From an uncultured delta proteobacterium (lineage in GTDB: Bacteria > Myxococcota_A > Polyangia > Polyangiales > Polyangiaceae): a stretch of 64,000 nucleotides of DNA. This document shows positions 1-64,000 of the stretch, in pieces. The translations under genes and the position numbers were made by a program. The notes under the pieces were generated by a model, which saw nothing but the letters and a program-made list of their open reading frames with translations, had not been told where the DNA came from and made no database searches. The stretch is taken from NCBI GenBank assembly GCA_963696385.1, contig CAVOKF010000005.1:992001-1056000 (forward strand), given 5' to 3'. Numbering within the stretch: the stretch's first letter is position 1; every line of letters starts with the position of its first letter.

Positions 1-240
1 CGATGGGATGCGTGAGAGGCGTATGACTGGGTCGCTGGAGTATGGCAGTCGAGCAATGCGGCGGCGTTAACTATCCTCGTGTTCCCCCCGTTTGCCGTTG
101 AGTGAATCGTTCGTCGGACGGCAGCGTCCCGAAGCGGAACCGTTCGCCTAGGGACGGCCCGGTTAGCTCGACGATTGGGTCTGCCGCACGAAAGGGCTTC
201 ATTCCGTGATCACCTCAGGCATTGGGTCAACCGGGCTCTC

Positions 241-2190
241 ATGAGCGCGTGGCTGTTTTTTTCGCGCGCCTCGGCCGTTGCCTTGGTCTTGGCCGTACCC
301 ATCGCCGCGCTCACCGCCTCTGGAGCCGGGTGTGCGAAAAGCGGCGAGGAGCCGCCGCCGCCGGGAGGGGGCTCGCAGAGCAGCGTATCAAGCGGCGGCA
401 GTAGCGTGGCGACCAATTCCGTCGTCGATGCGGGCGCAGGGCCTACGGCCGTCGCCGCGCTCGGCATTCCTATCTTCCAGGCCTCGTGTGTGCCGGGACA
501 ACCGAAGGTCGATTGGTCGCCGGTGCGGCGAATCTCCCGCGTCGAGTACAACAACATGGTTCGCGACCTCTTGGGCGACACGACGCAACCAGCCAACTCG
601 TTCGAACCCGAGAGCCCCATGGCCAACGGGGTGAATTTCGACACCAACACGTATTCGGGTGTGAGTAGCCTCATCGTTCAGTCGTATCTTCAAACGGCCG
701 AGACGCTCGCGGCGACGGCCGTCTCGAGCACGAACAACCTCAATAATCTATTCAATTTGAACAACGTTTCAGGCTGCAGCACTCCGCTGAGCGACGCCTG
801 TGCGCAGCAGTTCATCGCTCAGTTCGCCAATCGCGCCTTCCGCGGACAGCTCGACGTCGCGGAAGACGGTGCCGATGCGGGCATTACGTCATCGAGCCTG
901 TTTACGCTCTATCAGGACGTTTCGACGACGATTGGCGATCCGACCGCGGGCATTCAGGCGATCATCACGGCGGTGCTCGAGTCGCCTCGGTTTCTCTACG
1001 TCCTGGAGTTCGGCAACGGCAGCGCAAGTGGCAATACCGTCCCTCTGTCGCAGTACGAGATTGCCGGCCGACTCTCGTTGTTCCTCTGGCGAACTGTGCC
1101 CGACAGTGCGCTCATGACCGCGGCCGCCAACGGCCAGCTGGCTACGGCGGCCCAGGTCCAGGCCCAAGCGCAGACGATGATCGCCGACCCCAAAGCGAAA
1201 GACGCGCTCAACGATTTTGCGGTGCAATGGATGGAACTGCAATCGGCACCCACGGCCGGAAAGGACAGCCAGTACACCGTCTGGAACAGTCATCCCCAGA
1301 TCGGCGAAGAGCTGCTGGACGAAACGGTCACCGACTTTTCGCAAGAGGTTTTGCGGAGCGGTGGGACGCTCTCCGACCTTTTGACGACGTCGTCCTCCTA
1401 CATCAATAGCGACCTCGTGAGCTTGTACTTTCCCAACGGGGGTGCGCCCGCGACCACGGGCGCGACGGTGGCCGTCTCGGACCCGGCCCTGACCCAGACT
1501 CCGAGCACGTTCACCCAGACGCCGATCCCCAACCGGTCCGGCATTCTGACCACCGGCGCGGTGTTGGCCACCACCTCGCATACGACGCTCCCTTCTTCGG
1601 TCCTCCGGGGCAAGCTCGTACGCGAAGAGATCCTCTGCGATGTGATTCCACCTCCGCCTCCCAACGTCCCCGCGGTGGCGACCTCGGTCCCCGACGGCGG
1701 AACGACGCGAAGCATTTTCGCGGCCCACGAAACAATACCCCATTGCGTGGCGTGCCACCAATATATGGATCCGGTCGGCTTTGGGTATGGCAACTTCGAT
1801 GCCACGGGTGCCTACCAGTCGCAGGATGCCAATGGCTTTTCGGGAACGTTCCCGCCCATCGACGCCACGGGCCAGGTCCTCGAGATGCCCGGCGATAGTT
1901 TTTCGATTGCCGCGTTCAACGGCGCCACCGCCCTCGATACGCAGTTGTCGACGGCCACTCAGGTGCAACAGTGCTTCACGCTGGAGGAATTTCGGTACGC
2001 GCTCAGCCGGGTCGAGAATACCGACGACGCCTGCTCGGTGCAGCAGGCGTTCGCGAGCTTCACGTCGGCCGCGTCGAATGGCAATATCCAAGATCTCATG
2101 GTGGCCCTCACGGGCACTGACGCATTTTTGAATCGTTCGGTCGTCCCAGCGGGCAACGAGTGCGTCGTCGGAGGGAGTGCGTCCCCATGA
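241..2190 (+). CDS. DUF1592/DUF1588-family (PSCyt-like) lipoprotein with one CxxCH haem-binding motif
   Basis: Lipobox-like ASGAGC; RRISRVEYNNMVRDLLGD; AVLESPRFLY; LSQYEIAGRLSLFLW; SSVLRGKLVREEILC; CVACHQYMDPVGFG. Start placed at ATG 241 rather than 175. Confidence 0.85.
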   Translation: MSAWLFFSRASAVALVLAVPIAALTASGAGCAKSGEEPPPPGGGSQSSVSSGGSSVATNSVVDAGAGPTAVAALGIPIFQASCVPGQPKVDWSPVRRISRVEYNNMVRDLLGDTTQPANSFEPESPMANGVNFDTNTYSGVSSLIVQSYLQTAETLAATAVSSTNNLNNLFNLNNVSGCSTPLSDACAQQFIAQFANRAFRGQLDVAEDGADAGITSSSLFTLYQDVSTTIGDPTAGIQAIITAVLESPRFLYVLEFGNGSASGNTVPLSQYEIAGRLSLFLWRTVPDSALMTAAANGQLATAAQVQAQAQTMIADPKAKDALNDFAVQWMELQSAPTAGKDSQYTVWNSHPQIGEELLDETVTDFSQEVLRSGGTLSDLLTTSSSYINSDLVSLYFPNGGAPATTGATVAVSDPALTQTPSTFTQTPIPNRSGILTTGAVLATTSHTTLPSSVLRGKLVREEILCDVIPPPPPNVPAVATSVPDGGTTRSIFAAHETIPHCVACHQYMDPVGFGYGNFDATGAYQSQDANGFSGTFPPIDATGQVLEMPGDSFSIAAFNGATALDTQLSTATQVQQCFTLEEFRYALSRVENTDDACSVQQAFASFTSAASNGNIQDLMVALTGTDAFLNRSVVPAGNECVVGGSASP

Positions 2191-3731
2191 ATCGAGTCGC
2201 ATTGAATCGGCGCCGCTTTCTCAAACTCGTCGGCGCGAGCGCTCTGTCGTACCCGTTCTTGCGCTCGGTACCGAGCTACGCGTCGGGAGATGGCGCAACG
2301 AGCGGGCCGGGTCCGTATCTTGTCTTGCTGTTCACGGCGTGCGGCTGCGTTCGCTACCAGTGGGGAGCCACCGTGCCTGGCCAGACCGCGACGCCGACCG
2401 GAACGATGGACGTCGTGACCAGTCCGCTGTCGTTTCGGCCCACTCTTTCGGCGTTCGCGAGTGCGGGTCCTGCGGGCGCCGACCTGAGCAAGTACGTAAA
2501 CGTCCTCGACGGGCTGCAGGTCAAAGGGGCCGGAGGTGGCTCGCACGAGGCCGGGATGGCCGCGCTCTGGACGGGGGCAACGGTATCGAGCAACAACACG
2601 ATTGCATCCGCGAGCATCGATCAGGTCATCGCGCCGCTTTTGGCCACCCAGCTGCAAATCAACAAGCCGCAATCCAATGTCGCGCTGATGGCGCAGAGCA
2701 GTGCGGACTACCCGCAGCGTTCGGTCCAGACGCGAATGCTGTACGACTCGACCGGCAGCTGGGTGGACCCGTATCTCACTCCATCCGCCGCCCTGAGCGC
2801 CCTCTTTCCAAACGCCTCAGGTTCGTCCAGCGCGTCGTCGGGGCCGGATCGGACGGCGTACATTCGCCAGAAAGTGGCGATCCAGGTCAACGCCGACCTG
2901 ACGGCTGTGCAAAAGCGGTTGTGCACCGAGGATCGCACTCAGTTGCAGAACGTCCAAGCGCTCTACAACCAGGTCTTGGCGCAGCTGGCGGCGTCGGCAG
3001 CCGCGGCGGCTTCGTGCTCGCCTCCTTCCATCGGTGACGCGGGGGCAAGCAACAGCTCGAGCAGCTCGAGCGGGGCAGCGACGGACCCGTTCCCGATCTA
3101 CGCCCAGGCGATGGAGAATATCCTCGCGATGACGCTCGCGTGCGATTTGACACGGGTGGCGAGCCTGCAGTTTTCGCATGCCCTGAGTCCCGTTACGCAC
3201 ACCTGGCTGAGCACCACCGCCGCGCCGCAGCAGGAAACCCATCACATGTATTCGCACAATGGGGCGTCGTGGATTGGGTCTTTTGGCAACGACTTCTACA
3301 ACACCGCTGGTTACAACGGCGTCACGCCGAGCCAGTATCCGCAGCAACTTATCAACATCGAGCAGTGGTATGCCCAGCACGTCGCGAGTCTGGCGTATAC
3401 GTTGAGTCAGATTACGAGCGGATCCGGGCATCTGTTGGACCAGACCGTGATGTGTTGGGGCAGCGAACTCGATCAGGGCAACATCCACAATCACGACGAC
3501 ACGCCCTTCGTCCTCATCGGCGGTGGCGCCGGCAAGCTGAAGACCGGCGGACAAGTCGTGCAGTTTCCGATGTCGGTTCTGGGCAATAGCGCCCAAAACA
3601 ACATGATCGGAACTCGCTTTCAAAATGATTTGCTCGTTACGCTGGCGGAGAAGGTCATGGGTGTCGACATCGGCGGAACATTCGGCAACCCCAACTACTG
3701 CACGGGGCCTATCACGGAAATTCTCGCCTAA
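2187..3731 (+). CDS. DUF1552-family protein with Tat signal
   Basis: ATGA overlap with the upstream gene; twin-arginine NRRRFL; SIDQVIA; LACDLTRVASLQ; LLDQTVMCWGSE; HNHDDTPFVLIGG. This family is the usual partner of DUF1592 genes. Confidence 0.85.
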   Translation: MNRVALNRRRFLKLVGASALSYPFLRSVPSYASGDGATSGPGPYLVLLFTACGCVRYQWGATVPGQTATPTGTMDVVTSPLSFRPTLSAFASAGPAGADLSKYVNVLDGLQVKGAGGGSHEAGMAALWTGATVSSNNTIASASIDQVIAPLLATQLQINKPQSNVALMAQSSADYPQRSVQTRMLYDSTGSWVDPYLTPSAALSALFPNASGSSSASSGPDRTAYIRQKVAIQVNADLTAVQKRLCTEDRTQLQNVQALYNQVLAQLAASAAAAASCSPPSIGDAGASNSSSSSSGAATDPFPIYAQAMENILAMTLACDLTRVASLQFSHALSPVTHTWLSTTAAPQQETHHMYSHNGASWIGSFGNDFYNTAGYNGVTPSQYPQQLINIEQWYAQHVASLAYTLSQITSGSGHLLDQTVMCWGSELDQGNIHNHDDTPFVLIGGGAGKLKTGGQVVQFPMSVLGNSAQNNMIGTRFQNDLLVTLAEKVMGVDIGGTFGNPNYCTGPITEILA

Positions 3732-3898
3732 AACGGCGGGGCGATGTCGATCGCGATCGTCTACGTGGGCTCCCGCCAACGCCGTGCGCCGGGTACGACG
3801 TGCTCACGAACGTACGGGCAGCCGCCTGTGACCGTCGGGACGGTCATGACTTCACCGGCCCGGATCGGGAGCCGGATCGACCGCGACGGCGCAACGAG

Positions 3899-4576
3899 AT
3901 GAACGGCTTCGCCCGCCGCATGTGCGCCTTGGCGCTGCTGCTCTTGGCGGCCGTTTCGAGCGTCAGGACGGCTCGCGGCGACGGCCATGGGTCCGAAGTT
4001 CACCTCGACGTGATCCGGTGGCAGGTGATCGCGCGCCAGTCCGGGCCGGTCAACTATTACCGAGCCGTGAATGATCCTGCAATGCCGTTCGTGCGCGCAC
4101 AATACCGTCCGCCCGAGTCGACGACGGTCTTGGGCTTCCAGGTTGCGGACACGGATCGCAAGACGGCGGCGCGGTTGCGCTGGCAGTGGCGCGCGCTCGC
4201 GCTGCCGCGGAGCGGCGACGAATGCGTCGACGGCAAACGGGACTCGGCGGCGGTCGTCTATGCGACGTGGAAGGCTCTGATTCGCTGGTACACGCTGAAA
4301 TACGTCTGGAGCTCGGTCGGCGCGCGCGGCGCGGTATGCGATCGGAAGCGCAATCCGTTTCTGGCCCAAGAAACCGTTGCACTCGAGTCGGGCGGGCCCA
4401 CGGGGGTGTGGCACCAGGAGGACATCGACCTCAAAGCGGAATTTCGTCGTCACTTTGACGACGGGGATCCGCGTGGCGACGTGCCCGACTTCGTCGGGGT
4501 CGGGATCATGACCGACGGCGACGATACCCAGACGGACAGCGCGGCGGACTACGCCGATTTCGTACTCGTGCGATGA
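3899..4576 (+). CDS. DUF3047-family exported protein
   Basis: Signal peptide; LRWQWR; DSAAVVY; LKYVWS; C-terminal GIMTDGDDT motif. Confidence 0.75.
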   Translation: MNGFARRMCALALLLLAAVSSVRTARGDGHGSEVHLDVIRWQVIARQSGPVNYYRAVNDPAMPFVRAQYRPPESTTVLGFQVADTDRKTAARLRWQWRALALPRSGDECVDGKRDSAAVVYATWKALIRWYTLKYVWSSVGARGAVCDRKRNPFLAQETVALESGGPTGVWHQEDIDLKAEFRRHFDDGDPRGDVPDFVGVGIMTDGDDTQTDSAADYADFVLVR

Positions 4577-4583
4577 TCGCGGT

Positions 4584-5162
4584 GTGAGCGCGCGGGGATC
4601 GGATCCATACCGAGGGGTCGCGGGCTACCGAGCGCGAGATGTGGTGCGGGTTCCGGGTCTTCTGAGTTTGTGCCGAGCGCCTCTTGCCGCAGCATTCCCC
4701 TTCGTTTTTCGGAGCCCTGCTCACGCGATCGGGCTGCTCATCGCGGCGGGGCTGAGCGACGTCCTGGACGGCTGGTACGCGCGTCGCTTCCACCAGCAGA
4801 CGATCACCGGCGCGGCTCTCGATGGTGCGATGGACAAGCTATTTGCCCTGTCGGTGCTTGCCACATTGGTGCACAGCCGATCGCTGTCGCTGTTGCAAGC
4901 CCTCGTGTTGAGCACGCGCGAATTTGGCGAAGCGCTGATCCTGGGCTTGTCGTTGGTCTTTCGGACCCGGGCCGCCGATTCCGCCCGGTCGGCCAACGTC
5001 CTCGGCAAGCTCGCCACGGGACTTCAGTTTGCGACCGCCGTTTTCGTGATCCTGGGACAGGGTCCGCGAACCATCTGCCTCTACGCGACCGGGGTGTGCG
5101 GTGCCCTGGCCGCGATCGGATACGGCGTTCGCGAGTTCGGTCGCGCGCCCGAAAGCCCGTAG
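4584..5162 (+). CDS. CDP-alcohol phosphatidyltransferase family protein
   Basis: DVLDGWYARR...GAALDGAMDK signature; hydrophobic helices; GKLATGLQ. Confidence 0.85.
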   Translation: MSARGSDPYRGVAGYRARDVVRVPGLLSLCRAPLAAAFPFVFRSPAHAIGLLIAAGLSDVLDGWYARRFHQQTITGAALDGAMDKLFALSVLATLVHSRSLSLLQALVLSTREFGEALILGLSLVFRTRAADSARSANVLGKLATGLQFATAVFVILGQGPRTICLYATGVCGALAAIGYGVREFGRAPESP

Positions 5163-5183
5163 CGTTCGACCCGATCCGCCCGT

Positions 5184-6002
5184 TTAGGCCCACTTGGAAG
5201 CCCAGCGGAGCTCCGAGGAGGTCCCCGGCGATGCAAGCTCCGCTTCGCCGAGGTCGACGCGAACGAGCTCCGTCGGAGACCGCAGCGTTGCGACATCCTC
5301 GATGGCTTGCATGAGGCGAACGTCGGTGGCTCGGACCACGTCCGCCTCCGCCGGATCGTGCTGGAGCACGACCGCGCCGACCACGGCGGGTGTGACGCCG
5401 AGCGCCAGGCTCTCGTAGATGGCGTGACCGAAGACCACGGCGTGGGCGTTGCCCGACGCGATGTGCGACCGGAGCGCTCCCTTGCCCTGCATCCGCAGGT
5501 GCCATCGGATCTGCTCGGGATGGCGCGCGAGCACGGCGACCCCCCCCTCGTCGAGCAGGGCGAGCGCGTCGAGCTCCCGGGATCGATGGGTAGGCAGAGT
5601 CCGATCGCCGGGTGCCATGCGGCCGGCGATCGCCCGATGCTGGCGGGCATGCAGCGCACGCTTCGCCCGCGGGAAGGTCCCCCAGACGAGCGCGTTCATG
5701 AGGTCGTGCCAACAATTCCGTCTCGTCGGGACCTCGCCGTCGAGCGTCACTCGCGCGTCGTAGAGCTTGCGCAAGTCGACGGCGTGCCCGCGTCGCCGCC
5801 GCGGTGCGGCAGGCACGAAGCGTACGGGGGCGTCCTGCTGGAACACGCGATTGAGCGCCTGGACGGTGGGAAAATCTTGGCTTCTTCCGAGAGCCGCGCC
5901 GGCGCGGCGCAGGGGCCAAAACAGCCCGTTGCCTTCGAGGAAGTCCGGATCGAACGGAGCGGCGCGGCGAACGGCGACGAGCGGCCTCACGGCGACGATC
6001 AT
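5184..6002 (-). CDS. DUF3025-family protein
   Basis: VPTRRNCWHDLMNALVWGTFPRAKRAL; DALALLDEGG; VFGHAIYE. Confidence 0.8.
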   Translation of the reverse strand: MIVAVRPLVAVRRAAPFDPDFLEGNGLFWPLRRAGAALGRSQDFPTVQALNRVFQQDAPVRFVPAAPRRRRGHAVDLRKLYDARVTLDGEVPTRRNCWHDLMNALVWGTFPRAKRALHARQHRAIAGRMAPGDRTLPTHRSRELDALALLDEGGVAVLARHPEQIRWHLRMQGKGALRSHIASGNAHAVVFGHAIYESLALGVTPAVVGAVVLQHDPAEADVVRATDVRLMQAIEDVATLRSPTELVRVDLGEAELASPGTSSELRWASKWA

Positions 6003-6117
6003 GACCGAATGCTAGAGTGCCGTCGGCACAAAATCGCTCGGCCAGCCCGACCGACGTGCGCCCGCAGCAACGGTTTGTGCCGAGCCGCATCGAACCGACC
6101 CACGTTCGGAGCCTGAA

Positions 6118-7308
6118 ATGACCGTGCAAACGAGGCCGCTCTCCGCCGGATTGGACGCCGAAACGACCCGTCGTACAGCCTTCGCAAGAGCGCTGCCGCC
6201 GTTCATCGTCGTCGTGGTGCTGGGCAGTGCCCTTTTGGGTTGGCAGGCCTGGGAGCGGTCAAGGCCTTACGAGTGGAGCGGTACGGTCGAGGCTCGGACG
6301 ATTGCCGTCGGCTCCCGGGTCGGCGGGCGCATTTTGGCCGTACGCGCCAGGGAAGGCGACCGAGTGTCGGCGGGACAGCCTCTCGTCGAGTTCGAGCCGG
6401 GCGATGTCCCCGCTCAGCGGTTGATCGCGCAGGGCCAGCTCGACGAGGCCAAGGCGACGCTCGACAAGTTGAAGCGTGGGGCAAGGCCGGAAGAGATCGA
6501 GCAGGCCAAGGCGCGCGCGCAGACGGCAGGCGCGGCGTTCGAGGAGGCTCGTGTCGGGGCGCGGGCCGAGCAGATCGCCGCCGCGAAGGCGCGACTCGTC
6601 GCGGCCCAGGTGGCGGTCGACAAGGCCAAACTCGACGCGGATCGCGCGGAGAGGCTGTTGGCGACACAGGCGATTTCGCAGTCCCAGCTCGACGACGCAC
6701 ACACGACCCTCAAAGGGGCGCGCGCGCAACGCGACGCCGCGGCGCAGGAGCTCGAGGAGCTCCAGAACGGATCGCGCAGGGAAGACATTGCTCAAGCCGC
6801 CGCTCGTGCCGCCGAAGCTCGTGCCAATGCTCGTTTGGTCGAGGCCGGCTCGCGCGTCGAGGACATCGCCGCGGCGCAGGCTTCGGTTGAAGCCGCACAG
6901 GGCAGACTCGATCAAATGGAAGTGATGTTGAGCGAATTGGTCATCCGGTCACCTCGCTCGGCACGCGTCGAGTCGCTCGATCTGCGCCCTGGCGACATCG
7001 TGGCGCCCAACGCGACGGCCGCCTCGCTGATCGAGGACGATCAGCTTTACGTGCGGATTTACGTCCCCGAGACTCAGATCGGCCACATCCGCCCGGGACA
7101 GGAGGTGCCGATCAACGTGGATTCATTTCCCGATCGGAAATTTGCTGGTGTGGTCGAGCACATCAATTCGGTCGGAGAGTACTCGCCTCGCAACTTGCAG
7201 ACTGCGGACGAACGCGCGGATCAGGTGTTTGCCGTGCGGGTCGGAGTTCCCGGGGGCCCGGGTGATCTGCGTGCGGGCATGGCCGCTTTCATTCACGTTC
7301 CGAAGTGA
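6118..7308 (+). CDS. HlyD/YbhG-like membrane fusion protein of an ABC exporter
   Basis: N-terminal TM helix; VGSRVGGRI...EGDRV; long coiled coil; [17 protein letters not shown]. Confidence 0.9.
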
Positions 7309-8354
7309 CCTCGACGACGATGATCGCAAACGACGTTCACGCCGGTGCCGCGATCCTCACCCGCGCGTTGACGCGTCGATTTGGCGATTTCACCGCCCTC
7401 GACCAGGTGGATCTATCGGTTCGGACCGGGACGATTTACGGACTGCTCGGTCCCAACGGATCGGGTAAATCGACGCTCATTCGCATTCTCTGCGGACTTC
7501 TTGCTCCGAGCTCGGGTTCCGCGAGTGTGCTGGGTCTCGACGTGGCGACGCAGGGCGAAGCCATTCGTCGGTCGATTGGCTACATGAGCCAGAAGTTCGC
7601 TCTGTACGACGACCTGACCGTGCGCGAGAACTTGGACTTCTACGCGCGCGTGTATGGACTCACCGGGCCGAGGTTGCGCGCGCGCCGCGAGGCTGCGATC
7701 GAGCTTACCCACATCGGGCCCTACGTGTCGCGTCGCGCCGGCCTGCTCTCGGGTGGGTGGAAGCAGCGCCTGGCGTTGGGAGCGGCGCTTTTGCACGAGC
7801 CCCGGGTAGTATTTCTCGACGAGCCCACGGCAGGGATCGATCCGGTGGCGCGTCGCGAGCTCTGGGACCTGCTCTTCAAGTTGGCTGCCCAAGGGATCTC
7901 GCTTCTGGTCACGACCCATTACATGGACGAAGCCGAGCGCTGCGGCGAAGTCGGATACTTGTACCTGTCCCGAATGATCGCCACCGGCACGCCCGCGCAG
8001 CTCAAGGGATTGGCGTCCGTGAACGAGCCGGGAACGCGTCGGATCGAAATCGAGACGCACGCGGACCCGGCGCGTGCGCTGCTCTGGATGCACACGCAGA
8101 GCTATGTCGCGAGCGCAACTCTCTTCGGGCAATCTGTCCACGCCGTCATCGAGGCGCACGTGACCGACGAGCAGATCATCGATCGCGTCCGTCACGCCGG
8201 CTTCGATCTCGCGACCGTGCGCGAGGTGGAACCGTCGCTCGAGGACGTCTTCGTGGCTTTGACCGAACGAGCGGCGTCGGAGACCGATGCGAAGGCGAGG
8301 ATCCCGGCCGCAGCGCCGCCGGCCGCCAACCCCGGATCGGCATCGGTGGGCTGA
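7305..8354 (+). CDS. ABC transporter ATP-binding protein (YbhF-like)
   Basis: Walker [37 protein letters not shown]. Confidence 0.95.
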
Positions 8355-8357
8355 GTC

Positions 8358-9491
8358 ATGAGGGCCGGTTTCATGAACTCGTTCGTCGCAATCTTCATGA
8401 AGGAGTTCGTGCATATGCGTCGTGACCGGGCGACGCTCGTCATCGCGCTGGCGATTCCGGTCTTTCAGTTGATTCTCTTCGGGTTCATCGACCAGACCGT
8501 CTCGAATCTGCCGACCGTCGTCGTCGATCAAGATGAGACTCATTATTCGCGCGAGCTCATGGACAAGCTCCGGGCGACGCACACGTTCGAAATCCGGCGC
8601 ATCACCCCCGATCCGCACGCCGCGCGCGAAGACATCGTGTCGGGCCGCGCGCGGGTCGGCATCATCATTCCGCCCGACTTCCACGACAAGCGTGCACGGG
8701 GCGAAGAGGCCAAGCTGCTCGTGCTCATCGACGGCGGCGACGCGAACGTCAGCGCCCAGGCACTCGCGTCGGTCAACGGAGTGGCTTCGGACGAGAACCT
8801 GCGTGCGGTGACCGACAAGATCCAAGTGGGTGTGACACCGACCGAGAATGCGCTCAGTGTCCAGCCCATCGTCTTATTCAACCCCGACGGGCGAACGGCC
8901 AACTTCATCATCCCGGGGCTCATCGCGATCCTGCTTCAGATTGTCGCGATCGTGCTGACAGCCATCTCGATCGTGCGGGAGCGCGAAAAGGGGACGCTCG
9001 AGCAGCTGCTGGTGACCCCCATCGACCCGCTCGGTCTGATGCTCGGAAAACTCGCCCCCTACCTGTTCGTGGGCCTCGTCGAAATGGCGCTGATTCTCGT
9101 CGCGATGCGCTTCGGTTTCGCCGTGCCGATTCGCGGCGATCTGACCTTTCTCTTCGTCATGGCGCTCATTTATTTGTTTGCGCTGCTGTCGATCGGGCTC
9201 GCCATCAGCACGCGAGCGCAGACGCAGGCCCAGGCCCAGCAGATGGCTCAAATGTTTCTTCTCCCGTCGATCTTCTTGTCCGGGTACATCTTCCCGACGC
9301 CTGGACTCCCGTTCGTCTTGAGGTGGATCGGCCGACTCCTGCCGGCCACCCACATGATTGAGATCGTGCGCGGCGTCGTGCTGCGTGGTGCGGGTCCCGC
9401 GCAGCTCTGGCCGAACGTCGCCGCGCTCGTCGTGATCAGTATCGCGATGGTCTCGCTCAGCGTTCGGAACTTCCGGAAGCGGGCTCTTTAA
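8358..9491 (+). CDS. ABC-2 type permease (YbhS/YbhR-like)
   Basis: KEFVHMRRDR; IVREREKGTLEQLLVTP; LSGYIFP; multiple TM helices. Confidence 0.92.
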   Translation: MRAGFMNSFVAIFMKEFVHMRRDRATLVIALAIPVFQLILFGFIDQTVSNLPTVVVDQDETHYSRELMDKLRATHTFEIRRITPDPHAAREDIVSGRARVGIIIPPDFHDKRARGEEAKLLVLIDGGDANVSAQALASVNGVASDENLRAVTDKIQVGVTPTENALSVQPIVLFNPDGRTANFIIPGLIAILLQIVAIVLTAISIVREREKGTLEQLLVTPIDPLGLMLGKLAPYLFVGLVEMALILVAMRFGFAVPIRGDLTFLFVMALIYLFALLSIGLAISTRAQTQAQAQQMAQMFLLPSIFLSGYIFPTPGLPFVLRWIGRLLPATHMIEIVRGVVLRGAGPAQLWPNVAALVVISIAMVSLSVRNFRKRAL

Positions 9492-9501
9492 TAATTCACC
9501 T

Positions 9502-9898
9502 GGATCACCCTGAGCGCTTCGCTCCGCCTCGACTCGCTTCGCTCGCTCGGCTCCGCTCCCGCCGACCTGGTGTTCGCGACACGTCGAGGGGAGCGAGTGC
9601 CGCTCCCCTCGAGCACCCCAGCAGGTCCAGCAGGAGCGCTGTGATGCGGGTCGGGATCACCCTGAGCGCTTCGCTCCGCCTCGACTCGCTTCGCTCGCTC
9701 GGCTCCGCTCCCGCCGACCTGGTGTTCGCGACACGTCGAGGGGAGCGAGTGCCGCTCCCCTCGAGCACCCCAGCAGGTCCAGCAGGAGCGCTGTGATGCG
9801 GGTCGGGATCACCCTGAGCGCTTCGCTCCGCCTCGACTCGCTTCGCTCGCTCGGCTCCACTCCCGCCGACCTGGTGTTCGCGACACGTCGAGGGGAGC
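9502..9898. repeat. Intergenic tandem repeat, ~2.6 copies of a 152-bp unit containing a palindrome (REP/BIME-like)
   Basis: Units start at 9502, 9654 and 9806 (ggatcaccctgagcgcttcgctcc...). Each full unit has the hairpin tcgaggggagcg-agtgc-cgctcccctcga. Lies between convergent genes. Confidence 0.95.
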
Positions 9899-9910
9899 TC
9901 GCTTCGCTCG

Positions 9911-10924
9911 TCACCGGCCGTGCTTCGACGGCGCCGAGGCGTGAGCTGGGGCGCGTGCTGGAGCCGGGGCGGGCGCGTGTCGGGCTTCGCCCGGGCGATT
10001 CTCTTGCCCGCGATTAGGGGGCGACTCGCCATGGGGTCGTTCCGTCTCACCATGGGCGGCGCGTTCCGTCTCGCCATGGGCGGCGCGTTCCGTCTCGCTA
10101 TGGACGCGATCCGGCGGCGCGCCCCGCTCACCGGCTCTCATTTCGGCGTGCGCCGGAGGACGCGCTCCATACCGCACAGCGACCGAAGGCCGTCCGAAGT
10201 CGCGCGCGTGAGCGAGCCCTGGCTCGTTGCCTGTGACGCGAACGACGCGTCCGGGTTCGATGCCGATGCGCGCCGGAGGCGGTCCGAAGAACCGGCCACC
10301 CACGCCGCGTCGCTCTTCGAACGGGTGCATGTGGACTGCGATCGCGTCGCGCTCCGGCCCCCGGACGAAGCGCTCGAACACATGGGGATGAAACAGATCG
10401 CCCGATCCGCAGTAGACGAAGCGCGGAGATACCCCAAAGCCGATTTCCACGGCCAGTCCGCCGCGCCAAACGAAAGCTGGCGGCGCGGGCGCCCACCCGA
10501 CGAACCCCACACCCGGCTCTCCCGCCCGCCAGGACACCCAGGCCGGGGCGTATTCGCGTCCTGGAATCCATGACCAGCCCAGGCCTACGGCATTGACCCA
10601 ACGCCCGTAATGGAACGGCGCCCATCCCCAATCGTAGTCGCTGACCCACGTGTAGTCGTCGCCATAGGCCCAATGGCCTGCGGAGCCGTAGGGAACGAAG
10701 TCGGTTCCGACCGTCTCGGGATTGGGCACCCACACGGTGCCGTAGGTCGTATCGTCGACCCAGCTCCCGTTTGGATCGAGGGCGGCATGGAAGTCGACGA
10801 GCGCGCTCGGATCCTTCTCTTCGTAGCGGTCGTCACCACTTGGATCTTGAGCGTTGGCGAGTCGTGGAAAAAAGACGACCGGAGCCGTCAGGGCCATCAG
10901 CAACCATCGAGGGCGAATGTTCAT
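9911..10924 (-). CDS. DUF6600-like exported Trp/Gly-rich protein
   Basis: Signal peptide MNIRPRWLLMAL...ANAQ; YGTVWVP; WVSDYDWGWAPFHYGRW; APAWVSWR; VGWAP. The listed ORF is over-extended upstream. Confidence 0.8.
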   Translation of the reverse strand: MNIRPRWLLMALTAPVVFFPRLANAQDPSGDDRYEEKDPSALVDFHAALDPNGSWVDDTTYGTVWVPNPETVGTDFVPYGSAGHWAYGDDYTWVSDYDWGWAPFHYGRWVNAVGLGWSWIPGREYAPAWVSWRAGEPGVGFVGWAPAPPAFVWRGGLAVEIGFGVSPRFVYCGSGDLFHPHVFERFVRGPERDAIAVHMHPFEERRGVGGRFFGPPPARIGIEPGRVVRVTGNEPGLAHARDFGRPSVAVRYGARPPAHAEMRAGERGAPPDRVHSETERAAHGETERAAHGETERPHGESPPNRGQENRPGEARHAPAPAPARAPAHASAPSKHGR

Positions 10925-11040
10925 CGTCACCGGGTTGAAACGATAGCATCGTGTCTCCGTGGCCGTCGCGGCCAGCCTGTCGCCAGCTTCCGAGGGCGCC
11001 CCGAGCTCGGCCGCTTCGCGCGCGCGCTGCCGACGATCCT

Positions 11041-12342
11041 TTACATGCAGCACACTGAGTAGGCGTTCGTCGCCGTCACATTCCCGGTCGGCTGCGGCTG
11101 TTTCGTCACGGAACACGTGCCGGCCGTCAAGGTGAAGTTCGCCTCGGCAGAGCCTGGGGAGTTGCTGTAGCCTCCGCACGTCACCGTGCTGGCCAAAGCG
11201 GCGCCTGCGCACAGCGACCCGTTGTAGAGGCTGGCCCCCCCCGAACAGCTGCCGGCGGTGGGCGTGGGGCTGCATGTGCATGCCCCGCACCCGCGTCCGT
11301 CGGCGAAGCTCTTGTAGACGACGACGGGCTGGGCGCTCGCATTGTACGGAGCGGGGCATGCCGTCTGCACGCCCGGCTGATAGACGCACAGCTCGCTGCC
11401 AAACGGTGCGGTCGGCTTCGGAAGGCACTGGTTGGTGGGGTTCGTGCAGCCGCCGGGGACGTCGACTCGCCCGGCGTACGCGCAGATCCGAGCCGTGGTT
11501 TGCCAGCTCGGAGGCGCGCCGCTCGGCGTTACCGTCGGGGTGCACGTTCCGGCGGAAGCGACCGGTGCTGTCACCTTCCAAGCGCCGTCGACGCCGCCGC
11601 CGGTACACGTAAAGGCCGTGCAGGCGTTCGATGACAGGGTGACCGTCGCGCACAAATCGTAGCAAGCTTCATCCGTATAGATCGTGGCGGTGCCCGAACA
11701 TTTCTGCCCGGTCGCCGCGCACTGGCAGGGACACGTGTCCGGCGCGGCGATCAGCCCCCCGAAGGCGTCGACGGCGGTCGCGTATCCCGCCGGGCAGCTC
11801 GGCACCGAAGGGGCCGGATAGCCTCCGGTCCACAGCAGGACTGGACCGATCCACGTGTTGGGCACGGGCGGGGCACACTCGTAGGCGGCGCAGGCCGGCT
11901 GATCGGCGCAGTCGATGTGCCCATCGCATGCGTTGTCGATGCCGTCGGTGCAGTTCTCGGGGGTCGGCACGCAGACGCCCGAGTCCGGCGGTGGCCCGTT
12001 CGAGCCGTCCGAGCCGTCCGGAAGGGTCGGTCCGCCGCCGTCATCGATCAATCCGTCCGCCGCATCCGCGGACGTAGTCGCATCGCTGCCGTCACCGGTG
12101 TCGTCCAGCTCGGCAGCGTCGGCGTCGGCGGTGGCCCCATCGAGCGGTGGACTCGCCTCGAACGCGTCGATCGCTTGGGTCGCGTCCCCATCTGCGTCGG
12201 CCATCGCACTCGCATCTTCTGGTTCTGGACACGTCGAGGTCTCCACGCAATCCGGAGTACCGCACCCGTCGACGACGAGGGCCATGCCGCACACGACCCC
12301 CCCACCCGCGATACGCGCCAACATCCGCCGTGAAAATCCCAT
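11041..12342 (-). CDS. Cys-rich myxobacterial lipoprotein
   Basis: Lipobox-like LVVDGC; Asp/Ala linker; ENCTDGIDNACDGHIDC putative metal-binding repeat; CPCQC and DGRGCGACTC motifs; ends VCCM. Confidence 0.75.
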   Translation of the reverse strand: MGFSRRMLARIAGGGVVCGMALVVDGCGTPDCVETSTCPEPEDASAMADADGDATQAIDAFEASPPLDGATADADAAELDDTGDGSDATTSADAADGLIDDGGGPTLPDGSDGSNGPPPDSGVCVPTPENCTDGIDNACDGHIDCADQPACAAYECAPPVPNTWIGPVLLWTGGYPAPSVPSCPAGYATAVDAFGGLIAAPDTCPCQCAATGQKCSGTATIYTDEACYDLCATVTLSSNACTAFTCTGGGVDGAWKVTAPVASAGTCTPTVTPSGAPPSWQTTARICAYAGRVDVPGGCTNPTNQCLPKPTAPFGSELCVYQPGVQTACPAPYNASAQPVVVYKSFADGRGCGACTCSPTPTAGSCSGGASLYNGSLCAGAALASTVTCGGYSNSPGSAEANFTLTAGTCSVTKQPQPTGNVTATNAYSVCCM

Positions 12343-12459
12343 AAGGCTCCGATACAGTCTGACCGCGCTAGATGGCTTCGGAGCAAATTTCGCGGCCGCT
12401 TGGTGTGGATACGCGCATGCGGTCGTCCTTGGGATAGTGTGGGAGTCTGGGGGCACTCG

Positions 12460-14415
12460 ATGACCCGACCGTTGCGTTTGCTTCTTATCGAAGATAGCCC
12501 AGATGATGCGGAGCTTCTTCTCCGTGAGCTCCGCAGCGCAGGATTCGACCCGCAGTCTCGAAGGGTCGCCACCCGCCACGATCTCGAGCGCGCTCTCGAC
12601 GTGGCGTGGGATGTCATTCTTTGCGATGATCGCTTGCCCGCGTTCGATGCGTCGGCCGTTCTCGCCATCGTTCGCGAGCGGCAAATCAGCACGCCCTGCA
12701 TCGTCGTCTCGGGGACGGCGAGCGAGGAGCATGCCGTGACGGCCATGCGCCACGGCGCGCAGGACTTCATTTCGAAGGACCGACTTGGCCGCCTGGTCCC
12801 CGCCATCGAGCGCGAGCTGCGCGATTCGGAGGTCCGAATCAAGCAAGCGATCACCGAAAGTACATTGCGCGCCACCGAGGCGAGCTTCCGGGGGGCGTTC
12901 GAGCTGATTCCGGACGGGGTGCTCGTGCACCGCGACGGCCATGTCGTTCATGCCAACGGTGCAGCGGTAACGCTTTTGGGAGCGGCCAGTGTCGACGATC
13001 TCGTAGGACGCTCGGTGCTCGACCTATTCGCCCCTTCCAATCGAGAGCTCGTTCGCATGCGGTTGGACGACGGCGACGCGCTCAAGGAGCGAACACCGCT
13101 CGTCGAGTTGTCGATGGTTCGGCTGGACGGGCGATCGGTCGACGTCGAGACGACGGCGATGCCCGTGCTCTTCGAGGGCGAGCCGGCGATCCTCGCGGTC
13201 GTCCGAGATGTGTCCGCCCGCCGGGAGCTCGTGGCGCGGACGATGCACATCGACCGCATGCTGGCGATCGGAACTCTGGCCGCCGGCGTGGGCCACGAGA
13301 TCAACAATCCGCTCGCATACATCATGGCCAACCTCGGGTACGCGGGCGAGGAGGTGGCCCGCGTGCGGCAGACGCTCGAGCCGCGGCGGGCAAGCAATCC
13401 CGCGATCGCGTCGCTCTTGAACGCCTTGTCGGAGGTCGTGCTCGTTCTCGGAGAGGCCGACGACGGCGCTCGACGCATCCGCGACATCACGCGCGACTTG
13501 AAGACTTACGCGCGCGCCGACGACGACGCGCCACAGCTCGTGGACGTGTGCGAAGCGGCGGATTCCGCACTGCGCATGGCCGCTCCCGAACTGCGCCAAC
13601 GAGCTCGTGTGACGCGCGAGTACGGCGAGGTTCCCCCGATCGTGTCGAGCCGTTCGCGGGTCGGCCAAGTGCTTCTCAACCTGATCGTCAACGCGGCCCA
13701 CGCGATCGGCGAGGGTCGACCGGAGGCGAATGAGATCTCGGTGCGAATCCGATCGGAGGGCCCCAGCGTCGTCATCGACGTGCGTGATACGGGCTGCGGC
13801 ATTGCCCCCCAGCATCTCGAGCGCCTATTCACACCATTTTTCACGACGAAGCCGATGGGGAAGGGGACTGGGCTCGGGTTGTCGATTTCGCGGCGCATCG
13901 TTCGGTCGCTCGGCGGCGACATCCACGTGCAAAGCGACTTGGGAAGAGGAACGACCATGAGCGTCGTCCTGCCGGCGGCGCCCGCGGCTTCGACCGTCGA
14001 GACGCCGACGCCGGCGCCGGTCGCGCGCCGGTGCCGGATCCTGTTCGTGGACGACGACCGCACGGTCGCGACGGCATTTCAGCGCGCTCTTTCACGAGAG
14101 CACGACGTGGTCGTGGTCGATAGCGCCGGCGAGGCGCTGAAGAGGTTGGGACTCGGCGAGGCGTACGATGTCATCTTCTGCGATTTGAACATGCCCACCA
14201 TGACGGGGGCCGACCTGTTCGAGGTCATCGAGCGCACCCTTCCGAAGCTCACGTCGCGCGTCGTCGTCATCACCGGAGGGGAGACGGACGCGCGGACGAG
14301 AACGTTCGTCGAAATGCGACGGGCCCCCATCCTGGAGAAGCCGCTCGACATGCGGCAAGTGCGCGCGCATCTAGCGAAAGTGGCGGCGGGGTTGGCCGCG
14401 ACTCAAGAGATATAG
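12460..14415 (+). CDS. Hybrid sensor histidine kinase (REC-PAS-HisKA-HATPase-REC)
   Basis: LLLIEDSPDD receiver; PAS (HAN...); H-box GVGHEINNPL; N-box QVLLNLIVNA; DTGCGI; FFTTKP-GKGTGLGL; C-terminal receiver with CDLNMP and KP. Confidence 0.95.
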   Translation: MTRPLRLLLIEDSPDDAELLLRELRSAGFDPQSRRVATRHDLERALDVAWDVILCDDRLPAFDASAVLAIVRERQISTPCIVVSGTASEEHAVTAMRHGAQDFISKDRLGRLVPAIERELRDSEVRIKQAITESTLRATEASFRGAFELIPDGVLVHRDGHVVHANGAAVTLLGAASVDDLVGRSVLDLFAPSNRELVRMRLDDGDALKERTPLVELSMVRLDGRSVDVETTAMPVLFEGEPAILAVVRDVSARRELVARTMHIDRMLAIGTLAAGVGHEINNPLAYIMANLGYAGEEVARVRQTLEPRRASNPAIASLLNALSEVVLVLGEADDGARRIRDITRDLKTYARADDDAPQLVDVCEAADSALRMAAPELRQRARVTREYGEVPPIVSSRSRVGQVLLNLIVNAAHAIGEGRPEANEISVRIRSEGPSVVIDVRDTGCGIAPQHLERLFTPFFTTKPMGKGTGLGLSISRRIVRSLGGDIHVQSDLGRGTTMSVVLPAAPAASTVETPTPAPVARRCRILFVDDDRTVATAFQRALSREHDVVVVDSAGEALKRLGLGEAYDVIFCDLNMPTMTGADLFEVIERTLPKLTSRVVVITGGETDARTRTFVEMRRAPILEKPLDMRQVRAHLAKVAAGLAATQEI

Positions 14416-15425
14416 CGGGTGCGGCTGCGCATCAGAGCCACGAGCTCCTGCTTGGACGGGGCGGCATCTCCGAGCGGAACGACCCGGCGGGCAAGCTGGT
14501 CGTAGCGGCCGAGCATGAGCAGCAGCCACACGCCGAAAAAGTCGATTCCGGTGAACACCAGTGCCTCTTGGGCGGCGTAGGTCGCCACGTTTTGGCTGAA
14601 CTCTTGCGGCATCTCGGTCCAATGGCGTGTCTGCTTGAGGTGATGGCCGATATGGTATCCGTCGTTGAAGCAACGCCTGTTGTACGCGGAATTGACGCAC
14701 GTAATGCTGTTCCGATAGCAGTTTTCGGGAGCATCCGCGTCGATGAACGCGTGCTGCGCCCAGTTGCCCGCCATCATGGCGAAGCGCACGATGATGAGAG
14801 GCAGGACGAACACCACAAGGGTCGCACGCCAGTTGAAGTACAACAGTACCGAGACGGCCACCGCGAACCCCAGCTCGCCGCAGAGAGTGCGCACCATCAG
14901 CGCGCGCCGCTTCTTTCGCGCGAAGTAGCGCGTCAGCTCGAGTGTTCCGCCGAAGAAAAAGCGCAGGAAGTACCGCGCAAAGTCGATGGGGCTGTCGCGC
15001 TGATAGGACATCGTGGAGCTGATGTCGCCCTCGAGGTTGTTCTCGGGGTGGTGCATGCCCACGTGGTGCGCGAAATACGTCTCCGGCGACTCTCCGAAAA
15101 ACGGGCCGAGAACCGACGGCACATAGAGGTTCAGCCAAGCCCAGGGGCGCTTGAAAAGGCGGCGGTGGCTCGTGTTGTGAAGCATCAACACGAACGGACC
15201 CAGGAAATACACGACCAACGCGAGATGCACCGCAGCGAGCCAAAGGCGAAAGGCCCCCGGGACGAAGAGGACCACTCCGGTCGGAACCACGGTGACCGTG
15301 AGCAACGCCATGAGCTTCAGGAACGGCGTGTCGCGTCGATCGTGGATGAAGCGCTCCGCCATGCGATCGAAGCTGCGGGGCTTGTCGGGCTGCCGGTAGG
15401 TCGGGTCGTTCAGAACGAGATCCAT
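14403..15425 (-). CDS. Membrane fatty acid desaturase family protein
   Basis: His boxes HNTSH, HHVGMHH, QHAF and NDGYHIGHH. Confidence 0.88.
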   Translation of the reverse strand: MDLVLNDPTYRQPDKPRSFDRMAERFIHDRRDTPFLKLMALLTVTVVPTGVVLFVPGAFRLWLAAVHLALVVYFLGPFVLMLHNTSHRRLFKRPWAWLNLYVPSVLGPFFGESPETYFAHHVGMHHPENNLEGDISSTMSYQRDSPIDFARYFLRFFFGGTLELTRYFARKKRRALMVRTLCGELGFAVAVSVLLYFNWRATLVVFVLPLIIVRFAMMAGNWAQHAFIDADAPENCYRNSITCVNSAYNRRCFNDGYHIGHHLKQTRHWTEMPQEFSQNVATYAAQEALVFTGIDFFGVWLLLMLGRYDQLARRVVPLGDAAPSKQELVALMRSRTRYIS

Positions 15426-15544
15426 GGCGCTCGGGGCTTTTACGCCCGAATGGGACCCTTCGTCGAGGGCGAGCTGAACCGCGCGCCGCGAGAGGCGCGC
15501 CGGGGCGCGCCTCCCCCCGGCTTTCCGTTCAAATGGGACCGGGA

Positions 15545-15817
15545 TCACGGGGCCCAGTTGAGGGCCGCTTCGGTCTCATGAATGGCTCGGTCGGTGGACT
15601 CGATGGCTCGCTCTCTCCATCCGCCGTGGTTGTGTTCGGCGTTTTCGAGATGGCCCCGCGCGCTGCGGAGATTTTCGAGCGCGGCCCGCATCCGTCGGAA
15701 GTCGCCTTCCACGGACTTTGGGTCTGAGTGGGAGTAGTTCGCAGATGCGGCCTGGTGGCCGACGACGAGTACCAACGCGGTGGTCGAGATAAGAGCCAGC
15801 GGTTTCCAGAATGTCAT
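15545..15817 (-). CDS. Small secreted helical protein
   Basis: Signal peptide MTFWKPLAL...ASA; helix-HNHGGWR-helix pattern (MRAALENLRSA...HLE...AIES...AI). Confidence 0.65.
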   Translation of the reverse strand: MTFWKPLALISTTALVLVVGHQAASANYSHSDPKSVEGDFRRMRAALENLRSARGHLENAEHNHGGWRERAIESTDRAIHETEAALNWAP

Positions 15818-16090
15818 AAAGAATCTCCTTATCGGTCGCGATTTGCCGTCGCCCGTCTCGCGGGCAGGGTGGGCCAAGTATCGCCAGAGCAAGTGACGGC
15901 GGGGAGACAAATCGAACCCGCAACGCCACGGAAGGGCGCGAAGGTGCCCGCCTTTCGTGACGGCGTCGCACATGCGCCGCCGTCGGACTCGGGCCGCCGT
16001 TGGAATCGCGATCGGACCCGGCGAGTCGCGATTCGGACCCACGCACTCGCGGTCGGCGCTCGCGCCGTGGCCGCTCACATCCCTGGAAAG

Positions 16091-17180
16091 CTAGGCAGGT
16101 CGCGCCGGCGGCTCTGAATCGGCTGGCCTCGGACGCAAGTCGGCGCCCACATGGATGCCGCACTCGCGTCGGGTCGAGTCTTCCCACCACCAGCGGCCCG
16201 CGCGCTCGTGCTCGCCGGGCAGGGTCGGGCGAGTGCAAGGTTCGCAGCCAATCGACACGAATCCGCGTTCGTGAAGCGCGTTGTGCGGGACGCCGTGTTC
16301 GCGAATGTAGTGCCAGGTCTCGGCCGAGGACCAGCGTGCGAGCGGATTGAGCTTAACGAGTGTGCCCGAACGACCCGTCGCGCTGCGATCGCGCTCTACG
16401 ACCGGCATGGAGGCCCGCGTCGCCGGACTCTGGTCCCGACGTTGGCCCGTGGCCCAGGCGTTGAGGGTACCGAGCATCCGCCTGAGAGGTTCGACCTTGC
16501 GGATGCCGCAGCATTCTTGGTGGCCCTCCTCGTAGAAGCTGAAAAGCCCCTTGCGCTTCACGAATGTCTGAAGCTCCGGGGCCTGGGCGGTCATGATGGC
16601 GATTCTCGATTTTGTAGTGCTTTCGGACGGCCTCGATGAATCGATACGTTTCCGGGTGCAACCGCCCCGTGTCGAGGCAAAAGACGGAAAAGGGCAACCC
16701 GATCCCAGTTGCCATGTGCACGAGCACGACGTCTTCGGATCCGCTGAACGCAATGCCGAGCGAACTGCCCCACCGCTCGAGGCCCCACCGCAGGACGTCG
16801 GCCGGAGGGCGGTCGGCCAGTTCGACCGACATGCGCTCGAGTTCTTCGTCCGAAAGGGTCGCCCCTGCGGAACCCACGGGCTCGGAGATTGAGCTCAGGT
16901 GCTCCCGGACGAGTTTGAGAACGCTGTCGACGACCGTCGTCCCCGAGGATCCGTCGCGGACGACGAAGAACGGGGCGGCGTCGACGCCGAGCTGCGTGGC
17001 GAGCCGTGCTCCCGGTGACGCCGGGTCGCCCTCCTCGGCCCACTGGACGTCGTCGATGCGGTCCCAGAGGCCCCGGCTTCGCAGGAGGTCTTCGGCCTGG
17101 ACGCATTTTCGGCATGTCTGGCCATTCGCAAGGCGCTTTTTCACCATCGTCACGTGCATGGCGGCAAAGAGCATAGTCAC
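16091..17180 (-). CDS. cysH: Adenylylsulfate (APS) reductase, CysH family, with N-terminal CxxC domain; split by a 1-bp frameshift near 16604
   Basis: IAFSGSED and [11 protein letters not shown] in one frame; [34 protein letters not shown] and ECGIH in the other. An extra A in gagaatc (minus strand) breaks the frame. Confidence 0.9.
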
Positions 17181-17267
17181 CCCCTCGCGTCGAAGCCCGC
17201 TCCTGGCCCGCTACGGACTCGGCGTGCCGAGTTGACCCTGCGGCGAGGTCCGCCTAGGGTCGGCCCC

Positions 17268-17867
17268 GTGAATCCGCAAGAACTCGACGATATCGTGGCC
17301 GACCATGACCTCAACCGTCACCCCTTCTACAGGTCATGGCGAGCCGGCGAGCTGAGTCGGTCGACGATAGCCGTATACGCAGCCGAGTACGCCCCGTTCA
17401 TCGATTCGATCGAGATCGGATGGAGCGCCCTGGGCGACCTCGATCACGCAGCCGAAGAGCGGCAACACGCCGCCCTTTGGGGACGCTTCCGCGAGGCTCT
17501 CGGGTCCGGCGGCGAACCGCGGTGCGAGGAGGCGGCCGCGCTGGCTCGTTGCGCGATCGACGCGTTCGGCGACCGGAGCGAAGCGCTGGGTGCGCTTTAC
17601 GCGTTCGAGGCGCAGCAGCCCGCTACGGCGGCGCGTAAGCTCGAAGGGCTGATGGATCACTACGGGTTTTCCGACCATCAGGCCGCCTACTTTCGAATCC
17701 ACGCGAGCGACTACGGCGAACGCGATCGGCTCGCAGCCCACGCCGCCCAGCTTTCGCCGGATGACTCGGCTCGCGCCCGAGACGCCTGCGAGAGGACGTG
17801 CCGCGCCATGTGGAGCGCTCTGGACGGTATCCTGCGCGACGGTGTGGCGGCCCCTACGGGGTCTTGA
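17268..17867 (+). CDS. PqqC/TenA/CADD-like haem-oxygenase-fold (di-iron) protein
   Basis: HDLNRHPFYRSWRAGELS; EERQH; LGALYAFEAQQP; KLEGL..HYG; YFRIH. Confidence 0.8.
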   Translation: MNPQELDDIVADHDLNRHPFYRSWRAGELSRSTIAVYAAEYAPFIDSIEIGWSALGDLDHAAEERQHAALWGRFREALGSGGEPRCEEAAALARCAIDAFGDRSEALGALYAFEAQQPATAARKLEGLMDHYGFSDHQAAYFRIHASDYGERDRLAAHAAQLSPDDSARARDACERTCRAMWSALDGILRDGVAAPTGS

Positions 17868-19437
17868 CGGGCACGCGGCTCATGGCGCGCTCCGCCATGG
17901 CGGCAATCGTGAGCGAAGGATTCACGCCGGGATTGGCCGATACGGCCGATCCGTCCACCACGTAGAGGCCGTCGTATCCGAAGACGCGGTGCTGCACGTC
18001 GATGACGCCGTCGTCGGCGCTCGCTCCCATGCATGCGCCTCCGAGGACATGCGCCGTCGAAGGCGTGCCGAGCAGCGTTTCGGTCACGAGACTCATGGGA
18101 AGTCCACCGATCTTCTCGGCAAAGCGCCGACCCAAAGCCGTCGCCTCCGGCATCGACGCGCGAGGCGCACGCGACGGATTCCCGAGGCGGGTCACGAGTC
18201 CGCGCCGGAAGCCGGTGAACACGCTCCGTCCCAAACGAAGCGACAAGTCGCCTTCGAGCGCTCTCATGTAGAGTAGAATTTGCGTGCTCTTGGCGAAGTC
18301 CTTGACCATGAGGGCGCGCAGCCAGGCCCGAGGATCACGGGCCACGGTCCGCACGGCGCCGGCGATGCGCGAAAGGATCGTGGGTCCGGGGGCGTGCGGT
18401 ACGGCCAGGAGCCGAAAGAAGCCCGACCCTGAGCCGTAGCGGACGGGCTCGAGGTGGCTGGCATCGTCGGTCTGCAGGATCGAGGTGATCGCCACGCCCT
18501 CCGACAGATCGTCTCGACCGGGCGCCAACACGGCGATCAAGGCTTCGCTGTTCGTTCGCACGAAGTCGCCCAGGCGCGGGGACAAGTTCGGAAGCGCGTC
18601 GGGCATTTCGCGCATGCGCAAGAGCAGCGGAATCGTGCCCATGACGCCGCCGGCGCAGATGACCTTGTCGGCGGAGATTTCATGGACCGTCCGTGCCGCA
18701 CCGAACGTGTCCTTCGCGTGCACGACGAAGCCTCCTCCTCCCGGTCGAGGCCGAATGGCGACGACCTGGGTCGCGGCGCGCACGTCGGCGCCACGGATTT
18801 CGGCAAGGTGGAGGTAGTTCCGGTCGAGGGTGTTTTTGGCCCCGACCCGGCAGCCTGTCATGCAGGCTCCGCAGAAGGTGCATCCCGTGCGATCGGGCCC
18901 TTCGCCACCGAAAAACGGGTCTTGACTCGTTCGACCGGGGGTGCCGAAGTACACGCCGACGTCGGTCGGCCTGCAGTCGTCTCGCCGCCCCATCTCCCGG
19001 GCGATTTGCTGGAGGACGCGGTCCGCCGGCGTCTCGCGCGGGTTGGGGGACGCCCCGAGCATTCGGCGCGCGGTGGCATAGTGGCGGCCGAGCTCCTGCC
19101 GCCAGTCGCCGAGGTGCGACCACGACGGCGACTTGAAAAAGCCCTCGTCCGGGTGTGCGAGCGTGCCTGCGTACACGAGAGAGCCGCCGCCGACCCCGAC
19201 TCCATGGAAGATCGTGAGGTGCTCGAAGAACGACATCTGGAATATTCCTCGCAAGCCGATCTTTGGCATCCACAGCCAGCGCCGGAGGTCCCAGTTGGAC
19301 TTCGGAAAGTCGACGGGCGCATACCGTTTGCCCTTTTCGATCACCAGGACGCGGTAGCCCTTCTCCACAAGCCTCAAAGCAGACACGCTTCCGCCGAAGC
19401 CCGAGCCGACGACGACCCAATCGTAGTGGTCGATCAT
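17854..19437 (-). CDS. GMC oxidoreductase, cholesterol oxidase-like
   Basis: [66 protein letters not shown]. Confidence 0.9.
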
Positions 19438-19556
19438 GCGTGGATCCTCTCGAAAGCAGCTTTACGAAACATCCCGGTGTTTTGCGCGAAATACGAGGAC
19501 GGCAGTCTGGGCCCGCGCCCGCGACCCTTCGGCCCGGCGACGAAAGGACAGCGTCC

Positions 19557-21731
19557 ATGACAGCCAGCGTTTTTCGAACGGAGGCGTCAGCTTCCGCGAA
19601 CGGTTACACGTCAAGCCACGGGAGCATTCACCCGAGAGAGCCCGCTGCGGGCTTCGGTTCAAACGTGTTCGGCCTCTCGGCGATGAAAGCCCACCTCCCC
19701 AAAGAGGTCTTTCGATCCGTCAAGCGAACCATCGAGACGGGGCATGCGCTCGATCCGAAAATCGCCGACGTCGTGGCTGCCGCCATGAAGGACTGGGCGC
19801 TCTCGAAGGGTGCCACGCACTACGCGCACATCTTTTACCCGCTGACCGGACTCACGGCGGGAAAGCACGACAGTTTCTACAGCCCCGACGGCGAGGGCGG
19901 CGCGATCGCCGAATTTTCGGGCAAGACGCTCGTTCAAGGCGAGTCCGACGCTTCGAGTTTCCCGAATGGAGGCATTCGCGCCACAGCCGAGGCACGGGGC
20001 TACACCGCCTGGGATGTCACTAGCCCGGCATACCTGTACGAGACCAGCAGCGGCGCGACGCTTTGTATCCCGACCGTGTTCGTGTCGTGGACAGGAGAGG
20101 CTCTCGACCTGAAGACGCCGCTTTTGCGCTCCAATCAAGCCTTGAACACGCAGGCGACACGGGTTCTCAAGTTGTTCGGGCACGCGAACCCGGCCATGGT
20201 CGTTACGTACGCCGGCGCCGAACAAGAGTACTTCTTGGTCGATCGCAAGGACTACCTTCGGCGACCGGATCTGATCAATGCCGGGCGCACGCTCTTCGGC
20301 GCCAAGCCGCCGAAAGGGCAGGAGTTCGAAGACCATTACTTCGGGCCCATCCCCGAGCGCATCATCTCGTTCATGATCGCGACCGAGCAGGAGCTCTTCA
20401 AGTTGGGCATCCCCGCGAAAACCCGGCACAACGAGGTCGCGCCGGGCCAATTCGAATTGGCTCCGATCTTCGAGACGGCCAACATTGCCGCTGACCACCA
20501 GCAGCTGATCATGGTCGTGCTCAAGCGCGTCGCGGAACGGTTCGGACTCGAGTGCCTTTTGCACGAAAAGCCATTTGCCGGCGTGAACGGTTCGGGCAAA
20601 CACGTCAATTTTTCCATCGGGAACGCAACCCAAGGAAACCTGCTTGACCCGGGGGATACACCCCACGAAAACGCACAGTTTCTGGTGTTCTGCGCCGCCG
20701 TGGTTCGGGCGGTTCACAAGTTCGGTGACCTGTTGCGCGCGTCGGTCGCCTCGGCGAGCAACGATCACCGCCTCGGGGCGAATGAAGCCCCACCCGCCAT
20801 CATTTCGGTATTTCTCGGAGAGCAGTTGGACGACGTCTTCGCGCAAATCGCCGCCGGCGGCGCCAAGTCGTCCAAGTCGAAGGGCACACTCGAAATCGGC
20901 GCCGACACGTTGCCCAAACTTCCCAAGGACCCCGGAGATCGCAACCGGACGAGTCCCTTTGCATTCACGGGCAACCGATTCGAGTTTCGAGCTGTCGGCT
21001 CGAGCCAGTCCATCGCCGGCCCCATGATTGTCCTGAACACCGTCGTGGCGGAGTCGCTCGACTACGTGGCGACGACGCTCGAAGCCGCCGTGGCGGCTGG
21101 TAAGCCGCTCAACACCGCTATCGGCGAACTTCTCGCGACGATCGTCAAAGAGCACTTTGCGGTCGTATTCAACGGCAATGGATACTCATCCGAGTGGCAC
21201 GCGGAGGCGGCGCGCCGAGGTTTGCCCAACCTCAAGACGACCGTCGATTCCCTGGCCGCCCTTCAGCGGCGCGAGGTGATCGAGCTTTTCGACAAATACA
21301 AGGTCCTCTCTCCGAGAGAGCTTCACAGTCGTTACGAGATCTCTTTCGAGCACTATTGCAAGAGCGTCAACGTGGAAGCGAAGCTCGCGCTCAGCATCGC
21401 GAGGACGATCATCCTACCGAGCGTTCTTCGCTACCAACGCGAACTGGCGGAAACGGCTATTGCCGTCAAGCATGCCGGGCAGGCGGCCGACACCAAACTG
21501 CTGGGCCGCGTCACGTCGCAAGCTTCTACGCTCGAAGCCCGCATCGACATTCTCGACAAGGCCATGTCGGAGCACGCCGGCCACTCTGCCGTCGAGGAGG
21601 CCAAGCATTTCTCCGATGTGGTCCTGCCGGCCATGAAAGGCGTACGCGAAGTCGCCGATACGCTCGAAGGCCTCGTTGCCCGAGATCGGTGGACGCTGCC
21701 CCTTTACGAGGACATCCTTTACATCCAGTAG
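19557..21731 (+). CDS. glnN: Glutamine synthetase type III
   Basis: [91 protein letters not shown] aaagga upstream. Confidence 0.95.
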
Positions 21732-21741
21732 CCACGATGAG

Positions 21742-21772
21742 GGCGCGGTCCCACCGTCCTTGGGTCCGCGCC
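21742..21772 (+). terminator. GC-rich hairpin after glnN (no U-tract)
   Basis: ggcgcggtccca...tgggtccgcgcc, ~10 bp after the stop codon. Confidence 0.3.
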
Positions 21773-21971
21773 GTCGCGGCCGTTTGTCCAAAGCCATACC
21801 TAGCCGCGGCACGGACCTTCGCGCCGCGAGCGGGGTCCGTTCGGGTTCGCGCCGTGGTCGCGGGGTGTGAGCCAAGCCGGGCGTCATGCGTGCGCCCGGC
21901 GGCCCTTTCGGGTCGGCGGGGCGGTGCACGGTAATTCGGCCGCACGATCTTCGTTTCGCACGCGGAAGCTT

Positions 21972-22442
21972 TCAGATTTCTCCGGACGTCGGACCGAGCA
22001 AGCGATAGACGTCGGTCCGCCGGCTTGCGGGCGTGTCGTCCCAATGGCCGAAGACCTCCCACTGGACACCGTGGCGAATGATGTTTTCCGCCTGGCACCA
22101 GAGAGCGACGGCGTCGTGCGCGCCGGGAAGATCCTCGTAGCGACCCATGTGAACCGTCCATACGGCGCGGCCCGCGGGCGTTCGCGAGCAGCACACCCCC
22201 TGACGGTCCTCGAAAGGCTGTGCGACTTGGACGCCGGCTTCGAGTTCGACGTCTCGGCTCGACGGGTCGTGGTAGACACACACATTCTGTCCGAGCTTGC
22301 CGATGGCCGAACCGCGAAGATGAGCGTAGACGCGGTCGATGAGGCTCGGGATTGCCGTGGCAACGGCCCCCCAGCCGACGCGTTGTCGGACCGAAGCGAA
22401 GGCGGTCGGATCGACTTCGACGACGCGAATCACGTAGCCCAT
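21972..22442 (-). CDS. GyrI-like small-molecule-binding domain protein
   Basis: VELEAGV; TPAGRAVWTVHMGRYEDL; WEVFGHW; TDVYRLL. Confidence 0.8.
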   Translation of the reverse strand: MGYVIRVVEVDPTAFASVRQRVGWGAVATAIPSLIDRVYAHLRGSAIGKLGQNVCVYHDPSSRDVELEAGVQVAQPFEDRQGVCCSRTPAGRAVWTVHMGRYEDLPGAHDAVALWCQAENIIRHGVQWEVFGHWDDTPASRRTDVYRLLGPTSGEI

Positions 22443-22490
22443 TGTAGGCAGCCTAGCGCGCCGGAGACCCGGACGCGACGGTACGGTGGG

Positions 22491-23111
22491 GTCCGCCGCT
22501 TCGTCATCGTGGGTCGGAACGCGGCTGCATCCGACGATTTCAGCCTCGACGATCTCGCCGGATCGAGCGGGCGCATCGACGTGCTTCTGCGTTGCGTGCG
22601 CGCATCCCTACTTCATTCTCACGGCCTACGACGCGACGTCGCCGTCTATCTCGTGCTCGGGGGCGGGCCGCGTGCCCCGAGGGTGTTGCGCTTCGACGGG
22701 GCCACCGCGAAGTACATTCGCCCTGACGAGCGCAGCCTCGCGACGCTCGCGAAGAAGGTTCTCGGGTCGGGGTCGGATCGCGCGACGGCCGGATTCGTGG
22801 AGGTCAAGCCCGGGATCGCCGTTGCAAACGGCGGTCTCGACGTCGTCCTGCCGGATCTGGTCGGGGCGATGCCGTTCGTGCTCGAGGAGGACGCGCCGGA
22901 CATTCGCGATTGCCCCGATCTCGACCAACCGGACGTGGCGTTTTTCGTCGGCGACCACCTCGGCCTGGACGAAGCGACCCGGACGCGGCTGCTGTCGATG
23001 GGTGCGCGCCGGATCGCGGTCGGCCCGACGAGCATCCACGCCGACGACGCGATTGCCGTCGTCGGCAACGAGGTCGATCGGCGCCAAGCGGCCCGGTGTC
23101 GGCGGGAGTGA
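22491..23111 (+). CDS. trmY: tRNA (pseudouridine54-N1)-methyltransferase, SPOUT class; start codon uncertain
   Basis: RRFVIVG; FSLDDLAGSSGRIDVLLRC; SHGLRRD; PDERS; GDHLG; GPTSIHADDAI. Confidence 0.85.
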   Translation, partial: VRRFVIVGRNAAASDDFSLDDLAGSSGRIDVLLRCVRASLLHSHGLRRDVAVYLVLGGGPRAPRVLRFDGATAKYIRPDERSLATLAKKVLGSGSDRATAGFVEVKPGIAVANGGLDVVLPDLVGAMPFVLEEDAPDIRDCPDLDQPDVAFFVGDHLGLDEATRTRLLSMGARRIAVGPTSIHADDAIAVVGNEVDRRQAARCRRE

Positions 23112-23118
23112 GAACGCA

Positions 23119-23760
23119 TCAGAACGCGCACACGCGACTGCCGCGCGTTCGGAGCTTGAGCCTGACCAGGGTATCGGCGATGGCCTCTTCCACCTGCGCT
23201 TGGCCGATCGAGCGCAGGAATGCGCCGTAATCCAACAGCCGCCGTCGAAGGACGTCGTCGACTTCGACCCGGTTGTCGTCAAGGATGCGAACGCGCTCGG
23301 CATCGTCGTCGCTGAGGTCGAAATTGATGTAGCCACGGCATTGGGGCGATCCACAGCGACAAGGGTCTCGGTCGGGCTCGTTGTGGCTGACCCACCCGTA
23401 AAAGATCGTCACCTCCTCGCCAGGCGCGATCGTCCGGCTGCACTGGATGCGCCCCGCGCCGTCCGAAAAGATCGCCGCGTTGGGGTTGCAGCTGTGGTTG
23501 CAGAGCCAGCCGCCCGGTACCGACACGTCGGGAATGATGACCGATCGCTTCTCCGACAAAAGCGTGAGCCGCGTCTCCGCCGCAACCGCCGCCTCCGGGT
23601 CCCTCACGTCTACCTTTCTCTGCTTGGGCGCGTAGGCAACGATGACGTCCCCTGAGTCGAAGCGCCGGCGGGCGAAGACTCCCCGGCCGGCAATCGAGCT
23701 CGTGCGAAACTCGACCGGAGCGAGCCGGAACATCGGCTTGAGGGGACGGCCTTTGCTCAT
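23119..23760 (-). CDS. SET-domain protein-lysine methyltransferase-like with post-SET zinc site
   Basis: SSIAGRGVFA; NHSCNPN; IAPGEEVTIFY; CRCGSPQCRG. Confidence 0.88.
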   Translation of the reverse strand: MSKGRPLKPMFRLAPVEFRTSSIAGRGVFARRRFDSGDVIVAYAPKQRKVDVRDPEAAVAAETRLTLLSEKRSVIIPDVSVPGGWLCNHSCNPNAAIFSDGAGRIQCSRTIAPGEEVTIFYGWVSHNEPDRDPCRCGSPQCRGYINFDLSDDDAERVRILDDNRVEVDDVLRRRLLDYGAFLRSIGQAQVEEAIADTLVRLKLRTRGSRVCAF

Positions 23761-23996
23761 CGGTCAAAGCACTTGTCGGATCGGGCCCGCCCGCAACACC
23801 GAGAGTACTCGACGTGGCGCGCGACGGGCAGGGTCCTAGCGGCCTTGACCGTAAGCGCGCGATTTTCCCGTGGTCCGCACGGGGCCGCATCGCGCGCCAC
23901 GCCGGGCGCGGCGCGCAGGTTGATTCGATCGAGCTGAAAGAGCACTATGACTTCGGGGTGTGGTCGGTGGCGGCAAAGGTCGGGGACGGCAGGTTG

Positions 23997-24434
23997 ATGG
24001 CCTCGGCGCCTGCACGCGCGCAGGGCCGCGTCGTGGAGATTCGCGTTGCCCGGCTTTTGAATCCGGCCGACGTCGAGTCCTTGCATTCCAGCGTTCGCGC
24101 AGCGATTGAACGCGCCGGTATAGGTGCGACCATTTGCGCCGACTGTCGCCGAACACTGCCTCTGTCGGGTCCTGTTGCGACCGCCTGGTCTCGTCATATG
24201 CGGAGCGCCAATCGCTCGATCGCCCGGAGCGCCCTCTTGCTCGACCCATCGAACACGATGTTCAACTTGCAGCTTGAGCGCATCGTTCGTTGTGCCGGCA
24301 ACCCGACGCGCCGCCTGTTCGCTGACGTCGACGAGCTCAGTGACTGGTTGGCCTCTGAACTCACGGAATGGGAGCGTCAGGCCCTGCGTGCCTTTCTCTC
24401 CGAGGGCGACCGCCCGTGCTCGCTCGTCCCGTGA
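23997..24434 (+). CDS. Hypothetical protein (small alpha/beta, STAS/SpoIIAA-like myxobacterial type)
   Basis: ICADCR; SALLL; LQLERIV; RRLF...ELSDWL...LT..E...LRAFL. Start uncertain. Confidence 0.5.
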   Translation: MASAPARAQGRVVEIRVARLLNPADVESLHSSVRAAIERAGIGATICADCRRTLPLSGPVATAWSRHMRSANRSIARSALLLDPSNTMFNLQLERIVRCAGNPTRRLFADVDELSDWLASELTEWERQALRAFLSEGDRPCSLVP

Positions 24435-24718
24435 AAGGGGCAGCGCTCTATTCCGCGCGCGAGGCCCAGGTGCCCGCAATGGATGCCTGCGAGCGCCATC
24501 AGCTGGCCCTCCGCGCAGCACTATCGCGTGTCGCCGCGCGCAGGGCCGAAGCGAGGGGTCTCGATCGCACAGGCGGGTTGCACAAGGAACGGCCAGCGCC
24601 CAGCTCTTTGCGATGGCCGCCAACGACTCGACCGCCCCTAAACGGCGGCGCTGGTATTTCGTTCGTGAAGAGCAACGGTCACGGCAGGTGGCTCATCGGA
24701 CCCGCCCGAGGAACCGCC

Positions 24719-25108
24719 ATGGCCCACCGTTCATTTCTCGAGGAGCGAAACGTGTCGCCGACGGCGTTGTCCGCCATGGAGGGCTTCCACGCCGACATTG
24801 TACGCCAGGTGCAAGAGTGCGTTCGCCGCGATCCGGTCGTCGTCGTTGGAATGGCGCAGAACCCGCACGTGCGCAGGGTGCGCCAGGCGCTCGACGGGGC
24901 CGGAATTGCGTACACTTACCTGGAGTACGGCAGCTACGTTTCCCAATGGCGGCAGCGGCTCGCGATCAAGCTGTGGAGTGGGTGGCCCACCTTTCCCCAA
25001 GTGTTCGCGCGCGGAATCCTACTCGGCGGTGAGGACTTGACGAAGGCTGCCATCGCCGATGGTTCGCTCAAGTCCTCGATCGAGCACGCCGCGTTCGTCT
25101 CGCCCTGA
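24719..25108 (+). CDS. Glutaredoxin-like protein lacking the active-site Cys
   Basis: VVVVGMAQNPHV; WSGWPTFPQVF; LLGG; SD-like gagga upstream. Confidence 0.8.
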   Translation: MAHRSFLEERNVSPTALSAMEGFHADIVRQVQECVRRDPVVVVGMAQNPHVRRVRQALDGAGIAYTYLEYGSYVSQWRQRLAIKLWSGWPTFPQVFARGILLGGEDLTKAAIADGSLKSSIEHAAFVSP

Positions 25109-25229
25109 GAACGACCAATCTGTCGGTGGGGTCCGGTTGCTGTCGAGGTCGGGTCGCGGCGCCGTCCGCCGTGGATTTCGAAAGGGCGCGGTGCCCAGTG
25201 GCCGAGTACGCTAGAAGGCCACAGCGCAG

Positions 25230-25697
25230 ATGCAGACTGGGCGCGCAGGCAGAATGATCCTGATCGCCGTCGTGCTGCTCGCGGGAACGGCCGCGGTCGG
25301 CACGGCGCCGAGCGCACGACCCTTTTTGGCGCGAGGCTGGGCGACCGTAGTTTCCTCCCTATCGGCTTGGTCGGCATCCTCGACGACGGCGCCGAGCGGG
25401 ACCGCGAACGCGAACAGCAGCCGCGAAACCTCCCCGGCGCCCCACCGCCAGACGGCGCCTCTGTCGAGCGCCCAGCTCGGCGCGCCTCTCGTGCACGGTA
25501 CGATGCTCACAGCCTGCGGGGCGCCCGACGACCTCAAGGTGGTCGTGACCGTCGGCGTGAAGATGGGGCGTGCCGCCGACGTTGTCGTGAAGACCGTCCC
25601 CCCGAATTCGGTGGTCGCGGCCTGCATCGAGCGAGCCACCCGCGAGCTTCAGTGGGACATCAGCCCCAAGCTCGAGCATGTGACCGTGACGTACTGA
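25230..25697 (+). CDS. Hypothetical exported protein with TonB-C/AgmX-like C-terminal domain
   Basis: Hydrophobic N-terminus; ACG...VKMGRAADV...VAACIERA; ends VTVTY. Confidence 0.55.
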   Translation: MQTGRAGRMILIAVVLLAGTAAVGTAPSARPFLARGWATVVSSLSAWSASSTTAPSGTANANSSRETSPAPHRQTAPLSSAQLGAPLVHGTMLTACGAPDDLKVVVTVGVKMGRAADVVVKTVPPNSVVAACIERATRELQWDISPKLEHVTVTY

Positions 25698-26179
25698 ACC
25701 GAGAACTCTCCGTCGAATGCCGGCGTGGGAGCGCGGTCGGATGGGCGCATTCGGAGACATGGAAGTGTCATCCTACGAGCGCGGTCCAGGGGGCGCATTC
25801 GAAGACACCAAGTGCGTCGTGGCGGACGGAGTGTCATTTGTAGGCGGGCGGTCGCTAACGCGAACGCGCGGAGACGCCAAGCGGACGGGGCCGTCGCGGG
25901 GTCGAGGCTTCTGCGCGCGTTCTCTCGTTCAGCCTTGTCGCTTACACCAGCGGCCAAGCACTCCCGAAACCCCGACCCGGACCCAATGAAGTCTCGTATC
26001 GCGAAATGGGTTTGACTCGACTCCGATGAGTAGGATTTGCCTGGAACATTGTGGCAAGACCGCTAATCGAGAGATACCATAAGCAATGTAGATTGATGCG
26101 AGGGTCGGCGCACTGTCACGATTCGGCCGCCACACGAATTTCGCTTATCGGGAGCTAAAGCCGCGGAGGGTCGGGGCCG

Positions 26180-27808
26180 TTGAAGATGACTCCCGTTGGA
26201 GACTCGCAAAGGCCGAAAAGCTCGCACCATTCGAGGGTAGGCAAGATGGGCAGCGTAAGCGTCACCGCAAACACCGGCAACGGCGACCAAGGCCCTGAGC
26301 GCATGGGTCCGTACGCGATCTACGATGCGATCGGGAGCGGGGGAATGGCCACCGTCCATCTCGGCAAGTTGCGGAGCGCTTCGGGATTCACGCGAACGGT
26401 AGCCGTCAAACGAATGCACGCCGAGCTCGCGAGATCGCCCGAGTTCGTCGCCATGTTCTTCCAAGAGGCTCGCCTCGCGGGACGCATTCAGCACCCCAAC
26501 GTGGTCGCCGCACTGGACTGCCTCGCGGTCGACCATCAAGCCGCTCTGATCATGGAATACGTGCATGGTCTGTCGCTCAACCAGTTGATGCGCAAGCCCA
26601 TCGTCCTCCCACGCTCGATTGCGTCCGCAATCGTCGTCGGAGCCGCCCTCGGCCTGCACGCCGCGCACGAGGCGGTCGACGAGAACGGGATAAACCTCGG
26701 CATCGTTCATCGGGACGTTTCGCCCCACAACATACTCGTTGGTGTCGATGGGCTTGCCCGAGTGCTCGACTTTGGGGTCGCAAAGGCCGCCGAGCAGGCC
26801 CAACTCACCCGAACCGGAGAGGTCAAAGGCAAGATTGGCTACATGGCCCCCGAACAGCTCCTGGGCGAGAGGGTTGGCCGACAGGCAGACGTGTATTCGC
26901 TCGGTGTCGTCATGTGGGAGCTCTTGACCGGGCGCCGGATCTTCGCGAGCGATGCTCAAGCTCAGATGATGATGAAAATCGCCACGTCCCAGATCGATCG
27001 ACCTCGCAACGTCAATACGAGTCTTTCGTTGCAGATCGATGAGGTCGTGATGAAGGCCCTCGCTCGATCTCCCGAGTCCCGATTCCAAACGGCTCTGCAG
27101 TTCGCCGCGGCCATCGAGTCGTGCATCCCGCCGTCGGGTCAGCGCGCCCTGGGCGAATGGATTGCGGCCGCCGGAAAGGAGGAGCTCGCTCGGCGTTCGG
27201 AAACCCGGGCGCGAATCGACCGCAGTCCGGCGGCCCAGACCGAACGGGAATCCGAGGACAACGAGTTCACGTCGCGTTACCGGGACAAGGATTTCGCCAA
27301 GCACGGGGTCAGTCGGATCGCCATGATCCGGCGTCGGTCCCCTGCGAAACTTGTAGCCGTCGCGACCGCGCTACTCGGGGCCGCAGCCGTGGCGACGGTG
27401 GGGGGAGCCTACTGGTTGCGTTCCCATGCGGGGGCAGAACCGAACCAATTGCAGGCGAATGCCTTGCGGGCAACGCTTGCGTCCGAGGTGCGCCCCTTCC
27501 CGGTGGATCCTTCCGAAGGGCACCCGTCCGAGGCGCAGCGATCGGAAATGCCCCCTTCCGCACCGAATGCCGACTCGGTTGCGACGGCCGTATCGAGTGC
27601 CGTTCCAGGTTTGTCGACTCATCACGAGGAGGTCAGTGCGCTGCCGGCTCATAGCGATGCGCCCAGCGCCAAGGTCGTCGATCCAACGACGGCGGACGTT
27701 GTGGCATCGCGGGGTGTGGCGCGCGTGCCGACCCGCCCGCGCGCGCCGAAACCAAAGGGCTCGAGTTCGCTCCAATCGGAGTTGGGCGCCATCGGCGGGA
27801 GGGAGTGA
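26180..27808 (+). CDS. Membrane Ser/Thr protein kinase (Hanks type)
   Basis: GSGGMATV; VAVKR; HRDVSPHN; DFG; GKIGYMAPE; DVYSLG; TM helix; Pro/Ala-rich tail. Confidence 0.95.
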   Translation: MKMTPVGDSQRPKSSHHSRVGKMGSVSVTANTGNGDQGPERMGPYAIYDAIGSGGMATVHLGKLRSASGFTRTVAVKRMHAELARSPEFVAMFFQEARLAGRIQHPNVVAALDCLAVDHQAALIMEYVHGLSLNQLMRKPIVLPRSIASAIVVGAALGLHAAHEAVDENGINLGIVHRDVSPHNILVGVDGLARVLDFGVAKAAEQAQLTRTGEVKGKIGYMAPEQLLGERVGRQADVYSLGVVMWELLTGRRIFASDAQAQMMMKIATSQIDRPRNVNTSLSLQIDEVVMKALARSPESRFQTALQFAAAIESCIPPSGQRALGEWIAAAGKEELARRSETRARIDRSPAAQTERESEDNEFTSRYRDKDFAKHGVSRIAMIRRRSPAKLVAVATALLGAAAVATVGGAYWLRSHAGAEPNQLQANALRATLASEVRPFPVDPSEGHPSEAQRSEMPPSAPNADSVATAVSSAVPGLSTHHEEVSALPAHSDAPSAKVVDPTTADVVASRGVARVPTRPRAPKPKGSSSLQSELGAIGGRE

Positions 27809-27833
27809 CCTGTGAGCGGCGGGAGGCTCTGCG

Positions 27834-28895
27834 ATGGATCCAGTGAACGCGCGACAGCCGACGGAGACGGGAATGCATAAGGATCGGTTTCCCGTTGTCT
27901 TGGGTTGTTTCGTGGCCTTTTCGAGCGCCATGGTGACCTCCGAGCAGGCGCGCGCCGGTGACGCGGCGGCCGCCGAAACGCTGTTTCGGGAAGGGTCGCA
28001 ACTGCTCGAGGCCGGCCGCATCGACGAGGCGTGTCCCAAATTTGCGGCGAGCCAGAGGACCGATCCGGCCCTCGGCACGCTGTTTTACTTGGCGGTCTGC
28101 CACGAGAAGCAGGGCCTCACGGCGTCGGCGTGGGCCGAATTCTCCTCGGCGACCGATTGGGCGCAGCGGTCGAACCAGCCCGAGCGAGAGCTGTTCGGCC
28201 GCAAGCACCTCGCGGCACTCGAAGCGAAGTTGTCGACCGTCGTCATTCGTGCGTCGACGGTCTCCGGGATCCAATTGCAGGTGGACGACGGGCTAGTGAC
28301 CGGCGCCGCCCTCGGGACACCGCTCCCGCTCAATCCAGGCGAGCACACCATCGAGGCCCGCGCGCCCGGGTACGAACCTTGGCACACGCGCATCACCGTG
28401 GCCGCTGTGAGAAAGACGGTCACGATCACAGTTCCCGCATTGACCCCGACTTCGGCCCCGGCGGACCCGGCTCCCCCGAAGGTCTCCGCCTCTCTGGCCA
28501 CCGCCCCCGCAGAAGACGAGTCGCGGATTGCGGCCGGTCGGTCGGCTTCGCGTGCCCTGGCATGGACGTCGGCGGGTCTCGCGGGGGCAGCCATCGTTGC
28601 GGGATCGGTGTTCGGTGCGTTGGCGTTCGGCGCGCGCGACACGGCGCAGTCCGACTGCCCGAACAATCGGTGTGTGCCCGGTGGACTCGCCGAGATCGAT
28701 CGCGCACGCACGTACGCAACCGTGTCGACCGTCGGTTTCGGAGCCGGCATCGCGGCCGCCGCGGCAACGGCCTATTTTTGGATAAGGGGTCAGGCAGGAA
28801 CGATCCCCCGAACCTCCGGGAGCGGGCCGGTAACGGTCGTTCCCGGCGTGGGCGCGCACGAGGCCAGCTTGTCGCTTCTCGGGCGATTCGAATGA
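27834..28895 (+). CDS. TPR + PEGA domain protein
   Basis: AETLFREG...EACPKFAAS; LAVCHEKQG; PLNPGEHTIEARAPG; C-terminal hydrophobic helices; ends LLGRF. Confidence 0.85.
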   Translation: MDPVNARQPTETGMHKDRFPVVLGCFVAFSSAMVTSEQARAGDAAAAETLFREGSQLLEAGRIDEACPKFAASQRTDPALGTLFYLAVCHEKQGLTASAWAEFSSATDWAQRSNQPERELFGRKHLAALEAKLSTVVIRASTVSGIQLQVDDGLVTGAALGTPLPLNPGEHTIEARAPGYEPWHTRITVAAVRKTVTITVPALTPTSAPADPAPPKVSASLATAPAEDESRIAAGRSASRALAWTSAGLAGAAIVAGSVFGALAFGARDTAQSDCPNNRCVPGGLAEIDRARTYATVSTVGFGAGIAAAAATAYFWIRGQAGTIPRTSGSGPVTVVPGVGAHEASLSLLGRFE

Positions 28896-30004
28896 CAGGG
28901 TGCGCGCCGGGAGCGCAGTCGGTCCGTACCGCGATGCGGGCGCTGATTACCGCCCCGGTTTGGGCACTGGGGGGATGCAACCTCGTGGCCAACCTCGGCG
29001 AATTCGACAACGCCGTCGCCGATACCGTCGAGGCGGCGCCGGATGGCGAATCGCTGATCGGACCGGTCGCGGAGGCGAGTGAGGCGGGCGCCCCGGGCGA
29101 TTCGATCGTGGGCAGCGAGGAGGGTGGCGAATCGACGGACGCCGGGGTGGACCCGCCGGATACGGCGCCCGAGCCCGCGGCTGACGTCACCGGCGGGGAC
29201 ACGGACGATGCCATGCATGATCTTGTGGACGCTGCACCCGTGGCCATGGACGTGGCGGACGCGACCGATGCCGCGTCGGGTGCTGCCGACGCCGCGTTGG
29301 GTGCCGCCGACGCGGGTAAGCCCGCAGACCCGTCCGACGGCGGCACGTGGTGCGCCACCCACGTCTCGTCCATCACGGTCGACTGTCACGACTTCGACGA
29401 AGGGCGATCGGCCTCTGCCGGATTCGCCAGCAACTACTTTTCGTCCGTCTTCGCGAACGTCACCATGGCTGCCTATGCCCCCGGATCGGCTCCGAGCGCG
29501 CTTCTGATCACGACCCCGCTGCTCGCTGCCGGCGCCAGCGCCGCGTTCGAGCAATTCAACGACACCGTGTCCTTCCACGACAAGATCGAACTGAGCTTTG
29601 CCCTGAAGATCGCGAACTACGACTCCGCGGCGCCGGACGTGAGCCTGTTTCGCGTGTCCTATGAGGACAACTCGTGGGCGGAGTCGCTCGACTTCCAGCA
29701 GGTCGCGGCCAACTTCATCGAGACGGCATCGCCGCCCGACGGCGGAACCGACCGCGGGATTCACACTGCGGCGCAGCCGTCCACGCTGACGGATTGGACC
29801 AACGTGGATGTCTTGTACGACTTCGCCGGCCACACGGTGACGCTTTCCTACAACGGTGTCGCCGTTGTCATCGACCAAGCCATCCAGAACCTGGCGCCAG
29901 GGACTCCGTCGATTTTCGTCCAGGTCGGCCTCAATTTTTTGCAGGCGCCGACGCAATCGATGATGATTTACTACGACAACATTCTACTCGAGACACCCCC
30001 GTAG
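28892..30004 (+). CDS. Lipoprotein with acidic linker and C-terminal beta-sandwich (LamG-like) domain
   Basis: ATGA overlap with the PEGA gene; lipobox LGGC; WC...DCHDFDEG; W-x-x-V; YYDNILL. Confidence 0.7.
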   Translation: MTGCAPGAQSVRTAMRALITAPVWALGGCNLVANLGEFDNAVADTVEAAPDGESLIGPVAEASEAGAPGDSIVGSEEGGESTDAGVDPPDTAPEPAADVTGGDTDDAMHDLVDAAPVAMDVADATDAASGAADAALGAADAGKPADPSDGGTWCATHVSSITVDCHDFDEGRSASAGFASNYFSSVFANVTMAAYAPGSAPSALLITTPLLAAGASAAFEQFNDTVSFHDKIELSFALKIANYDSAAPDVSLFRVSYEDNSWAESLDFQQVAANFIETASPPDGGTDRGIHTAAQPSTLTDWTNVDVLYDFAGHTVTLSYNGVAVVIDQAIQNLAPGTPSIFVQVGLNFLQAPTQSMMIYYDNILLETPP

Positions 30005-30082
30005 CGGCATCCGCCTGGTGGCGTTTCGGACGGCTCGCCAAGGCACCGACGGCGTTGTTGCGAGCCACCCGGCGGGCCCTCC

Positions 30083-31039
30083 TCAGGGCAGCAGGTCGAC
30101 AAGGACGTTGTCGATGTGCACGCGGCAGCCCGCCGAGACGGCACTGAGGTCCTTGATCTGCGCGCCCACGTCGAGCATCGCCGTGGAATCCAGCATGCTC
30201 GCCGGGGGCGCGTCCATCAGTTTCACTTCGTTGAGGGCGACGGAGTTTCCGACCGAGACTGTGGCCGTCTGAGCGCTCAGGTCCAACGTGAGCGTCAGCA
30301 AGAACCAGTTGGGGTCGACGGGGAGCGAGCCGAACGGATGGCTTGTCCCAGCGTTGAGGCCGCCATCCGTCCCAGATGTGAATTCCACGAGGTTCGATGC
30401 CGTTGCGGTGGCGGTTACACCGACCGAGTAGGATCCCGGCGCAGCCGCATTGCTCAGCGCAAACGACAGCGCGACGAAAGCCACCCCGTCCGCGTTGAGG
30501 CATCCAAGGCCGAGAGAAAATTCCGTCTGCAATGTTACCTGCGACGGACTTGAAGACGACTTCGTCGACTTCATGGTGGCGACCAGAAGGGCGTCAGCGA
30601 AGTCGCCCGCTTTGGCGAGCGCCGGGGTCTCGGCGAGGGCCGACTCCGGTGCAGAAAAGAACAGGGTCGTATCCGCGACGACCTTGGGGCCGTTGCCCAC
30701 TGCCGCGCCGCTCATGGTCATCACCGTGAATTTGCCGGGCACGCCATCCTCATCGAAATCTTCGCAGAAGGTGTGGCCGCTGTTGGCCGCGCAAAAGGGC
30801 AGTGCTGCTTCGCCGTGGGCGTCGGCATCGGCCCCCCTATCGGCCGGCGAGTCCACGATCGACCCCGCGTCCACGACGGATGCGTCGCCGCCGGCTTCCG
30901 CAGCGGCGGTAAATGAACTGCCGACACAGCCGGCGGAGGCCGCTCCACCGCTCGCGAGACAAGCCACCAGTGCGGGCAAGACCACGATTTTTCGCGTCCG
31001 ATCTTCCCGCACTCCCCGCGCGTCGTCCGGTTGGGCCAT
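30083..31039 (-). CDS. Lipoprotein with C-terminal beta-sandwich domain, paralogous to 28892..30004
   Basis: SAGC lipobox; FC...FCEDFDEDG; WFLL; HIDNVLV. Confidence 0.7.
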   Translation of the reverse strand: MAQPDDARGVREDRTRKIVVLPALVACLASGGAASAGCVGSSFTAAAEAGGDASVVDAGSIVDSPADRGADADAHGEAALPFCAANSGHTFCEDFDEDGVPGKFTVMTMSGAAVGNGPKVVADTTLFFSAPESALAETPALAKAGDFADALLVATMKSTKSSSSPSQVTLQTEFSLGLGCLNADGVAFVALSFALSNAAAPGSYSVGVTATATASNLVEFTSGTDGGLNAGTSHPFGSLPVDPNWFLLTLTLDLSAQTATVSVGNSVALNEVKLMDAPPASMLDSTAMLDVGAQIKDLSAVSAGCRVHIDNVLVDLLP

Positions 31040-31048
31040 CGGCGACGG

Positions 31049-31480
31049 CTACTTTTGCTTATCGAAGATCTTCTTGCGAAGGGCTTCGGCGCGGTGCTGG
31101 CTATCCATGGCCTGCTGTTGAAGGGCTTCGGCCTGTTTCAATCGCTTTTCATTGGTCACTCTCGCCCGAATGTTGGTGGCTTCGACGAGGGCCTGGACCG
31201 CGATGACGACCGCGTTTGCGCTTTCTTCCATCGCCACGAAGCAGATGCGCTCGGTGGTCGCCGCGCCCGTCGAGTCATGCGCCGGCCGGATGTTCATTTC
31301 GGCCGGTGCCAGGGGGTTGGTCGAGCGCAGCTGTTCAAAGAGCTGCTTCCAATCGTCGGAAGGCTGCTCCTTGAAGGCCAGCGAAAAGTTGACCCGACCG
31401 TCGGGATCGACCCGGATGCTCTGCGGATCGTTGGGCCGCGGCTCCTCTAGAGCGATGTCCATTTCAATCGTAGGGATCAT
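31049..31480 (-). CDS. Hypothetical protein
   Basis: Protein-like composition with a C-terminal coiled coil; co-oriented, 10 bp upstream of the next gene. Confidence 0.55.
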   Translation of the reverse strand: MIPTIEMDIALEEPRPNDPQSIRVDPDGRVNFSLAFKEQPSDDWKQLFEQLRSTNPLAPAEMNIRPAHDSTGAATTERICFVAMEESANAVVIAVQALVEATNIRARVTNEKRLKQAEALQQQAMDSQHRAEALRKKIFDKQK

Positions 31481-31621
31481 GAAACGTTTCCTCGTCGAGG
31501 GCCTGGCGCGATGTCTCGCGGCGACGGGTGCCGCCAGACGGATGAGTCAAGCATCGCCGGGAATCTCGGGCAAACTCAAGCCGCAGCGATCCGCGTGACC
31601 GGGGCTTAACCTGGGCAGCCT

Positions 31622-31709
31622 CCGACCGCGACCCCGACCGCGACAACCGCGACCGCAACCCCGACGACCCCGACCGCCGACAACCGCGACCGCGACGAAC
31701 CCGACCGCT
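31622..31709. repeat. Low-complexity (c)cgac/ccgcga degenerate short-unit repeat
   Basis: ccgaccgcgaccccgaccgcgacaaccgcgaccgcaaccccgacgaccccgaccgccgacaaccgcgaccgcgacgaacccgaccgc, essentially T-free. Confidence 0.6.
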
Positions 31710-31918
31710 CACGTTTCCGCAAAGCCGTCGATCGGAGAACGACGTTCCGATCGAGGGTAGCGCCAAGAACTGAGTGCCGAGATCAGCCTTCGTCAGAACC
31801 TCGACGAATCCGTCTCCATCCCGCGATCCGGCGAGCGTTCAACGATCCAGCCGGGTCATCGTTTGGCCGTCATCAGGAGCCTCGCGCGTGAGGACGGCTT
31901 GCAGTAGGTACCTTCGTC

Positions 31919-32272
31919 GTGAACGCTCGCCCCGCTTGGATGTCGCTCTTGGCGTTGGCCGGCGCGTGCAGCTCGGCGCCTGCCACCGGGTCGCCGACGA
32001 CCGCCGACTCCCGCGCCACGTCGCAGTGCGGCAGCCTCACGTGGGCCACCCTGTCTTGCGCTTCTTGCACCGACCAGAGCTGCTGCCCCGTGGCCAAGCT
32101 GTGCGGGCCGGTCGCGGGCTGCGTCCCGTTGAGTGCATGCAGGGCTGCTTGCGATGCAGGCGACACGACGTGCGCGGGCGGATGTGCGACGACCTACGAG
32201 GGCGCGATATCGAACTACAACGCAATTCTCAATTGCCAGGTTGACTACTGCGCGCAGAGCTGCCCGCGCTAG
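31919..32272 (+). CDS. Small Cys-rich lipoprotein
   Basis: LAGAC lipobox; CASCTDQSCC; CRAAC; C...C helical Cys pattern. Confidence 0.7.
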   Translation: MNARPAWMSLLALAGACSSAPATGSPTTADSRATSQCGSLTWATLSCASCTDQSCCPVAKLCGPVAGCVPLSACRAACDAGDTTCAGGCATTYEGAISNYNAILNCQVDYCAQSCPR

Positions 32273-32308
32273 TCGGCCCGGCCGCAGCCAGACCCTTTTG
32301 CGCGGCGC

Positions 32309-33637
32309 ATGCTCGACCGATTCTTGCCTCACCCATCCCCGTTCGAGCGCTTGCTGGCGCGCGGCTTGCGCCCGTTCGCGAAGGTCGAACCGGCGGAGGC
32401 CGTCACCGCGTCGGGCATGCTGGTCATCGTGCTGTTGTTGATGACCGCGTATTACTTGCTCAAGACGGCGCGGGAGCCGCTGATTTTGCTCCAGGGCGGA
32501 GCGGAGGTGAAACTCTACGCCGAGGCGGGGCAAGCGCTGCTCCTGATCGGGGTGGTGCGGGCCTACAGCGCAATCGCCCGACGTGTCGGGCGACTCAAGC
32601 TTCTGGCCACCGTTTACCTGTTTTTCGCGTCGAACATGGTGGTGTTCGCGGTGCTGGCCCGCACCCGGATCCACATCGGCCTCGCATTCTTTCTCTGGGT
32701 CGGGATTTTCAGCTACACGTCCATCGCTCAGTTCTGGGCATTCGCCGCCGACATTTACAGCGAGGACCAAGGCAAGCGTCTATTTCCGATCGTCGGGGTC
32801 GGTAGTTCAGTGGGCGCGGTTGTCGGCGCGCGCGCCGCAAAAGCGATCGTGCCTTTCGGCGCATACGCACTCATGTACGGCGCTGCGCTGCTCGTGGTCG
32901 TGTGTGTCCTGCTGCTGGCTTGGGTCGACCGGCGAGCCCGCGCCGACGATGCGAAGGCTGGAGGTCACGCCAAAGTGCAGCCCGACGAGCCGGTCGGGGA
33001 CGACACCCCTTTGCGTCTTCTCGCCCGCGACAAGTACCTGATCCTCATCGGGGCGCTTACCTTGATACTCAATTGCGTCAGCGGCTTGGGCGATTACATT
33101 CTGGACCGCACCCTGCTCTCGCACCTGGGTGACGCCCGGGCCCTCGGGATGTCGCCCACGACATTTATCGGATCGTTCAAGGCCAGCTACTTCGGCTGGT
33201 ACAACCTCGTCGGCGTCGTACTGCAGCTGTTCGTCGTGTCGCGCATCCTTTTGCGGTACGGCGTTCGCGGGGCACTTCTCTGCCTACCCGTCGTCGCATC
33301 GATGGGCTTCTGCGCGTTCACGCTGGTGCCGGTGCTGCCCCTCATCCGCGCAGTCATGATCGCCGAGCGAAGTCTCGACTACTCGCTGACCAACACCTCC
33401 CGCAACGCCCTGTTTCTCGTCGCGACGCGCGTCGAGAAATACGTGGGCAAAACGCTCGTCGATACGGTCGGCGCCCGATCGGGGGACGTCGTGTCGGCGT
33501 TCGTCGTCTTGCTGGGGACGCGCATTGGAATGCCGACGGCGGGCTTCTCCGCGATCTGCGTGTGTTTCACCGGAGCTTGGATTGCGGTCGTCGTGGCGAT
33601 TGGGGTCGAGCACCAGCGTCGAATCGCGTCTTCCTGA
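32309..33637 (+). CDS. TLC (ATP/ADP, NTP/NDP exchange) family MFS carrier
   Basis: AYYLLKTAREPL; FFLWVGIF; QFWAFAADIY..DQGKRLF; DYSL; EKY.GK..VDT...R.GD. Confidence 0.85.
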   Translation: MLDRFLPHPSPFERLLARGLRPFAKVEPAEAVTASGMLVIVLLLMTAYYLLKTAREPLILLQGGAEVKLYAEAGQALLLIGVVRAYSAIARRVGRLKLLATVYLFFASNMVVFAVLARTRIHIGLAFFLWVGIFSYTSIAQFWAFAADIYSEDQGKRLFPIVGVGSSVGAVVGARAAKAIVPFGAYALMYGAALLVVVCVLLLAWVDRRARADDAKAGGHAKVQPDEPVGDDTPLRLLARDKYLILIGALTLILNCVSGLGDYILDRTLLSHLGDARALGMSPTTFIGSFKASYFGWYNLVGVVLQLFVVSRILLRYGVRGALLCLPVVASMGFCAFTLVPVLPLIRAVMIAERSLDYSLTNTSRNALFLVATRVEKYVGKTLVDTVGARSGDVVSAFVVLLGTRIGMPTAGFSAICVCFTGAWIAVVVAIGVEHQRRIASS

Positions 33638-34060
33638 AGTTGCATCGAGTCCGCGCGCGCGGGCGGCAGCGGTTGACGAGACGAGGATCCACCTTCACTT
33701 CGGGCGAACCGTCGGAAAAAAAGGGTCGGAGCGCCAGCGTCGGATGAGAACGTGGACCGTCCGGCGCACACCCTCCGTGGGGTCCGAGACGAGCCGGGCT
33801 TGGGTCCCTGCGACGACCCGTCGCAACCGACGTGAAGGGCGCATCAAATTGCGCCGCACCGGAGATGCTAAAAAGTGCATCAAGATATATTCGATCGATA
33901 CGATTTCCGCAGTGACGGGGATCGCGCCGCACCGCGCGTAGCCTCGTAATTGAGGCAGTTTGTAGGGTCATGTTTCGAGACCGAGTCCAGATCAAGACGT
34001 GAAGATTGCATATGTTTTAACTCATCGCGCGGCGCCGCATTTACTCCATTGGGGTGCACT

Positions 34061-34077
34061 TTTATCAAATTTTTAGT
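34061..34077 (+). promoter_or_regulatory. KdpE-box-like direct repeat upstream of beta-barrel 1
   Basis: TTTATC-aaatt-TTTAGT, similar to the E. coli KdpE site TTTATA-N5-TTTACA. Confidence 0.55.
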
Positions 34078-34235
34078 GCCCGATCGCCTACTGTCCACAC
34101 GGGTGCGAGGCCGCTGCAAGACACGGTTCTGTGGTCGGTGAACTCGCCCAGCGGCGACGGCGCCGCCGCGCGTTCTCGCCGGAGGCCGCGCCCGGCGGTG
34201 CGCCGGTGCGCCGCGCCCTCATCAGGAGTATCAAG

Positions 34236-35777
34236 ATGCTTGGCTCGCTCTCTCGCGCTCGTTGCGCGTGGATCGTCGCATTCGTGGTCTGGGGGGCGGA
34301 GTCGGTCGCGTACGCGCAGTCGACCGTTCCGCGGGAGTCGGCGCCAGCCCCACCGGCGGTGCCGCCGGAGCCAACGACGACTCCATTCTCGGCACCAGCG
34401 CCGCAGTCGCCCCGTCCGTCCGAGCCGACGCTCGCCTCCGCTCCCACGCAGAGCACGGCGCCTCTGCCGGCCGGGCCGGCTGCGGCGGCCTCGGTCGAGA
34501 AGCCGGCGGAGCCGTTCGCGTTCGGCGACTTTGCTTGGCTCAACGGGGCGAACCGGCAGCACAAATCGCTGCTCGACAGCGAATATTTCACGGGCAGTTT
34601 CCTGCTCGATGTCAACTATGCCTACGGGTTCAATCGGCCCATCGACGACACGGTCGTCGGATCGACTGCGATCTCTCGATACAACGAGGTGACGCTCCAA
34701 TTTCTCGGTTTTGGCGGGGACTTCCACTGGGGCAACACCCGCGGCCGATTCATGACGCAGTTTGGCACTCGGTCGACGCAGATCCCCCGGAACGATGGGA
34801 GCATCCTTCGCGGGCAGTTCGATCTGGCGACGGCGCTTCGGTACGTGAGCGAGGCATACGGCGGCCACCACTGGGACGTGTGGCACGGCGTCAACCTCGA
34901 CGTCGGCATTTTCATGTCCTACGTCGGGCTATTTTCGTACGCGAGCTTCGAGAACTGGGCGTACCAGCCGTCCTTTACGTCCGACAACACACCTTGGTTC
35001 TTCAACGGCGCCCGCCTCCAGGCATTCCCGACCGACAAGTTCAAGGCGGAGCTCTGGCTCATTAATGGATGGCAGACGTACGGCAAGTTCAACGAGCTGC
35101 CCGGAGTGGGGTTTCAGGTGCTTTGGCGCCCGGACGAGTCGTGGGAGTTCGTCTCCAACGGCTACGTCGGCTGGGACACCCAAGACGACCCGGGCCGGAT
35201 GCGGTTCCACAGCGACAACAGCATCGAGCTTCGGTACTTCAATTCGCCGGGCTCACTGCTTCATCGAGCCGCCTTCTCGGTGACGGGCGACATCGGTGGC
35301 GAGCAAGGCGATGGCGTCACCCCCTTCGGCGGCGGCGGCAAAGAGGGGGGCTGCACGGAATCGACGCCGTGCACGCAGAACTTCGTGAGCGGAATGGTGT
35401 ACCACCGCATGTGGTTCTGGGAGGATCACATCGGGTGGACGTTCGGCGGGGGCACCATGCACAACCCCGGGCGGTACCTCGTCCTTGCGCCCACCGGCGC
35501 GGCGACGCCGGGCACGCCGGTCACGGGGTTCGACATGAGCACGGGAACGAAATTCGACGCGTGGGACGCTTCGACGACCATCCAGTGGATGCCCAATGAA
35601 CTGGAGACGTGGGAGATCGAATATGTCCACCGTGAAGCGAGCGTTCCGTACTTCGCTGGACACGGCGGAGTGACCTCGCCGGATGGATACACGACGACGA
35701 CCGTGCCACGCGGATGGCAGCCGGACCTGGTGCGATCCGAGTCCAAGATCATTGCCGCTCTTCTCATCCGATTTTGA
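34236..35777 (+). CDS. Outer-membrane beta-barrel protein (putative porin, BBP2/DUF1597-like), copy 1
   Basis: SD aggag; signal peptide AYAQ; Pro-rich linker; PFAFGDFAWLNG; GIFMSYVGLFSY; SDNTPWFFNG; C-terminal LLIRF. Confidence 0.85.
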   Translation: MLGSLSRARCAWIVAFVVWGAESVAYAQSTVPRESAPAPPAVPPEPTTTPFSAPAPQSPRPSEPTLASAPTQSTAPLPAGPAAAASVEKPAEPFAFGDFAWLNGANRQHKSLLDSEYFTGSFLLDVNYAYGFNRPIDDTVVGSTAISRYNEVTLQFLGFGGDFHWGNTRGRFMTQFGTRSTQIPRNDGSILRGQFDLATALRYVSEAYGGHHWDVWHGVNLDVGIFMSYVGLFSYASFENWAYQPSFTSDNTPWFFNGARLQAFPTDKFKAELWLINGWQTYGKFNELPGVGFQVLWRPDESWEFVSNGYVGWDTQDDPGRMRFHSDNSIELRYFNSPGSLLHRAAFSVTGDIGGEQGDGVTPFGGGGKEGGCTESTPCTQNFVSGMVYHRMWFWEDHIGWTFGGGTMHNPGRYLVLAPTGAATPGTPVTGFDMSTGTKFDAWDASTTIQWMPNELETWEIEYVHREASVPYFAGHGGVTSPDGYTTTTVPRGWQPDLVRSESKIIAALLIRF

Positions 35778-35896
35778 GGCCTCCGCAGGCGAATCTGGGT
35801 GAGCCGAGTCGGGCTCGGAGAGGTCCGTGCGCGTAATAGAGGAGCAATTTCTGCGTCGTAGGCTCTGGCGGCGCACCGTAGGCGTCGGGTAATCGA

Positions 35897-36538
35897 ATGG
35901 AGAGCGTCATGAAAGCGGCAATGGACTCTTCGACTTGGATCCGCCTCGGCGGCGTTTTGCTGGCCGTGGCGATTGCGTGCTTGGTCGTTTCGGCCGGCTG
36001 CTCTGCGACGGCCGATGGGGACCGATGCGATCCGCTCCTCAGTCACGACGAGTGTGCGAACTCGCCGACCGAGCAATGCACCTGGATCACATCCACGAAC
36101 CCGGACGGCACGCCGACCCCCGCGAACGCATGTGCCGCCGGCTTGGCATTTTGCTGCGCGCAAGACGCGAACGGCACCATCACGAGCACCTCGGCGAACT
36201 GCCAATTTCTGGCGCAGTGCCAGAAGGCGACGTACTGCCAGACCGACCCGGAGCCGGACGCGGGAGACGACGGGGGCCTCACGGCATTCGTGACCGGGCA
36301 GTTCTGCCGGCTCGGGACCCCCACAACGCCGGAACCCGACGCGGGGTCGTCTTCACCCGATGCATCAGACGGATTTTCCACAGCGGACGCGGCGGACGGG
36401 TCTTCCGCTCTTGATACGGGGTCCTCGGCACCGGACGCGGCAGACGGGTCGGACGCGGCAGACGGGTCGGATGCGGCAGACGGGTCGGACGCGGCAGACG
36501 GGTCTACGCCGGACGCAGCAGACGGTACCGGGGATTGA
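35897..36538 (+). CDS. Cys-rich lipoprotein with DAADGS repeat tail (porin-linked, copy 1)
   Basis: SAGC lipobox; GDRCDPLLSHDEC; FCCAQDANGTIT...CQ; acidic repeat tail. Confidence 0.75.
   Translation: MESVMKAAMDSSTWIRLGGVLLAVAIACLVVSAGCSATADGDRCDPLLSHDECANSPTEQCTWITSTNPDGTPTPANACAAGLAFCCAQDANGTITSTSANCQFLAQCQKATYCQTDPEPDAGDDGGLTAFVTGQFCRLGTPTTPEPDAGSSSPDASDGFSTADAADGSSALDTGSSAPDAADGSDAADGSDAADGSDAADGSTPDAADGTGD
36431..36528 (+). repeat. 18-bp coding tandem repeat (DAADGS)
   Basis: gacgcggcagacgggtcg, ~4-5 copies. Confidence 0.85.
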
Positions 36539-36659
36539 GTGTCCGCGCGGGGGGACCACGACGGCGCAGCAGACACCCGATCCGGGGAGGCGATGAAACG
36601 CCGAGCGCGACCGCGGACCCTGCTGCGCTTTTTCGTGTGGGTGGACACAGATGGGGAAG

Positions 36660-37088
36660 TCATTGGGCGGTCGCATCGGACGGCACGGTCGCATCGGACG
36701 GCACGGTCGCATCGGACGGCACGGTCGCATCGGACGGCACGGTCGCATCGGACGGCACGGTCGCGTCCGGACTGCCGCCGCTGTCCTCCGGGTTGAACGC
36801 AAGGGCCTGGCATGTCGGGACATCGGCCCCGCAGGGTCCGCTGGAGCATGCGTAACCGGGGCCAAGGGACATGGCGCACTCGGTATCGGTGCTGCAAAGC
36901 GTCAGACATTCCTTGCCGAGCCCGGTGCACCCGCCGTCGGTCGAAGGCAACGACTCGGACAGACACCGGAGCCCCGACCCGCAGTCGCCGTCTTCTGTGC
37001 ACGACACGCCTTGGAGCCCGGAGCTACCCGGGCCGCATGCGACGAGAACAACGAGAACGGCGACTGCCAGCGAGGCCGTTCGGTGCAT
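36660..37088 (-). CDS. Cys-rich lipoprotein with DATVPS repeat tail
   Basis: LVAC lipobox; SCTEDGDCGSGLRC; CLTLCSTDTEC; tail (DATVPS)n. Confidence 0.7.
   Translation of the reverse strand: MHRTASLAVAVLVVLVACGPGSSGLQGVSCTEDGDCGSGLRCLSESLPSTDGGCTGLGKECLTLCSTDTECAMSLGPGYACSSGPCGADVPTCQALAFNPEDSGGSPDATVPSDATVPSDATVPSDATVPSDATVPSDATAQ
36668..36770. repeat. 18-bp tandem repeat (DATVPS on the minus strand)
   Basis: cggtcgcatcggacggca, 5 full copies plus a partial copy. Confidence 0.9.
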
Positions 37089-37167
37089 CGCCGCTACCGC
37101 TACTGCGAATGCCGTGAAAGGTCGACTTCGAGGTGAGACGCCCATACGCCAGGCGGTGGTCACCCAG

Positions 37168-37665
37168 TCACCGCCGCCGCGCCGCGAAACGTTGCGCGCG
37201 TTCGACCAGGCGTTGCGCTTTCTCGCGGTCGTCGATCAGGACCGTCACGACGTACCCATCGCCGGTTGAAGTCGCTTTGATATCAACCCATGACCCGGGC
37301 AATACGTAGGGGTCGTCGGGTATCGCTCGGGCGCTGCCGAGGGTGACCAGGGACTCGTGGCATTCGGCGCTGCGCTCGAGCGCATCCGCCGATAGGATGG
37401 CCTTCGGTCGAAAGCGCAAGCGGGCTCCCCGGAGCCGCATGGACCGGTCCATGCCGGACGGGACGTAGAAGTAGGCCGGCTCGACGCCTTCGAGATCCGA
37501 TGTCGAAAGGGCCAGAGCGTCGACGGCCTCGTCGGGGTGGTCGCAGCGCGAAGCGATCTCGCGGGCGCGGTCGACGGGCGTACGCATGTCCGGCCAAATA
37601 GGATTGTACGCGCAGCCCACCCAGGCGATCGAGACACCCGCGATCCAAGGCATCGTTCCGTTCAT
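37168..37665 (-). CDS. Uncharacterised lipoprotein family 'CH-DPY-W', paralogue 1
   Basis: WVGC lipobox; RLRGARLRFRP; ERSAECHE; DDPYVLPGSWVDI; AQRLVERA. Confidence 0.75.
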   Translation of the reverse strand: MNGTMPWIAGVSIAWVGCAYNPIWPDMRTPVDRAREIASRCDHPDEAVDALALSTSDLEGVEPAYFYVPSGMDRSMRLRGARLRFRPKAILSADALERSAECHESLVTLGSARAIPDDPYVLPGSWVDIKATSTGDGYVVTVLIDDREKAQRLVERAQRFAARRR

Positions 37666-37767
37666 GATGCGTCGAGATCCATCGGAGGCGTGCTAGCCGA
37701 TGGTCGCTACGGCGCGCCGACAGGCCGTTTCTCGCGATTACGAAATCTGTCTGAAACAAATACCCGA

Positions 37768-38352
37768 TTATTCGGCCAGCGCGCGCGCTCGCTCGATGAT
37801 CTGCCGGGCGGCTGTAACGTCTCGGGCCGTAATCGCGATGCGGAATCCGTCGCCTGTCGCGGACAGAGCGACGCGCGCGTCGTCAACGAACAAGGGGCTC
37901 GTTCGGTCCGCGACACGGTCGCCGACCACCGCATGGTGGGCCAAATGGCACTCAAGAACGCGGCCCAGTGACTGCTCAGTCATTCCGGGGGCTGCCCGCA
38001 GGTACACGGCGACGCCGGCGGGTTGAAGAATCGGGTCCTTCGGATAAGGGCGTACGCTGAGCGGCTCGATGGCGGCGATTCGGTCGCGACGGGCGAGCGG
38101 CCCCTGGTCGCGGTCGGACTCCGGCACCTCGGCGCATGTGGCTTGTTCGACTTCGCGCAGCCGCTCGGCCGCGGCCCAGTGGCTGTAGGTGGTCGCGCCG
38201 AATGCACCCGGCGGCGACAACCCGTTCGCCGCTAGCTCGTGGTTTTCGGCGGTCGTGCGGCGAATCGAGTCGGATTGCGTGGCGCAAGCGCCTGTCGTGA
38301 GACCCGCGAACAGCGCAGCAAGGACCAACACGAACGAATTCGCTCTCATCAT
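37768..38352 (-). CDS. Uncharacterised lipoprotein family, paralogue 2 (divergent)
   Basis: TGAC lipobox; GVAVYLRAAPGMT; RVLECHLA; GDGFRIAI; ARQIIERA. Confidence 0.75.
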   Translation of the reverse strand: MMRANSFVLVLAALFAGLTTGACATQSDSIRRTTAENHELAANGLSPPGAFGATTYSHWAAAERLREVEQATCAEVPESDRDQGPLARRDRIAAIEPLSVRPYPKDPILQPAGVAVYLRAAPGMTEQSLGRVLECHLAHHAVVGDRVADRTSPLFVDDARVALSATGDGFRIAITARDVTAARQIIERARALAE

Positions 38353-38458
38353 GAACAACTTCCATCTCCGCGCGCGACAAGGGTTGCAGGGGTGCTCGCC
38401 GTACCCGACACACTAGCCACGAAATACATATTCGATGCGCAAATAGACTGCCTTGATT

Positions 38459-38475
38459 CGTAATGAAACTATAAA
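38459..38475 (-). promoter_or_regulatory. KdpE-box-like repeat upstream of paralogues 2 and 1
   Basis: Minus strand TTTATA-gtttc-ATTACG. Confidence 0.45.
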
Positions 38476-38698
38476 CGCTCGCGAGCGCGCACCTTTGTTT
38501 CGACGCCGCGCGGGTCGCGGTTTCGTGGGCGGACTGGATCCAGACCGGCAGCGGCGTGGATTCGCGAAGTTTCGTTGTCGATTGCGGCGTTCAGCAGATG
38601 AGCGAGAGCTCCGTGAGGGCGCATTCGGGCCTGCGGACCTGCTTGAGAGCGGCTCGGATCACGCGCCATCAACGTGACCCGAGATGCGCCGATGTGCG

Positions 38699-38715
38699 AA
38701 TAAAAATGGGATAAA
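38699..38715 (-). promoter_or_regulatory. KdpE-box-like repeat
   Basis: Minus strand TTTATC-ccatt-TTTATT. Confidence 0.55.
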
Positions 38716-38780
38716 TAGTTGGGGTCTTGTCATCCGGCGCCCGTAATATGGATCGCTTGAGCCCCCCGTCCGTTTCTCAA

Positions 38781-38797
38781 TTTACGGCCTTTTGATT
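38781..38797 (+). promoter_or_regulatory. KdpE-box-like repeat upstream of response regulator 1
   Basis: TTTACG-gcctt-TTGATT. Confidence 0.5.
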
Positions 38798-38863
38798 GCC
38801 CGCCGCACTACAAAGAAAAGCGCCGATGATTCGCCGATGCCCCCCCCAGGCTGGTGTTCCGCG

Positions 38864-39571
38864 ATGAATGGGCAGTTCGCCGCGGAGCCTTTGGTCCTTG
38901 TGGTCGAGGACGACCTTCCGCCCGGGCGATCGATCGTGTCCAACCTGATCGGCTTCGGCTTTCGCGTCGAGCAAGCGCCAGCGCGTGTCAGCGCGCTCAC
39001 TCGAGCGGTCGGCCATGAGCCCGACATCGTCGTGCTCGACGCTGTCCACCTGGGCGCGGACGCCGTGAGGTTGATGGCGAGGATTCGCGCTTGGACCGCC
39101 ACGCCTATCGTGGCCATTGTCGACGCATCGCGACCGAGCCAGCGAGGGGCCCTTCTCGACGCGGGAGCGAACGATTACATCGTTCGCCCCTTCGCGTGGA
39201 CGGATCTCGCGGGACGCTTGCGCGTTTGGCTTCGCCAGAAGGGTCGAATGCACGCGCAGCGCTTTGCATTGCACTTGGCCACCGAGCGGCTGCGGATCGA
39301 TCGGGATCGCCGCACCATCGTCGTCGAGGGCCGCGAGGTACACATCACACCGCTTGAATGCAAGCTGCTGCTTATTCTGGCGCACAATCCGGGACGGGCG
39401 ATGACCGAAGACCAGATTCTGGCTGCCGTCTGGGGTCCGAAGGCGTCGCCCCGCGCGCAGTACCTGCGGGCCTATGTACGGCATCTCCGGCTCAAGTTGG
39501 AGAAGGACCCGACCCGGCCGAAGTACCTGGTGAGCGACGCGGGCGGAGGTTATCGATTGAACCTCGGCTAA
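38864..39571 (+). CDS. OmpR-family KdpE-like response regulator, atypical receiver
   Basis: VLVVEDD; DIVVLD; LDAGANDYIVRPF; wHTH AVWGP...QYLRAYVRHLRLKLEKDPTRPKYL...GGGYR. Confidence 0.88.
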   Translation: MNGQFAAEPLVLVVEDDLPPGRSIVSNLIGFGFRVEQAPARVSALTRAVGHEPDIVVLDAVHLGADAVRLMARIRAWTATPIVAIVDASRPSQRGALLDAGANDYIVRPFAWTDLAGRLRVWLRQKGRMHAQRFALHLATERLRIDRDRRTIVVEGREVHITPLECKLLLILAHNPGRAMTEDQILAAVWGPKASPRAQYLRAYVRHLRLKLEKDPTRPKYLVSDAGGGYRLNLG

Positions 39572-39904
39572 CGCCTGGGCTCTGCGCGCGGCGGACCGTC
39601 CGCGTGTCTGCGGTCGCGTCAAAGAGCGCTCTGTCCGGCGCTGAGCGCGGCATACGGTCTCGGTCATGGCCAATGCAATAATCGCATTAGCACAGCCTGC
39701 GGCCTGTCAACGAGCCGTACATTTCGATACGCGCCTCATCGGCGAATCGATTGGAGTACGAAAACACATAGCCCTCAAACGGACATCTGCGCGAAATGTT
39801 CGTGTGGGATCGGCTGTCCCAGCGGGCCGGCCGAAAGGGCAGCGACGACCCCTTGCCGGCTGCGATTGGGGAGCCCCGCCCGGTCGCGCGCCACACCCGG
39901 CGCC

Positions 39905-39921
39905 AGTAAATAACACGTAAA
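39905..39921 (-). promoter_or_regulatory. KdpE-box-like repeat
   Basis: Minus strand TTTACG-tgtta-TTTACT, the closest match to the canonical box. Confidence 0.55.
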
Positions 39922-40045
39922 ATGTACGACCAGACCCCCCCGTGCGCCTCGAAATGGCGCACCCGCCCGGAGTAACCTCACCGTTCCGAGGATGGCTTCG
40001 ACCGCGCGCCGGCTCGGAACGGCAAACAAGTCGCGCCTACGCGAA

Positions 40046-40780
40046 ATGTCGCACACCCACGGCCGCAGCGTGACTTTCGGGACCCACTGGCGTGGCGAGG
40101 CCTTGCTGCTCGTGAGCGCGTTCTCGATCGTTGGATGCGAGCCCGATGTGCAGGTCACGAGCAAAATGGCGGCGGACTTCCAACCCGCGCAGCACGCGGT
40201 GTCGGTTTTTGGCGTTTACAAGGATGGGCAGCTGAGCTCCGATTCGTGGGGGGCCGTGAAGGCGCAGCTTTCGCCCGTCTTCGGGGGAGCGATGTGCGAG
40301 GCGGCGTACACCGAATCCTTCATCACCGCGAACCCCGCGCTGTCGGCGGCCATCGCCGACGTGAGTCGCGACAACGGGTTCTCGGACGCCTTGCTGGCGA
40401 AAATCGCGGTCGGAGCCCGCGGCGACCTCGTGCTCGTGCTGACCGTCGCCGGCCAGCTGCCCACGCACCCGAAGGTTTCGCTTCCCAAAGAGGCGGAGTC
40501 GGGCCATCAAGCATCCCCCATGGGACCTCGCTCGACGATGGGGCGTCCCAAGCTGGAGGACCCAAACGCCATCGACTTGGCAGCGACGCTCTTTTCCGTC
40601 CCGGAGCACCGATCGGTTGCGGTCGTGGGCATCCGATACACCGGCCGGAACATCGACGAGGGCGTTGCTCAATTCGTTGCACGTCTCGCCCAAGCGCTTC
40701 CCGGCGCGAGATGCGCGGACTGGAACTGGGCCAACAAGCCGGACGCGGAGAGCGTCCGGCAGACCGCCAACCAAGACTGA
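40046..40780 (+). CDS. Hypothetical lipoprotein
   Basis: FSIVGC lipobox; VSVFGVYKDG; C-terminal LPGARCADWNW. Start uncertain. Confidence 0.65.
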   Translation: MSHTHGRSVTFGTHWRGEALLLVSAFSIVGCEPDVQVTSKMAADFQPAQHAVSVFGVYKDGQLSSDSWGAVKAQLSPVFGGAMCEAAYTESFITANPALSAAIADVSRDNGFSDALLAKIAVGARGDLVLVLTVAGQLPTHPKVSLPKEAESGHQASPMGPRSTMGRPKLEDPNAIDLAATLFSVPEHRSVAVVGIRYTGRNIDEGVAQFVARLAQALPGARCADWNWANKPDAESVRQTANQD

Positions 40781-40939
40781 CACGTCGATCGGGGGCGGTG
40801 AACGGGCGCGGCCGAGGGGCCCTGCCTGGTCGTGGATCATCGGGTGGAGATCGCGAGACTGCTGGGTCCCGCACCGCGGGCTAGCCTGCCCAGCCTCTCG
40901 GTTGCGTAACCTTCCGAGCGCCCGGACGTAACCTCCACC

Positions 40940-41470
40940 GTGGGCGTCAACGCAAACAAGGCCAAAGGCAGAGGGGCTTCGCTCGGGGCAATGGTCACCG
41001 CGCTGGGGCTCCTGGCCGGCGCTTGCGCCACGCCGGTGTCCTTGCCCGCGCGCGCGGCGAGCATGGCAGCCAACGAGTGCCGGGATGCGCTGCCCGCGGA
41101 AGAAGAGGCGCGAGCGATCGAGTCGATCCAGGTTCTCGAGGCCCGTCCGAAGTTCCATCAGAACGCGTGCAACGGTGTATGTACGGTCTGGGGCGTCTAC
41201 CTCGTCGTGCGGCCGCCGGGAGGCGTCGATCCCGAGCGCTTCGCCAGGATACTGCGATGCCACAACCTCCGCGTGCTCGACGGCGAGGTGGACGCGTCGC
41301 GGATACCGAACGACCCGTATGGCCTGCGCGACTCGTGGCTCGAGATCGAGGTGAAGCCCGACGCAGGCAATTACATCGTGACGCTGGTCGGCGACCATGT
41401 CTCGGACACGCTGCGCATCTTGCAGAGGGCGAAAGCCTACTCGGCAGCGCACCGGGCGGGAACGCTCTAG
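40940..41470 (+). CDS. Uncharacterised lipoprotein family, paralogue 3
   Basis: LAGAC lipobox; GVYLVVRPPGG; RILRCHN; NDPYGLRDSWLEIEV; GNYIVTL; ILQRA. Confidence 0.75.
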   Translation: MGVNANKAKGRGASLGAMVTALGLLAGACATPVSLPARAASMAANECRDALPAEEEARAIESIQVLEARPKFHQNACNGVCTVWGVYLVVRPPGGVDPERFARILRCHNLRVLDGEVDASRIPNDPYGLRDSWLEIEVKPDAGNYIVTLVGDHVSDTLRILQRAKAYSAAHRAGTL

Positions 41471-41679
41471 CCGCCGCTTCGTAGACGCATCGGCTCGTGC
41501 GCACGAGCGCGGTCATCGCACGGACGGACGGCCTGCCGTCGTCGTGGCGTGGAGCATTCGCCCGCCTGATTCGGGTCGGGGCGGAGGATTGGCGTGCGCA
41601 GTACGGAGGGTGCGTCAGGATCCTGGGGTGACTTCGTCTACGGGCGGGGTAGGCTCCTGGGCTCCTCCGAGGTGACCCC

Positions 41680-42204
41680 ATGGGAATCCATCCGCTAGCG
41701 ATCTCGACGGCGTCCGGTTTGGCCTTTGTGTTCGCGTGCGAGACAGGCGTACCGCCCGCGACGGCTGCTGCTGCTGCAGAGCACGAGCAGTGCGATTCCC
41801 GAGTGACCGCCCCCGCGGCGACGCAGCTCCTGCAGGCGAACGCCGTGCTGCGCATCCAGCCGCTTTACCATCACATCATCGTGAACCCGAACAACGCCGA
41901 AGAGCGGCCCTCCGGCGTCAAACTGGTACTCCGTCCGCCGACCGGCGTGACCGCCGAAGAGCTGACCCGAATTCTGCAATGCCACAGCGCCCGTGTGCTC
42001 CTGGGAAAGGTCAATCCAGCCGAGATACCGGACGACCCGTATTGGCTTGCCGACCGATGGCTGGACATCCAAGTGACACCGGAAAATGGCAACTTCGCCG
42101 TGACGGTATGCGCCGACTCCGTGGACGACAATATCGAGGTGCTAGGCCGCGCAACCCGATATGCGCACGAGCACATGCTTGCCATCGAGGAAAGCATCCC
42201 GTAG
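41680..42204 (+). CDS. Uncharacterised lipoprotein family, paralogue 4
   Basis: VFAC lipobox; GVKLVLRPPTGVT; RILQCHS; DDPYWLADRWLDIQV; GNFAVTV; VLGRA. Confidence 0.75.
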   Translation: MGIHPLAISTASGLAFVFACETGVPPATAAAAAEHEQCDSRVTAPAATQLLQANAVLRIQPLYHHIIVNPNNAEERPSGVKLVLRPPTGVTAEELTRILQCHSARVLLGKVNPAEIPDDPYWLADRWLDIQVTPENGNFAVTVCADSVDDNIEVLGRATRYAHEHMLAIEESIP

Positions 42205-42394
42205 CATCCGAGGCATGGACGGCATGGCGCCCGTTCGCCTGGACGCGGCAGGCGTCCTGGCCGGCCCGGGGGGCCCTCGCCCGCGAGTTCGCCCAGGCTG
42301 CGTGTTTCGGAGCGCGGCATCGAGGAACGCGAGCGAATCGCTGGCTCGGCGACGGTGAGGGCGGGGGCCGTCGCCAGCGTCCGCATCGGGTAGG

Positions 42395-43177
42395 TCAGTC
42401 TTTGCGGAGACGATATCCGATCCCAGGCTCGGTCAAGAAGTAGTACGGCCGGGCCGCGTCGATCTCGAACTTGCGGCGCAGCTGGCCCATGTACACGCGA
42501 AGGTACTGCGTGGCGTTCGTGTGCGCCGGGCCCCAGACGGCCATCATGATCTGCTCGTGCGTCAGCACCTCGCCGGCCCTGCGCATCATGGTCTCGAACA
42601 GCTTGTACTGACGCCGCGTGAGCCGCACCTCGTGCCCGCGCACGAACGCCTGGGCCTTGCCGAAGTCGATGCGGAGCGGCCCGACCTCGAGCGCCGAGCC
42701 CAGCGAGTGCGCGCTCGCGCGCTGGCGGTGACGAAGCCACACCCGGACGCGGGCGAGAAGCTCGCCCGTTGCGAATGGCCTCGTCAGGTACTCGTTCGCG
42801 CCCGAGTCGAGCGCCGGGATCTTGTGGTTCTCGTCCTCAGGTTCAGCGAGGATGAGGATGGGCGCATCCGACCACGCCCGGAGGCTGGTGGTGACCTGGA
42901 TGCCGTTTAGGTCCGGCAGGCCGAAGTCGACGATGACGATGTCGGGGTTGTATGCGGTCGCATGCGCGAGCCCCTGCCTTCCGGTGTCGGCTTCGATCAC
43001 GCGCATCCGCTGGTCGCAGAGGACCGTGCTCAGATAAGCGCGCGCGCGTGCGTCGCTCTCGGCCAGGAGAACGAGCGGCGTGACCGCGCGCTTCGCGCGC
43101 GCTTGGACCGGAGGGCCGGACCTCGGGATCGCGTTCGACGGATCGTCGTCCAGAACGACGGCAAGTGAGGTCTGCAT
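42395..43177 (-). CDS. OmpR-family KdpE-like response regulator, atypical receiver
   Basis: PDIVIVDFGLPDLNG; LDSGANEYLTRPF..GELLARVR; VLTHEQI..AVWGP; YLRVYMGQLRRK; LTEPGIGYR. Confidence 0.9.
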   Translation of the reverse strand: MQTSLAVVLDDDPSNAIPRSGPPVQARAKRAVTPLVLLAESDARARAYLSTVLCDQRMRVIEADTGRQGLAHATAYNPDIVIVDFGLPDLNGIQVTTSLRAWSDAPILILAEPEDENHKIPALDSGANEYLTRPFATGELLARVRVWLRHRQRASAHSLGSALEVGPLRIDFGKAQAFVRGHEVRLTRRQYKLFETMMRRAGEVLTHEQIMMAVWGPAHTNATQYLRVYMGQLRRKFEIDAARPYYFLTEPGIGYRLRKD

Positions 43178-43187
43178 GGGATCTCTC

Positions 43188-43241
43188 CATTTTTATCTCT
43201 GATTTGCGCGGAGCGTCGGCATTTTCATCTCAGATTTGCGC
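43188..43241 (+). promoter_or_regulatory. Two 22-bp direct repeats (32-bp period), each containing a KdpE-box-like site
   Basis: catttttatctctgatttgcgc and cattttcatctcagatttgcgc; core TT(T/C)ATC-N5-TTTGCG. Confidence 0.6.
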
Positions 43242-43439
43242 AAGCTCGGCGCCACGATTTTCCACGTTTTTGCGCCGAATCACCGAGGCTCCTCGCGCCC
43301 TCTGTCTCGGCGGCGCTGTTGGAATAACCGCAGAATGCGAGGGCATGTATGTCGTCACGGTTTCGACCGCACGGCGTGGTCGTGATCCGGCCTTTTCCAC
43401 ATTCGCTATCCCAATTTTGATTCCGCCAGGAAGCTACAA

Positions 43440-43456
43440 TTAACGTCTTTTTTATT
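43440..43456 (+). promoter_or_regulatory. KdpE-box-like repeat upstream of beta-barrel 2
   Basis: TTAACG-tcttt-TTTATT. Confidence 0.5.
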
Positions 43457-43616
43457 TCGTTGCGTCCTAAGGAAGCACTCGTAGCTCACTGAAGCCACGG
43501 GTCGAAGGCCGTCGCCGCAAGGCGACCTAGCCGTCACCGCCGCGGCTCCGGCGCATGAATCCTCACGCGTCGATGGCGGTCCCTTGTCTTCGTCGAAAAC
43601 GCGAGGAGTTCCATCT

Positions 43617-45221
43617 ATGAAACGTAAGTCGAGCCTTCGCAGCCTGCGCTTCGGTACCGTCTTGGGCGCGCTGTCCATCTCCGTGGAGAGCGTGGCGTTC
43701 GCGCAGCCACCTCCCGCCGAGACGCCTCCGCCCGCGGCCCCGCCGCCCGCTGCGGCGCCCGCGGCCCCGCCGCCTGCAGCTGCGGCCGCCCCTGCGCCGG
43801 CGGCCCCCGCAGCGACTGCGCCGCCCGCGGCCCCGACCGGGTTCGCCGCGCCCCCCACGCCTGCCGCGCCCGCCGCTGCGCCCCCGCCGGGCCCGTTCGA
43901 CGGCATTGCCCAGACGGAGAGCCCGCCCTTTGCCCTGGACTTCGGTTGGATCAACGGTACCAGCCGACAGAAGAAGCCTGTGATCGACACGCCGTTCTTC
44001 ACCGGCGAGTTTCTCGTTGACGTCAACTACACCCAGTCCAAGGCCAACCCGATCGACCATACCGTCATCGGGTCGACGTCGATCGCGCGAGACAACGAGG
44101 TCTCACTCGCCTTCTTGGGCCTCGGCGGCGACTTCCACATCAAGAACACGCGTATGCGCATCATGACGCAGTTCGGGTACCGCGCCGTGGAGATTCCGCG
44201 CAACGACTTCAGCACCTTCCATGGGCAGTTCGACTTGCAGAACACGCTCCGATACATCAGCGAGTGGAACGGCGGATACCACTGGGATGTGCTCCACGGC
44301 ATCAACGTCGACGCGGGCATCTTCATGTCGTACGTCGGCCTGTTCTCGTACACCGCATACGAAAACTGGATGTACGTCCCGTCGTATACCTCGGACAACA
44401 CGCCCTGGTTCTTCAACGGCATCCGGACGCAGATCTTCCCGACCGACACCCTGAAGATCGAGCCTTGGATCATCAACGGCTGGCAGTCGTACGCCAAGTT
44501 CAACGACATGCCCGGCTTCGGTGGCCAGGTGATGTTCCGTCCCGTCGAGTGGATCTCGATGAACTCGAACGACTACTTCGGCTTTGACGCCCAGGACCTA
44601 TCGGGCCTTTACCGCTGGCACACGGACAACAGCTTTAACATCCGATACTGGAACAACCCGGGCGCGTCGGTCATCACACGCCTCGCCGCGTCGTACACCT
44701 TCGACGTCGGCGGCGAACACGGGGACGGTGTCGCGTTCTCCGGCAAATCGCCGGAGTTCCAATGCAGCGTCGCAAAGCCCTGCCCGGCGCGCTTCATCAG
44801 CGCGATGACCTACCAGCGCGCCTGGTTCGGCGACCAGTTCGCGGTCACCGTCGGCGGCGGCTGGATGACCAACCCCAGCCGCTACCTCATCCTGACGCCG
44901 ACTGGAAATGCCCAGCCCCTTCCCCAGCCCGAGAGCACGGCACAAGTCGCGTACGTCCCACCCACGAGCCCGTATGACATCAACTTCGGCTCGAAGATCA
45001 CCATGTGGGACTACGAGGCCGGCTTTCAATACATGCCGAGCGACTATTTCACGCTGGACGTCGAGCTGAACCATCGGGGATCGAGCGTTCCGTTCTTCAA
45101 CGGTCACGGCGGCGACACCTCGCCCGACGGCTACATCACGACGCCTGCGGGTCCGGGCTGGCGGGCGGACCTGCAGAAGTCCGACGACCGAATCATCATT
45201 GCTTGGCTGGTCCGCCTCTAA
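43617..45221 (+). CDS. Outer-membrane beta-barrel protein (putative porin), copy 2
   Basis: SD gaggag; signal AFAQ; Pro/Ala linker; GIFMSYVGLFSY, SDNTPWFFNG, GHGG and TSPDGY shared with copy 1. Confidence 0.85.
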   Translation: MKRKSSLRSLRFGTVLGALSISVESVAFAQPPPAETPPPAAPPPAAAPAAPPPAAAAAPAPAAPAATAPPAAPTGFAAPPTPAAPAAAPPPGPFDGIAQTESPPFALDFGWINGTSRQKKPVIDTPFFTGEFLVDVNYTQSKANPIDHTVIGSTSIARDNEVSLAFLGLGGDFHIKNTRMRIMTQFGYRAVEIPRNDFSTFHGQFDLQNTLRYISEWNGGYHWDVLHGINVDAGIFMSYVGLFSYTAYENWMYVPSYTSDNTPWFFNGIRTQIFPTDTLKIEPWIINGWQSYAKFNDMPGFGGQVMFRPVEWISMNSNDYFGFDAQDLSGLYRWHTDNSFNIRYWNNPGASVITRLAASYTFDVGGEHGDGVAFSGKSPEFQCSVAKPCPARFISAMTYQRAWFGDQFAVTVGGGWMTNPSRYLILTPTGNAQPLPQPESTAQVAYVPPTSPYDINFGSKITMWDYEAGFQYMPSDYFTLDVELNHRGSSVPFFNGHGGDTSPDGYITTPAGPGWRADLQKSDDRIIIAWLVRL

Positions 45222-45248
45222 GCGCGGCTTGGAATCTCGGAGATCACC

Positions 45249-45944
45249 ATGAAGCCTACAAAGACTGTGAAGAGCACTTTCATGACCCCGATCCATCTCG
45301 CTCGCCTAGGTGTGCTGCTTGCGGTTGGCTCAGTCGCGCTCGCCCTGGCGCCAGCCGGCTGCATCGGCGGATGGGCCTACGGCAACGTTCCCGAAGGCGA
45401 CCGATGCAATCCGTACGACAGCCACAACGAGTGTAAGAGCGGCCTGGCCTGCACCGTCTCATCGTGGCAAGTGGCCAACCAGGGCCTCGTGTCGGCCCAG
45501 GGAACCGTCGTCCCCTTCCTCACCGCAGGCTCCGGGCCCACGCTCCCGTTCTGCGCCGAAAACTACTGCTGCCCGGTCGACAGCAACGGCAACCTCACGC
45601 CAAGCAGCAACCCGTATTGTCAGGCGGGTTGCAACGGCGGAGCGGCGTCGATTTGCACCGCACTCGGAAACAACACGACCGCCCCTTACATTGGTGTGTG
45701 CGATTTCGCGGATGGGGGTGTGTTGCCGCCGGAGGAGGACGCCGGCGACGGGGGCACACCCGAGGCGTCCGCGGAGGCGAGCACGGAGGCGAGCACGGAG
45801 GCGAGCACGGAGGCGAGCACGGAGGCGAGCACGGAGGCGAGCACGGAGGCGAGCACGGAGGCGAGCACGGAGGCGAGCACGGAGGCGAGCACGGAGGCGA
45901 GCACGGAGGCGAGCACGCCCGCCGATGGAAGTAGCGGAGACTGA
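45249..45944 (+). CDS. Cys-rich lipoprotein with (EAST)n tail (porin-linked, copy 2)
   Basis: PAGC lipobox; GDRCNPYDSHNEC; YCCPVDSNGNLT...CQ; repeat tail. Confidence 0.75.
   Translation: MKPTKTVKSTFMTPIHLARLGVLLAVGSVALALAPAGCIGGWAYGNVPEGDRCNPYDSHNECKSGLACTVSSWQVANQGLVSAQGTVVPFLTAGSGPTLPFCAENYCCPVDSNGNLTPSSNPYCQAGCNGGAASICTALGNNTTAPYIGVCDFADGGVLPPEEDAGDGGTPEASAEASTEASTEASTEASTEASTEASTEASTEASTEASTEASTEASTEASTPADGSSGD
45772..45917 (+). repeat. 12-bp perfect coding tandem repeat (EAST), ~12 copies
   Basis: cggaggcgagca repeated. Confidence 0.95.
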
Positions 45945-46119
45945 GAGGCACTGCTGACAGCACGAACCGCCGTCGCCTCCCTTGCTATGCGCATGAACGC
46001 GTGCGCGCCCCAGGGGAGGCGATCGCTGGACCCTGAGCGAGCTCTCTGTTCTTTTCGGTGGCGGGTGCGGTCCCTTGCGATCGACGTCGATGCCACTTTG
46101 TGTAACATCCGGACCGCAG

Positions 46120-46646
46120 ATGCGGCGATTCCTTGCTTGGTCGTGGGCGGCATCGATGGCTCTCTCGGGCTGCGGCTCGTGCTCGTGGTTTCCGCTTCTG
46201 CCGGACAAGCGGACGACCGTGGACCACGCGCATGAGCTCGACGAAACGTGTGCGCAGGATGCTGGACCGTTGGCGGCTGATGCGCTTTCTCCCTCCGTCA
46301 TCGAGAGTGTCCAGGCAGCCTATATCCACGTGAACCAGGAGCGGGGGGCGACCTACGCCTGCGCGGTGCGGAGCTGCACATGCGGCCGACGGTGACCATC
46401 CCCGTCGGCGTGCTGCAGCGCGCTCTCGAGTGCCATGAAGCGGCCGTCACGTTGGGAGACGCGCCGGAGCTCCCCGAAGATCCGTACGTCCTGCCTGGTT
46501 CCTGGCTCCAGATCGACGTCAGCGTCACGAACGAGGGGCTGATGGCGGCCGTGCTCACGAACACCCCTGACGACGCGCGGCGCGTCATAGAGCGAGCGCA
46601 CAGGTTCGCGCCCTCCGCGCGTCTGGTGATCGCGCCACGGCCGTGA
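46120..46646 (+). CDS. Uncharacterised lipoprotein family, paralogue 5; frameshift in the G6 run at 46343-46348
   Basis: LSGC lipobox and PDKRTTVD in one frame; DLRLRGAELHMRP, RALECHE and EDPYVLPGSWLQI in the next. Removing one G restores a protein most similar to paralogue 1. Confidence 0.75.
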
Positions 46647-46718
46647 TGAATCAGGGTCCCATGCGGCCGCGTCGCCAAGGGTGCGCGGGGGACGGGTGTC
46701 GACGAGGGCGCCGAACGG

Positions 46719-47006
46719 TCAGCCCCCTTGCGGGTTCACGCAATCGGCCTGCGCCTGCGGAGGGGCTCCCCTAAACTGGGCATCGCCTCCGGCATCGTTC
46801 GTGATAGTGACCGTGCAGGTGGAGCCCGTTACCACGACGGTGGCCTGTCCGGGCGTCGGGGAAGCGCCGCAGAAGCAAACGGTGGACCCATCGCTCGCGG
46901 TGACGACGCAGCAGGTGTTGAGGGGTGGAAAGGATGCCGCACCCGTGCAAGAGAGCGCACCTACGGAAAGAGCCAGGCCGAACAGCGCGGGGATGCTCGT
47001 TCTCAT
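46719..47006 (-). CDS. Small Cys-rich lipoprotein
   Basis: ALSC lipobox; TCCVV, VCFC and CTV motifs. Confidence 0.55.
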   Translation of the reverse strand: MRTSIPALFGLALSVGALSCTGAASFPPLNTCCVVTASDGSTVCFCGASPTPGQATVVVTGSTCTVTITNDAGGDAQFRGAPPQAQADCVNPQGG

Positions 47007-47580
47007 CGCAGACCATCTTGCCCCATGGAGTTCGGGTTCGCCAAGGCTCTCGCCCGAGCCCCGTGAGGCCTGCCTCTCGGTCTCCCTGTTCCCTGCGCGA
47101 TTCGCCCGGACCCGAGGGGCCATGGATCTTCGATGGGCTTTCTGGCGCTCCGGAAGTTCGTCGACAGAAGCGAAAGCAGCAAGCACGAGGGGTGGCCCCA
47201 TGGAAATTGGGAATGGATATGAGTCATGGGTGGATTATCAAGTTTCACTTGGGCGCGGTTCGCGGCCGACGTCCACGGGAGCGGTGAGTGCCGCGTGGGT
47301 CGGCGTTCGCATCTTTTTTTCTGCCGTCCCGAAGCACTCGTAAACGGCGTGCAGCCTTCGGGGCCGCGACGTTGGCCAGGGCCACGGACGACTCCCGCGC
47401 GGGCAGCTCAGGGAAAGCCACCCGTCGCTGACCCCGACCGGTAAGCGAACGCCCATCTCGCGCGTGGCGAGGACAACGGGCGGTAGCGTGTGGACGCTGG
47501 CGGCGGGGGGGCCCTTGACGAAGGGCCCGTGCCTCGGCGAAGCTTACTCTTCATACGTTCGGGCGCGCGGGGCAGTGTGC

Positions 47581-49263
47581 ATGTCAGAATCGGAGACCGA
47601 CGCCGACGAACAGCTCGCACGCGCTCGCGCCCGACTGGGCACCACGCTACGGGGCAAGTACCGGCTCGATCGCATTCTGGGCGTGGGCGGCATGGCCGCC
47701 GTTTACGCGGCAACCCATCGCAACGGCAATGAATTCGCCGTCAAGCTGCTGCATCCGGAGCTGTCGCTCAGCAGCGACCTGCGGAACCGTTTTCTGAGGG
47801 AGGGGCAGGCGGCTGGCGCGGTTAAGCATCCGGGCGTCGTGTCCGTGCTCGACGACGACGTAGCCGAAGACGGCACGGCGTTCCTCGTGATGGAGCTTTT
47901 GCGCGGCGAATCGGTCGAAGCAGTGTGGGAGCGCCTTGGCAAACGCCTGGCCGGTCGCTTCGTCGTCGACATCGGAGTCGAGCTGCTCGATGTGCTTGCG
48001 GCCGCCCACGAGCGCGGCGTCGTCCATCGGGACATCAAGCCGGCCAACCTGCTTCTCACGCTCGACGGACGACTCAAGGTGCTCGACTTTGGCATTGCCC
48101 GTCTCCGCGATGCGGCTTCGGCGCAAGCCACGCGCACCGGGATCACGATGGGGACGCCGGCCTTCATGGCGCCCGAGCAGGTGCTCGGCAAGACCACCGA
48201 GATCGACGGGCGGACGGACGTGTGGGCGGCTGGCGCCACCCTTTTTACGCTCGCTTCGGGGCGCCTGGTGCACGAGGCCGACACGGTGCAGCAAATCATG
48301 ATTGCGGCGGCCACGACGCCTGCCCCCTCGCTGGCGAGCGTCCTGCCGGGCGCTCACCCGTCGCTCTGCGCGGTCGTGGACGGCGCGCTTGCATTCGCAA
48401 GGGGCGACCGCTTTCCCGACGCGGCGTCGATGCGCGATGCCTTGCGCAAGGTGTCGGCAAGCCTCTACGCCGGGGCCTCGCCTCAGCGGTCGCTGCTCGA
48501 GCTGAGCGAGGCGGCGAGGAAGTCGGCCGAGTCGACGCCGCACTCGATCCCGGCCCACCCGTCGTCGCCCGCGCCGGCCCCCGTCGCCTTGGATCGAGCG
48601 CCCGCCGCGTCGGTCCCGTACTCCGTCCCTGTGCACGCGCCGTCGCCCGGGCCTTCGCCCGCCGCGTCGGGGTGGGTGCCTCCGCCCCCGCGGCCCATTC
48701 CCCAGCCGCTCGCGGTCCGTCACGGGGGCGCCGTGTCCGAGTTCGTGACCGCGCAACCGGTGTCGCGCGATTCGCCTTCCAAGAGCCTGGCGCGCGCGAA
48801 CTCTAGGCTGGTGGTGGTGCTCGCGTCTTTGGTCGGGGCGTTGGTCGTTATGGCGACCGCTACAGTGGCCGTCGTCGGCTCGCGATCCTCGACGAGCGCC
48901 CCTGCCGTGCCGGTGGTGGCCAGCACCCCCACCGCCTCCGCCACCGCGAACAGCCCGAACAGCGTCGAGGTCAATGTCATCAATTACCCGAGCCCGACGT
49001 CGAAGATCGTCAACGCGCCGCCCGTAGCACCCGCGCCCGCCGGATCCGGGCCCGCCAAGCCGGAGGCCCCGACCTCGATGCCCGAGGTCGTCGCCGGCTC
49101 GGCCGGTGCCGCGACGCCTTCGTCGGCCTCGCCTCCGGCGCGTCCGATGGCCCCGCCGGCTGCACCGGCCATACCCGCCAAGCCGAGCCCCTCGGCAAAG
49201 CCCGCCTGCTTCTATTACGAAAACGGGATCAAAAAGTGGCGCCGGGAGTGCCTCTCGCAATGA
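47581..49263 (+). CDS. Membrane Ser/Thr protein kinase (Hanks type)
   Basis: GVGGMAAV; AVK; HRDIKPAN; DFG; GTPAFMAPE; TM helix; C-terminal C..Y.ENGIKKWRREC motif. Confidence 0.95.
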   Translation: MSESETDADEQLARARARLGTTLRGKYRLDRILGVGGMAAVYAATHRNGNEFAVKLLHPELSLSSDLRNRFLREGQAAGAVKHPGVVSVLDDDVAEDGTAFLVMELLRGESVEAVWERLGKRLAGRFVVDIGVELLDVLAAAHERGVVHRDIKPANLLLTLDGRLKVLDFGIARLRDAASAQATRTGITMGTPAFMAPEQVLGKTTEIDGRTDVWAAGATLFTLASGRLVHEADTVQQIMIAAATTPAPSLASVLPGAHPSLCAVVDGALAFARGDRFPDAASMRDALRKVSASLYAGASPQRSLLELSEAARKSAESTPHSIPAHPSSPAPAPVALDRAPAASVPYSVPVHAPSPGPSPAASGWVPPPPRPIPQPLAVRHGGAVSEFVTAQPVSRDSPSKSLARANSRLVVVLASLVGALVVMATATVAVVGSRSSTSAPAVPVVASTPTASATANSPNSVEVNVINYPSPTSKIVNAPPVAPAPAGSGPAKPEAPTSMPEVVAGSAGAATPSSASPPARPMAPPAAPAIPAKPSPSAKPACFYYENGIKKWRRECLSQ

Positions 49264-50774
49264 TGCGATCCGTCTTTGGATGGCCGCGTCGCAGCGGTCT
49301 GGTTGCGGGCGGGTTGTGGATCGGGATCTACGCCAGCGCCTGCCAGATGCTATCGGGCATCGGGGCAAAACCACCGACCGTAGACGAATGCGCAACGGCC
49401 GACGAGACCGCTCAGGCGCTTCGGAAGAACGGCAACCTCCGCGCGGCCAAGCAGCAACTTGCCGTGTGCGTCAACAGCGCCTGCCCGGCGCCGGTGCGCG
49501 AAGACTGCACGGAGAGGACGACCGAAGTCGACAAGGCGATGCCGACGGTTCTCTTCGATGTCAAGGACAGCTCCGGAATCGGCGTCACCGCCGTCGGCGT
49601 CGTCATGGACGACGTGGCGCTCACCGATCACGTCGACGCTACCGCGTTTGCAGTCGACCCCGGCAAGCACCGCTTTACGTTCACGGCCGCGAACGGCGTT
49701 GCGGTCCAGAAGGAAGTCGTCGTCCGAGAGGGCGAGAAAGGCCAGTTCGTCACGGCGGCGTTCGGGCCGCGCGCGGTCGGTTCCGAGGTCGCCGCCGGGG
49801 CCGACGCGGGCGTCGCGCACGGTCCGCCGCCAATCGGTGACGACCAGAAGGCTGCCGCGCGGCTGCTCGGCACCGAGGGCGTTACGATGTCGCTCGCGGG
49901 CGATTGCGCCGGCGCCGTCGATCGGCTCGCGCGAGCGGAGGCGCTCGTGCATGCTCCCACCACGGCACTGCCGCTCGCCCGGTGCCAGCTCACCCTCGGG
50001 AAGGTGGTCGAGGCCATCGAAATCTTGAATCGCTTGGTGCACGAGGCCCTATCCCCCGACGCCCCCAAATCGTGGCTCGAAGCGCGAGCTCAGGCTCCGG
50101 CCCTGCTCGCCGCGGCTGAATTGCGCGTCGCGAAGCTTCAAATCCACGTCGAGCGAACGACCGACGCCGGGGGTGCGGGAAGCGACATCCAGCTTGCGGT
50201 CGACGGCGAGTCCGTCCCGTCAATCCTGATCGACCACGACCGGCCGACCAACCCCGGTCCGCACCGCGTCACGGTGGTGGCGGCGGGCTTCGTGCCCGCC
50301 GAGGCCGACGTGACGCTGGTCGACGGGCAGTCCCAGGCCGTGTTGCTGCGCCTGGAGCCACAGCCCGCCGCGCTGGCGATCGCGGGAGCGGTCCCCGGGC
50401 CCGCCCAGCCATCGGCAGGAGCCGAGTCGGCCGCGACGCCGAACCGCCTGCCGGCCTACGTGGCGTTCGGCGCGGGCGGCGCCGCAATCGTCGTCGGAAG
50501 CGCGTACGGCGTGCTCGCCTTCCAGGCCAAATCGCACCTCAGCTCCGCGTGCAGCGACCTGGTTTGCCCGACCTCGTCGCAGGGCGACATCAACGCCTAC
50601 AAGAGCGATCCGGTCATCTCGACGGTCGCTTGGGGGGTGGGCCTCGCGGCCGCCGCGGCGGGCGTCTACTTCTGGGTCTCTGCCGGACACCCCAAGCCGC
50701 CATCGGCGGCGGGATTGGCCGTCCGCCCCGTCCTCGCGCCCGGAGCCGCAGGCCTCGTCGGGACCTTCCAATGA
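49260..50774 (+). CDS. Tandem TPR/PEGA domain protein (two TPR-PEGA modules)
   Basis: ATGA overlap; LAVC...CP.PVREDC; VDPGKH; second module HAPTT..LARC...NPGPH; ends LVGTFQ. Confidence 0.8.
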   Translation: MMRSVFGWPRRSGLVAGGLWIGIYASACQMLSGIGAKPPTVDECATADETAQALRKNGNLRAAKQQLAVCVNSACPAPVREDCTERTTEVDKAMPTVLFDVKDSSGIGVTAVGVVMDDVALTDHVDATAFAVDPGKHRFTFTAANGVAVQKEVVVREGEKGQFVTAAFGPRAVGSEVAAGADAGVAHGPPPIGDDQKAAARLLGTEGVTMSLAGDCAGAVDRLARAEALVHAPTTALPLARCQLTLGKVVEAIEILNRLVHEALSPDAPKSWLEARAQAPALLAAAELRVAKLQIHVERTTDAGGAGSDIQLAVDGESVPSILIDHDRPTNPGPHRVTVVAAGFVPAEADVTLVDGQSQAVLLRLEPQPAALAIAGAVPGPAQPSAGAESAATPNRLPAYVAFGAGGAAIVVGSAYGVLAFQAKSHLSSACSDLVCPTSSQGDINAYKSDPVISTVAWGVGLAAAAAGVYFWVSAGHPKPPSAAGLAVRPVLAPGAAGLVGTFQ

Positions 50775-51904
50775 GTGCGGTGCGATCCGGCTTCTGGGCC
50801 GTCCTGCGCGTACTCGTGCCCCTCGGGGCGCAAGGCTGCATGCTGCTCGTGGGCACCAACGACTACACGACCGACGGTGGGGCGTCGGCGATGAATGCGG
50901 GCGGGGCGTCGGCGACGAGCGCAGCGGGCACGGGGGCGTCGGCGACGAGCGCGGCCAGCACGGGGGCGTCGGCGACGAGCACGGCCAGCACGGGGGCGTC
51001 GGCGACGAGCACGGCCAGTGCTGGGGCAACCGGTGACGACGAGGGGCCGGGGATGGATGCGTCGTCGCCCCAGCCGATCACGCTGCAGGGGGCCTGCACC
51101 AATCTCGAGACCGCCCTGTGCAACAAAATCGAGAGTTGCGACCCATTTTACATCACGGAAACCTATGGAACGGTCGCTGGTTGCGTTCAGCGCAGCCTCC
51201 TCGCGTGCCCGCTCATCGCGGCCGCGCCGAGCGACATCGAGGCCTGTGCGCAGTCGACCCCAGCGGAAACCTGCGATCAGCTGTTCAGCAACAACGAACC
51301 CGCCGCGTGCAACTACGTGGGTCCGATGCCACAAGGCGGGGCGTGCAGCCAAAACGCTCAGTGCGACACGCGGACCGAGTTCTGCGAGGGGGATCCGGGC
51401 CAGACTTGCGGCGTGTGCGCGCCACGCGTCGGGGCCATGGGGGCGTGCAGCGACGACTCGGTCTGCCAGCTGGGCCTGTCCTGCGCGATACCGAGTGGTG
51501 ACACCCTCGGCACGTGCGCCGTGCCGGCGGCCGCGGGCGAGGAGTGCGACGACAACCAGCCGTGCGCAGGGACCCTCGTCTGCACGGAAAATGGCGTCTG
51601 CGGGCTGGCGCTCGAGGTCGGCGCAGCCTGCGCGAGCCAGGAGTGCGACGAGTCCCAGGGTGTCTTCTGCGATACCGAGCTCGAGGTCTGCACGCAGTAC
51701 CAGGCGGCTTCGCCCGGTGACGCGTGTGGCTTCTGCGCGGCATCCGGCTTCTGTCGAACCGACTCCGACTTGGGGACCGGAACCTGCCTCGCCGCGGCCG
51801 CCGACGGCACGGCGTGCGACGCGACCAACGGCCCCCTGTGCACGCCGCCCGCCGCGTGCACCAACGGCCTATGCGAGCTGCCGGTCGCGCAGGTCTGCAA
51901 CTGA
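50771..51904 (+). CDS. Cys-rich lipoprotein
   Basis: ATGA overlap; AQGC lipobox; GASATSxAST repeats; many G..C...C...C repeats. Confidence 0.75.
   Translation: MSAVRSGFWAVLRVLVPLGAQGCMLLVGTNDYTTDGGASAMNAGGASATSAAGTGASATSAASTGASATSTASTGASATSTASAGATGDDEGPGMDASSPQPITLQGACTNLETALCNKIESCDPFYITETYGTVAGCVQRSLLACPLIAAAPSDIEACAQSTPAETCDQLFSNNEPAACNYVGPMPQGGACSQNAQCDTRTEFCEGDPGQTCGVCAPRVGAMGACSDDSVCQLGLSCAIPSGDTLGTCAVPAAAGEECDDNQPCAGTLVCTENGVCGLALEVGAACASQECDESQGVFCDTELEVCTQYQAASPGDACGFCAASGFCRTDSDLGTGTCLAAAADGTACDATNGPLCTPPAACTNGLCELPVAQVCN
50879..51028 (+). repeat. ~30-bp coding tandem repeat (GASATSxAST)
   Basis: ggggcgtcggcgacgagc...cagcac, ~4-5 copies. Confidence 0.8.
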
Positions 51905-51927
51905 CGCGGGGCGATCGGAAGCTCGAG

Positions 51928-54900
51928 TTACTCCCCGGGTGCGGTCGCCGGATGGCTCGACAAGCCCGGCAGGCCGCCGTCCATCTCGGCGAGCTCACGT
52001 TGCCCCCGGTCCAGGTCGGCGCTGGAAGAGAAGCGCTTCTTGATCCACACCGTGACATCGTCGAAAAGCGAGTAGGCGACCGGCGTCGCCAACAGCGTGA
52101 GAGCGAGCGACAGCGTCTGCCCTCCCACGACGACGCCGGCGGTGGCGCGGTTCATCCCCGCGCCGATGCCGCGCGAGGTGATGAGCGGGATCATCCCCGC
52201 TACGAAGGCCAGGGTCGTCATCAGGATCGGGCGAAGTCGGTCGCGGTTGGCCTCGAGGATGGCGTCGAGCCGCGTCCTGCCCTCGGCGCGCAGATGGTTT
52301 GTGTGATCCACTTGGAGGATGGCGTTCTTCTTCACGACGCCGAAGAGCACGATGATGCCCGAGCATCGACAACAGGGACAGCTCCTGTCCGAACAGAAGC
52401 AGCGACAGCAGTGCGAAAGGCACGGTGAGGGGAAGCGACAGCATGATCGTGATCGGGTGCAGCCACGACCCGAACTGCGCCGCCAGGACGAGGTACATGA
52501 AGATGAACGAGAGGCCGACCGCCATTGCGAAGCCTTTCACGGCGCGACCGGTCTCTTTGGTCAGCCCCGCCGGCACCGCGTGGTACTCGGGAGGCAGGTG
52601 CTGGTCTCCGATGATTCGGACGAGCGCATCCGATACCTCGCTTTGGCCGACGCCGGGAGCGACATTGGCCGTGATCGTGACCTGACGCTGCCGCGCGAGC
52701 CGGTTGATCAGCGACGGACCGGTCGTGGGGACGAGCTTCACGACCGACGAGAGCGGCACGGTCTTGCCGGTCTTGGTCTGCACCGTCATGACCGAGATCC
52801 CGGCCAGATCGGCCCTGTACGCAGCGCCGGCGCGGGCGCGGATATCGTAGTCGTTGCCCCCCTCCTCGTAGGTCGAGACCTTGAGACCGCCGACCAGAAG
52901 CTCGAGTGCGTTGGCCACGTCGGCTACATCGACGCCGAGGTTGCCGGCGAGCTCGCGGTCGATCTCGACGTGCACCTCGGGGTTGCCGACGATGAGGTTG
53001 GAGTCGACGTCCACCGCCCCCTTGGCCTGCCGGAAGCGCGCCGAGGATCTGGCTCGTGTAGCGGGAAAGCTGGTTGAGGTCGGGCCCGCTCAACGTGTAC
53101 TGGACCTGAGCCTGCGACTGACCGCTCGAGATCTGCGCCGTCTGAGACACGTCGATGCGAAGGTTCTTGGGCTGCAGAGGGATGACCTCCTTGCGGACTT
53201 TGTCCATGATCGCGAACTGGTCATCGCGCCGGTTGCGCGGGTCGACGAGGTGGACGAAGATGTTGGCCAAGTTGCGGGTGACCGACGAGTCGTTGCCGAT
53301 GGTGACGAGAGTGTGGTCGACGCCTGCGATGGCGCGGATGTCGCGCGCCACACGCTCGGCCTGAAGCCGAGTCTCGGCGAGGCTCGTCCCCTCCGGCGCG
53401 CGGACGTTGACGTCGAACTCGGCCACGTCATTGGGTGGGGTGAAGCCCTTGGGCACGGCTGCGGCGAGCGGGACGCACGAACCGAGCGTCGCGCATGCCA
53501 GGACGACGACGACCCAGCGGTGCTGCATGACCCAACTCAAGACGACCATGTAGAGCGATTCGATCGGCCGATAAAAACCGTCGACGAGCCGCTCCAGCAA
53601 GGACTTGTCGGCCGACCGTCCGTCGGCCGGGGGGCCGTGGAGCCAGCGCGCCGCGAGCATCGGCGTGAGCGAGAAACTGACCAGGAGCGAGACGAGGATG
53701 GCGAAGGCCATCGTCAGGCCGAAGCTTTTCAGGAAGCGCCCGATGATCCCGCTCATGAAGGCCACAGGAAGGAACACGGCCATCAAGGACAGCGTGGTCG
53801 CAAGCACGGCGAGGCCGATGTCGCGCGTCGCGAGGACCGCAGCCACGAAGGGCTTCTGCTTCTTCTCCTCGATGAAGCGGACGATGTTCTCGAGCACGAC
53901 GATGGCGTCGTCGATGACGATGCCGACCGCCAGCGCCAACGCGAGGAGCGTGATGATGTTGAGCGTGAAGCCCATCGCCCACATCAGAGCGAAGGTGCCG
54001 ACGATGGACACGGGGATGGCCAATGCGGCGATGACCGTGCTCCGCCAGTTGCCGAGGAAGATGAGCACGATCACGGCTGCGAACAGGGCACCCAGCACGA
54101 GGTGCTCTTTGACGGCGTTGACGCTGGTGCGGATGGAGGCCGACTCGTCGCGCACCACCTTGAGCTCGGAGCCCGAGGGAAGCGACTTCTGAACCTCGGA
54201 GAGCCTCGTTTTGACCGAGTCGACGACGGCGACGGTATTCTCGCCCGACTGTTTGCGGATGGATAGAACGACGCTTTCCTTGCCGTCCTCGACGGCCGAG
54301 GTCTTGGGGTCTTCGACGCCGTCCTCCACCCGTGCCACGTCGCCGATGCGCGTCGGATGGTCCTGGCTCTCCCGGATGACGATGCGGCCGATCTTGGCCA
54401 CGTCGTCGACGCGCCCCTCGACACGCAGAGACAAGCTCTTCGGGCCGGTCTCAATCTGCCCGCCCGGAACGCTCAGGTTCTGCTGCGCGAGCGCGCGCTC
54501 CACGTCGACCGCGGTGAGTCCGGCGGCCTCGAGCTTGAGCGGGTCGAGCCAGACGTTGATTTGCCGCCTCTTGCCGCCGAGGATGTTGACTTGTCCGACG
54601 CCGTTGATGCTCTCGATTTGGCGGCGCACGCGCTTGTCGGCGAGCTCGGTCGTGTCGCGGATCGTGCCGGGGCTACTCAGCGTGACGTACAGAATGGGGG
54701 ACGCGTCGGGGTCGACTTTGGAGACGACCGGCTGGTCGATTCCCTTGGGTAGATCGGGCAGCACGTTGTTGATGTGGTCCCGCACCTCCTGCGCCGCGAC
54801 ATCGGCGTCCTTGTCGAGGTTGAACGTGATGATGACGAGAGAGACGCCCTGGCTCGAACGTGGATCGCAGCTCGTCGATGCCGCTGATCGTGTTGACCGC

Positions 54901-55110
54901 TCCTTCGATCTTGTCGGTCAGCTCCGTCTCGATCTCCTCGGGGGCCGCGCCGTTCTCGGTCGTCGTCACGACGATGGCGGGGAAATCGATCTTGGGGAAC
55001 TGGTCGACCCCGAGCGAGAAGTAGCCGAAGGCGCCGATCACGATGAACACCAGCATCAGCACCCAGGTGAAGACCGGTTGCCGGATGCACAGCGACGCGA
55101 GCCATTGCAT
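51928..55110 (-). CDS. RND efflux permease (AcrB/AcrD/AcrF family), broken by frameshifts near 54860, 53040 and 52360
   Basis: Consecutive segments in different frames: [14 protein letters not shown]...[43 protein letters not shown]...RLRPILMTT. Confidence 0.9.
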
Positions 55111-55134
55111 GCTTGTTCCCTCGTAAACTGCGGG

Positions 55135-56238
55135 CTATTCGGTCTGCACCCCGTCGAGGGCGCCAGGCGGCGGAGACACGACGACGCTGTTCCCCTGTCT
55201 TCACGCCGTCGGCGATGGCCACGAGATCTCCGACGCTCGGGCCCGACCTGCACGACGCGCTCTTCGAGGTGGCCATCCACCACGGCGAACAGACTGTCGT
55301 TGTCGCCGTGGTGGACGAGCGCCTTCTCGGAGACGACCGGCAACGTCACCTCGCCCACGGGCAGCTGTGCGGTCACGAACATGCCCGGCAGAAGCGCGCG
55401 GTCGTGGTTGTCGGTCACCGCCTCGACCACGAGATCGCGCGTGGCCTCGCGGATCTCGCCGCCCATGTACTTCACCGTCGCGGTGAAGGTGCGGCCGGGC
55501 AGCGCCACCGTCTCGAACGAAACGGCGAGCCCGGCGTGCACGCTGCCGACGTTGGCCTCGGGCACGGTGAGCTCGAGGCGCAGCGGGTCGTCGACCAGGA
55601 GCGTGACGACGCGCGTATCGGCGTGCACGTAGTCGCCGACGTGGACGAACCGCTCGGCGATGACGCCGCTGAATGGGGCGCGGATGGAGGAGTCGGTGAG
55701 CGTCTGCACGGCCTGCGGCGGCACGGACGTGCGCGGCCTCTTCGCTGGCAGCCTGGGTCTCGCAGCTCGTGCTCTGCTTGTCGTACTCCTGCTGGGTGAT
55801 GGCCCCTTTGGCGAGCAGGCCCACGTAGCGCTGGCAGTCGGCCCTCAGATTCTTGAGCTGCTCGGTGGCGCTCTTCGCGTTGGCTTCCGCCTCGGCGCGC
55901 GAGAGGGCGGCCGAGCGGGCGTCGAGCTGGGCCAGGATCGCTCCATGGGCGACGTGGTCTCCCCGCTCGACGAAGGTCTTGGTCACCCGGCCGGCGGCGT
56001 TGGCGGCGAGGTCGGTGCGTTCGTTGGACGACAGCACTCCGGTCAGGCGCAGGACCTTGGGGACGGGCTGCTCGGTGACGAGCACGGTCTCCACATGGAT
56101 CTTGGCCGCGGGCAATTTGCGCTCGACGGCGGCGGCCGATCCGCTCGTGCATCCTGTGGCCCAGACGCCGCTCGCGCATCCTGTGGCCCAGACGCCGATC
56201 GTGAAGCCGTGAACGGCGAGCGAGAGCGATCGATTCAT
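55135..56238 (-). CDS. RND membrane fusion protein, broken by frameshifts near 55720, 55240 and 55185
   Basis: Lipobox WATGC; AGRV...VERGDHV; IRAPFSG; PLRLELTVPE; LLPGMF; GVKTGE, spread across frames. Confidence 0.85.
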
Positions 56239-57572
56239 GGCGTCTGCCCGACGAGCTGTCCTGCGTCCAGCCGCAGCGCCACGCGCGCGTAAGCCAGGTC
56301 CGCGTCGGCCTGAATGCGGGCCACGTCGGCGGCGAATGCATCCTGGCGCGCTTGCAATACGTCGAGCTGGGTCGCGACCCCGTTCTCGTAGCGGTCTTCT
56401 GCGAGGGAAGCGGCGAGCTTGGCGGCAGTGACCTGTGCGCGCGACGATCGCGCCGACTGGATGTCGGCGCGAATCTGCTGCCAGTCTTGGAATACCGCGT
56501 CCTCGGCGGCCTGCCGCGCGCGATCCTCGTTGGCGCGTGCGGCTGCGGCGACCGCATTCTGGGCGCGGATTTGCGCGAGGATGGTGGTATCGAGCTTCCA
56601 CGACGCGGCAACCTGCAATAAGTAGATGGCGGAGTGGCCTCCGACGAACGCGGTGGCATTGGTGAACTTCTCCTGCGCCGAGGCAAAGACCGTAGGAAGC
56701 CACCCGGTTTTCGCCGCTTGCGCACCGAGCTCGGCCTCCGCATGGGTCGCCGCCGCGCTCAGCACCGACGGCACTCCGTCCGCCATTCCCGTCCAGTTCG
56801 CGAGGGATTGCTCCTCGTGCAGATCGTCTTCGGGAAAGGAGGTTACCGGCTCTGCGACAAGCCCCGAGAGCGAGTAGAGGTCGCGCCGGGTGTTGGTCAC
56901 GGCGAGCTCGGCCGCGGTCACGCTCTGCTCGGCCTTCGCTTCGTCGGCCAGAGCGCGCTGAACGTCGAGTTCGGAGCCGGTGCCGCTCTCCTTGCGGTCG
57001 CGCGCGAGACCCACGTTGTGTTGTGTGACCTCCACGTTCCTTCGGGCCGAGAGCAGCACGGCTTCAACGCCCACCAGCGTGTAGTAGTCATGCAGCACGC
57101 TTTTTTCCACGGTGAGTTCTGAATTGGCCTCGTCGGCGCGCGCGCCGTCGAGTACTGCGCGCCCAGCGGCCCGGCGGTCCCAGTTGGCGATGTTGATGAG
57201 CGGCACAGTGAGCAGCACGTTGCCGTCAAACTGATTCTGCGGTTGGATAATCCCTCCGCCGGGCAAGGACGCTGCGGGAACGGCGGTCAAGGAGGCTGCC
57301 GGAAGGAGTGCCCCGATCGAGACGAGGTACTGGTTTCTCGTGTAGGTCGCCCCGGCGGAGACGTTGGGTAGAAGGTTGCCTGTCGAGACGTCCAATTCGG
57401 CGTCGCGCTGCGCCGTCGTTGCGTGGGCGGCGCGGTTCTGCGGGTTCCACGTCTTGGCGTGCGCGAGGAACTCCGTGACCGGCTGCAGAGCAAGTGCGGA
57501 GCGTGTCGAGAGGGTATACACCGCCGCCAGGGCCAGCCCAGCGCCGAGGTGACGAAGGAGCGAATGCGTCAT
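56235..57572 (-). CDS. TolC-family outer-membrane efflux protein
   Basis: Signal peptide; LLPNVS; ELDVQRA; YENGVATQLDVLQA. Confidence 0.88.
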   Translation of the reverse strand: MTHSLLRHLGAGLALAAVYTLSTRSALALQPVTEFLAHAKTWNPQNRAAHATTAQRDAELDVSTGNLLPNVSAGATYTRNQYLVSIGALLPAASLTAVPAASLPGGGIIQPQNQFDGNVLLTVPLINIANWDRRAAGRAVLDGARADEANSELTVEKSVLHDYYTLVGVEAVLLSARRNVEVTQHNVGLARDRKESGTGSELDVQRALADEAKAEQSVTAAELAVTNTRRDLYSLSGLVAEPVTSFPEDDLHEEQSLANWTGMADGVPSVLSAAATHAEAELGAQAAKTGWLPTVFASAQEKFTNATAFVGGHSAIYLLQVAASWKLDTTILAQIRAQNAVAAAARANEDRARQAAEDAVFQDWQQIRADIQSARSSRAQVTAAKLAASLAEDRYENGVATQLDVLQARQDAFAADVARIQADADLAYARVALRLDAGQLVGQTP

Positions 57573-57588
57573 AGCGCGGTCGGACCAT

Positions 57589-57729
57589 GCAACGAGAAGT
57601 TGCGATAACGACCGATGCCGGAGCGCATCGAGGCGTTGCTCTCGATTCGTGCGCCTTTAAAAAAAGGCGGACCGCTCCGCCAGCGGCGGGGTGGGGCGGC
57701 CCCGGTTCGCCGCAACGAGTGGTTGCGGC
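57589..57729. promoter_or_regulatory. Two palindromic operators GCAAC-N5-GTTGC between tolC and tetR
   Basis: GCAACgagaaGTTGC at 57589-57603; GCCGCAACgagtgGTTGCGGC at 57709-57729. Confidence 0.65.
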
Positions 57730-57758
57730 AAACGCGGCACGGGCACACGTTAGAAGCC

Positions 57759-58424
57759 ATGGCCATACGGCAGAACGCGAAAAGAACGCCTCGGGGGGCG
57801 CGTACGGTCCGCACAGGGGGGCGCAGCGCGCGCATCGTCGCCGAAGTTTTGCGAGCGGCCGCCGCGGAGCTGACCCGAGTGGGCTACGCAGCCCTTCGGG
57901 TCGAGGATGTGGCACGAGCCGCCGGGGTCAATAAAACCACCGTGTACCGGCGCTGGCTCACCAAGATGCAGCTCGTGTCCGAGACGCTCGCGCGCGAACG
58001 CGAGCGCTGCGTCGTCACCCCCGATACCGGGTCGGTACGCGAGGATCTCCGAATCATGCTTTCTGCGTTCATCGAGCAGGGGCGCACGCCACTGGCGCGG
58101 GCTTGGTGGTCGGAGCTCGGCAATACCGAGGTGCGGGCGATCATGCGTGGCTTTCGCCATCATTTCGAATCCCAGTGGGCCAAGGTCATCGCCCGCGCGA
58201 TGGCCCGGGGCGAGCTGCCGGCCGATACCTCACCGCTCTTTCTGGTCGAGATCGTCGTGGCACCGGTCGCAGGGCGTCTGGTGCGCGGCGAAGAGTTGCC
58301 GACCGATGAATTCTGCATCCAAATTGTCGACCTCGTGCTGGCCGGCGTCGCTTCGCTCGCATCCTCGCGCCGCACCGCCGCACCGCCGCGCCATAGCCTC
58401 GACGATCGACCGGTGGCCCGCTAG
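57759..58424 (+). CDS. TetR/AcrR-family regulator
   Basis: GGRSARI; VEDVARAAGVNKTTVYRRW; PDTGSVREDL; RAMARGEL. Divergent from the RND operon. Confidence 0.92.
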   Translation: MAIRQNAKRTPRGARTVRTGGRSARIVAEVLRAAAAELTRVGYAALRVEDVARAAGVNKTTVYRRWLTKMQLVSETLARERERCVVTPDTGSVREDLRIMLSAFIEQGRTPLARAWWSELGNTEVRAIMRGFRHHFESQWAKVIARAMARGELPADTSPLFLVEIVVAPVAGRLVRGEELPTDEFCIQIVDLVLAGVASLASSRRTAAPPRHSLDDRPVAR

Positions 58425-58636
58425 CGGCCCCGACCGCGATGACCTGCCATGGGCGACCGCGATCCGTCGAGGATCCTTACGAGCCGCGCGGTCTCTGCTA
58501 AGCCTCAGTGTCGCGGCGGCCGAAGCGCGGACGTCCCTCGTCGATCCCGAACGAAACGCCCATCGAATCACGGGAAAGAAAGTGGGAAACGAGCGCCCCA
58601 TCCGTTCGTTGAAACCAGTGAAGAGGAGGACGACCC

Positions 58637-59152
58637 ATGAGCAAGAAGAGTGCAGCCGTCGCAGTCTACGCCACTCACGACGAAGCGGACGCGGCCATCA
58701 AGTCGCTTCAGAAATCCGGTTTCGATATGAAGAATCTCTCCATCGTGGGCAAGGACTTCCGTACGGAGGAGCACGCCGTCGGCTATTACAACACCGGCGA
58801 TCGCGTGAAGTTCTGGGGAAAGACCGGTGCCTTCTGGGGTGGCCTCGCTGGAATCCTTTTTTCATCGGCATTTCTCGTCATCCCGATTGTGGGCCACATC
58901 ATCGTCCTCGGTCCGCTGGTGAGCTCCATCATTGGCGGGTTGGAGGGTGCGGCCGTCGTCGGGACGACGAGCGCGCTTTTCGCCGCACTGACGGGGCTCG
59001 GGATTCCAAAGGATTCGGTGATCCAATACGAAAACGAAGTCAAGGCGGGGAAGTTTCTCGTTCTTGCCCAGGGTACAGAGGAAGAGGTCGCTCGAGCCAA
59101 AACCATCCTCGGTGCGTCGAGACCCGCGACACTGGCGATTCACGCGACCTGA
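58637..59152 (+). CDS. General stress / DUF1269-like membrane protein
   Basis: AVYATHDEA...LQKSGFDMKNLSIVGKD; WGKTGAFWGG; LGIPKDSVIQYE; SD gaggagga. Confidence 0.8.
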   Translation: MSKKSAAVAVYATHDEADAAIKSLQKSGFDMKNLSIVGKDFRTEEHAVGYYNTGDRVKFWGKTGAFWGGLAGILFSSAFLVIPIVGHIIVLGPLVSSIIGGLEGAAVVGTTSALFAALTGLGIPKDSVIQYENEVKAGKFLVLAQGTEEEVARAKTILGASRPATLAIHAT

Positions 59153-59172
59153 ACGCTGTCACACCGGGGCCA

Positions 59173-60360
59173 TCACCGAAACGACACGCGTGTGCCTTCG
59201 TGCACCGAAGCGCCGGGGTGCATCACGACGATGACGTCGGTTTCAAGGCCGCTGACGATCTCGGTCTGCAGCAGACCGCGGTGACCCATCTGCACGTCGC
59301 GAATCACAGCGCGCCCTCGCCGCACGGTGAACGTGGCCCAGCTGGCACCTTGTCGAAAAAGAGCGCTCGCCGGCACTTGCATCACGTCCGGTTTCGACCA
59401 GACGGTGATCTCGATTTCGGCGGCGAACCCGTCGCCGAGGGCTCGCCAATCCTCTGACGGCCCCTCGGGGTCCAGAACGACATTGACCCGCTGCTCGTCG
59501 ACACCAAGGGCAGAAGTCTTGGTGAATGCCGAGGGCTCCACGCGACGCACTTTCGCCCTCAGGGGGGGCTCGCTGCCCCAATGAACGAGGCGGGCGGGCA
59601 TCCCGGGTCGAACTGCAACCGCGTCTTGCGACAGGACCTCCACGACCAGCTCCAGCGCTCGCGGATCCCCCACCTCGATGAGGGCCGTGCCCGCCTCCAC
59701 GACGCCCTCGCTCTTGTGCAACACGTGAAGCACTTGACCGTGCACCGGTGAAGTCACCTCGAACTGCTCGGAGGGGCGAGCGCCAGGCAAAAACGTTTCG
59801 ATCGCCGCCCGGGCTTGCTCGATGTCGTGTGCGGCGACTTTTTCGGAGAAACGAGCCGACGCAAGCTCTGCTTCGCGCATGCGAGCGTCGGCCGCCGCCT
59901 GATCGAGCTGCGACGCCGGCAAGGCGCCCTGCTTGGCGAGCGCCTCGACGCGGGCCAGATCGCGATGCGCCTCGTCGTCAGCCGTCTCGGCGCGGGCCAC
60001 CGTCGCGCTGGCCTGCCGTTGCGTGTCGATCGCCGAGGCGAGACGTTGCTCCGCCATTTGGCTCGATCGCGGGTCGAGCAACGGGCTCGGCAGCGGCAGC
60101 AGTCGAGCCAGCACCGTCGCCGGTTCGACTGCGTCTCCCTCGTGAAGATCGATGCGCGCGAGGGTTCCGGCGACCGGGGCCGACACGATGTAGCGTTCCC
60201 GAACCCGGGCGCGGCCTTCGTTGACGATCGTGACGTCGAGCGGTCCCCGTACAACGCGAGCCACATCGACCTGCACGGGACGCTCGCGCAAGGCGACCGA
60301 CACCCCTGCGAGCAGGGCCGCGGCCAGGAGAATGCTGACGATCCGAAATGGCCATTTCAT
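59173..60360 (-). CDS. HlyD-family membrane fusion protein
   Basis: EGRARVRERYIVSAPVAG; FTKTSALGVDEQRV; QVPASALFR. True start MKWPFR. Confidence 0.9.
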   Translation of the reverse strand: MKWPFRIVSILLAAALLAGVSVALRERPVQVDVARVVRGPLDVTIVNEGRARVRERYIVSAPVAGTLARIDLHEGDAVEPATVLARLLPLPSPLLDPRSSQMAEQRLASAIDTQRQASATVARAETADDEAHRDLARVEALAKQGALPASQLDQAAADARMREAELASARFSEKVAAHDIEQARAAIETFLPGARPSEQFEVTSPVHGQVLHVLHKSEGVVEAGTALIEVGDPRALELVVEVLSQDAVAVRPGMPARLVHWGSEPPLRAKVRRVEPSAFTKTSALGVDEQRVNVVLDPEGPSEDWRALGDGFAAEIEITVWSKPDVMQVPASALFRQGASWATFTVRRGRAVIRDVQMGHRGLLQTEIVSGLETDVIVVMHPGASVHEGTRVSFR

Positions 60361-60371
60361 CGCTGCACCCC

Positions 60372-62729
60372 TTAGTCGCGGGCTTTGAGAACCATCACCA
60401 GATCGAGGCGATCCGACTGCCTTCGGACGACCATGGCGCTCAGCAGCGCAGCCAGCAGGACCACGCAAGCAGCACCGACGTACGAAGCGGGCATGATGGA
60501 AACCGGAATCCGTATCAATTCCCGGTCGATCGTCGACAGCGTCAGGCCACCGATCACTCGACCGAGGTACAAGCCGGGAGCGATTCCGAGAACGACCTGG
60601 ATCACCTGCTCTCCGAGCAGGACGAACGCGAGCTCGCTTCGCGTGAATCCCAAAATTCGCATCGTCGCGAGATCTCGACTCCGCAGCTCGAAGGCAATGC
60701 GCGCATTGTTGTAGACGACGCCCACCGCAATGGCTGCGGCGAAGACGGCCAAGACGACCTTCATCACCACGAGAACATCGCCTTCCTCGGCGCGCACGAG
60801 TCCGCGGTCGACGCTCGGACGGCTGACCGAGGCCACAGCGGGCAAGCCGTTCAGCCGCGCCGAAACCTCGTCGACGTCGCCCGGGTCGACGGCGAGGAGC
60901 ACGACGTTGGCCCGCGGCGTCTCCCCCATCAGGTGCGCCAGCGCCGTGGCATCCATGTACGCCGCGATTCCCAGGAAATCGTCGACGAGCGCGGCGATGG
61001 GAACGCGGACCTTGCGGCGATCGGACTCGAGCACCTCGATGTCGATCTCGTCGCCCGCACGAACGCCGAGCGCTTCGCCGAGGGGTCGAGACAACGAGAG
61101 ACCGGCTGCAGGCAGCCGCAGCGGGCGGAAGTCGGTGCCGAGCACCCGGTATAGGTCCATCCCCTCGGCAAGACCCAGGATCGTGGTCGTGCGAGTGCGG
61201 TGACCTGCCCGCAGGCGTACGGGGACCTGGCGCTCGCCTTCGGCGTAGCGGACTCCGGGAATGTGAGCGGCATCGCGCACTGCCCGCCACGGGTGGGAGT
61301 CATCCAGGGTAACGGTGACGGCTTCGCGGTGCGAGACCTCGAACTGAAGCCGAAGCATCTCGTCCATCGAGTCGCCCATGACGCTGCCGGCAACGACGAT
61401 GGCGGTCGCGAAGGCAATGGACCCGGCGGAAAGCAGCATCCGCCACGGTTGGCGCTGCGCATCCCTCAGCACCATGCGCGCAACCGGACGGAGCAGGGCG
61501 TAGACGCGGTCGAGGCGCGTTCGGTGGTAGCTCGGCGGGGCCTCGGGCCGCATGGCTTCGGCGGGCGGAATGCGGACGGCCCTCTGTACGGCCGAGAAGG
61601 CGCCTGCCACCCCGGCCACGACGGCCACGCTGGTGGCCTCCGCAATCGCCCGTGCATCGAACCGAAAGAGGTAGATCGGAAAGCGAAAGTACCGCGCGTA
61701 CACGACCAAGATGCTTTTGGCCCCGACCTCTCCCAGAACCCAGCCGAAAACGACTCCCAGGGCGCAGATCGCCAGCGCGAATTGCAAGTAGTGGGCGGCA
61801 AGCTCTCGTGTCCGATAGCCGAGCGCCTTGAGCGTCGCGATCTGCTCGCGCTGGGAACCGACGATACGAGACAGGAGCACGTGCAGAAGGAACGCCGCGA
61901 CGCCGAGAAAGATGATGGGCAACGTGGTCGCCGACCGTCGGAGCTGCCCGATTTTCTGCTCCACCAACTTGCTCGAGGGCTGATCGGCGCGACCCACGGA
62001 ACCGAGGCTTCCGTACGGCTCCAAGATCGTGTCGACGCGAAGAAGGGTCTCGGGCTCGTCGGCGCCCACGGCGAGCTGAATCGTCGCGTCATTGAAGCCG
62101 CCGGTGAGCCCCATGGACTCCGCCAGTGCGTCTTCGTCCATCCACGCGATTCCGAAATGCCAGGGATCGGGCAGGCCGGTGCGCGGCTCGGATGCCCACA
62201 CGAACTCCGGCGAGACGGCGATACCGACGACCTTGAGCTTCGAGAGTCGCCCGTCGATGACGGCTGTCACGGTCGATCCGGGGACGAGACCCCAGGTCTC
62301 GGCGAACGTTGCGCTCAGCAAGATCTCGTCGGACCTTCCCGGCTCTACGTGTCTTCCGGATAGGATCCGCGTCTGGTTGAGCCGGTCCTCTGCGGGCCAG
62401 TGCACCGAGACGAAGTGAAGGACGACGGCTTCGTCGCTCGTTTCGATCCTCGCTCGAAAGTCGCCGACGACGCGTCCCTCGACGGTCGCGACACCCGGCA
62501 GCTCCCGGAGACGATCGAGCACGGCAGCGGGCGCCCGCTTGAGGCGGGCGAAGACGTCGGCGAAATGCGCGTCTTCGTAGAAGGCGTCCTTCGACGCTTG
62601 CACCGACGCCGCGGCGGACACAGCGGCCACGAAGCTTGCGATGCCGCATCCTATGACCAAGGCGATCGTGAGGCACTGGTTGCGCAGGCGCCATAGGTCA
62701 CGGATGAGCTTGAGATGGATGGTTCTCAC
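60372..62729 (-). CDS. FtsX/MacB-type ABC permease (duplicated)
   Basis: [38 protein letters not shown]...[16 protein letters not shown] overlap with the ATPase. Confidence 0.9.
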
Positions 62730-63445
62730 CAGGCGATTTCGCTTGGGGTCTTGCGAACCGCGTTGACTCGGTCGCTCTCGATCCGTCCGTCTGCGAGAGT
62801 CACCACGCGGTGGGCCATCTCTCGGATGGGGGCATTGTGCGTCACGATGGCGACGCTCGCTCCCGTTTCGCGGTTCACGCGTTCGAGCACCTGGAGCACG
62901 ATCCGTCCCGTCGCCGCGTCCAGAGCGCCGGTCGGCTCGTCGCAAAGCAGGATTTCCGGCTTCTTGACCACGGCTCGTGCAATCGCTACCCGCTGCTGCT
63001 CGCCGCCCGACATCTGGGAGGGATAGTGATCGCGGCGCGCAAGGAGTCCGACGAGACCCAGGGCGTCGTCCGGGGACATGGGCCGGTCGGCCATGTCGGC
63101 GACGAGAGAAACGTTCTCGCGCGCCGTCAAACTGGGAATCAAGTTGTAGAACTGAAAAATGAAGCCGATATGACGGCGTCGGTACTGCGTCAGTTCCTCC
63201 TCGGTCGGATGCGACAAATCCCGCCCGTCGTACGCGAGCGTGCCCGAGGTAGGAACATCGAGTCCCCCGAGGATATTGAGAAGCGTGGACTTGCCGCTTC
63301 CCGAGGGCCCGAGCAAGACGACGATTTCGCGCCTGTGCAGCTCGAAATCGACGCCGCGAAGCGCATGCACCTCGACCTCGCCCATCGGGTACGTCTTCAC
63401 GAGCGCCGACGCGCAGATGGCGATCTCGCTCGCGTGCTCAGTCAC
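62726..63445 (-). CDS. ABC ATP-binding protein (LolD/MacB-like)
   Basis: [40 protein letters not shown]. Confidence 0.95.
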
Positions 63446-63709
63446 GATGCCTGCCAAAATCGCCGAATGGCGATGGCGAGGAGCGGTGGTGGGCTTCGGC
63501 AGCCGGGTCGAAGAAGCGCGGGCGCGGCACGGCAAACGGAGTCCTATAAACCATGGGCTTGTCTTGGGCACCACGAAGAAGGGGCTGCCGACCGTGTCCG
63601 TTCCGAACGACCGGACGGAGCCCACCGCCAGACGCGCGCGTCACCCCTCCGGGCAGGCGCGCACCCCAAGCTAGACTGAGCTCGACGTGTGACGTGCCGG
63701 AGCCGAGCG

Positions 63710-64000
63710 ATGAAGCGCACAGTTGTCGTGATCACCGCCGTAGCCTCGCTCGCCTGGACGCCGCCGGCGCCCACGAAGACGTCGGGCTGTCGCGTCGACG
63801 GACTCCTGCCGGACCGGTCCTGCACCCCCGGCGCAGTCGCCACGACCTCGATCGCCGTCGTCTGCCACACGTCGACACGCGGTCGGCGCGACGTCTCGCG
63901 AACCGTGCGTCGCCGCGTCTTGGAGGCCTACGGTCTTGCCCCTCGGCAGCCGCCGGGCGCTTACGAGATTGACCACTTGATCCCCTTGGAGCTCGGAGGC
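63710..64000 (+). CDS. Exported HNH-endonuclease-like protein (partial, runs off the window)
   Basis: Manual translation: MKRTVVVITAVASLAW...LPDRSCTPGA...VC...AYG...YEIDHLIPLELGG. Not in the ORF track because the stop codon is outside the window. Confidence 0.75.
   Translation, partial: MKRTVVVITAVASLAWTPPAPTKTSGCRVDGLLPDRSCTPGAVATTSIAVVCHTSTRGRRDVSRTVRRRVLEAYGLAPRQPPGAYEIDHLIPLELGG

Follow-up and report, generated by a model that had tools for sequence, protein, structure and literature searches.

Gene content and assembly of the block

The block at 33831..47006 of the window, by which the whole analysed stretch of 64 kb is meant, was delineated by GC3 gene calls followed by translation and by Pfam and NCBIfam searches, and its gene order and content turned out as originally predicted. 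It comprises two BBP2 porins (BB1 and BB2), each followed by a Cys-rich lipoprotein (CysLP), five members of a lipoprotein family designated fam, three further lipoproteins, and two KdpE-like regulators (Table 1). A signal peptide terminated by a lipobox Cys was read directly from the translations of all nine products that are neither barrel nor regulator. The trio of barrel, Cys-rich lipoprotein, and fam had been counted twice, and both copies are present in the block; a third on another contig brings it to three in the genome. Likewise, the fam family had been described as five-membered, which holds for the block, and the genome contains 13 copies. The closest pair was correctly named as fam1 and fam5: the motifs PDxRTxVD, RLRGA, ECHE, and DPYVLPGSW are present, and fam5 is the best in-window match of fam1, with 46% identity.

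In the window, fam5 is split over two frames and has one G fewer than its orthologue in the related genome G003. Two DNA runs, each from a different study, yielded contigs that contain the additional G and are otherwise identical to the window, and the frameshift is therefore an assembly error. Contigs from an RNA library, about 94% alike, cover BB2 and span 44865-45332 into CysLP2; they come from relatives, could contain DNA, and are silent on K+, and thus provide a weak hint of BB2 and CysLP2 expression in a relative. CysLPa is conserved in G003 and in a further genome, G012, and its match to TIGR04201 falls below the cut-off. For LP, a CsgG/LpoB-like assignment is only a lead.

Table 1. Genes and putative regulatory elements of the block (window coordinates)
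Feature	Position	Strand	Description
Near-match box	33868..33883	-	One mismatch to TTTA[TG]-N6-TTTA[TG]; upstream of BB1
Exact box	34061..34076	+	TTTATCAAATTTTTAG; 160 bp upstream of BB1 start, co-oriented with BB1
BB1	34236..35777	+	BBP2 porin with signal peptide and Pro/Ala-rich N-terminal linker; PF07642, 123.8 bits
CysLP1	35897..36538	+	Small Cys-rich lipoprotein after BB1; acidic repeat tail, 18-bp x 4.1
CysLPa	36660..37085	-	Cys-rich lipoprotein of a second type, 4 bp downstream of fam1; repeat tail perfect, 18-bp x 5.4
fam1	37168..37665	-	fam lipoprotein, barrel-associated subtype
fam2	37768..38358	-	fam member diverging most within the window
Exact box	38700..38715	-	TTTATCCCATTTTTAT; divergent fam2/RR1 gap, 77 bp from RR1 start
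RR1	38792..39571	+	KdpE-like OmpR-family regulator, RR1 type
LP	39992..40780	+	Lipoprotein conserved in the module
fam3	40940..41470	+	
fam4	41680..42204	+	fam member chosen for modelling (pLDDT 90.7)
RR2	42395..43177	-	KdpE-like regulator, RR2 type
22-bp repeat	43188..43241	+	Two copies, CATTTT[T/C]ATCTC[T/A]GATTTGCGC; 11-64 bp upstream of RR2
BB2	43617..45221	+	BBP2 porin; model shows porin fold; PF07642, 114.8 bits
CysLP2	45249..45944	+	Cys-rich lipoprotein after BB2; perfect 12-bp x 12.2 (EAST)n tail
fam5	46120..46646	+	Intact gene; one G missing behind 46337 in the window
CysLPb	46719..47006	-	Small Cys-rich lipoprotein, convergent with fam5

The porins and their lipoprotein partners

Both barrels, which share 49-54% identity, lie well above the PF07642 cut-off of 26.2 bits and can be placed in the BBP2/OmpL-like family. 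They differ from that family by a Pro/Ala-rich N-terminal linker and by the addition of CysLP and fam, all three of which were seen among barrel relatives only in Myxococcota loci. Database names for these relatives are limited to 'hypothetical protein', 'porin', 'outer membrane beta-barrel protein', and 'opacity protein-like surface antigen'. In Foldseek comparisons, the BB2 model was aligned to OprP (E 2.7e-9, TM 0.51) and to PhoE (1pho; E 2.2e-7), and MOMP, Omp32, and OmpF score similarly; there is no sequence relationship of the barrel to PhoE or OprP beyond the generic porin fold.

A CysLP gene lies directly 3′ of the barrel in 12 of the 13 barrel-holding loci of the genus synteny set. 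The complex model proposed as a check of this pairing, calculated for BB2 (105-545) and CysLP2 (38-165), obtained a score of 0.66, compared to 0.00 for the best of three controls; the three runs gave 0.66, 0.69, and 0.01, with a run agreement of at least 32% and a partner pLDDT of at least 56. Among solved complexes, 116 of 157 attained this score mark, versus 2 of 215 mismatched pairs; these counts hold only roughly because our own alignments were used. The predicted interface is formed by barrel residues 507-529, a conserved loop near the barrel C-terminus. The fam model shows a confident common fold and matched none of the solved structures searched; Cys101 is invariant and Cys38 nearly so. 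Judged from this model, fam appears to be a new, so far unmodelled lipoprotein family and fold.

These properties could also be read the other way around, with fam and CysLP as fast-evolving surface lipoproteins or exchangeable outer-membrane lipoproteins that serve in recognition, adhesion, predation, or phage evasion. The barrel would then be the translocon or anchor for these lipoproteins, and its kdp linkage, described below, would be an accident of regulation. The expansion of fam in the genus (up to 14 copies per genome, with members in 22 of 24 other genus genomes, versus 1-3 copies elsewhere in the class), the perfect tandem repeats of the CysLP tails, which differ between orthologues, and the modelled binding of CysLP by the barrel would fit such a role. 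However, the well-conserved fam core is not that of a hypervariable protein, and no toxin, immunity, or recombinase genes were found in the scanned loci. Moreover, the barrel is also held in kdp operons of phyla without fam and without CysLP, so its primary role cannot be the export of these lipoproteins. We regard this reading as quite improbable.

Linkage to kdp genes and conservation of the module

The original prediction included the statement that barrels of this type often lie beside kdp operons, which was borne out by the neighbourhood analysis of the best 79 related loci of 588 relatives. Among these 79, kdpA, kdpB, or kdpC lies within 10 kb of the barrel in 24, from at least five phyla (Myxococcota, Bacteroidota, Ignavibacteriota, Acidobacteriota, and Elusimicrobiota), and kdpABC or KdpD/E-like genes are near the barrel in 39. 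The other 40 show no kdp or KdpD/E-like gene within 10 kb, with many contigs being short, and many Bacteroidota copies are clearly without kdp linkage. KdpA, KdpC, KdpD, and BBP2 were confirmed by Pfam in five spot-checked loci. The closest arrangements are found in MAGs of other Polyangiaceae and Myxococcota: two loci (L068 and L071) have the order kdpE<kdpD<kdpC<kdpB<kdpA< fam> BARREL> CysLP>, a third (L069) has the same order without fam, and L073 shows BARREL>CysLP>kdpABCDE. In another relative (G008), two fam genes sit between a KdpE-like regulator gene and kdpA. In a quick tree, BB1, BB2, and four kdpABC-linked barrels fall into one Myxococcota clade (26 rows, SH-aLRT 99), in which barrels of the paralogous modules interleave with kdpABC-linked ones, and each phylum-level clade contains kdp-linked rows.

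The system had been proposed as undescribed, which does not fully hold for the link of BBP2 porins to kdp: it has been mentioned in passing for Leptospirillum, in which a predicted BBP2 porin downstream of kdpABC was suggested to be linked to K+ regulation, without an analysis of the porin itself (PMC7231039).

Conserved co-localisation of the barrel and lipoprotein genes was found within the genus, in other Polyangiaceae, and with kdp. The genome G003 is colinear with the entire block, and eight or more additional genomes, as well as other genera, share the core arrangement. One might imagine that exported proteins and two regulators had clustered by chance in a paralogue-rich myxobacterial genome, since such genomes abound in lipoproteins, Ser/Thr kinases, and orphan regulators, several of which occur in the window itself. 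Nevertheless, this very improbable reading has to face the threefold occurrence of the trio and the complex model, and it is already contradicted by the genus synteny, the cross-phylum kdp linkage, and the shared boxes described below.

Regulators, kinases, and the direct-repeat box

RR1 and RR2 are OmpR-family regulators for which KdpE is the best NCBIfam model (156 and 197 bits, under the cut-off of 325). Within the genome, RR2 has its nearest paralogues in two fam-linked regulators, at 338 bits each, with the kdp-linked KdpE next (245 bits); against the KdpE model, the two score 252-259 bits versus 248 for the kdp-linked KdpE. A KdpE-like regulator shares the locus with 9 of the genome's 13 fam copies. 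The recognition helix of the RR2 type is almost identical to that of kdp-linked KdpE. The receivers are degenerate: the conserved Lys and Ser/Thr are lost in RR1, RR1b, and RR2, with RR1 retaining the acceptor Asp and RR2 showing the changes DD->SD, S->A, and K->R.

The original statement that the window lacks a histidine kinase holds for the block, and no KdpD-type kinase was found within the 64 kb; a hybrid REC-PAS-HATPase-REC histidine kinase is encoded at 12400-14415, 20 kb from the block. Similarly, the two regulators are orphans locally, as described, whereas kinases of the matching type, accompanied by a third regulator pair, are encoded about 120 kb away. In the genus, the module is flanked by divergent KdpE paralogues and a KdpD-derived kinase (HK1); eight of the 20 loci fetched, each from a different genome, have the HK1-RR <-> RR arrangement inside the module. 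The match of HK1 to the KdpD model covers positions 403-889, the C-terminal half of the model, with 385 bits (next model, 155); HK1 lacks the N-terminal and Usp domains, and no His is invariant in the H-box region of HK2 (seven orthologues). By these matches, RR1, RR2, and the module kinase are KdpE and KdpD paralogues. Since HK1 is without the sensor domains and the receivers are degenerate, the paralogous circuits may have a different input or may not use phosphorylation for signalling.

The KdpE-like boxes claimed for the intergenic gaps are real. With at most one mismatch, TTTAKNNNNNNTTTAK has three matches in the window, all within the block, versus 0.48 expected, a number reached in 2 of 100 shuffles. 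Because the pattern was derived after three sites had been seen, only the remaining matches and the low genome-wide total are independent. The exact form, TTTA[TG]-N6-TTTA[TG], occurs eight times in the 6.9-Mb genome, always in intergenic regions. Two of the eight are in the gaps on either side of kdpE (one upstream of kdpF/kdpA, the other separating a divergent Ser/Thr kinase gene from a 100-aa ORF located upstream of kdpE), three are at barrel or fam loci (upstream of BB1 and of the barrel on contig C7, and in the fam2/RR1 gap), and three are elsewhere. In the window search, no exact box was found upstream of BB2. In GC-rich related loci, 26 of 32 boxes lie shortly upstream of a barrel, RR, fam, HK2, or kdpA ORF and share its orientation. 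The box orthologous to the exact box of BB1 is located upstream of the G003 barrel (L039). Each copy of the 22-bp repeat upstream of RR2 contains TTTAT-N6-TTTGC, and a single copy is present at the orthologous place in G003. TTTAG-TTTAG half-sites are found at kdp and at barrels adjoining true KdpDE, and TTTAT-TTTAT at many paralogous modules.

The half-site split is consistent with insulated regulons and, together with the altered kinases and receivers and the separate intact kdpFABC-kdpDE locus retained in the genome, would suit a kdp-descended module with a new function. Such a module would respond to another cue (a cation, pH, or osmotic or envelope stress), and its porin-lipoprotein sets would, independently of K+, serve in envelope remodelling or protection or in the uptake of another solute. 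Against this stand the near-identity of the RR2-type and KdpE recognition helices, the hybrid TTTAT/TTTAG box of BB1, and the TTTAG/TTTAG box of the C7 barrel, which is like that of the kdp promoter. The interleaving of barrels in the tree and the fam genes directly next to kdpA in G008 also disfavour a new function, which we consider unlikely but worth keeping in mind.

Proposed role in potassium uptake

The homology, cross-phylum synteny, genome-wide box distribution, and models support the predicted tie of a KdpE-type circuit to an outer-membrane porin-lipoprotein apparatus. The direction of the proposed expansion of a KdpE regulon into the outer membrane is reversed: the porin is an old kdp companion in several phyla, and it appears from the sequence comparisons to have been duplicated with KdpD/E paralogues in this genus and then uncoupled from kdpFABC. 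A search for the kdp genes elsewhere in the genome located kdpA, kdpB, kdpC, a split kdpD, and kdpE on contig C6 and a second full kdpD on C7. Because kdpFABC is absent from the block and from the surroundings of every barrel in this genome, the direct K+ link is lost here.

We give a somewhat better than even chance to the block having arisen by duplication, specifically in this genus, from an outer-membrane module belonging to the Kdp K+-uptake system. Its core would be a BBP2 porin from the subfamily encoded within or next to kdpFABC-kdpDE in many phyla. Two partners would have been added to the porin in Polyangiaceae, fam and the disulfide-rich CysLP, the latter encoded directly 3′, with a polyanionic repeat tail and predicted to dock on the conserved loop. 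In the genus, the module was probably copied with KdpE paralogues of the RR1 and RR2 types and with the membrane/kinase half of KdpD (HK1), splitting from kdpFABC, and the barrel copies of this genome would have retained the regulators and not the kinases. Under limitation of K+ or a related cation, KdpD-type kinases would phosphorylate KdpE-type regulators, which could then bind the direct repeats and switch on the porin-lipoprotein genes, thereby letting more cations cross the outer membrane to supply the inner-membrane pump. The K+ uptake role, inducing signal, regulation, substrate, and cation selectivity, as well as any roles of fam, LP, and the acidic tails, are putative, and the fact that general porins already pass K+ counts against this explanation. 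This soil myxobacterium module may point to an outer-membrane arm of potassium uptake that has hardly been studied.

Comparison with known systems

The module resembles KdpD/KdpE-KdpFABC in its regulators and kinase, in sharing a box upstream of kdpF/kdpA, BB1, and the C7 barrel, and in the abutment of barrel, CysLP, and fam on kdpABCDE in other Polyangiaceae. It differs in lacking kdpFABC in the block, in its truncated kinase and altered receivers, and in its putative targets, which are outer-membrane proteins; to our knowledge, no such targets have been described for the E. coli Kdp system. PhoE of E. coli and OprP/OprO of Pseudomonas are phosphate-starvation porins controlled by PhoB that feed a high-affinity inner-membrane importer. 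The module would likewise employ an OmpR-family nutrient-limitation regulator to induce a dedicated porin, but its proposed substrate is a cation and it has dedicated lipoprotein partners. Lipoprotein-barrel complexes are also known from LptE-LptD and RcsF-OmpA/C/F, to which the module is similar in that the gene of a small, disulfide-rich lipoprotein accompanies that of a beta-barrel, to which the lipoprotein is modelled as bound. There is no homology to these proteins, and the modelled interface of CysLP2 is the conserved loop rather than a plug in the lumen.

Gene content of the block

Genes in the block of porin, lipoprotein and regulator genes (window 33831-47006) were called by third-position GC, the genome being GC-rich, and the calls were then translated. 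The gene order of the original prediction was reproduced, namely BB1> CysLP1> <CysLPa <fam1 <fam2 RR1> LP> fam3> fam4> <RR2 BB2> CysLP2> fam5> <CysLPb, in which BB1 and BB2 are beta-barrels, the four CysLP genes encode Cys-rich lipoproteins, fam1-fam5 belong to one lipoprotein family (fam), LP is a further lipoprotein, and RR1 and RR2 are KdpE-like regulators. The motifs quoted for fam1 and fam5 are also found in the translations. All products except the barrels and regulators have, as read from the translations, a signal peptide ending in a lipobox Cys, and the block lipoproteins give no Pfam or NCBIfam match above cut-off; the Atlas offers a CsgG/LpoB-like assignment as a lead for LP. In the window, fam5 is spread over two frames and has one G fewer than its orthologue in the related genome G003. 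Contigs from two DNA runs of two studies carry an extra G behind position 46337 and are otherwise identical to the window, indicating that fam5 is intact and that the frameshift is an assembly error.

A search with Kdp genes detected neither kdpFABC nor kdpD in the window, as had been predicted. The suggestion to locate kdpABCD elsewhere led to kdpA, kdpB, kdpC, a split kdpD and kdpE on contig C6, together with a second full kdpD on C7. The statement that the window lacks any histidine kinase is right for kdpD and wrong in general, since a hybrid-type kinase gene exists upstream of the block, to which no link was seen. The gene directly upstream of BB1 encodes a 12-TM-like transporter with a weak match to the TLC ATP/ADP transporters (29.9 bits).

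Coordinates of the features discussed (C, contigs of the window's genome, G000; L, individual loci; box, TTTA[TG]-N6-TTTA[TG])
Feature	Location	Strand	Remarks
Hybrid histidine kinase, REC-PAS-HATPase-REC	window 12400-14415	+	20 kb upstream of block
12-TM-like transporter	window 32309-33637	+	
CysLP1 tail repeat	window 36432-36504		18 bp x 4.1, 96%
CysLPa tail repeat	window 36668-36764		18 bp x 5.4, 100%
CysLP2 tail repeat	window 45772-45917		12 bp x 12.2, 100%
Third barrel (C7)	L009:10364-11972	-	
fam ORF beside third barrel	L009:8019-9536	-	505 aa
Fourth barrel	C1:280707-281990 (L014:6707-7990)		
HK2	L010:5240-6187	+	and orthologues
kdp-linked KdpD, two ORFs	L017 (C6:309313-312052)		
Two fam genes near kdpA	L045 (G008 C1:2087001-2107000), ~14858-19995		
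P-II-like gene (PF00543)	C3:495537-495983 = L138:2537-2983	-	
CusB/HlyD-type membrane-fusion gene	C4:790373-791563 = L139:3373-4563	+	after AcrB-type pump gene
Box	gap upstream of kdpF/kdpA		exact match
Box	gap beyond kdpE		exact match; between 100-aa ORF upstream of kdpE and divergent Ser/Thr kinase gene
Box	160 bp upstream of BB1		exact match
Box	77 bp from RR1 start		exact match
Box	150 bp upstream of C7 barrel		exact match
Box	C3:496023		40 bp upstream of and co-oriented with P-II-like gene
Box	C4:790178		before membrane-fusion gene
Box	gap between small ORFs without Pfam match		exact match

Association of the barrels with kdp

BB1 and BB2 match the porin family BBP2 (PF07642) at 123.8 and 114.8 bits, respectively, both above the Pfam gathering cut-off of 26.2. 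The AF2 model of BB2 is a porin-like barrel (pLDDT 81.1) with 16-18 strands, as read off the DSSP string, and its resemblance to MOMP, Omp32, OprP, AlgE and OmpF is about equal (TM near 0.5). One genome per species was scanned for relatives with a barrel alignment; of the 588 relatives, the best 79 loci were examined, which are the most similar and not a random sample, with several sharing contigs and many on short contigs. These loci come from Myxococcota (Polyangiaceae and Polyangiales MAGs), Bacteroidota, Ignavibacteriota, Acidobacteriota, Elusimicrobiota and a few others. With the window genome's own Kdp proteins as queries, kdpA/B/C could be detected within 10 kb of the barrel at 24 of these best 79 loci, and kdpABC or KdpD/E-like genes at 39 of the 79, the typical orders being BARREL>kdpA>B>C>D>E and kdpA>B>C>BARREL>kdpD. 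Pfam spot checks at five loci confirmed KdpA, KdpC, full-length KdpD and BBP2.

The barrel and a CysLP adjoin kdpABC(DE) at four Myxococcota loci outside the window's genus, and at two of these (L068 and L071) a fam gene immediately precedes the barrel. Of the best 79 loci, only the 20 from Myxococcota showed fam (15 loci) or CysLP (16 loci). A quick ML tree places both window barrels within a 26-row Myxococcota clade (SH-aLRT 99) that includes four kdpABC-linked rows interleaved with window-type barrels, and every phylum-level clade of this tree has kdp-linked rows. The window barrels group phylogenetically with kdpFABC-adjacent barrels, that is, with what may informally be termed the kdp-associated BBP2 subfamily, and the barrel is an old companion of kdp.

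The window's genome has four barrels, one on C1, two on C5 and one on C7. None of them is near kdp (kdpA is on C6), and KdpE paralogues adjoin instead. The most economical explanation is that the block is a kdp-derived outer-membrane module, which in the window's genus would have multiplied, together with truncated KdpD/E paralogues, and left kdpFABC. Because of this multiplication and departure, the main rival explanation is that the signal of the module has since shifted to something else. The fourth barrel belongs to a distant clade, which also holds the second barrels (L069_b1 and L071_b1) found beside kdp-linked barrels at two other Myxococcota loci.

PF07642 was absent from all 14 control (model) genomes, and it is because model organisms lack this porin (0/14) that K+ passage over the outer membrane at micromolar levels, the range of KdpFABC, has hardly been asked about. 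Relatives of the barrel have only generic names in the databases. No characterised kdp-linked porin was found in the literature, and the word "porin" does not occur in a Caulobacter K+ preprint. One paper, on Leptospirillum, notes that a BBP2 porin is predicted downstream of kdpABC and proposes a connection with K+ (PMC7231039), and another names porins in generic terms only (PMC9062700).

Regulators and kinases

RR1 and RR2 are OmpR-type regulators whose best NCBIfam model is KdpE (NF007820, an equivalog), at 155.8 and 197.4 bits, respectively, both below the cut-off of 325. The kdp-linked KdpE of this genome likewise misses the cut-off, at 248.1 bits, so that it discriminates poorly in this lineage; two RR2-type paralogues score 252-259 bits. 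A paralogous locus at C5:1.16 Mb, ~120 kb from the block, has the order HK1-RR1b <-> RR2c-HK2-fam, in which HK1 and HK2 are kinase or kinase-like genes, RR1b and RR2c are regulators, and fam is a further copy of the family. Ranked as paralogues of RR2, the regulators at C5:1.16 Mb and on C7 (338 bits each) precede the kdp-linked KdpE (245 bits), followed by RR1b and RR1. The acceptor Asp is invariant in all six regulator paralogues. The receivers of RR1, RR1b and RR2 have Arg for the conserved Lys and have lost the conserved Ser/Thr, and RR2 has SD for the acidic pair DD; RR1b adjoins HK1 despite its altered receiver residues. Recognition helices of the RR2 type are nearly identical to that of KdpE, and those of the RR1 type differ at several positions.

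The full KdpD architecture comprises the KdpD N-domain, Usp, DUF4118, GAF, HisKA and HATPase, of which HK1 shows only DUF4118 (as four TM segments), HisKA and HATPase, in that order. It matches the KdpD model (NCBIfam NF007793) over positions 403-889 with 385 bits, below the cut-off of 1123, and the next model scores 155. By its sequence, HK1 is a KdpD minus the N-terminal and Usp domains. HK2 is predicted to be soluble and is encoded between fam genes in the module; its N and G2 boxes are conserved and its H-box region has no invariant His across seven orthologues. HK2 could be a pseudokinase or serve as an accessory ATPase. The kdp-linked KdpD of the window's genome is itself encoded by two ORFs, one with the N-terminal KdpD domain alone and the other with Usp-DUF4118-GAF-HisKA-HATPase, which may reflect either a genuinely split gene or a further indel in the assembly.

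Synteny in the genus was examined in 20 regions from 13 genomes, in which six-frame ORFs were labelled with our own HMMs. G003 is colinear with the whole block, except that its LP-RR2 interval holds three fam genes, not two. HK1 lies on one side of a divergent regulator pair at eight loci in eight genomes, and in several of these (e.g., L049, L054 and L043) the opposite side reads RR-(fam)-BARREL-CysLP-fam-HK2-fam. The regulators, which had been described as orphans, indeed have no partner kinase inside the block; given the position of HK1 in the relatives, they are orphans only locally. A CysLP ORF directly follows a barrel in 12 of the 13 barrel-holding loci of this set.

Direct-repeat box

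A direct repeat with 11-bp spacing was noticed in the gaps upstream of kdpF/kdpA, upstream of BB1 and between fam2 and RR1. In the form TTTA[TG]-N6-TTTA[TG], it has eight exact matches in the whole genome, all of them intergenic. The pattern was set after three sites had been seen, which leaves the C7 site, the one beyond kdpE and the small number of matches as independent evidence. The prediction of KdpE-like boxes in the intergenic gaps is borne out by three window matches with at most one mismatch, compared to 0.48 expected; three matches are reached by 2 of 100 shuffles. In GC-rich related loci, which are dense in such genes and contain some duplicates, 26 of 32 box matches immediately precede, in the same orientation, a barrel, RR, fam, HK2 or kdpA ORF. 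TTTAG half-sites prevail at kdp and at barrels beside true KdpDE, and TTTAT half-sites at the paralogous modules. From the position of its box, the P-II-like gene on C3 may be a further target of KdpE-type regulators.

Two copies of a 22-bp repeat containing TTTAT-N6-TTTGC precede RR2, and one copy occurs at the orthologous place in G003. It was rejected as a general site, being found only at these places. The short word CATTTT[N]ATC was dropped as unspecific, with 28 genome matches that are mostly unrelated.

Lipoprotein partners

The CysLP core spans 45-60 residues and has seven conserved Cys, of which six are invariant and the remaining one is nearly so. In the window's genus, it is followed by an acidic tail of 8-21 Asp+Glu and 0-1 Lys+Arg, for which the coding DNA consists of near-perfect tandem repeats; orthologues differ in tail sequence, indicating that the tails change quickly. 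CysLPa scores 16.8 bits against Myxo_Cys_RPT (TIGR04201), below the cut-off of 25, and was rejected as a member; the other Cys-rich lipoproteins give no match to this model. Assignment of CysLP2 as an S-layer glycoprotein was also rejected; the match (22.8 bits, cut-off 1100) lies on the low-complexity tail.

A complex model of BB2 (105-545) with CysLP2 (38-165) scored 0.66 (runs 0.66, 0.69 and 0.01), compared to 0.00 for the best of three controls. Scores this high are seen for 116 of 157 solved complexes and for 2 of 215 mismatched pairs, a calibration that is rough here since our own alignments were used. The runs agree by 32% or more, partner pLDDT is 56 or higher, and the modelled interface is the conserved barrel loop 507-529.

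Searches with tblastn and an HMM from the window members revealed 13 fam copies in the 6.9-Mb genome, nine of which share their locus with a KdpE-like regulator. On C7, a KdpE-like regulator and two additional fam genes accompany a third barrel/CysLP/fam set. Its barrel is split over two frames, and the fam ORF beside it runs on in frame into a SAM-methyltransferase domain; with a one-base assembly error proven for fam5, both may also be artefacts. The family was found in 22 of the genus's 24 other genomes, which have up to 14 copies each; across the class, 57 of the 301 genomes have it, representing 28 of 136 genera, mostly with 1-3 copies. A profile search returned 1208 cluster representatives at E<=1e-3, and in the Atlas the family is assigned to Myxococcota under the name "hypothetical protein". 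At L045, in a member of the genus (G008), a KdpE-like regulator is separated from kdpA by two fam genes, and two boxes, TTTAGAAGACATTTAG and TTTAGCTCTTTTTTAG, are found upstream of kdpA. This arrangement ties fam directly to a true kdp operon.

In an alignment of 116 fam sequences, Cys101 is invariant and Cys38, Pro120 and the lipobox Cys are nearly so; His102 and Arg97 are also invariant among the genome's 13 copies. The fam4 model built from 116 aligned sequences (pLDDT 90.7, pTM 0.81) consists of two N-terminal helices followed by two hairpin-helix units. None of the 116 members matches Pfam below E 1e-4, with no family matched by more than one member, and there was no match to NCBIfam, nothing below E 0.35 in a profile search of PDB sequences and nothing at E<=1e-3 among known folds by Foldseek. 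The best relatives by VIA-align, the ArgR C-terminal domain (Z 5.1) and DcrB (Z 3.6), were rejected as weak and generic.

Proposed function and expression

In the mechanism that we propose, a KdpE-type regulator would switch on the porin and its lipoprotein partners, and the induced porin would raise cation flux to the inner-membrane pump. PhoB-PhoE and OprP provide a parallel that is established for phosphate; we infer it for the present module. For fam, LP, CysLPa/b and the acidic tails, roles in gating, kinase docking and cation concentration are speculative. It is a tentative and rather doubtful proposition that Kdp has a widespread, unstudied outer-membrane arm that has grown into a multi-part machine in Polyangiaceae and multiplied in the window's genus. 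If so, a dedicated KdpE-controlled cation porin would be kept beside kdpFABC in at least five phyla. In Polyangiaceae, the polyanionic repeat tail of a disulfide-knotted lipoprotein would concentrate cations at the channel, and a lipoprotein of new fold would gate this channel or couple it to a KdpD-type kinase; the window's genus would operate several parallel KdpDE-like circuits.

With a porin that accompanies kdp in at least five phyla, outer-membrane K+ passage becomes directly testable in cultured Bacteroidota such as Mucilaginibacter and Puia. The Polyangiaceae version provides a modelled porin-lipoprotein complex and two lipoprotein families not described before, of which one has been modelled with confidence and has no structural relative. 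Furthermore, the truncated KdpD, degenerate receivers, His-less kinase-like partner and variant box half-sites offer a natural experiment in the duplication and rewiring of two-component systems.

The RNA contigs that match BB2-fam5 are 90-95% alike and hence derived from relatives; stretches of BB2-fam5 lacking such cover, and RNA runs with a small share, carry no information in either direction. Contigs from one peat RNA library, about 94% alike, cover BB2 and bridge into CysLP2. Silent on K+, they give a weak hint that BB2 and CysLP2 are transcribed in a relative.
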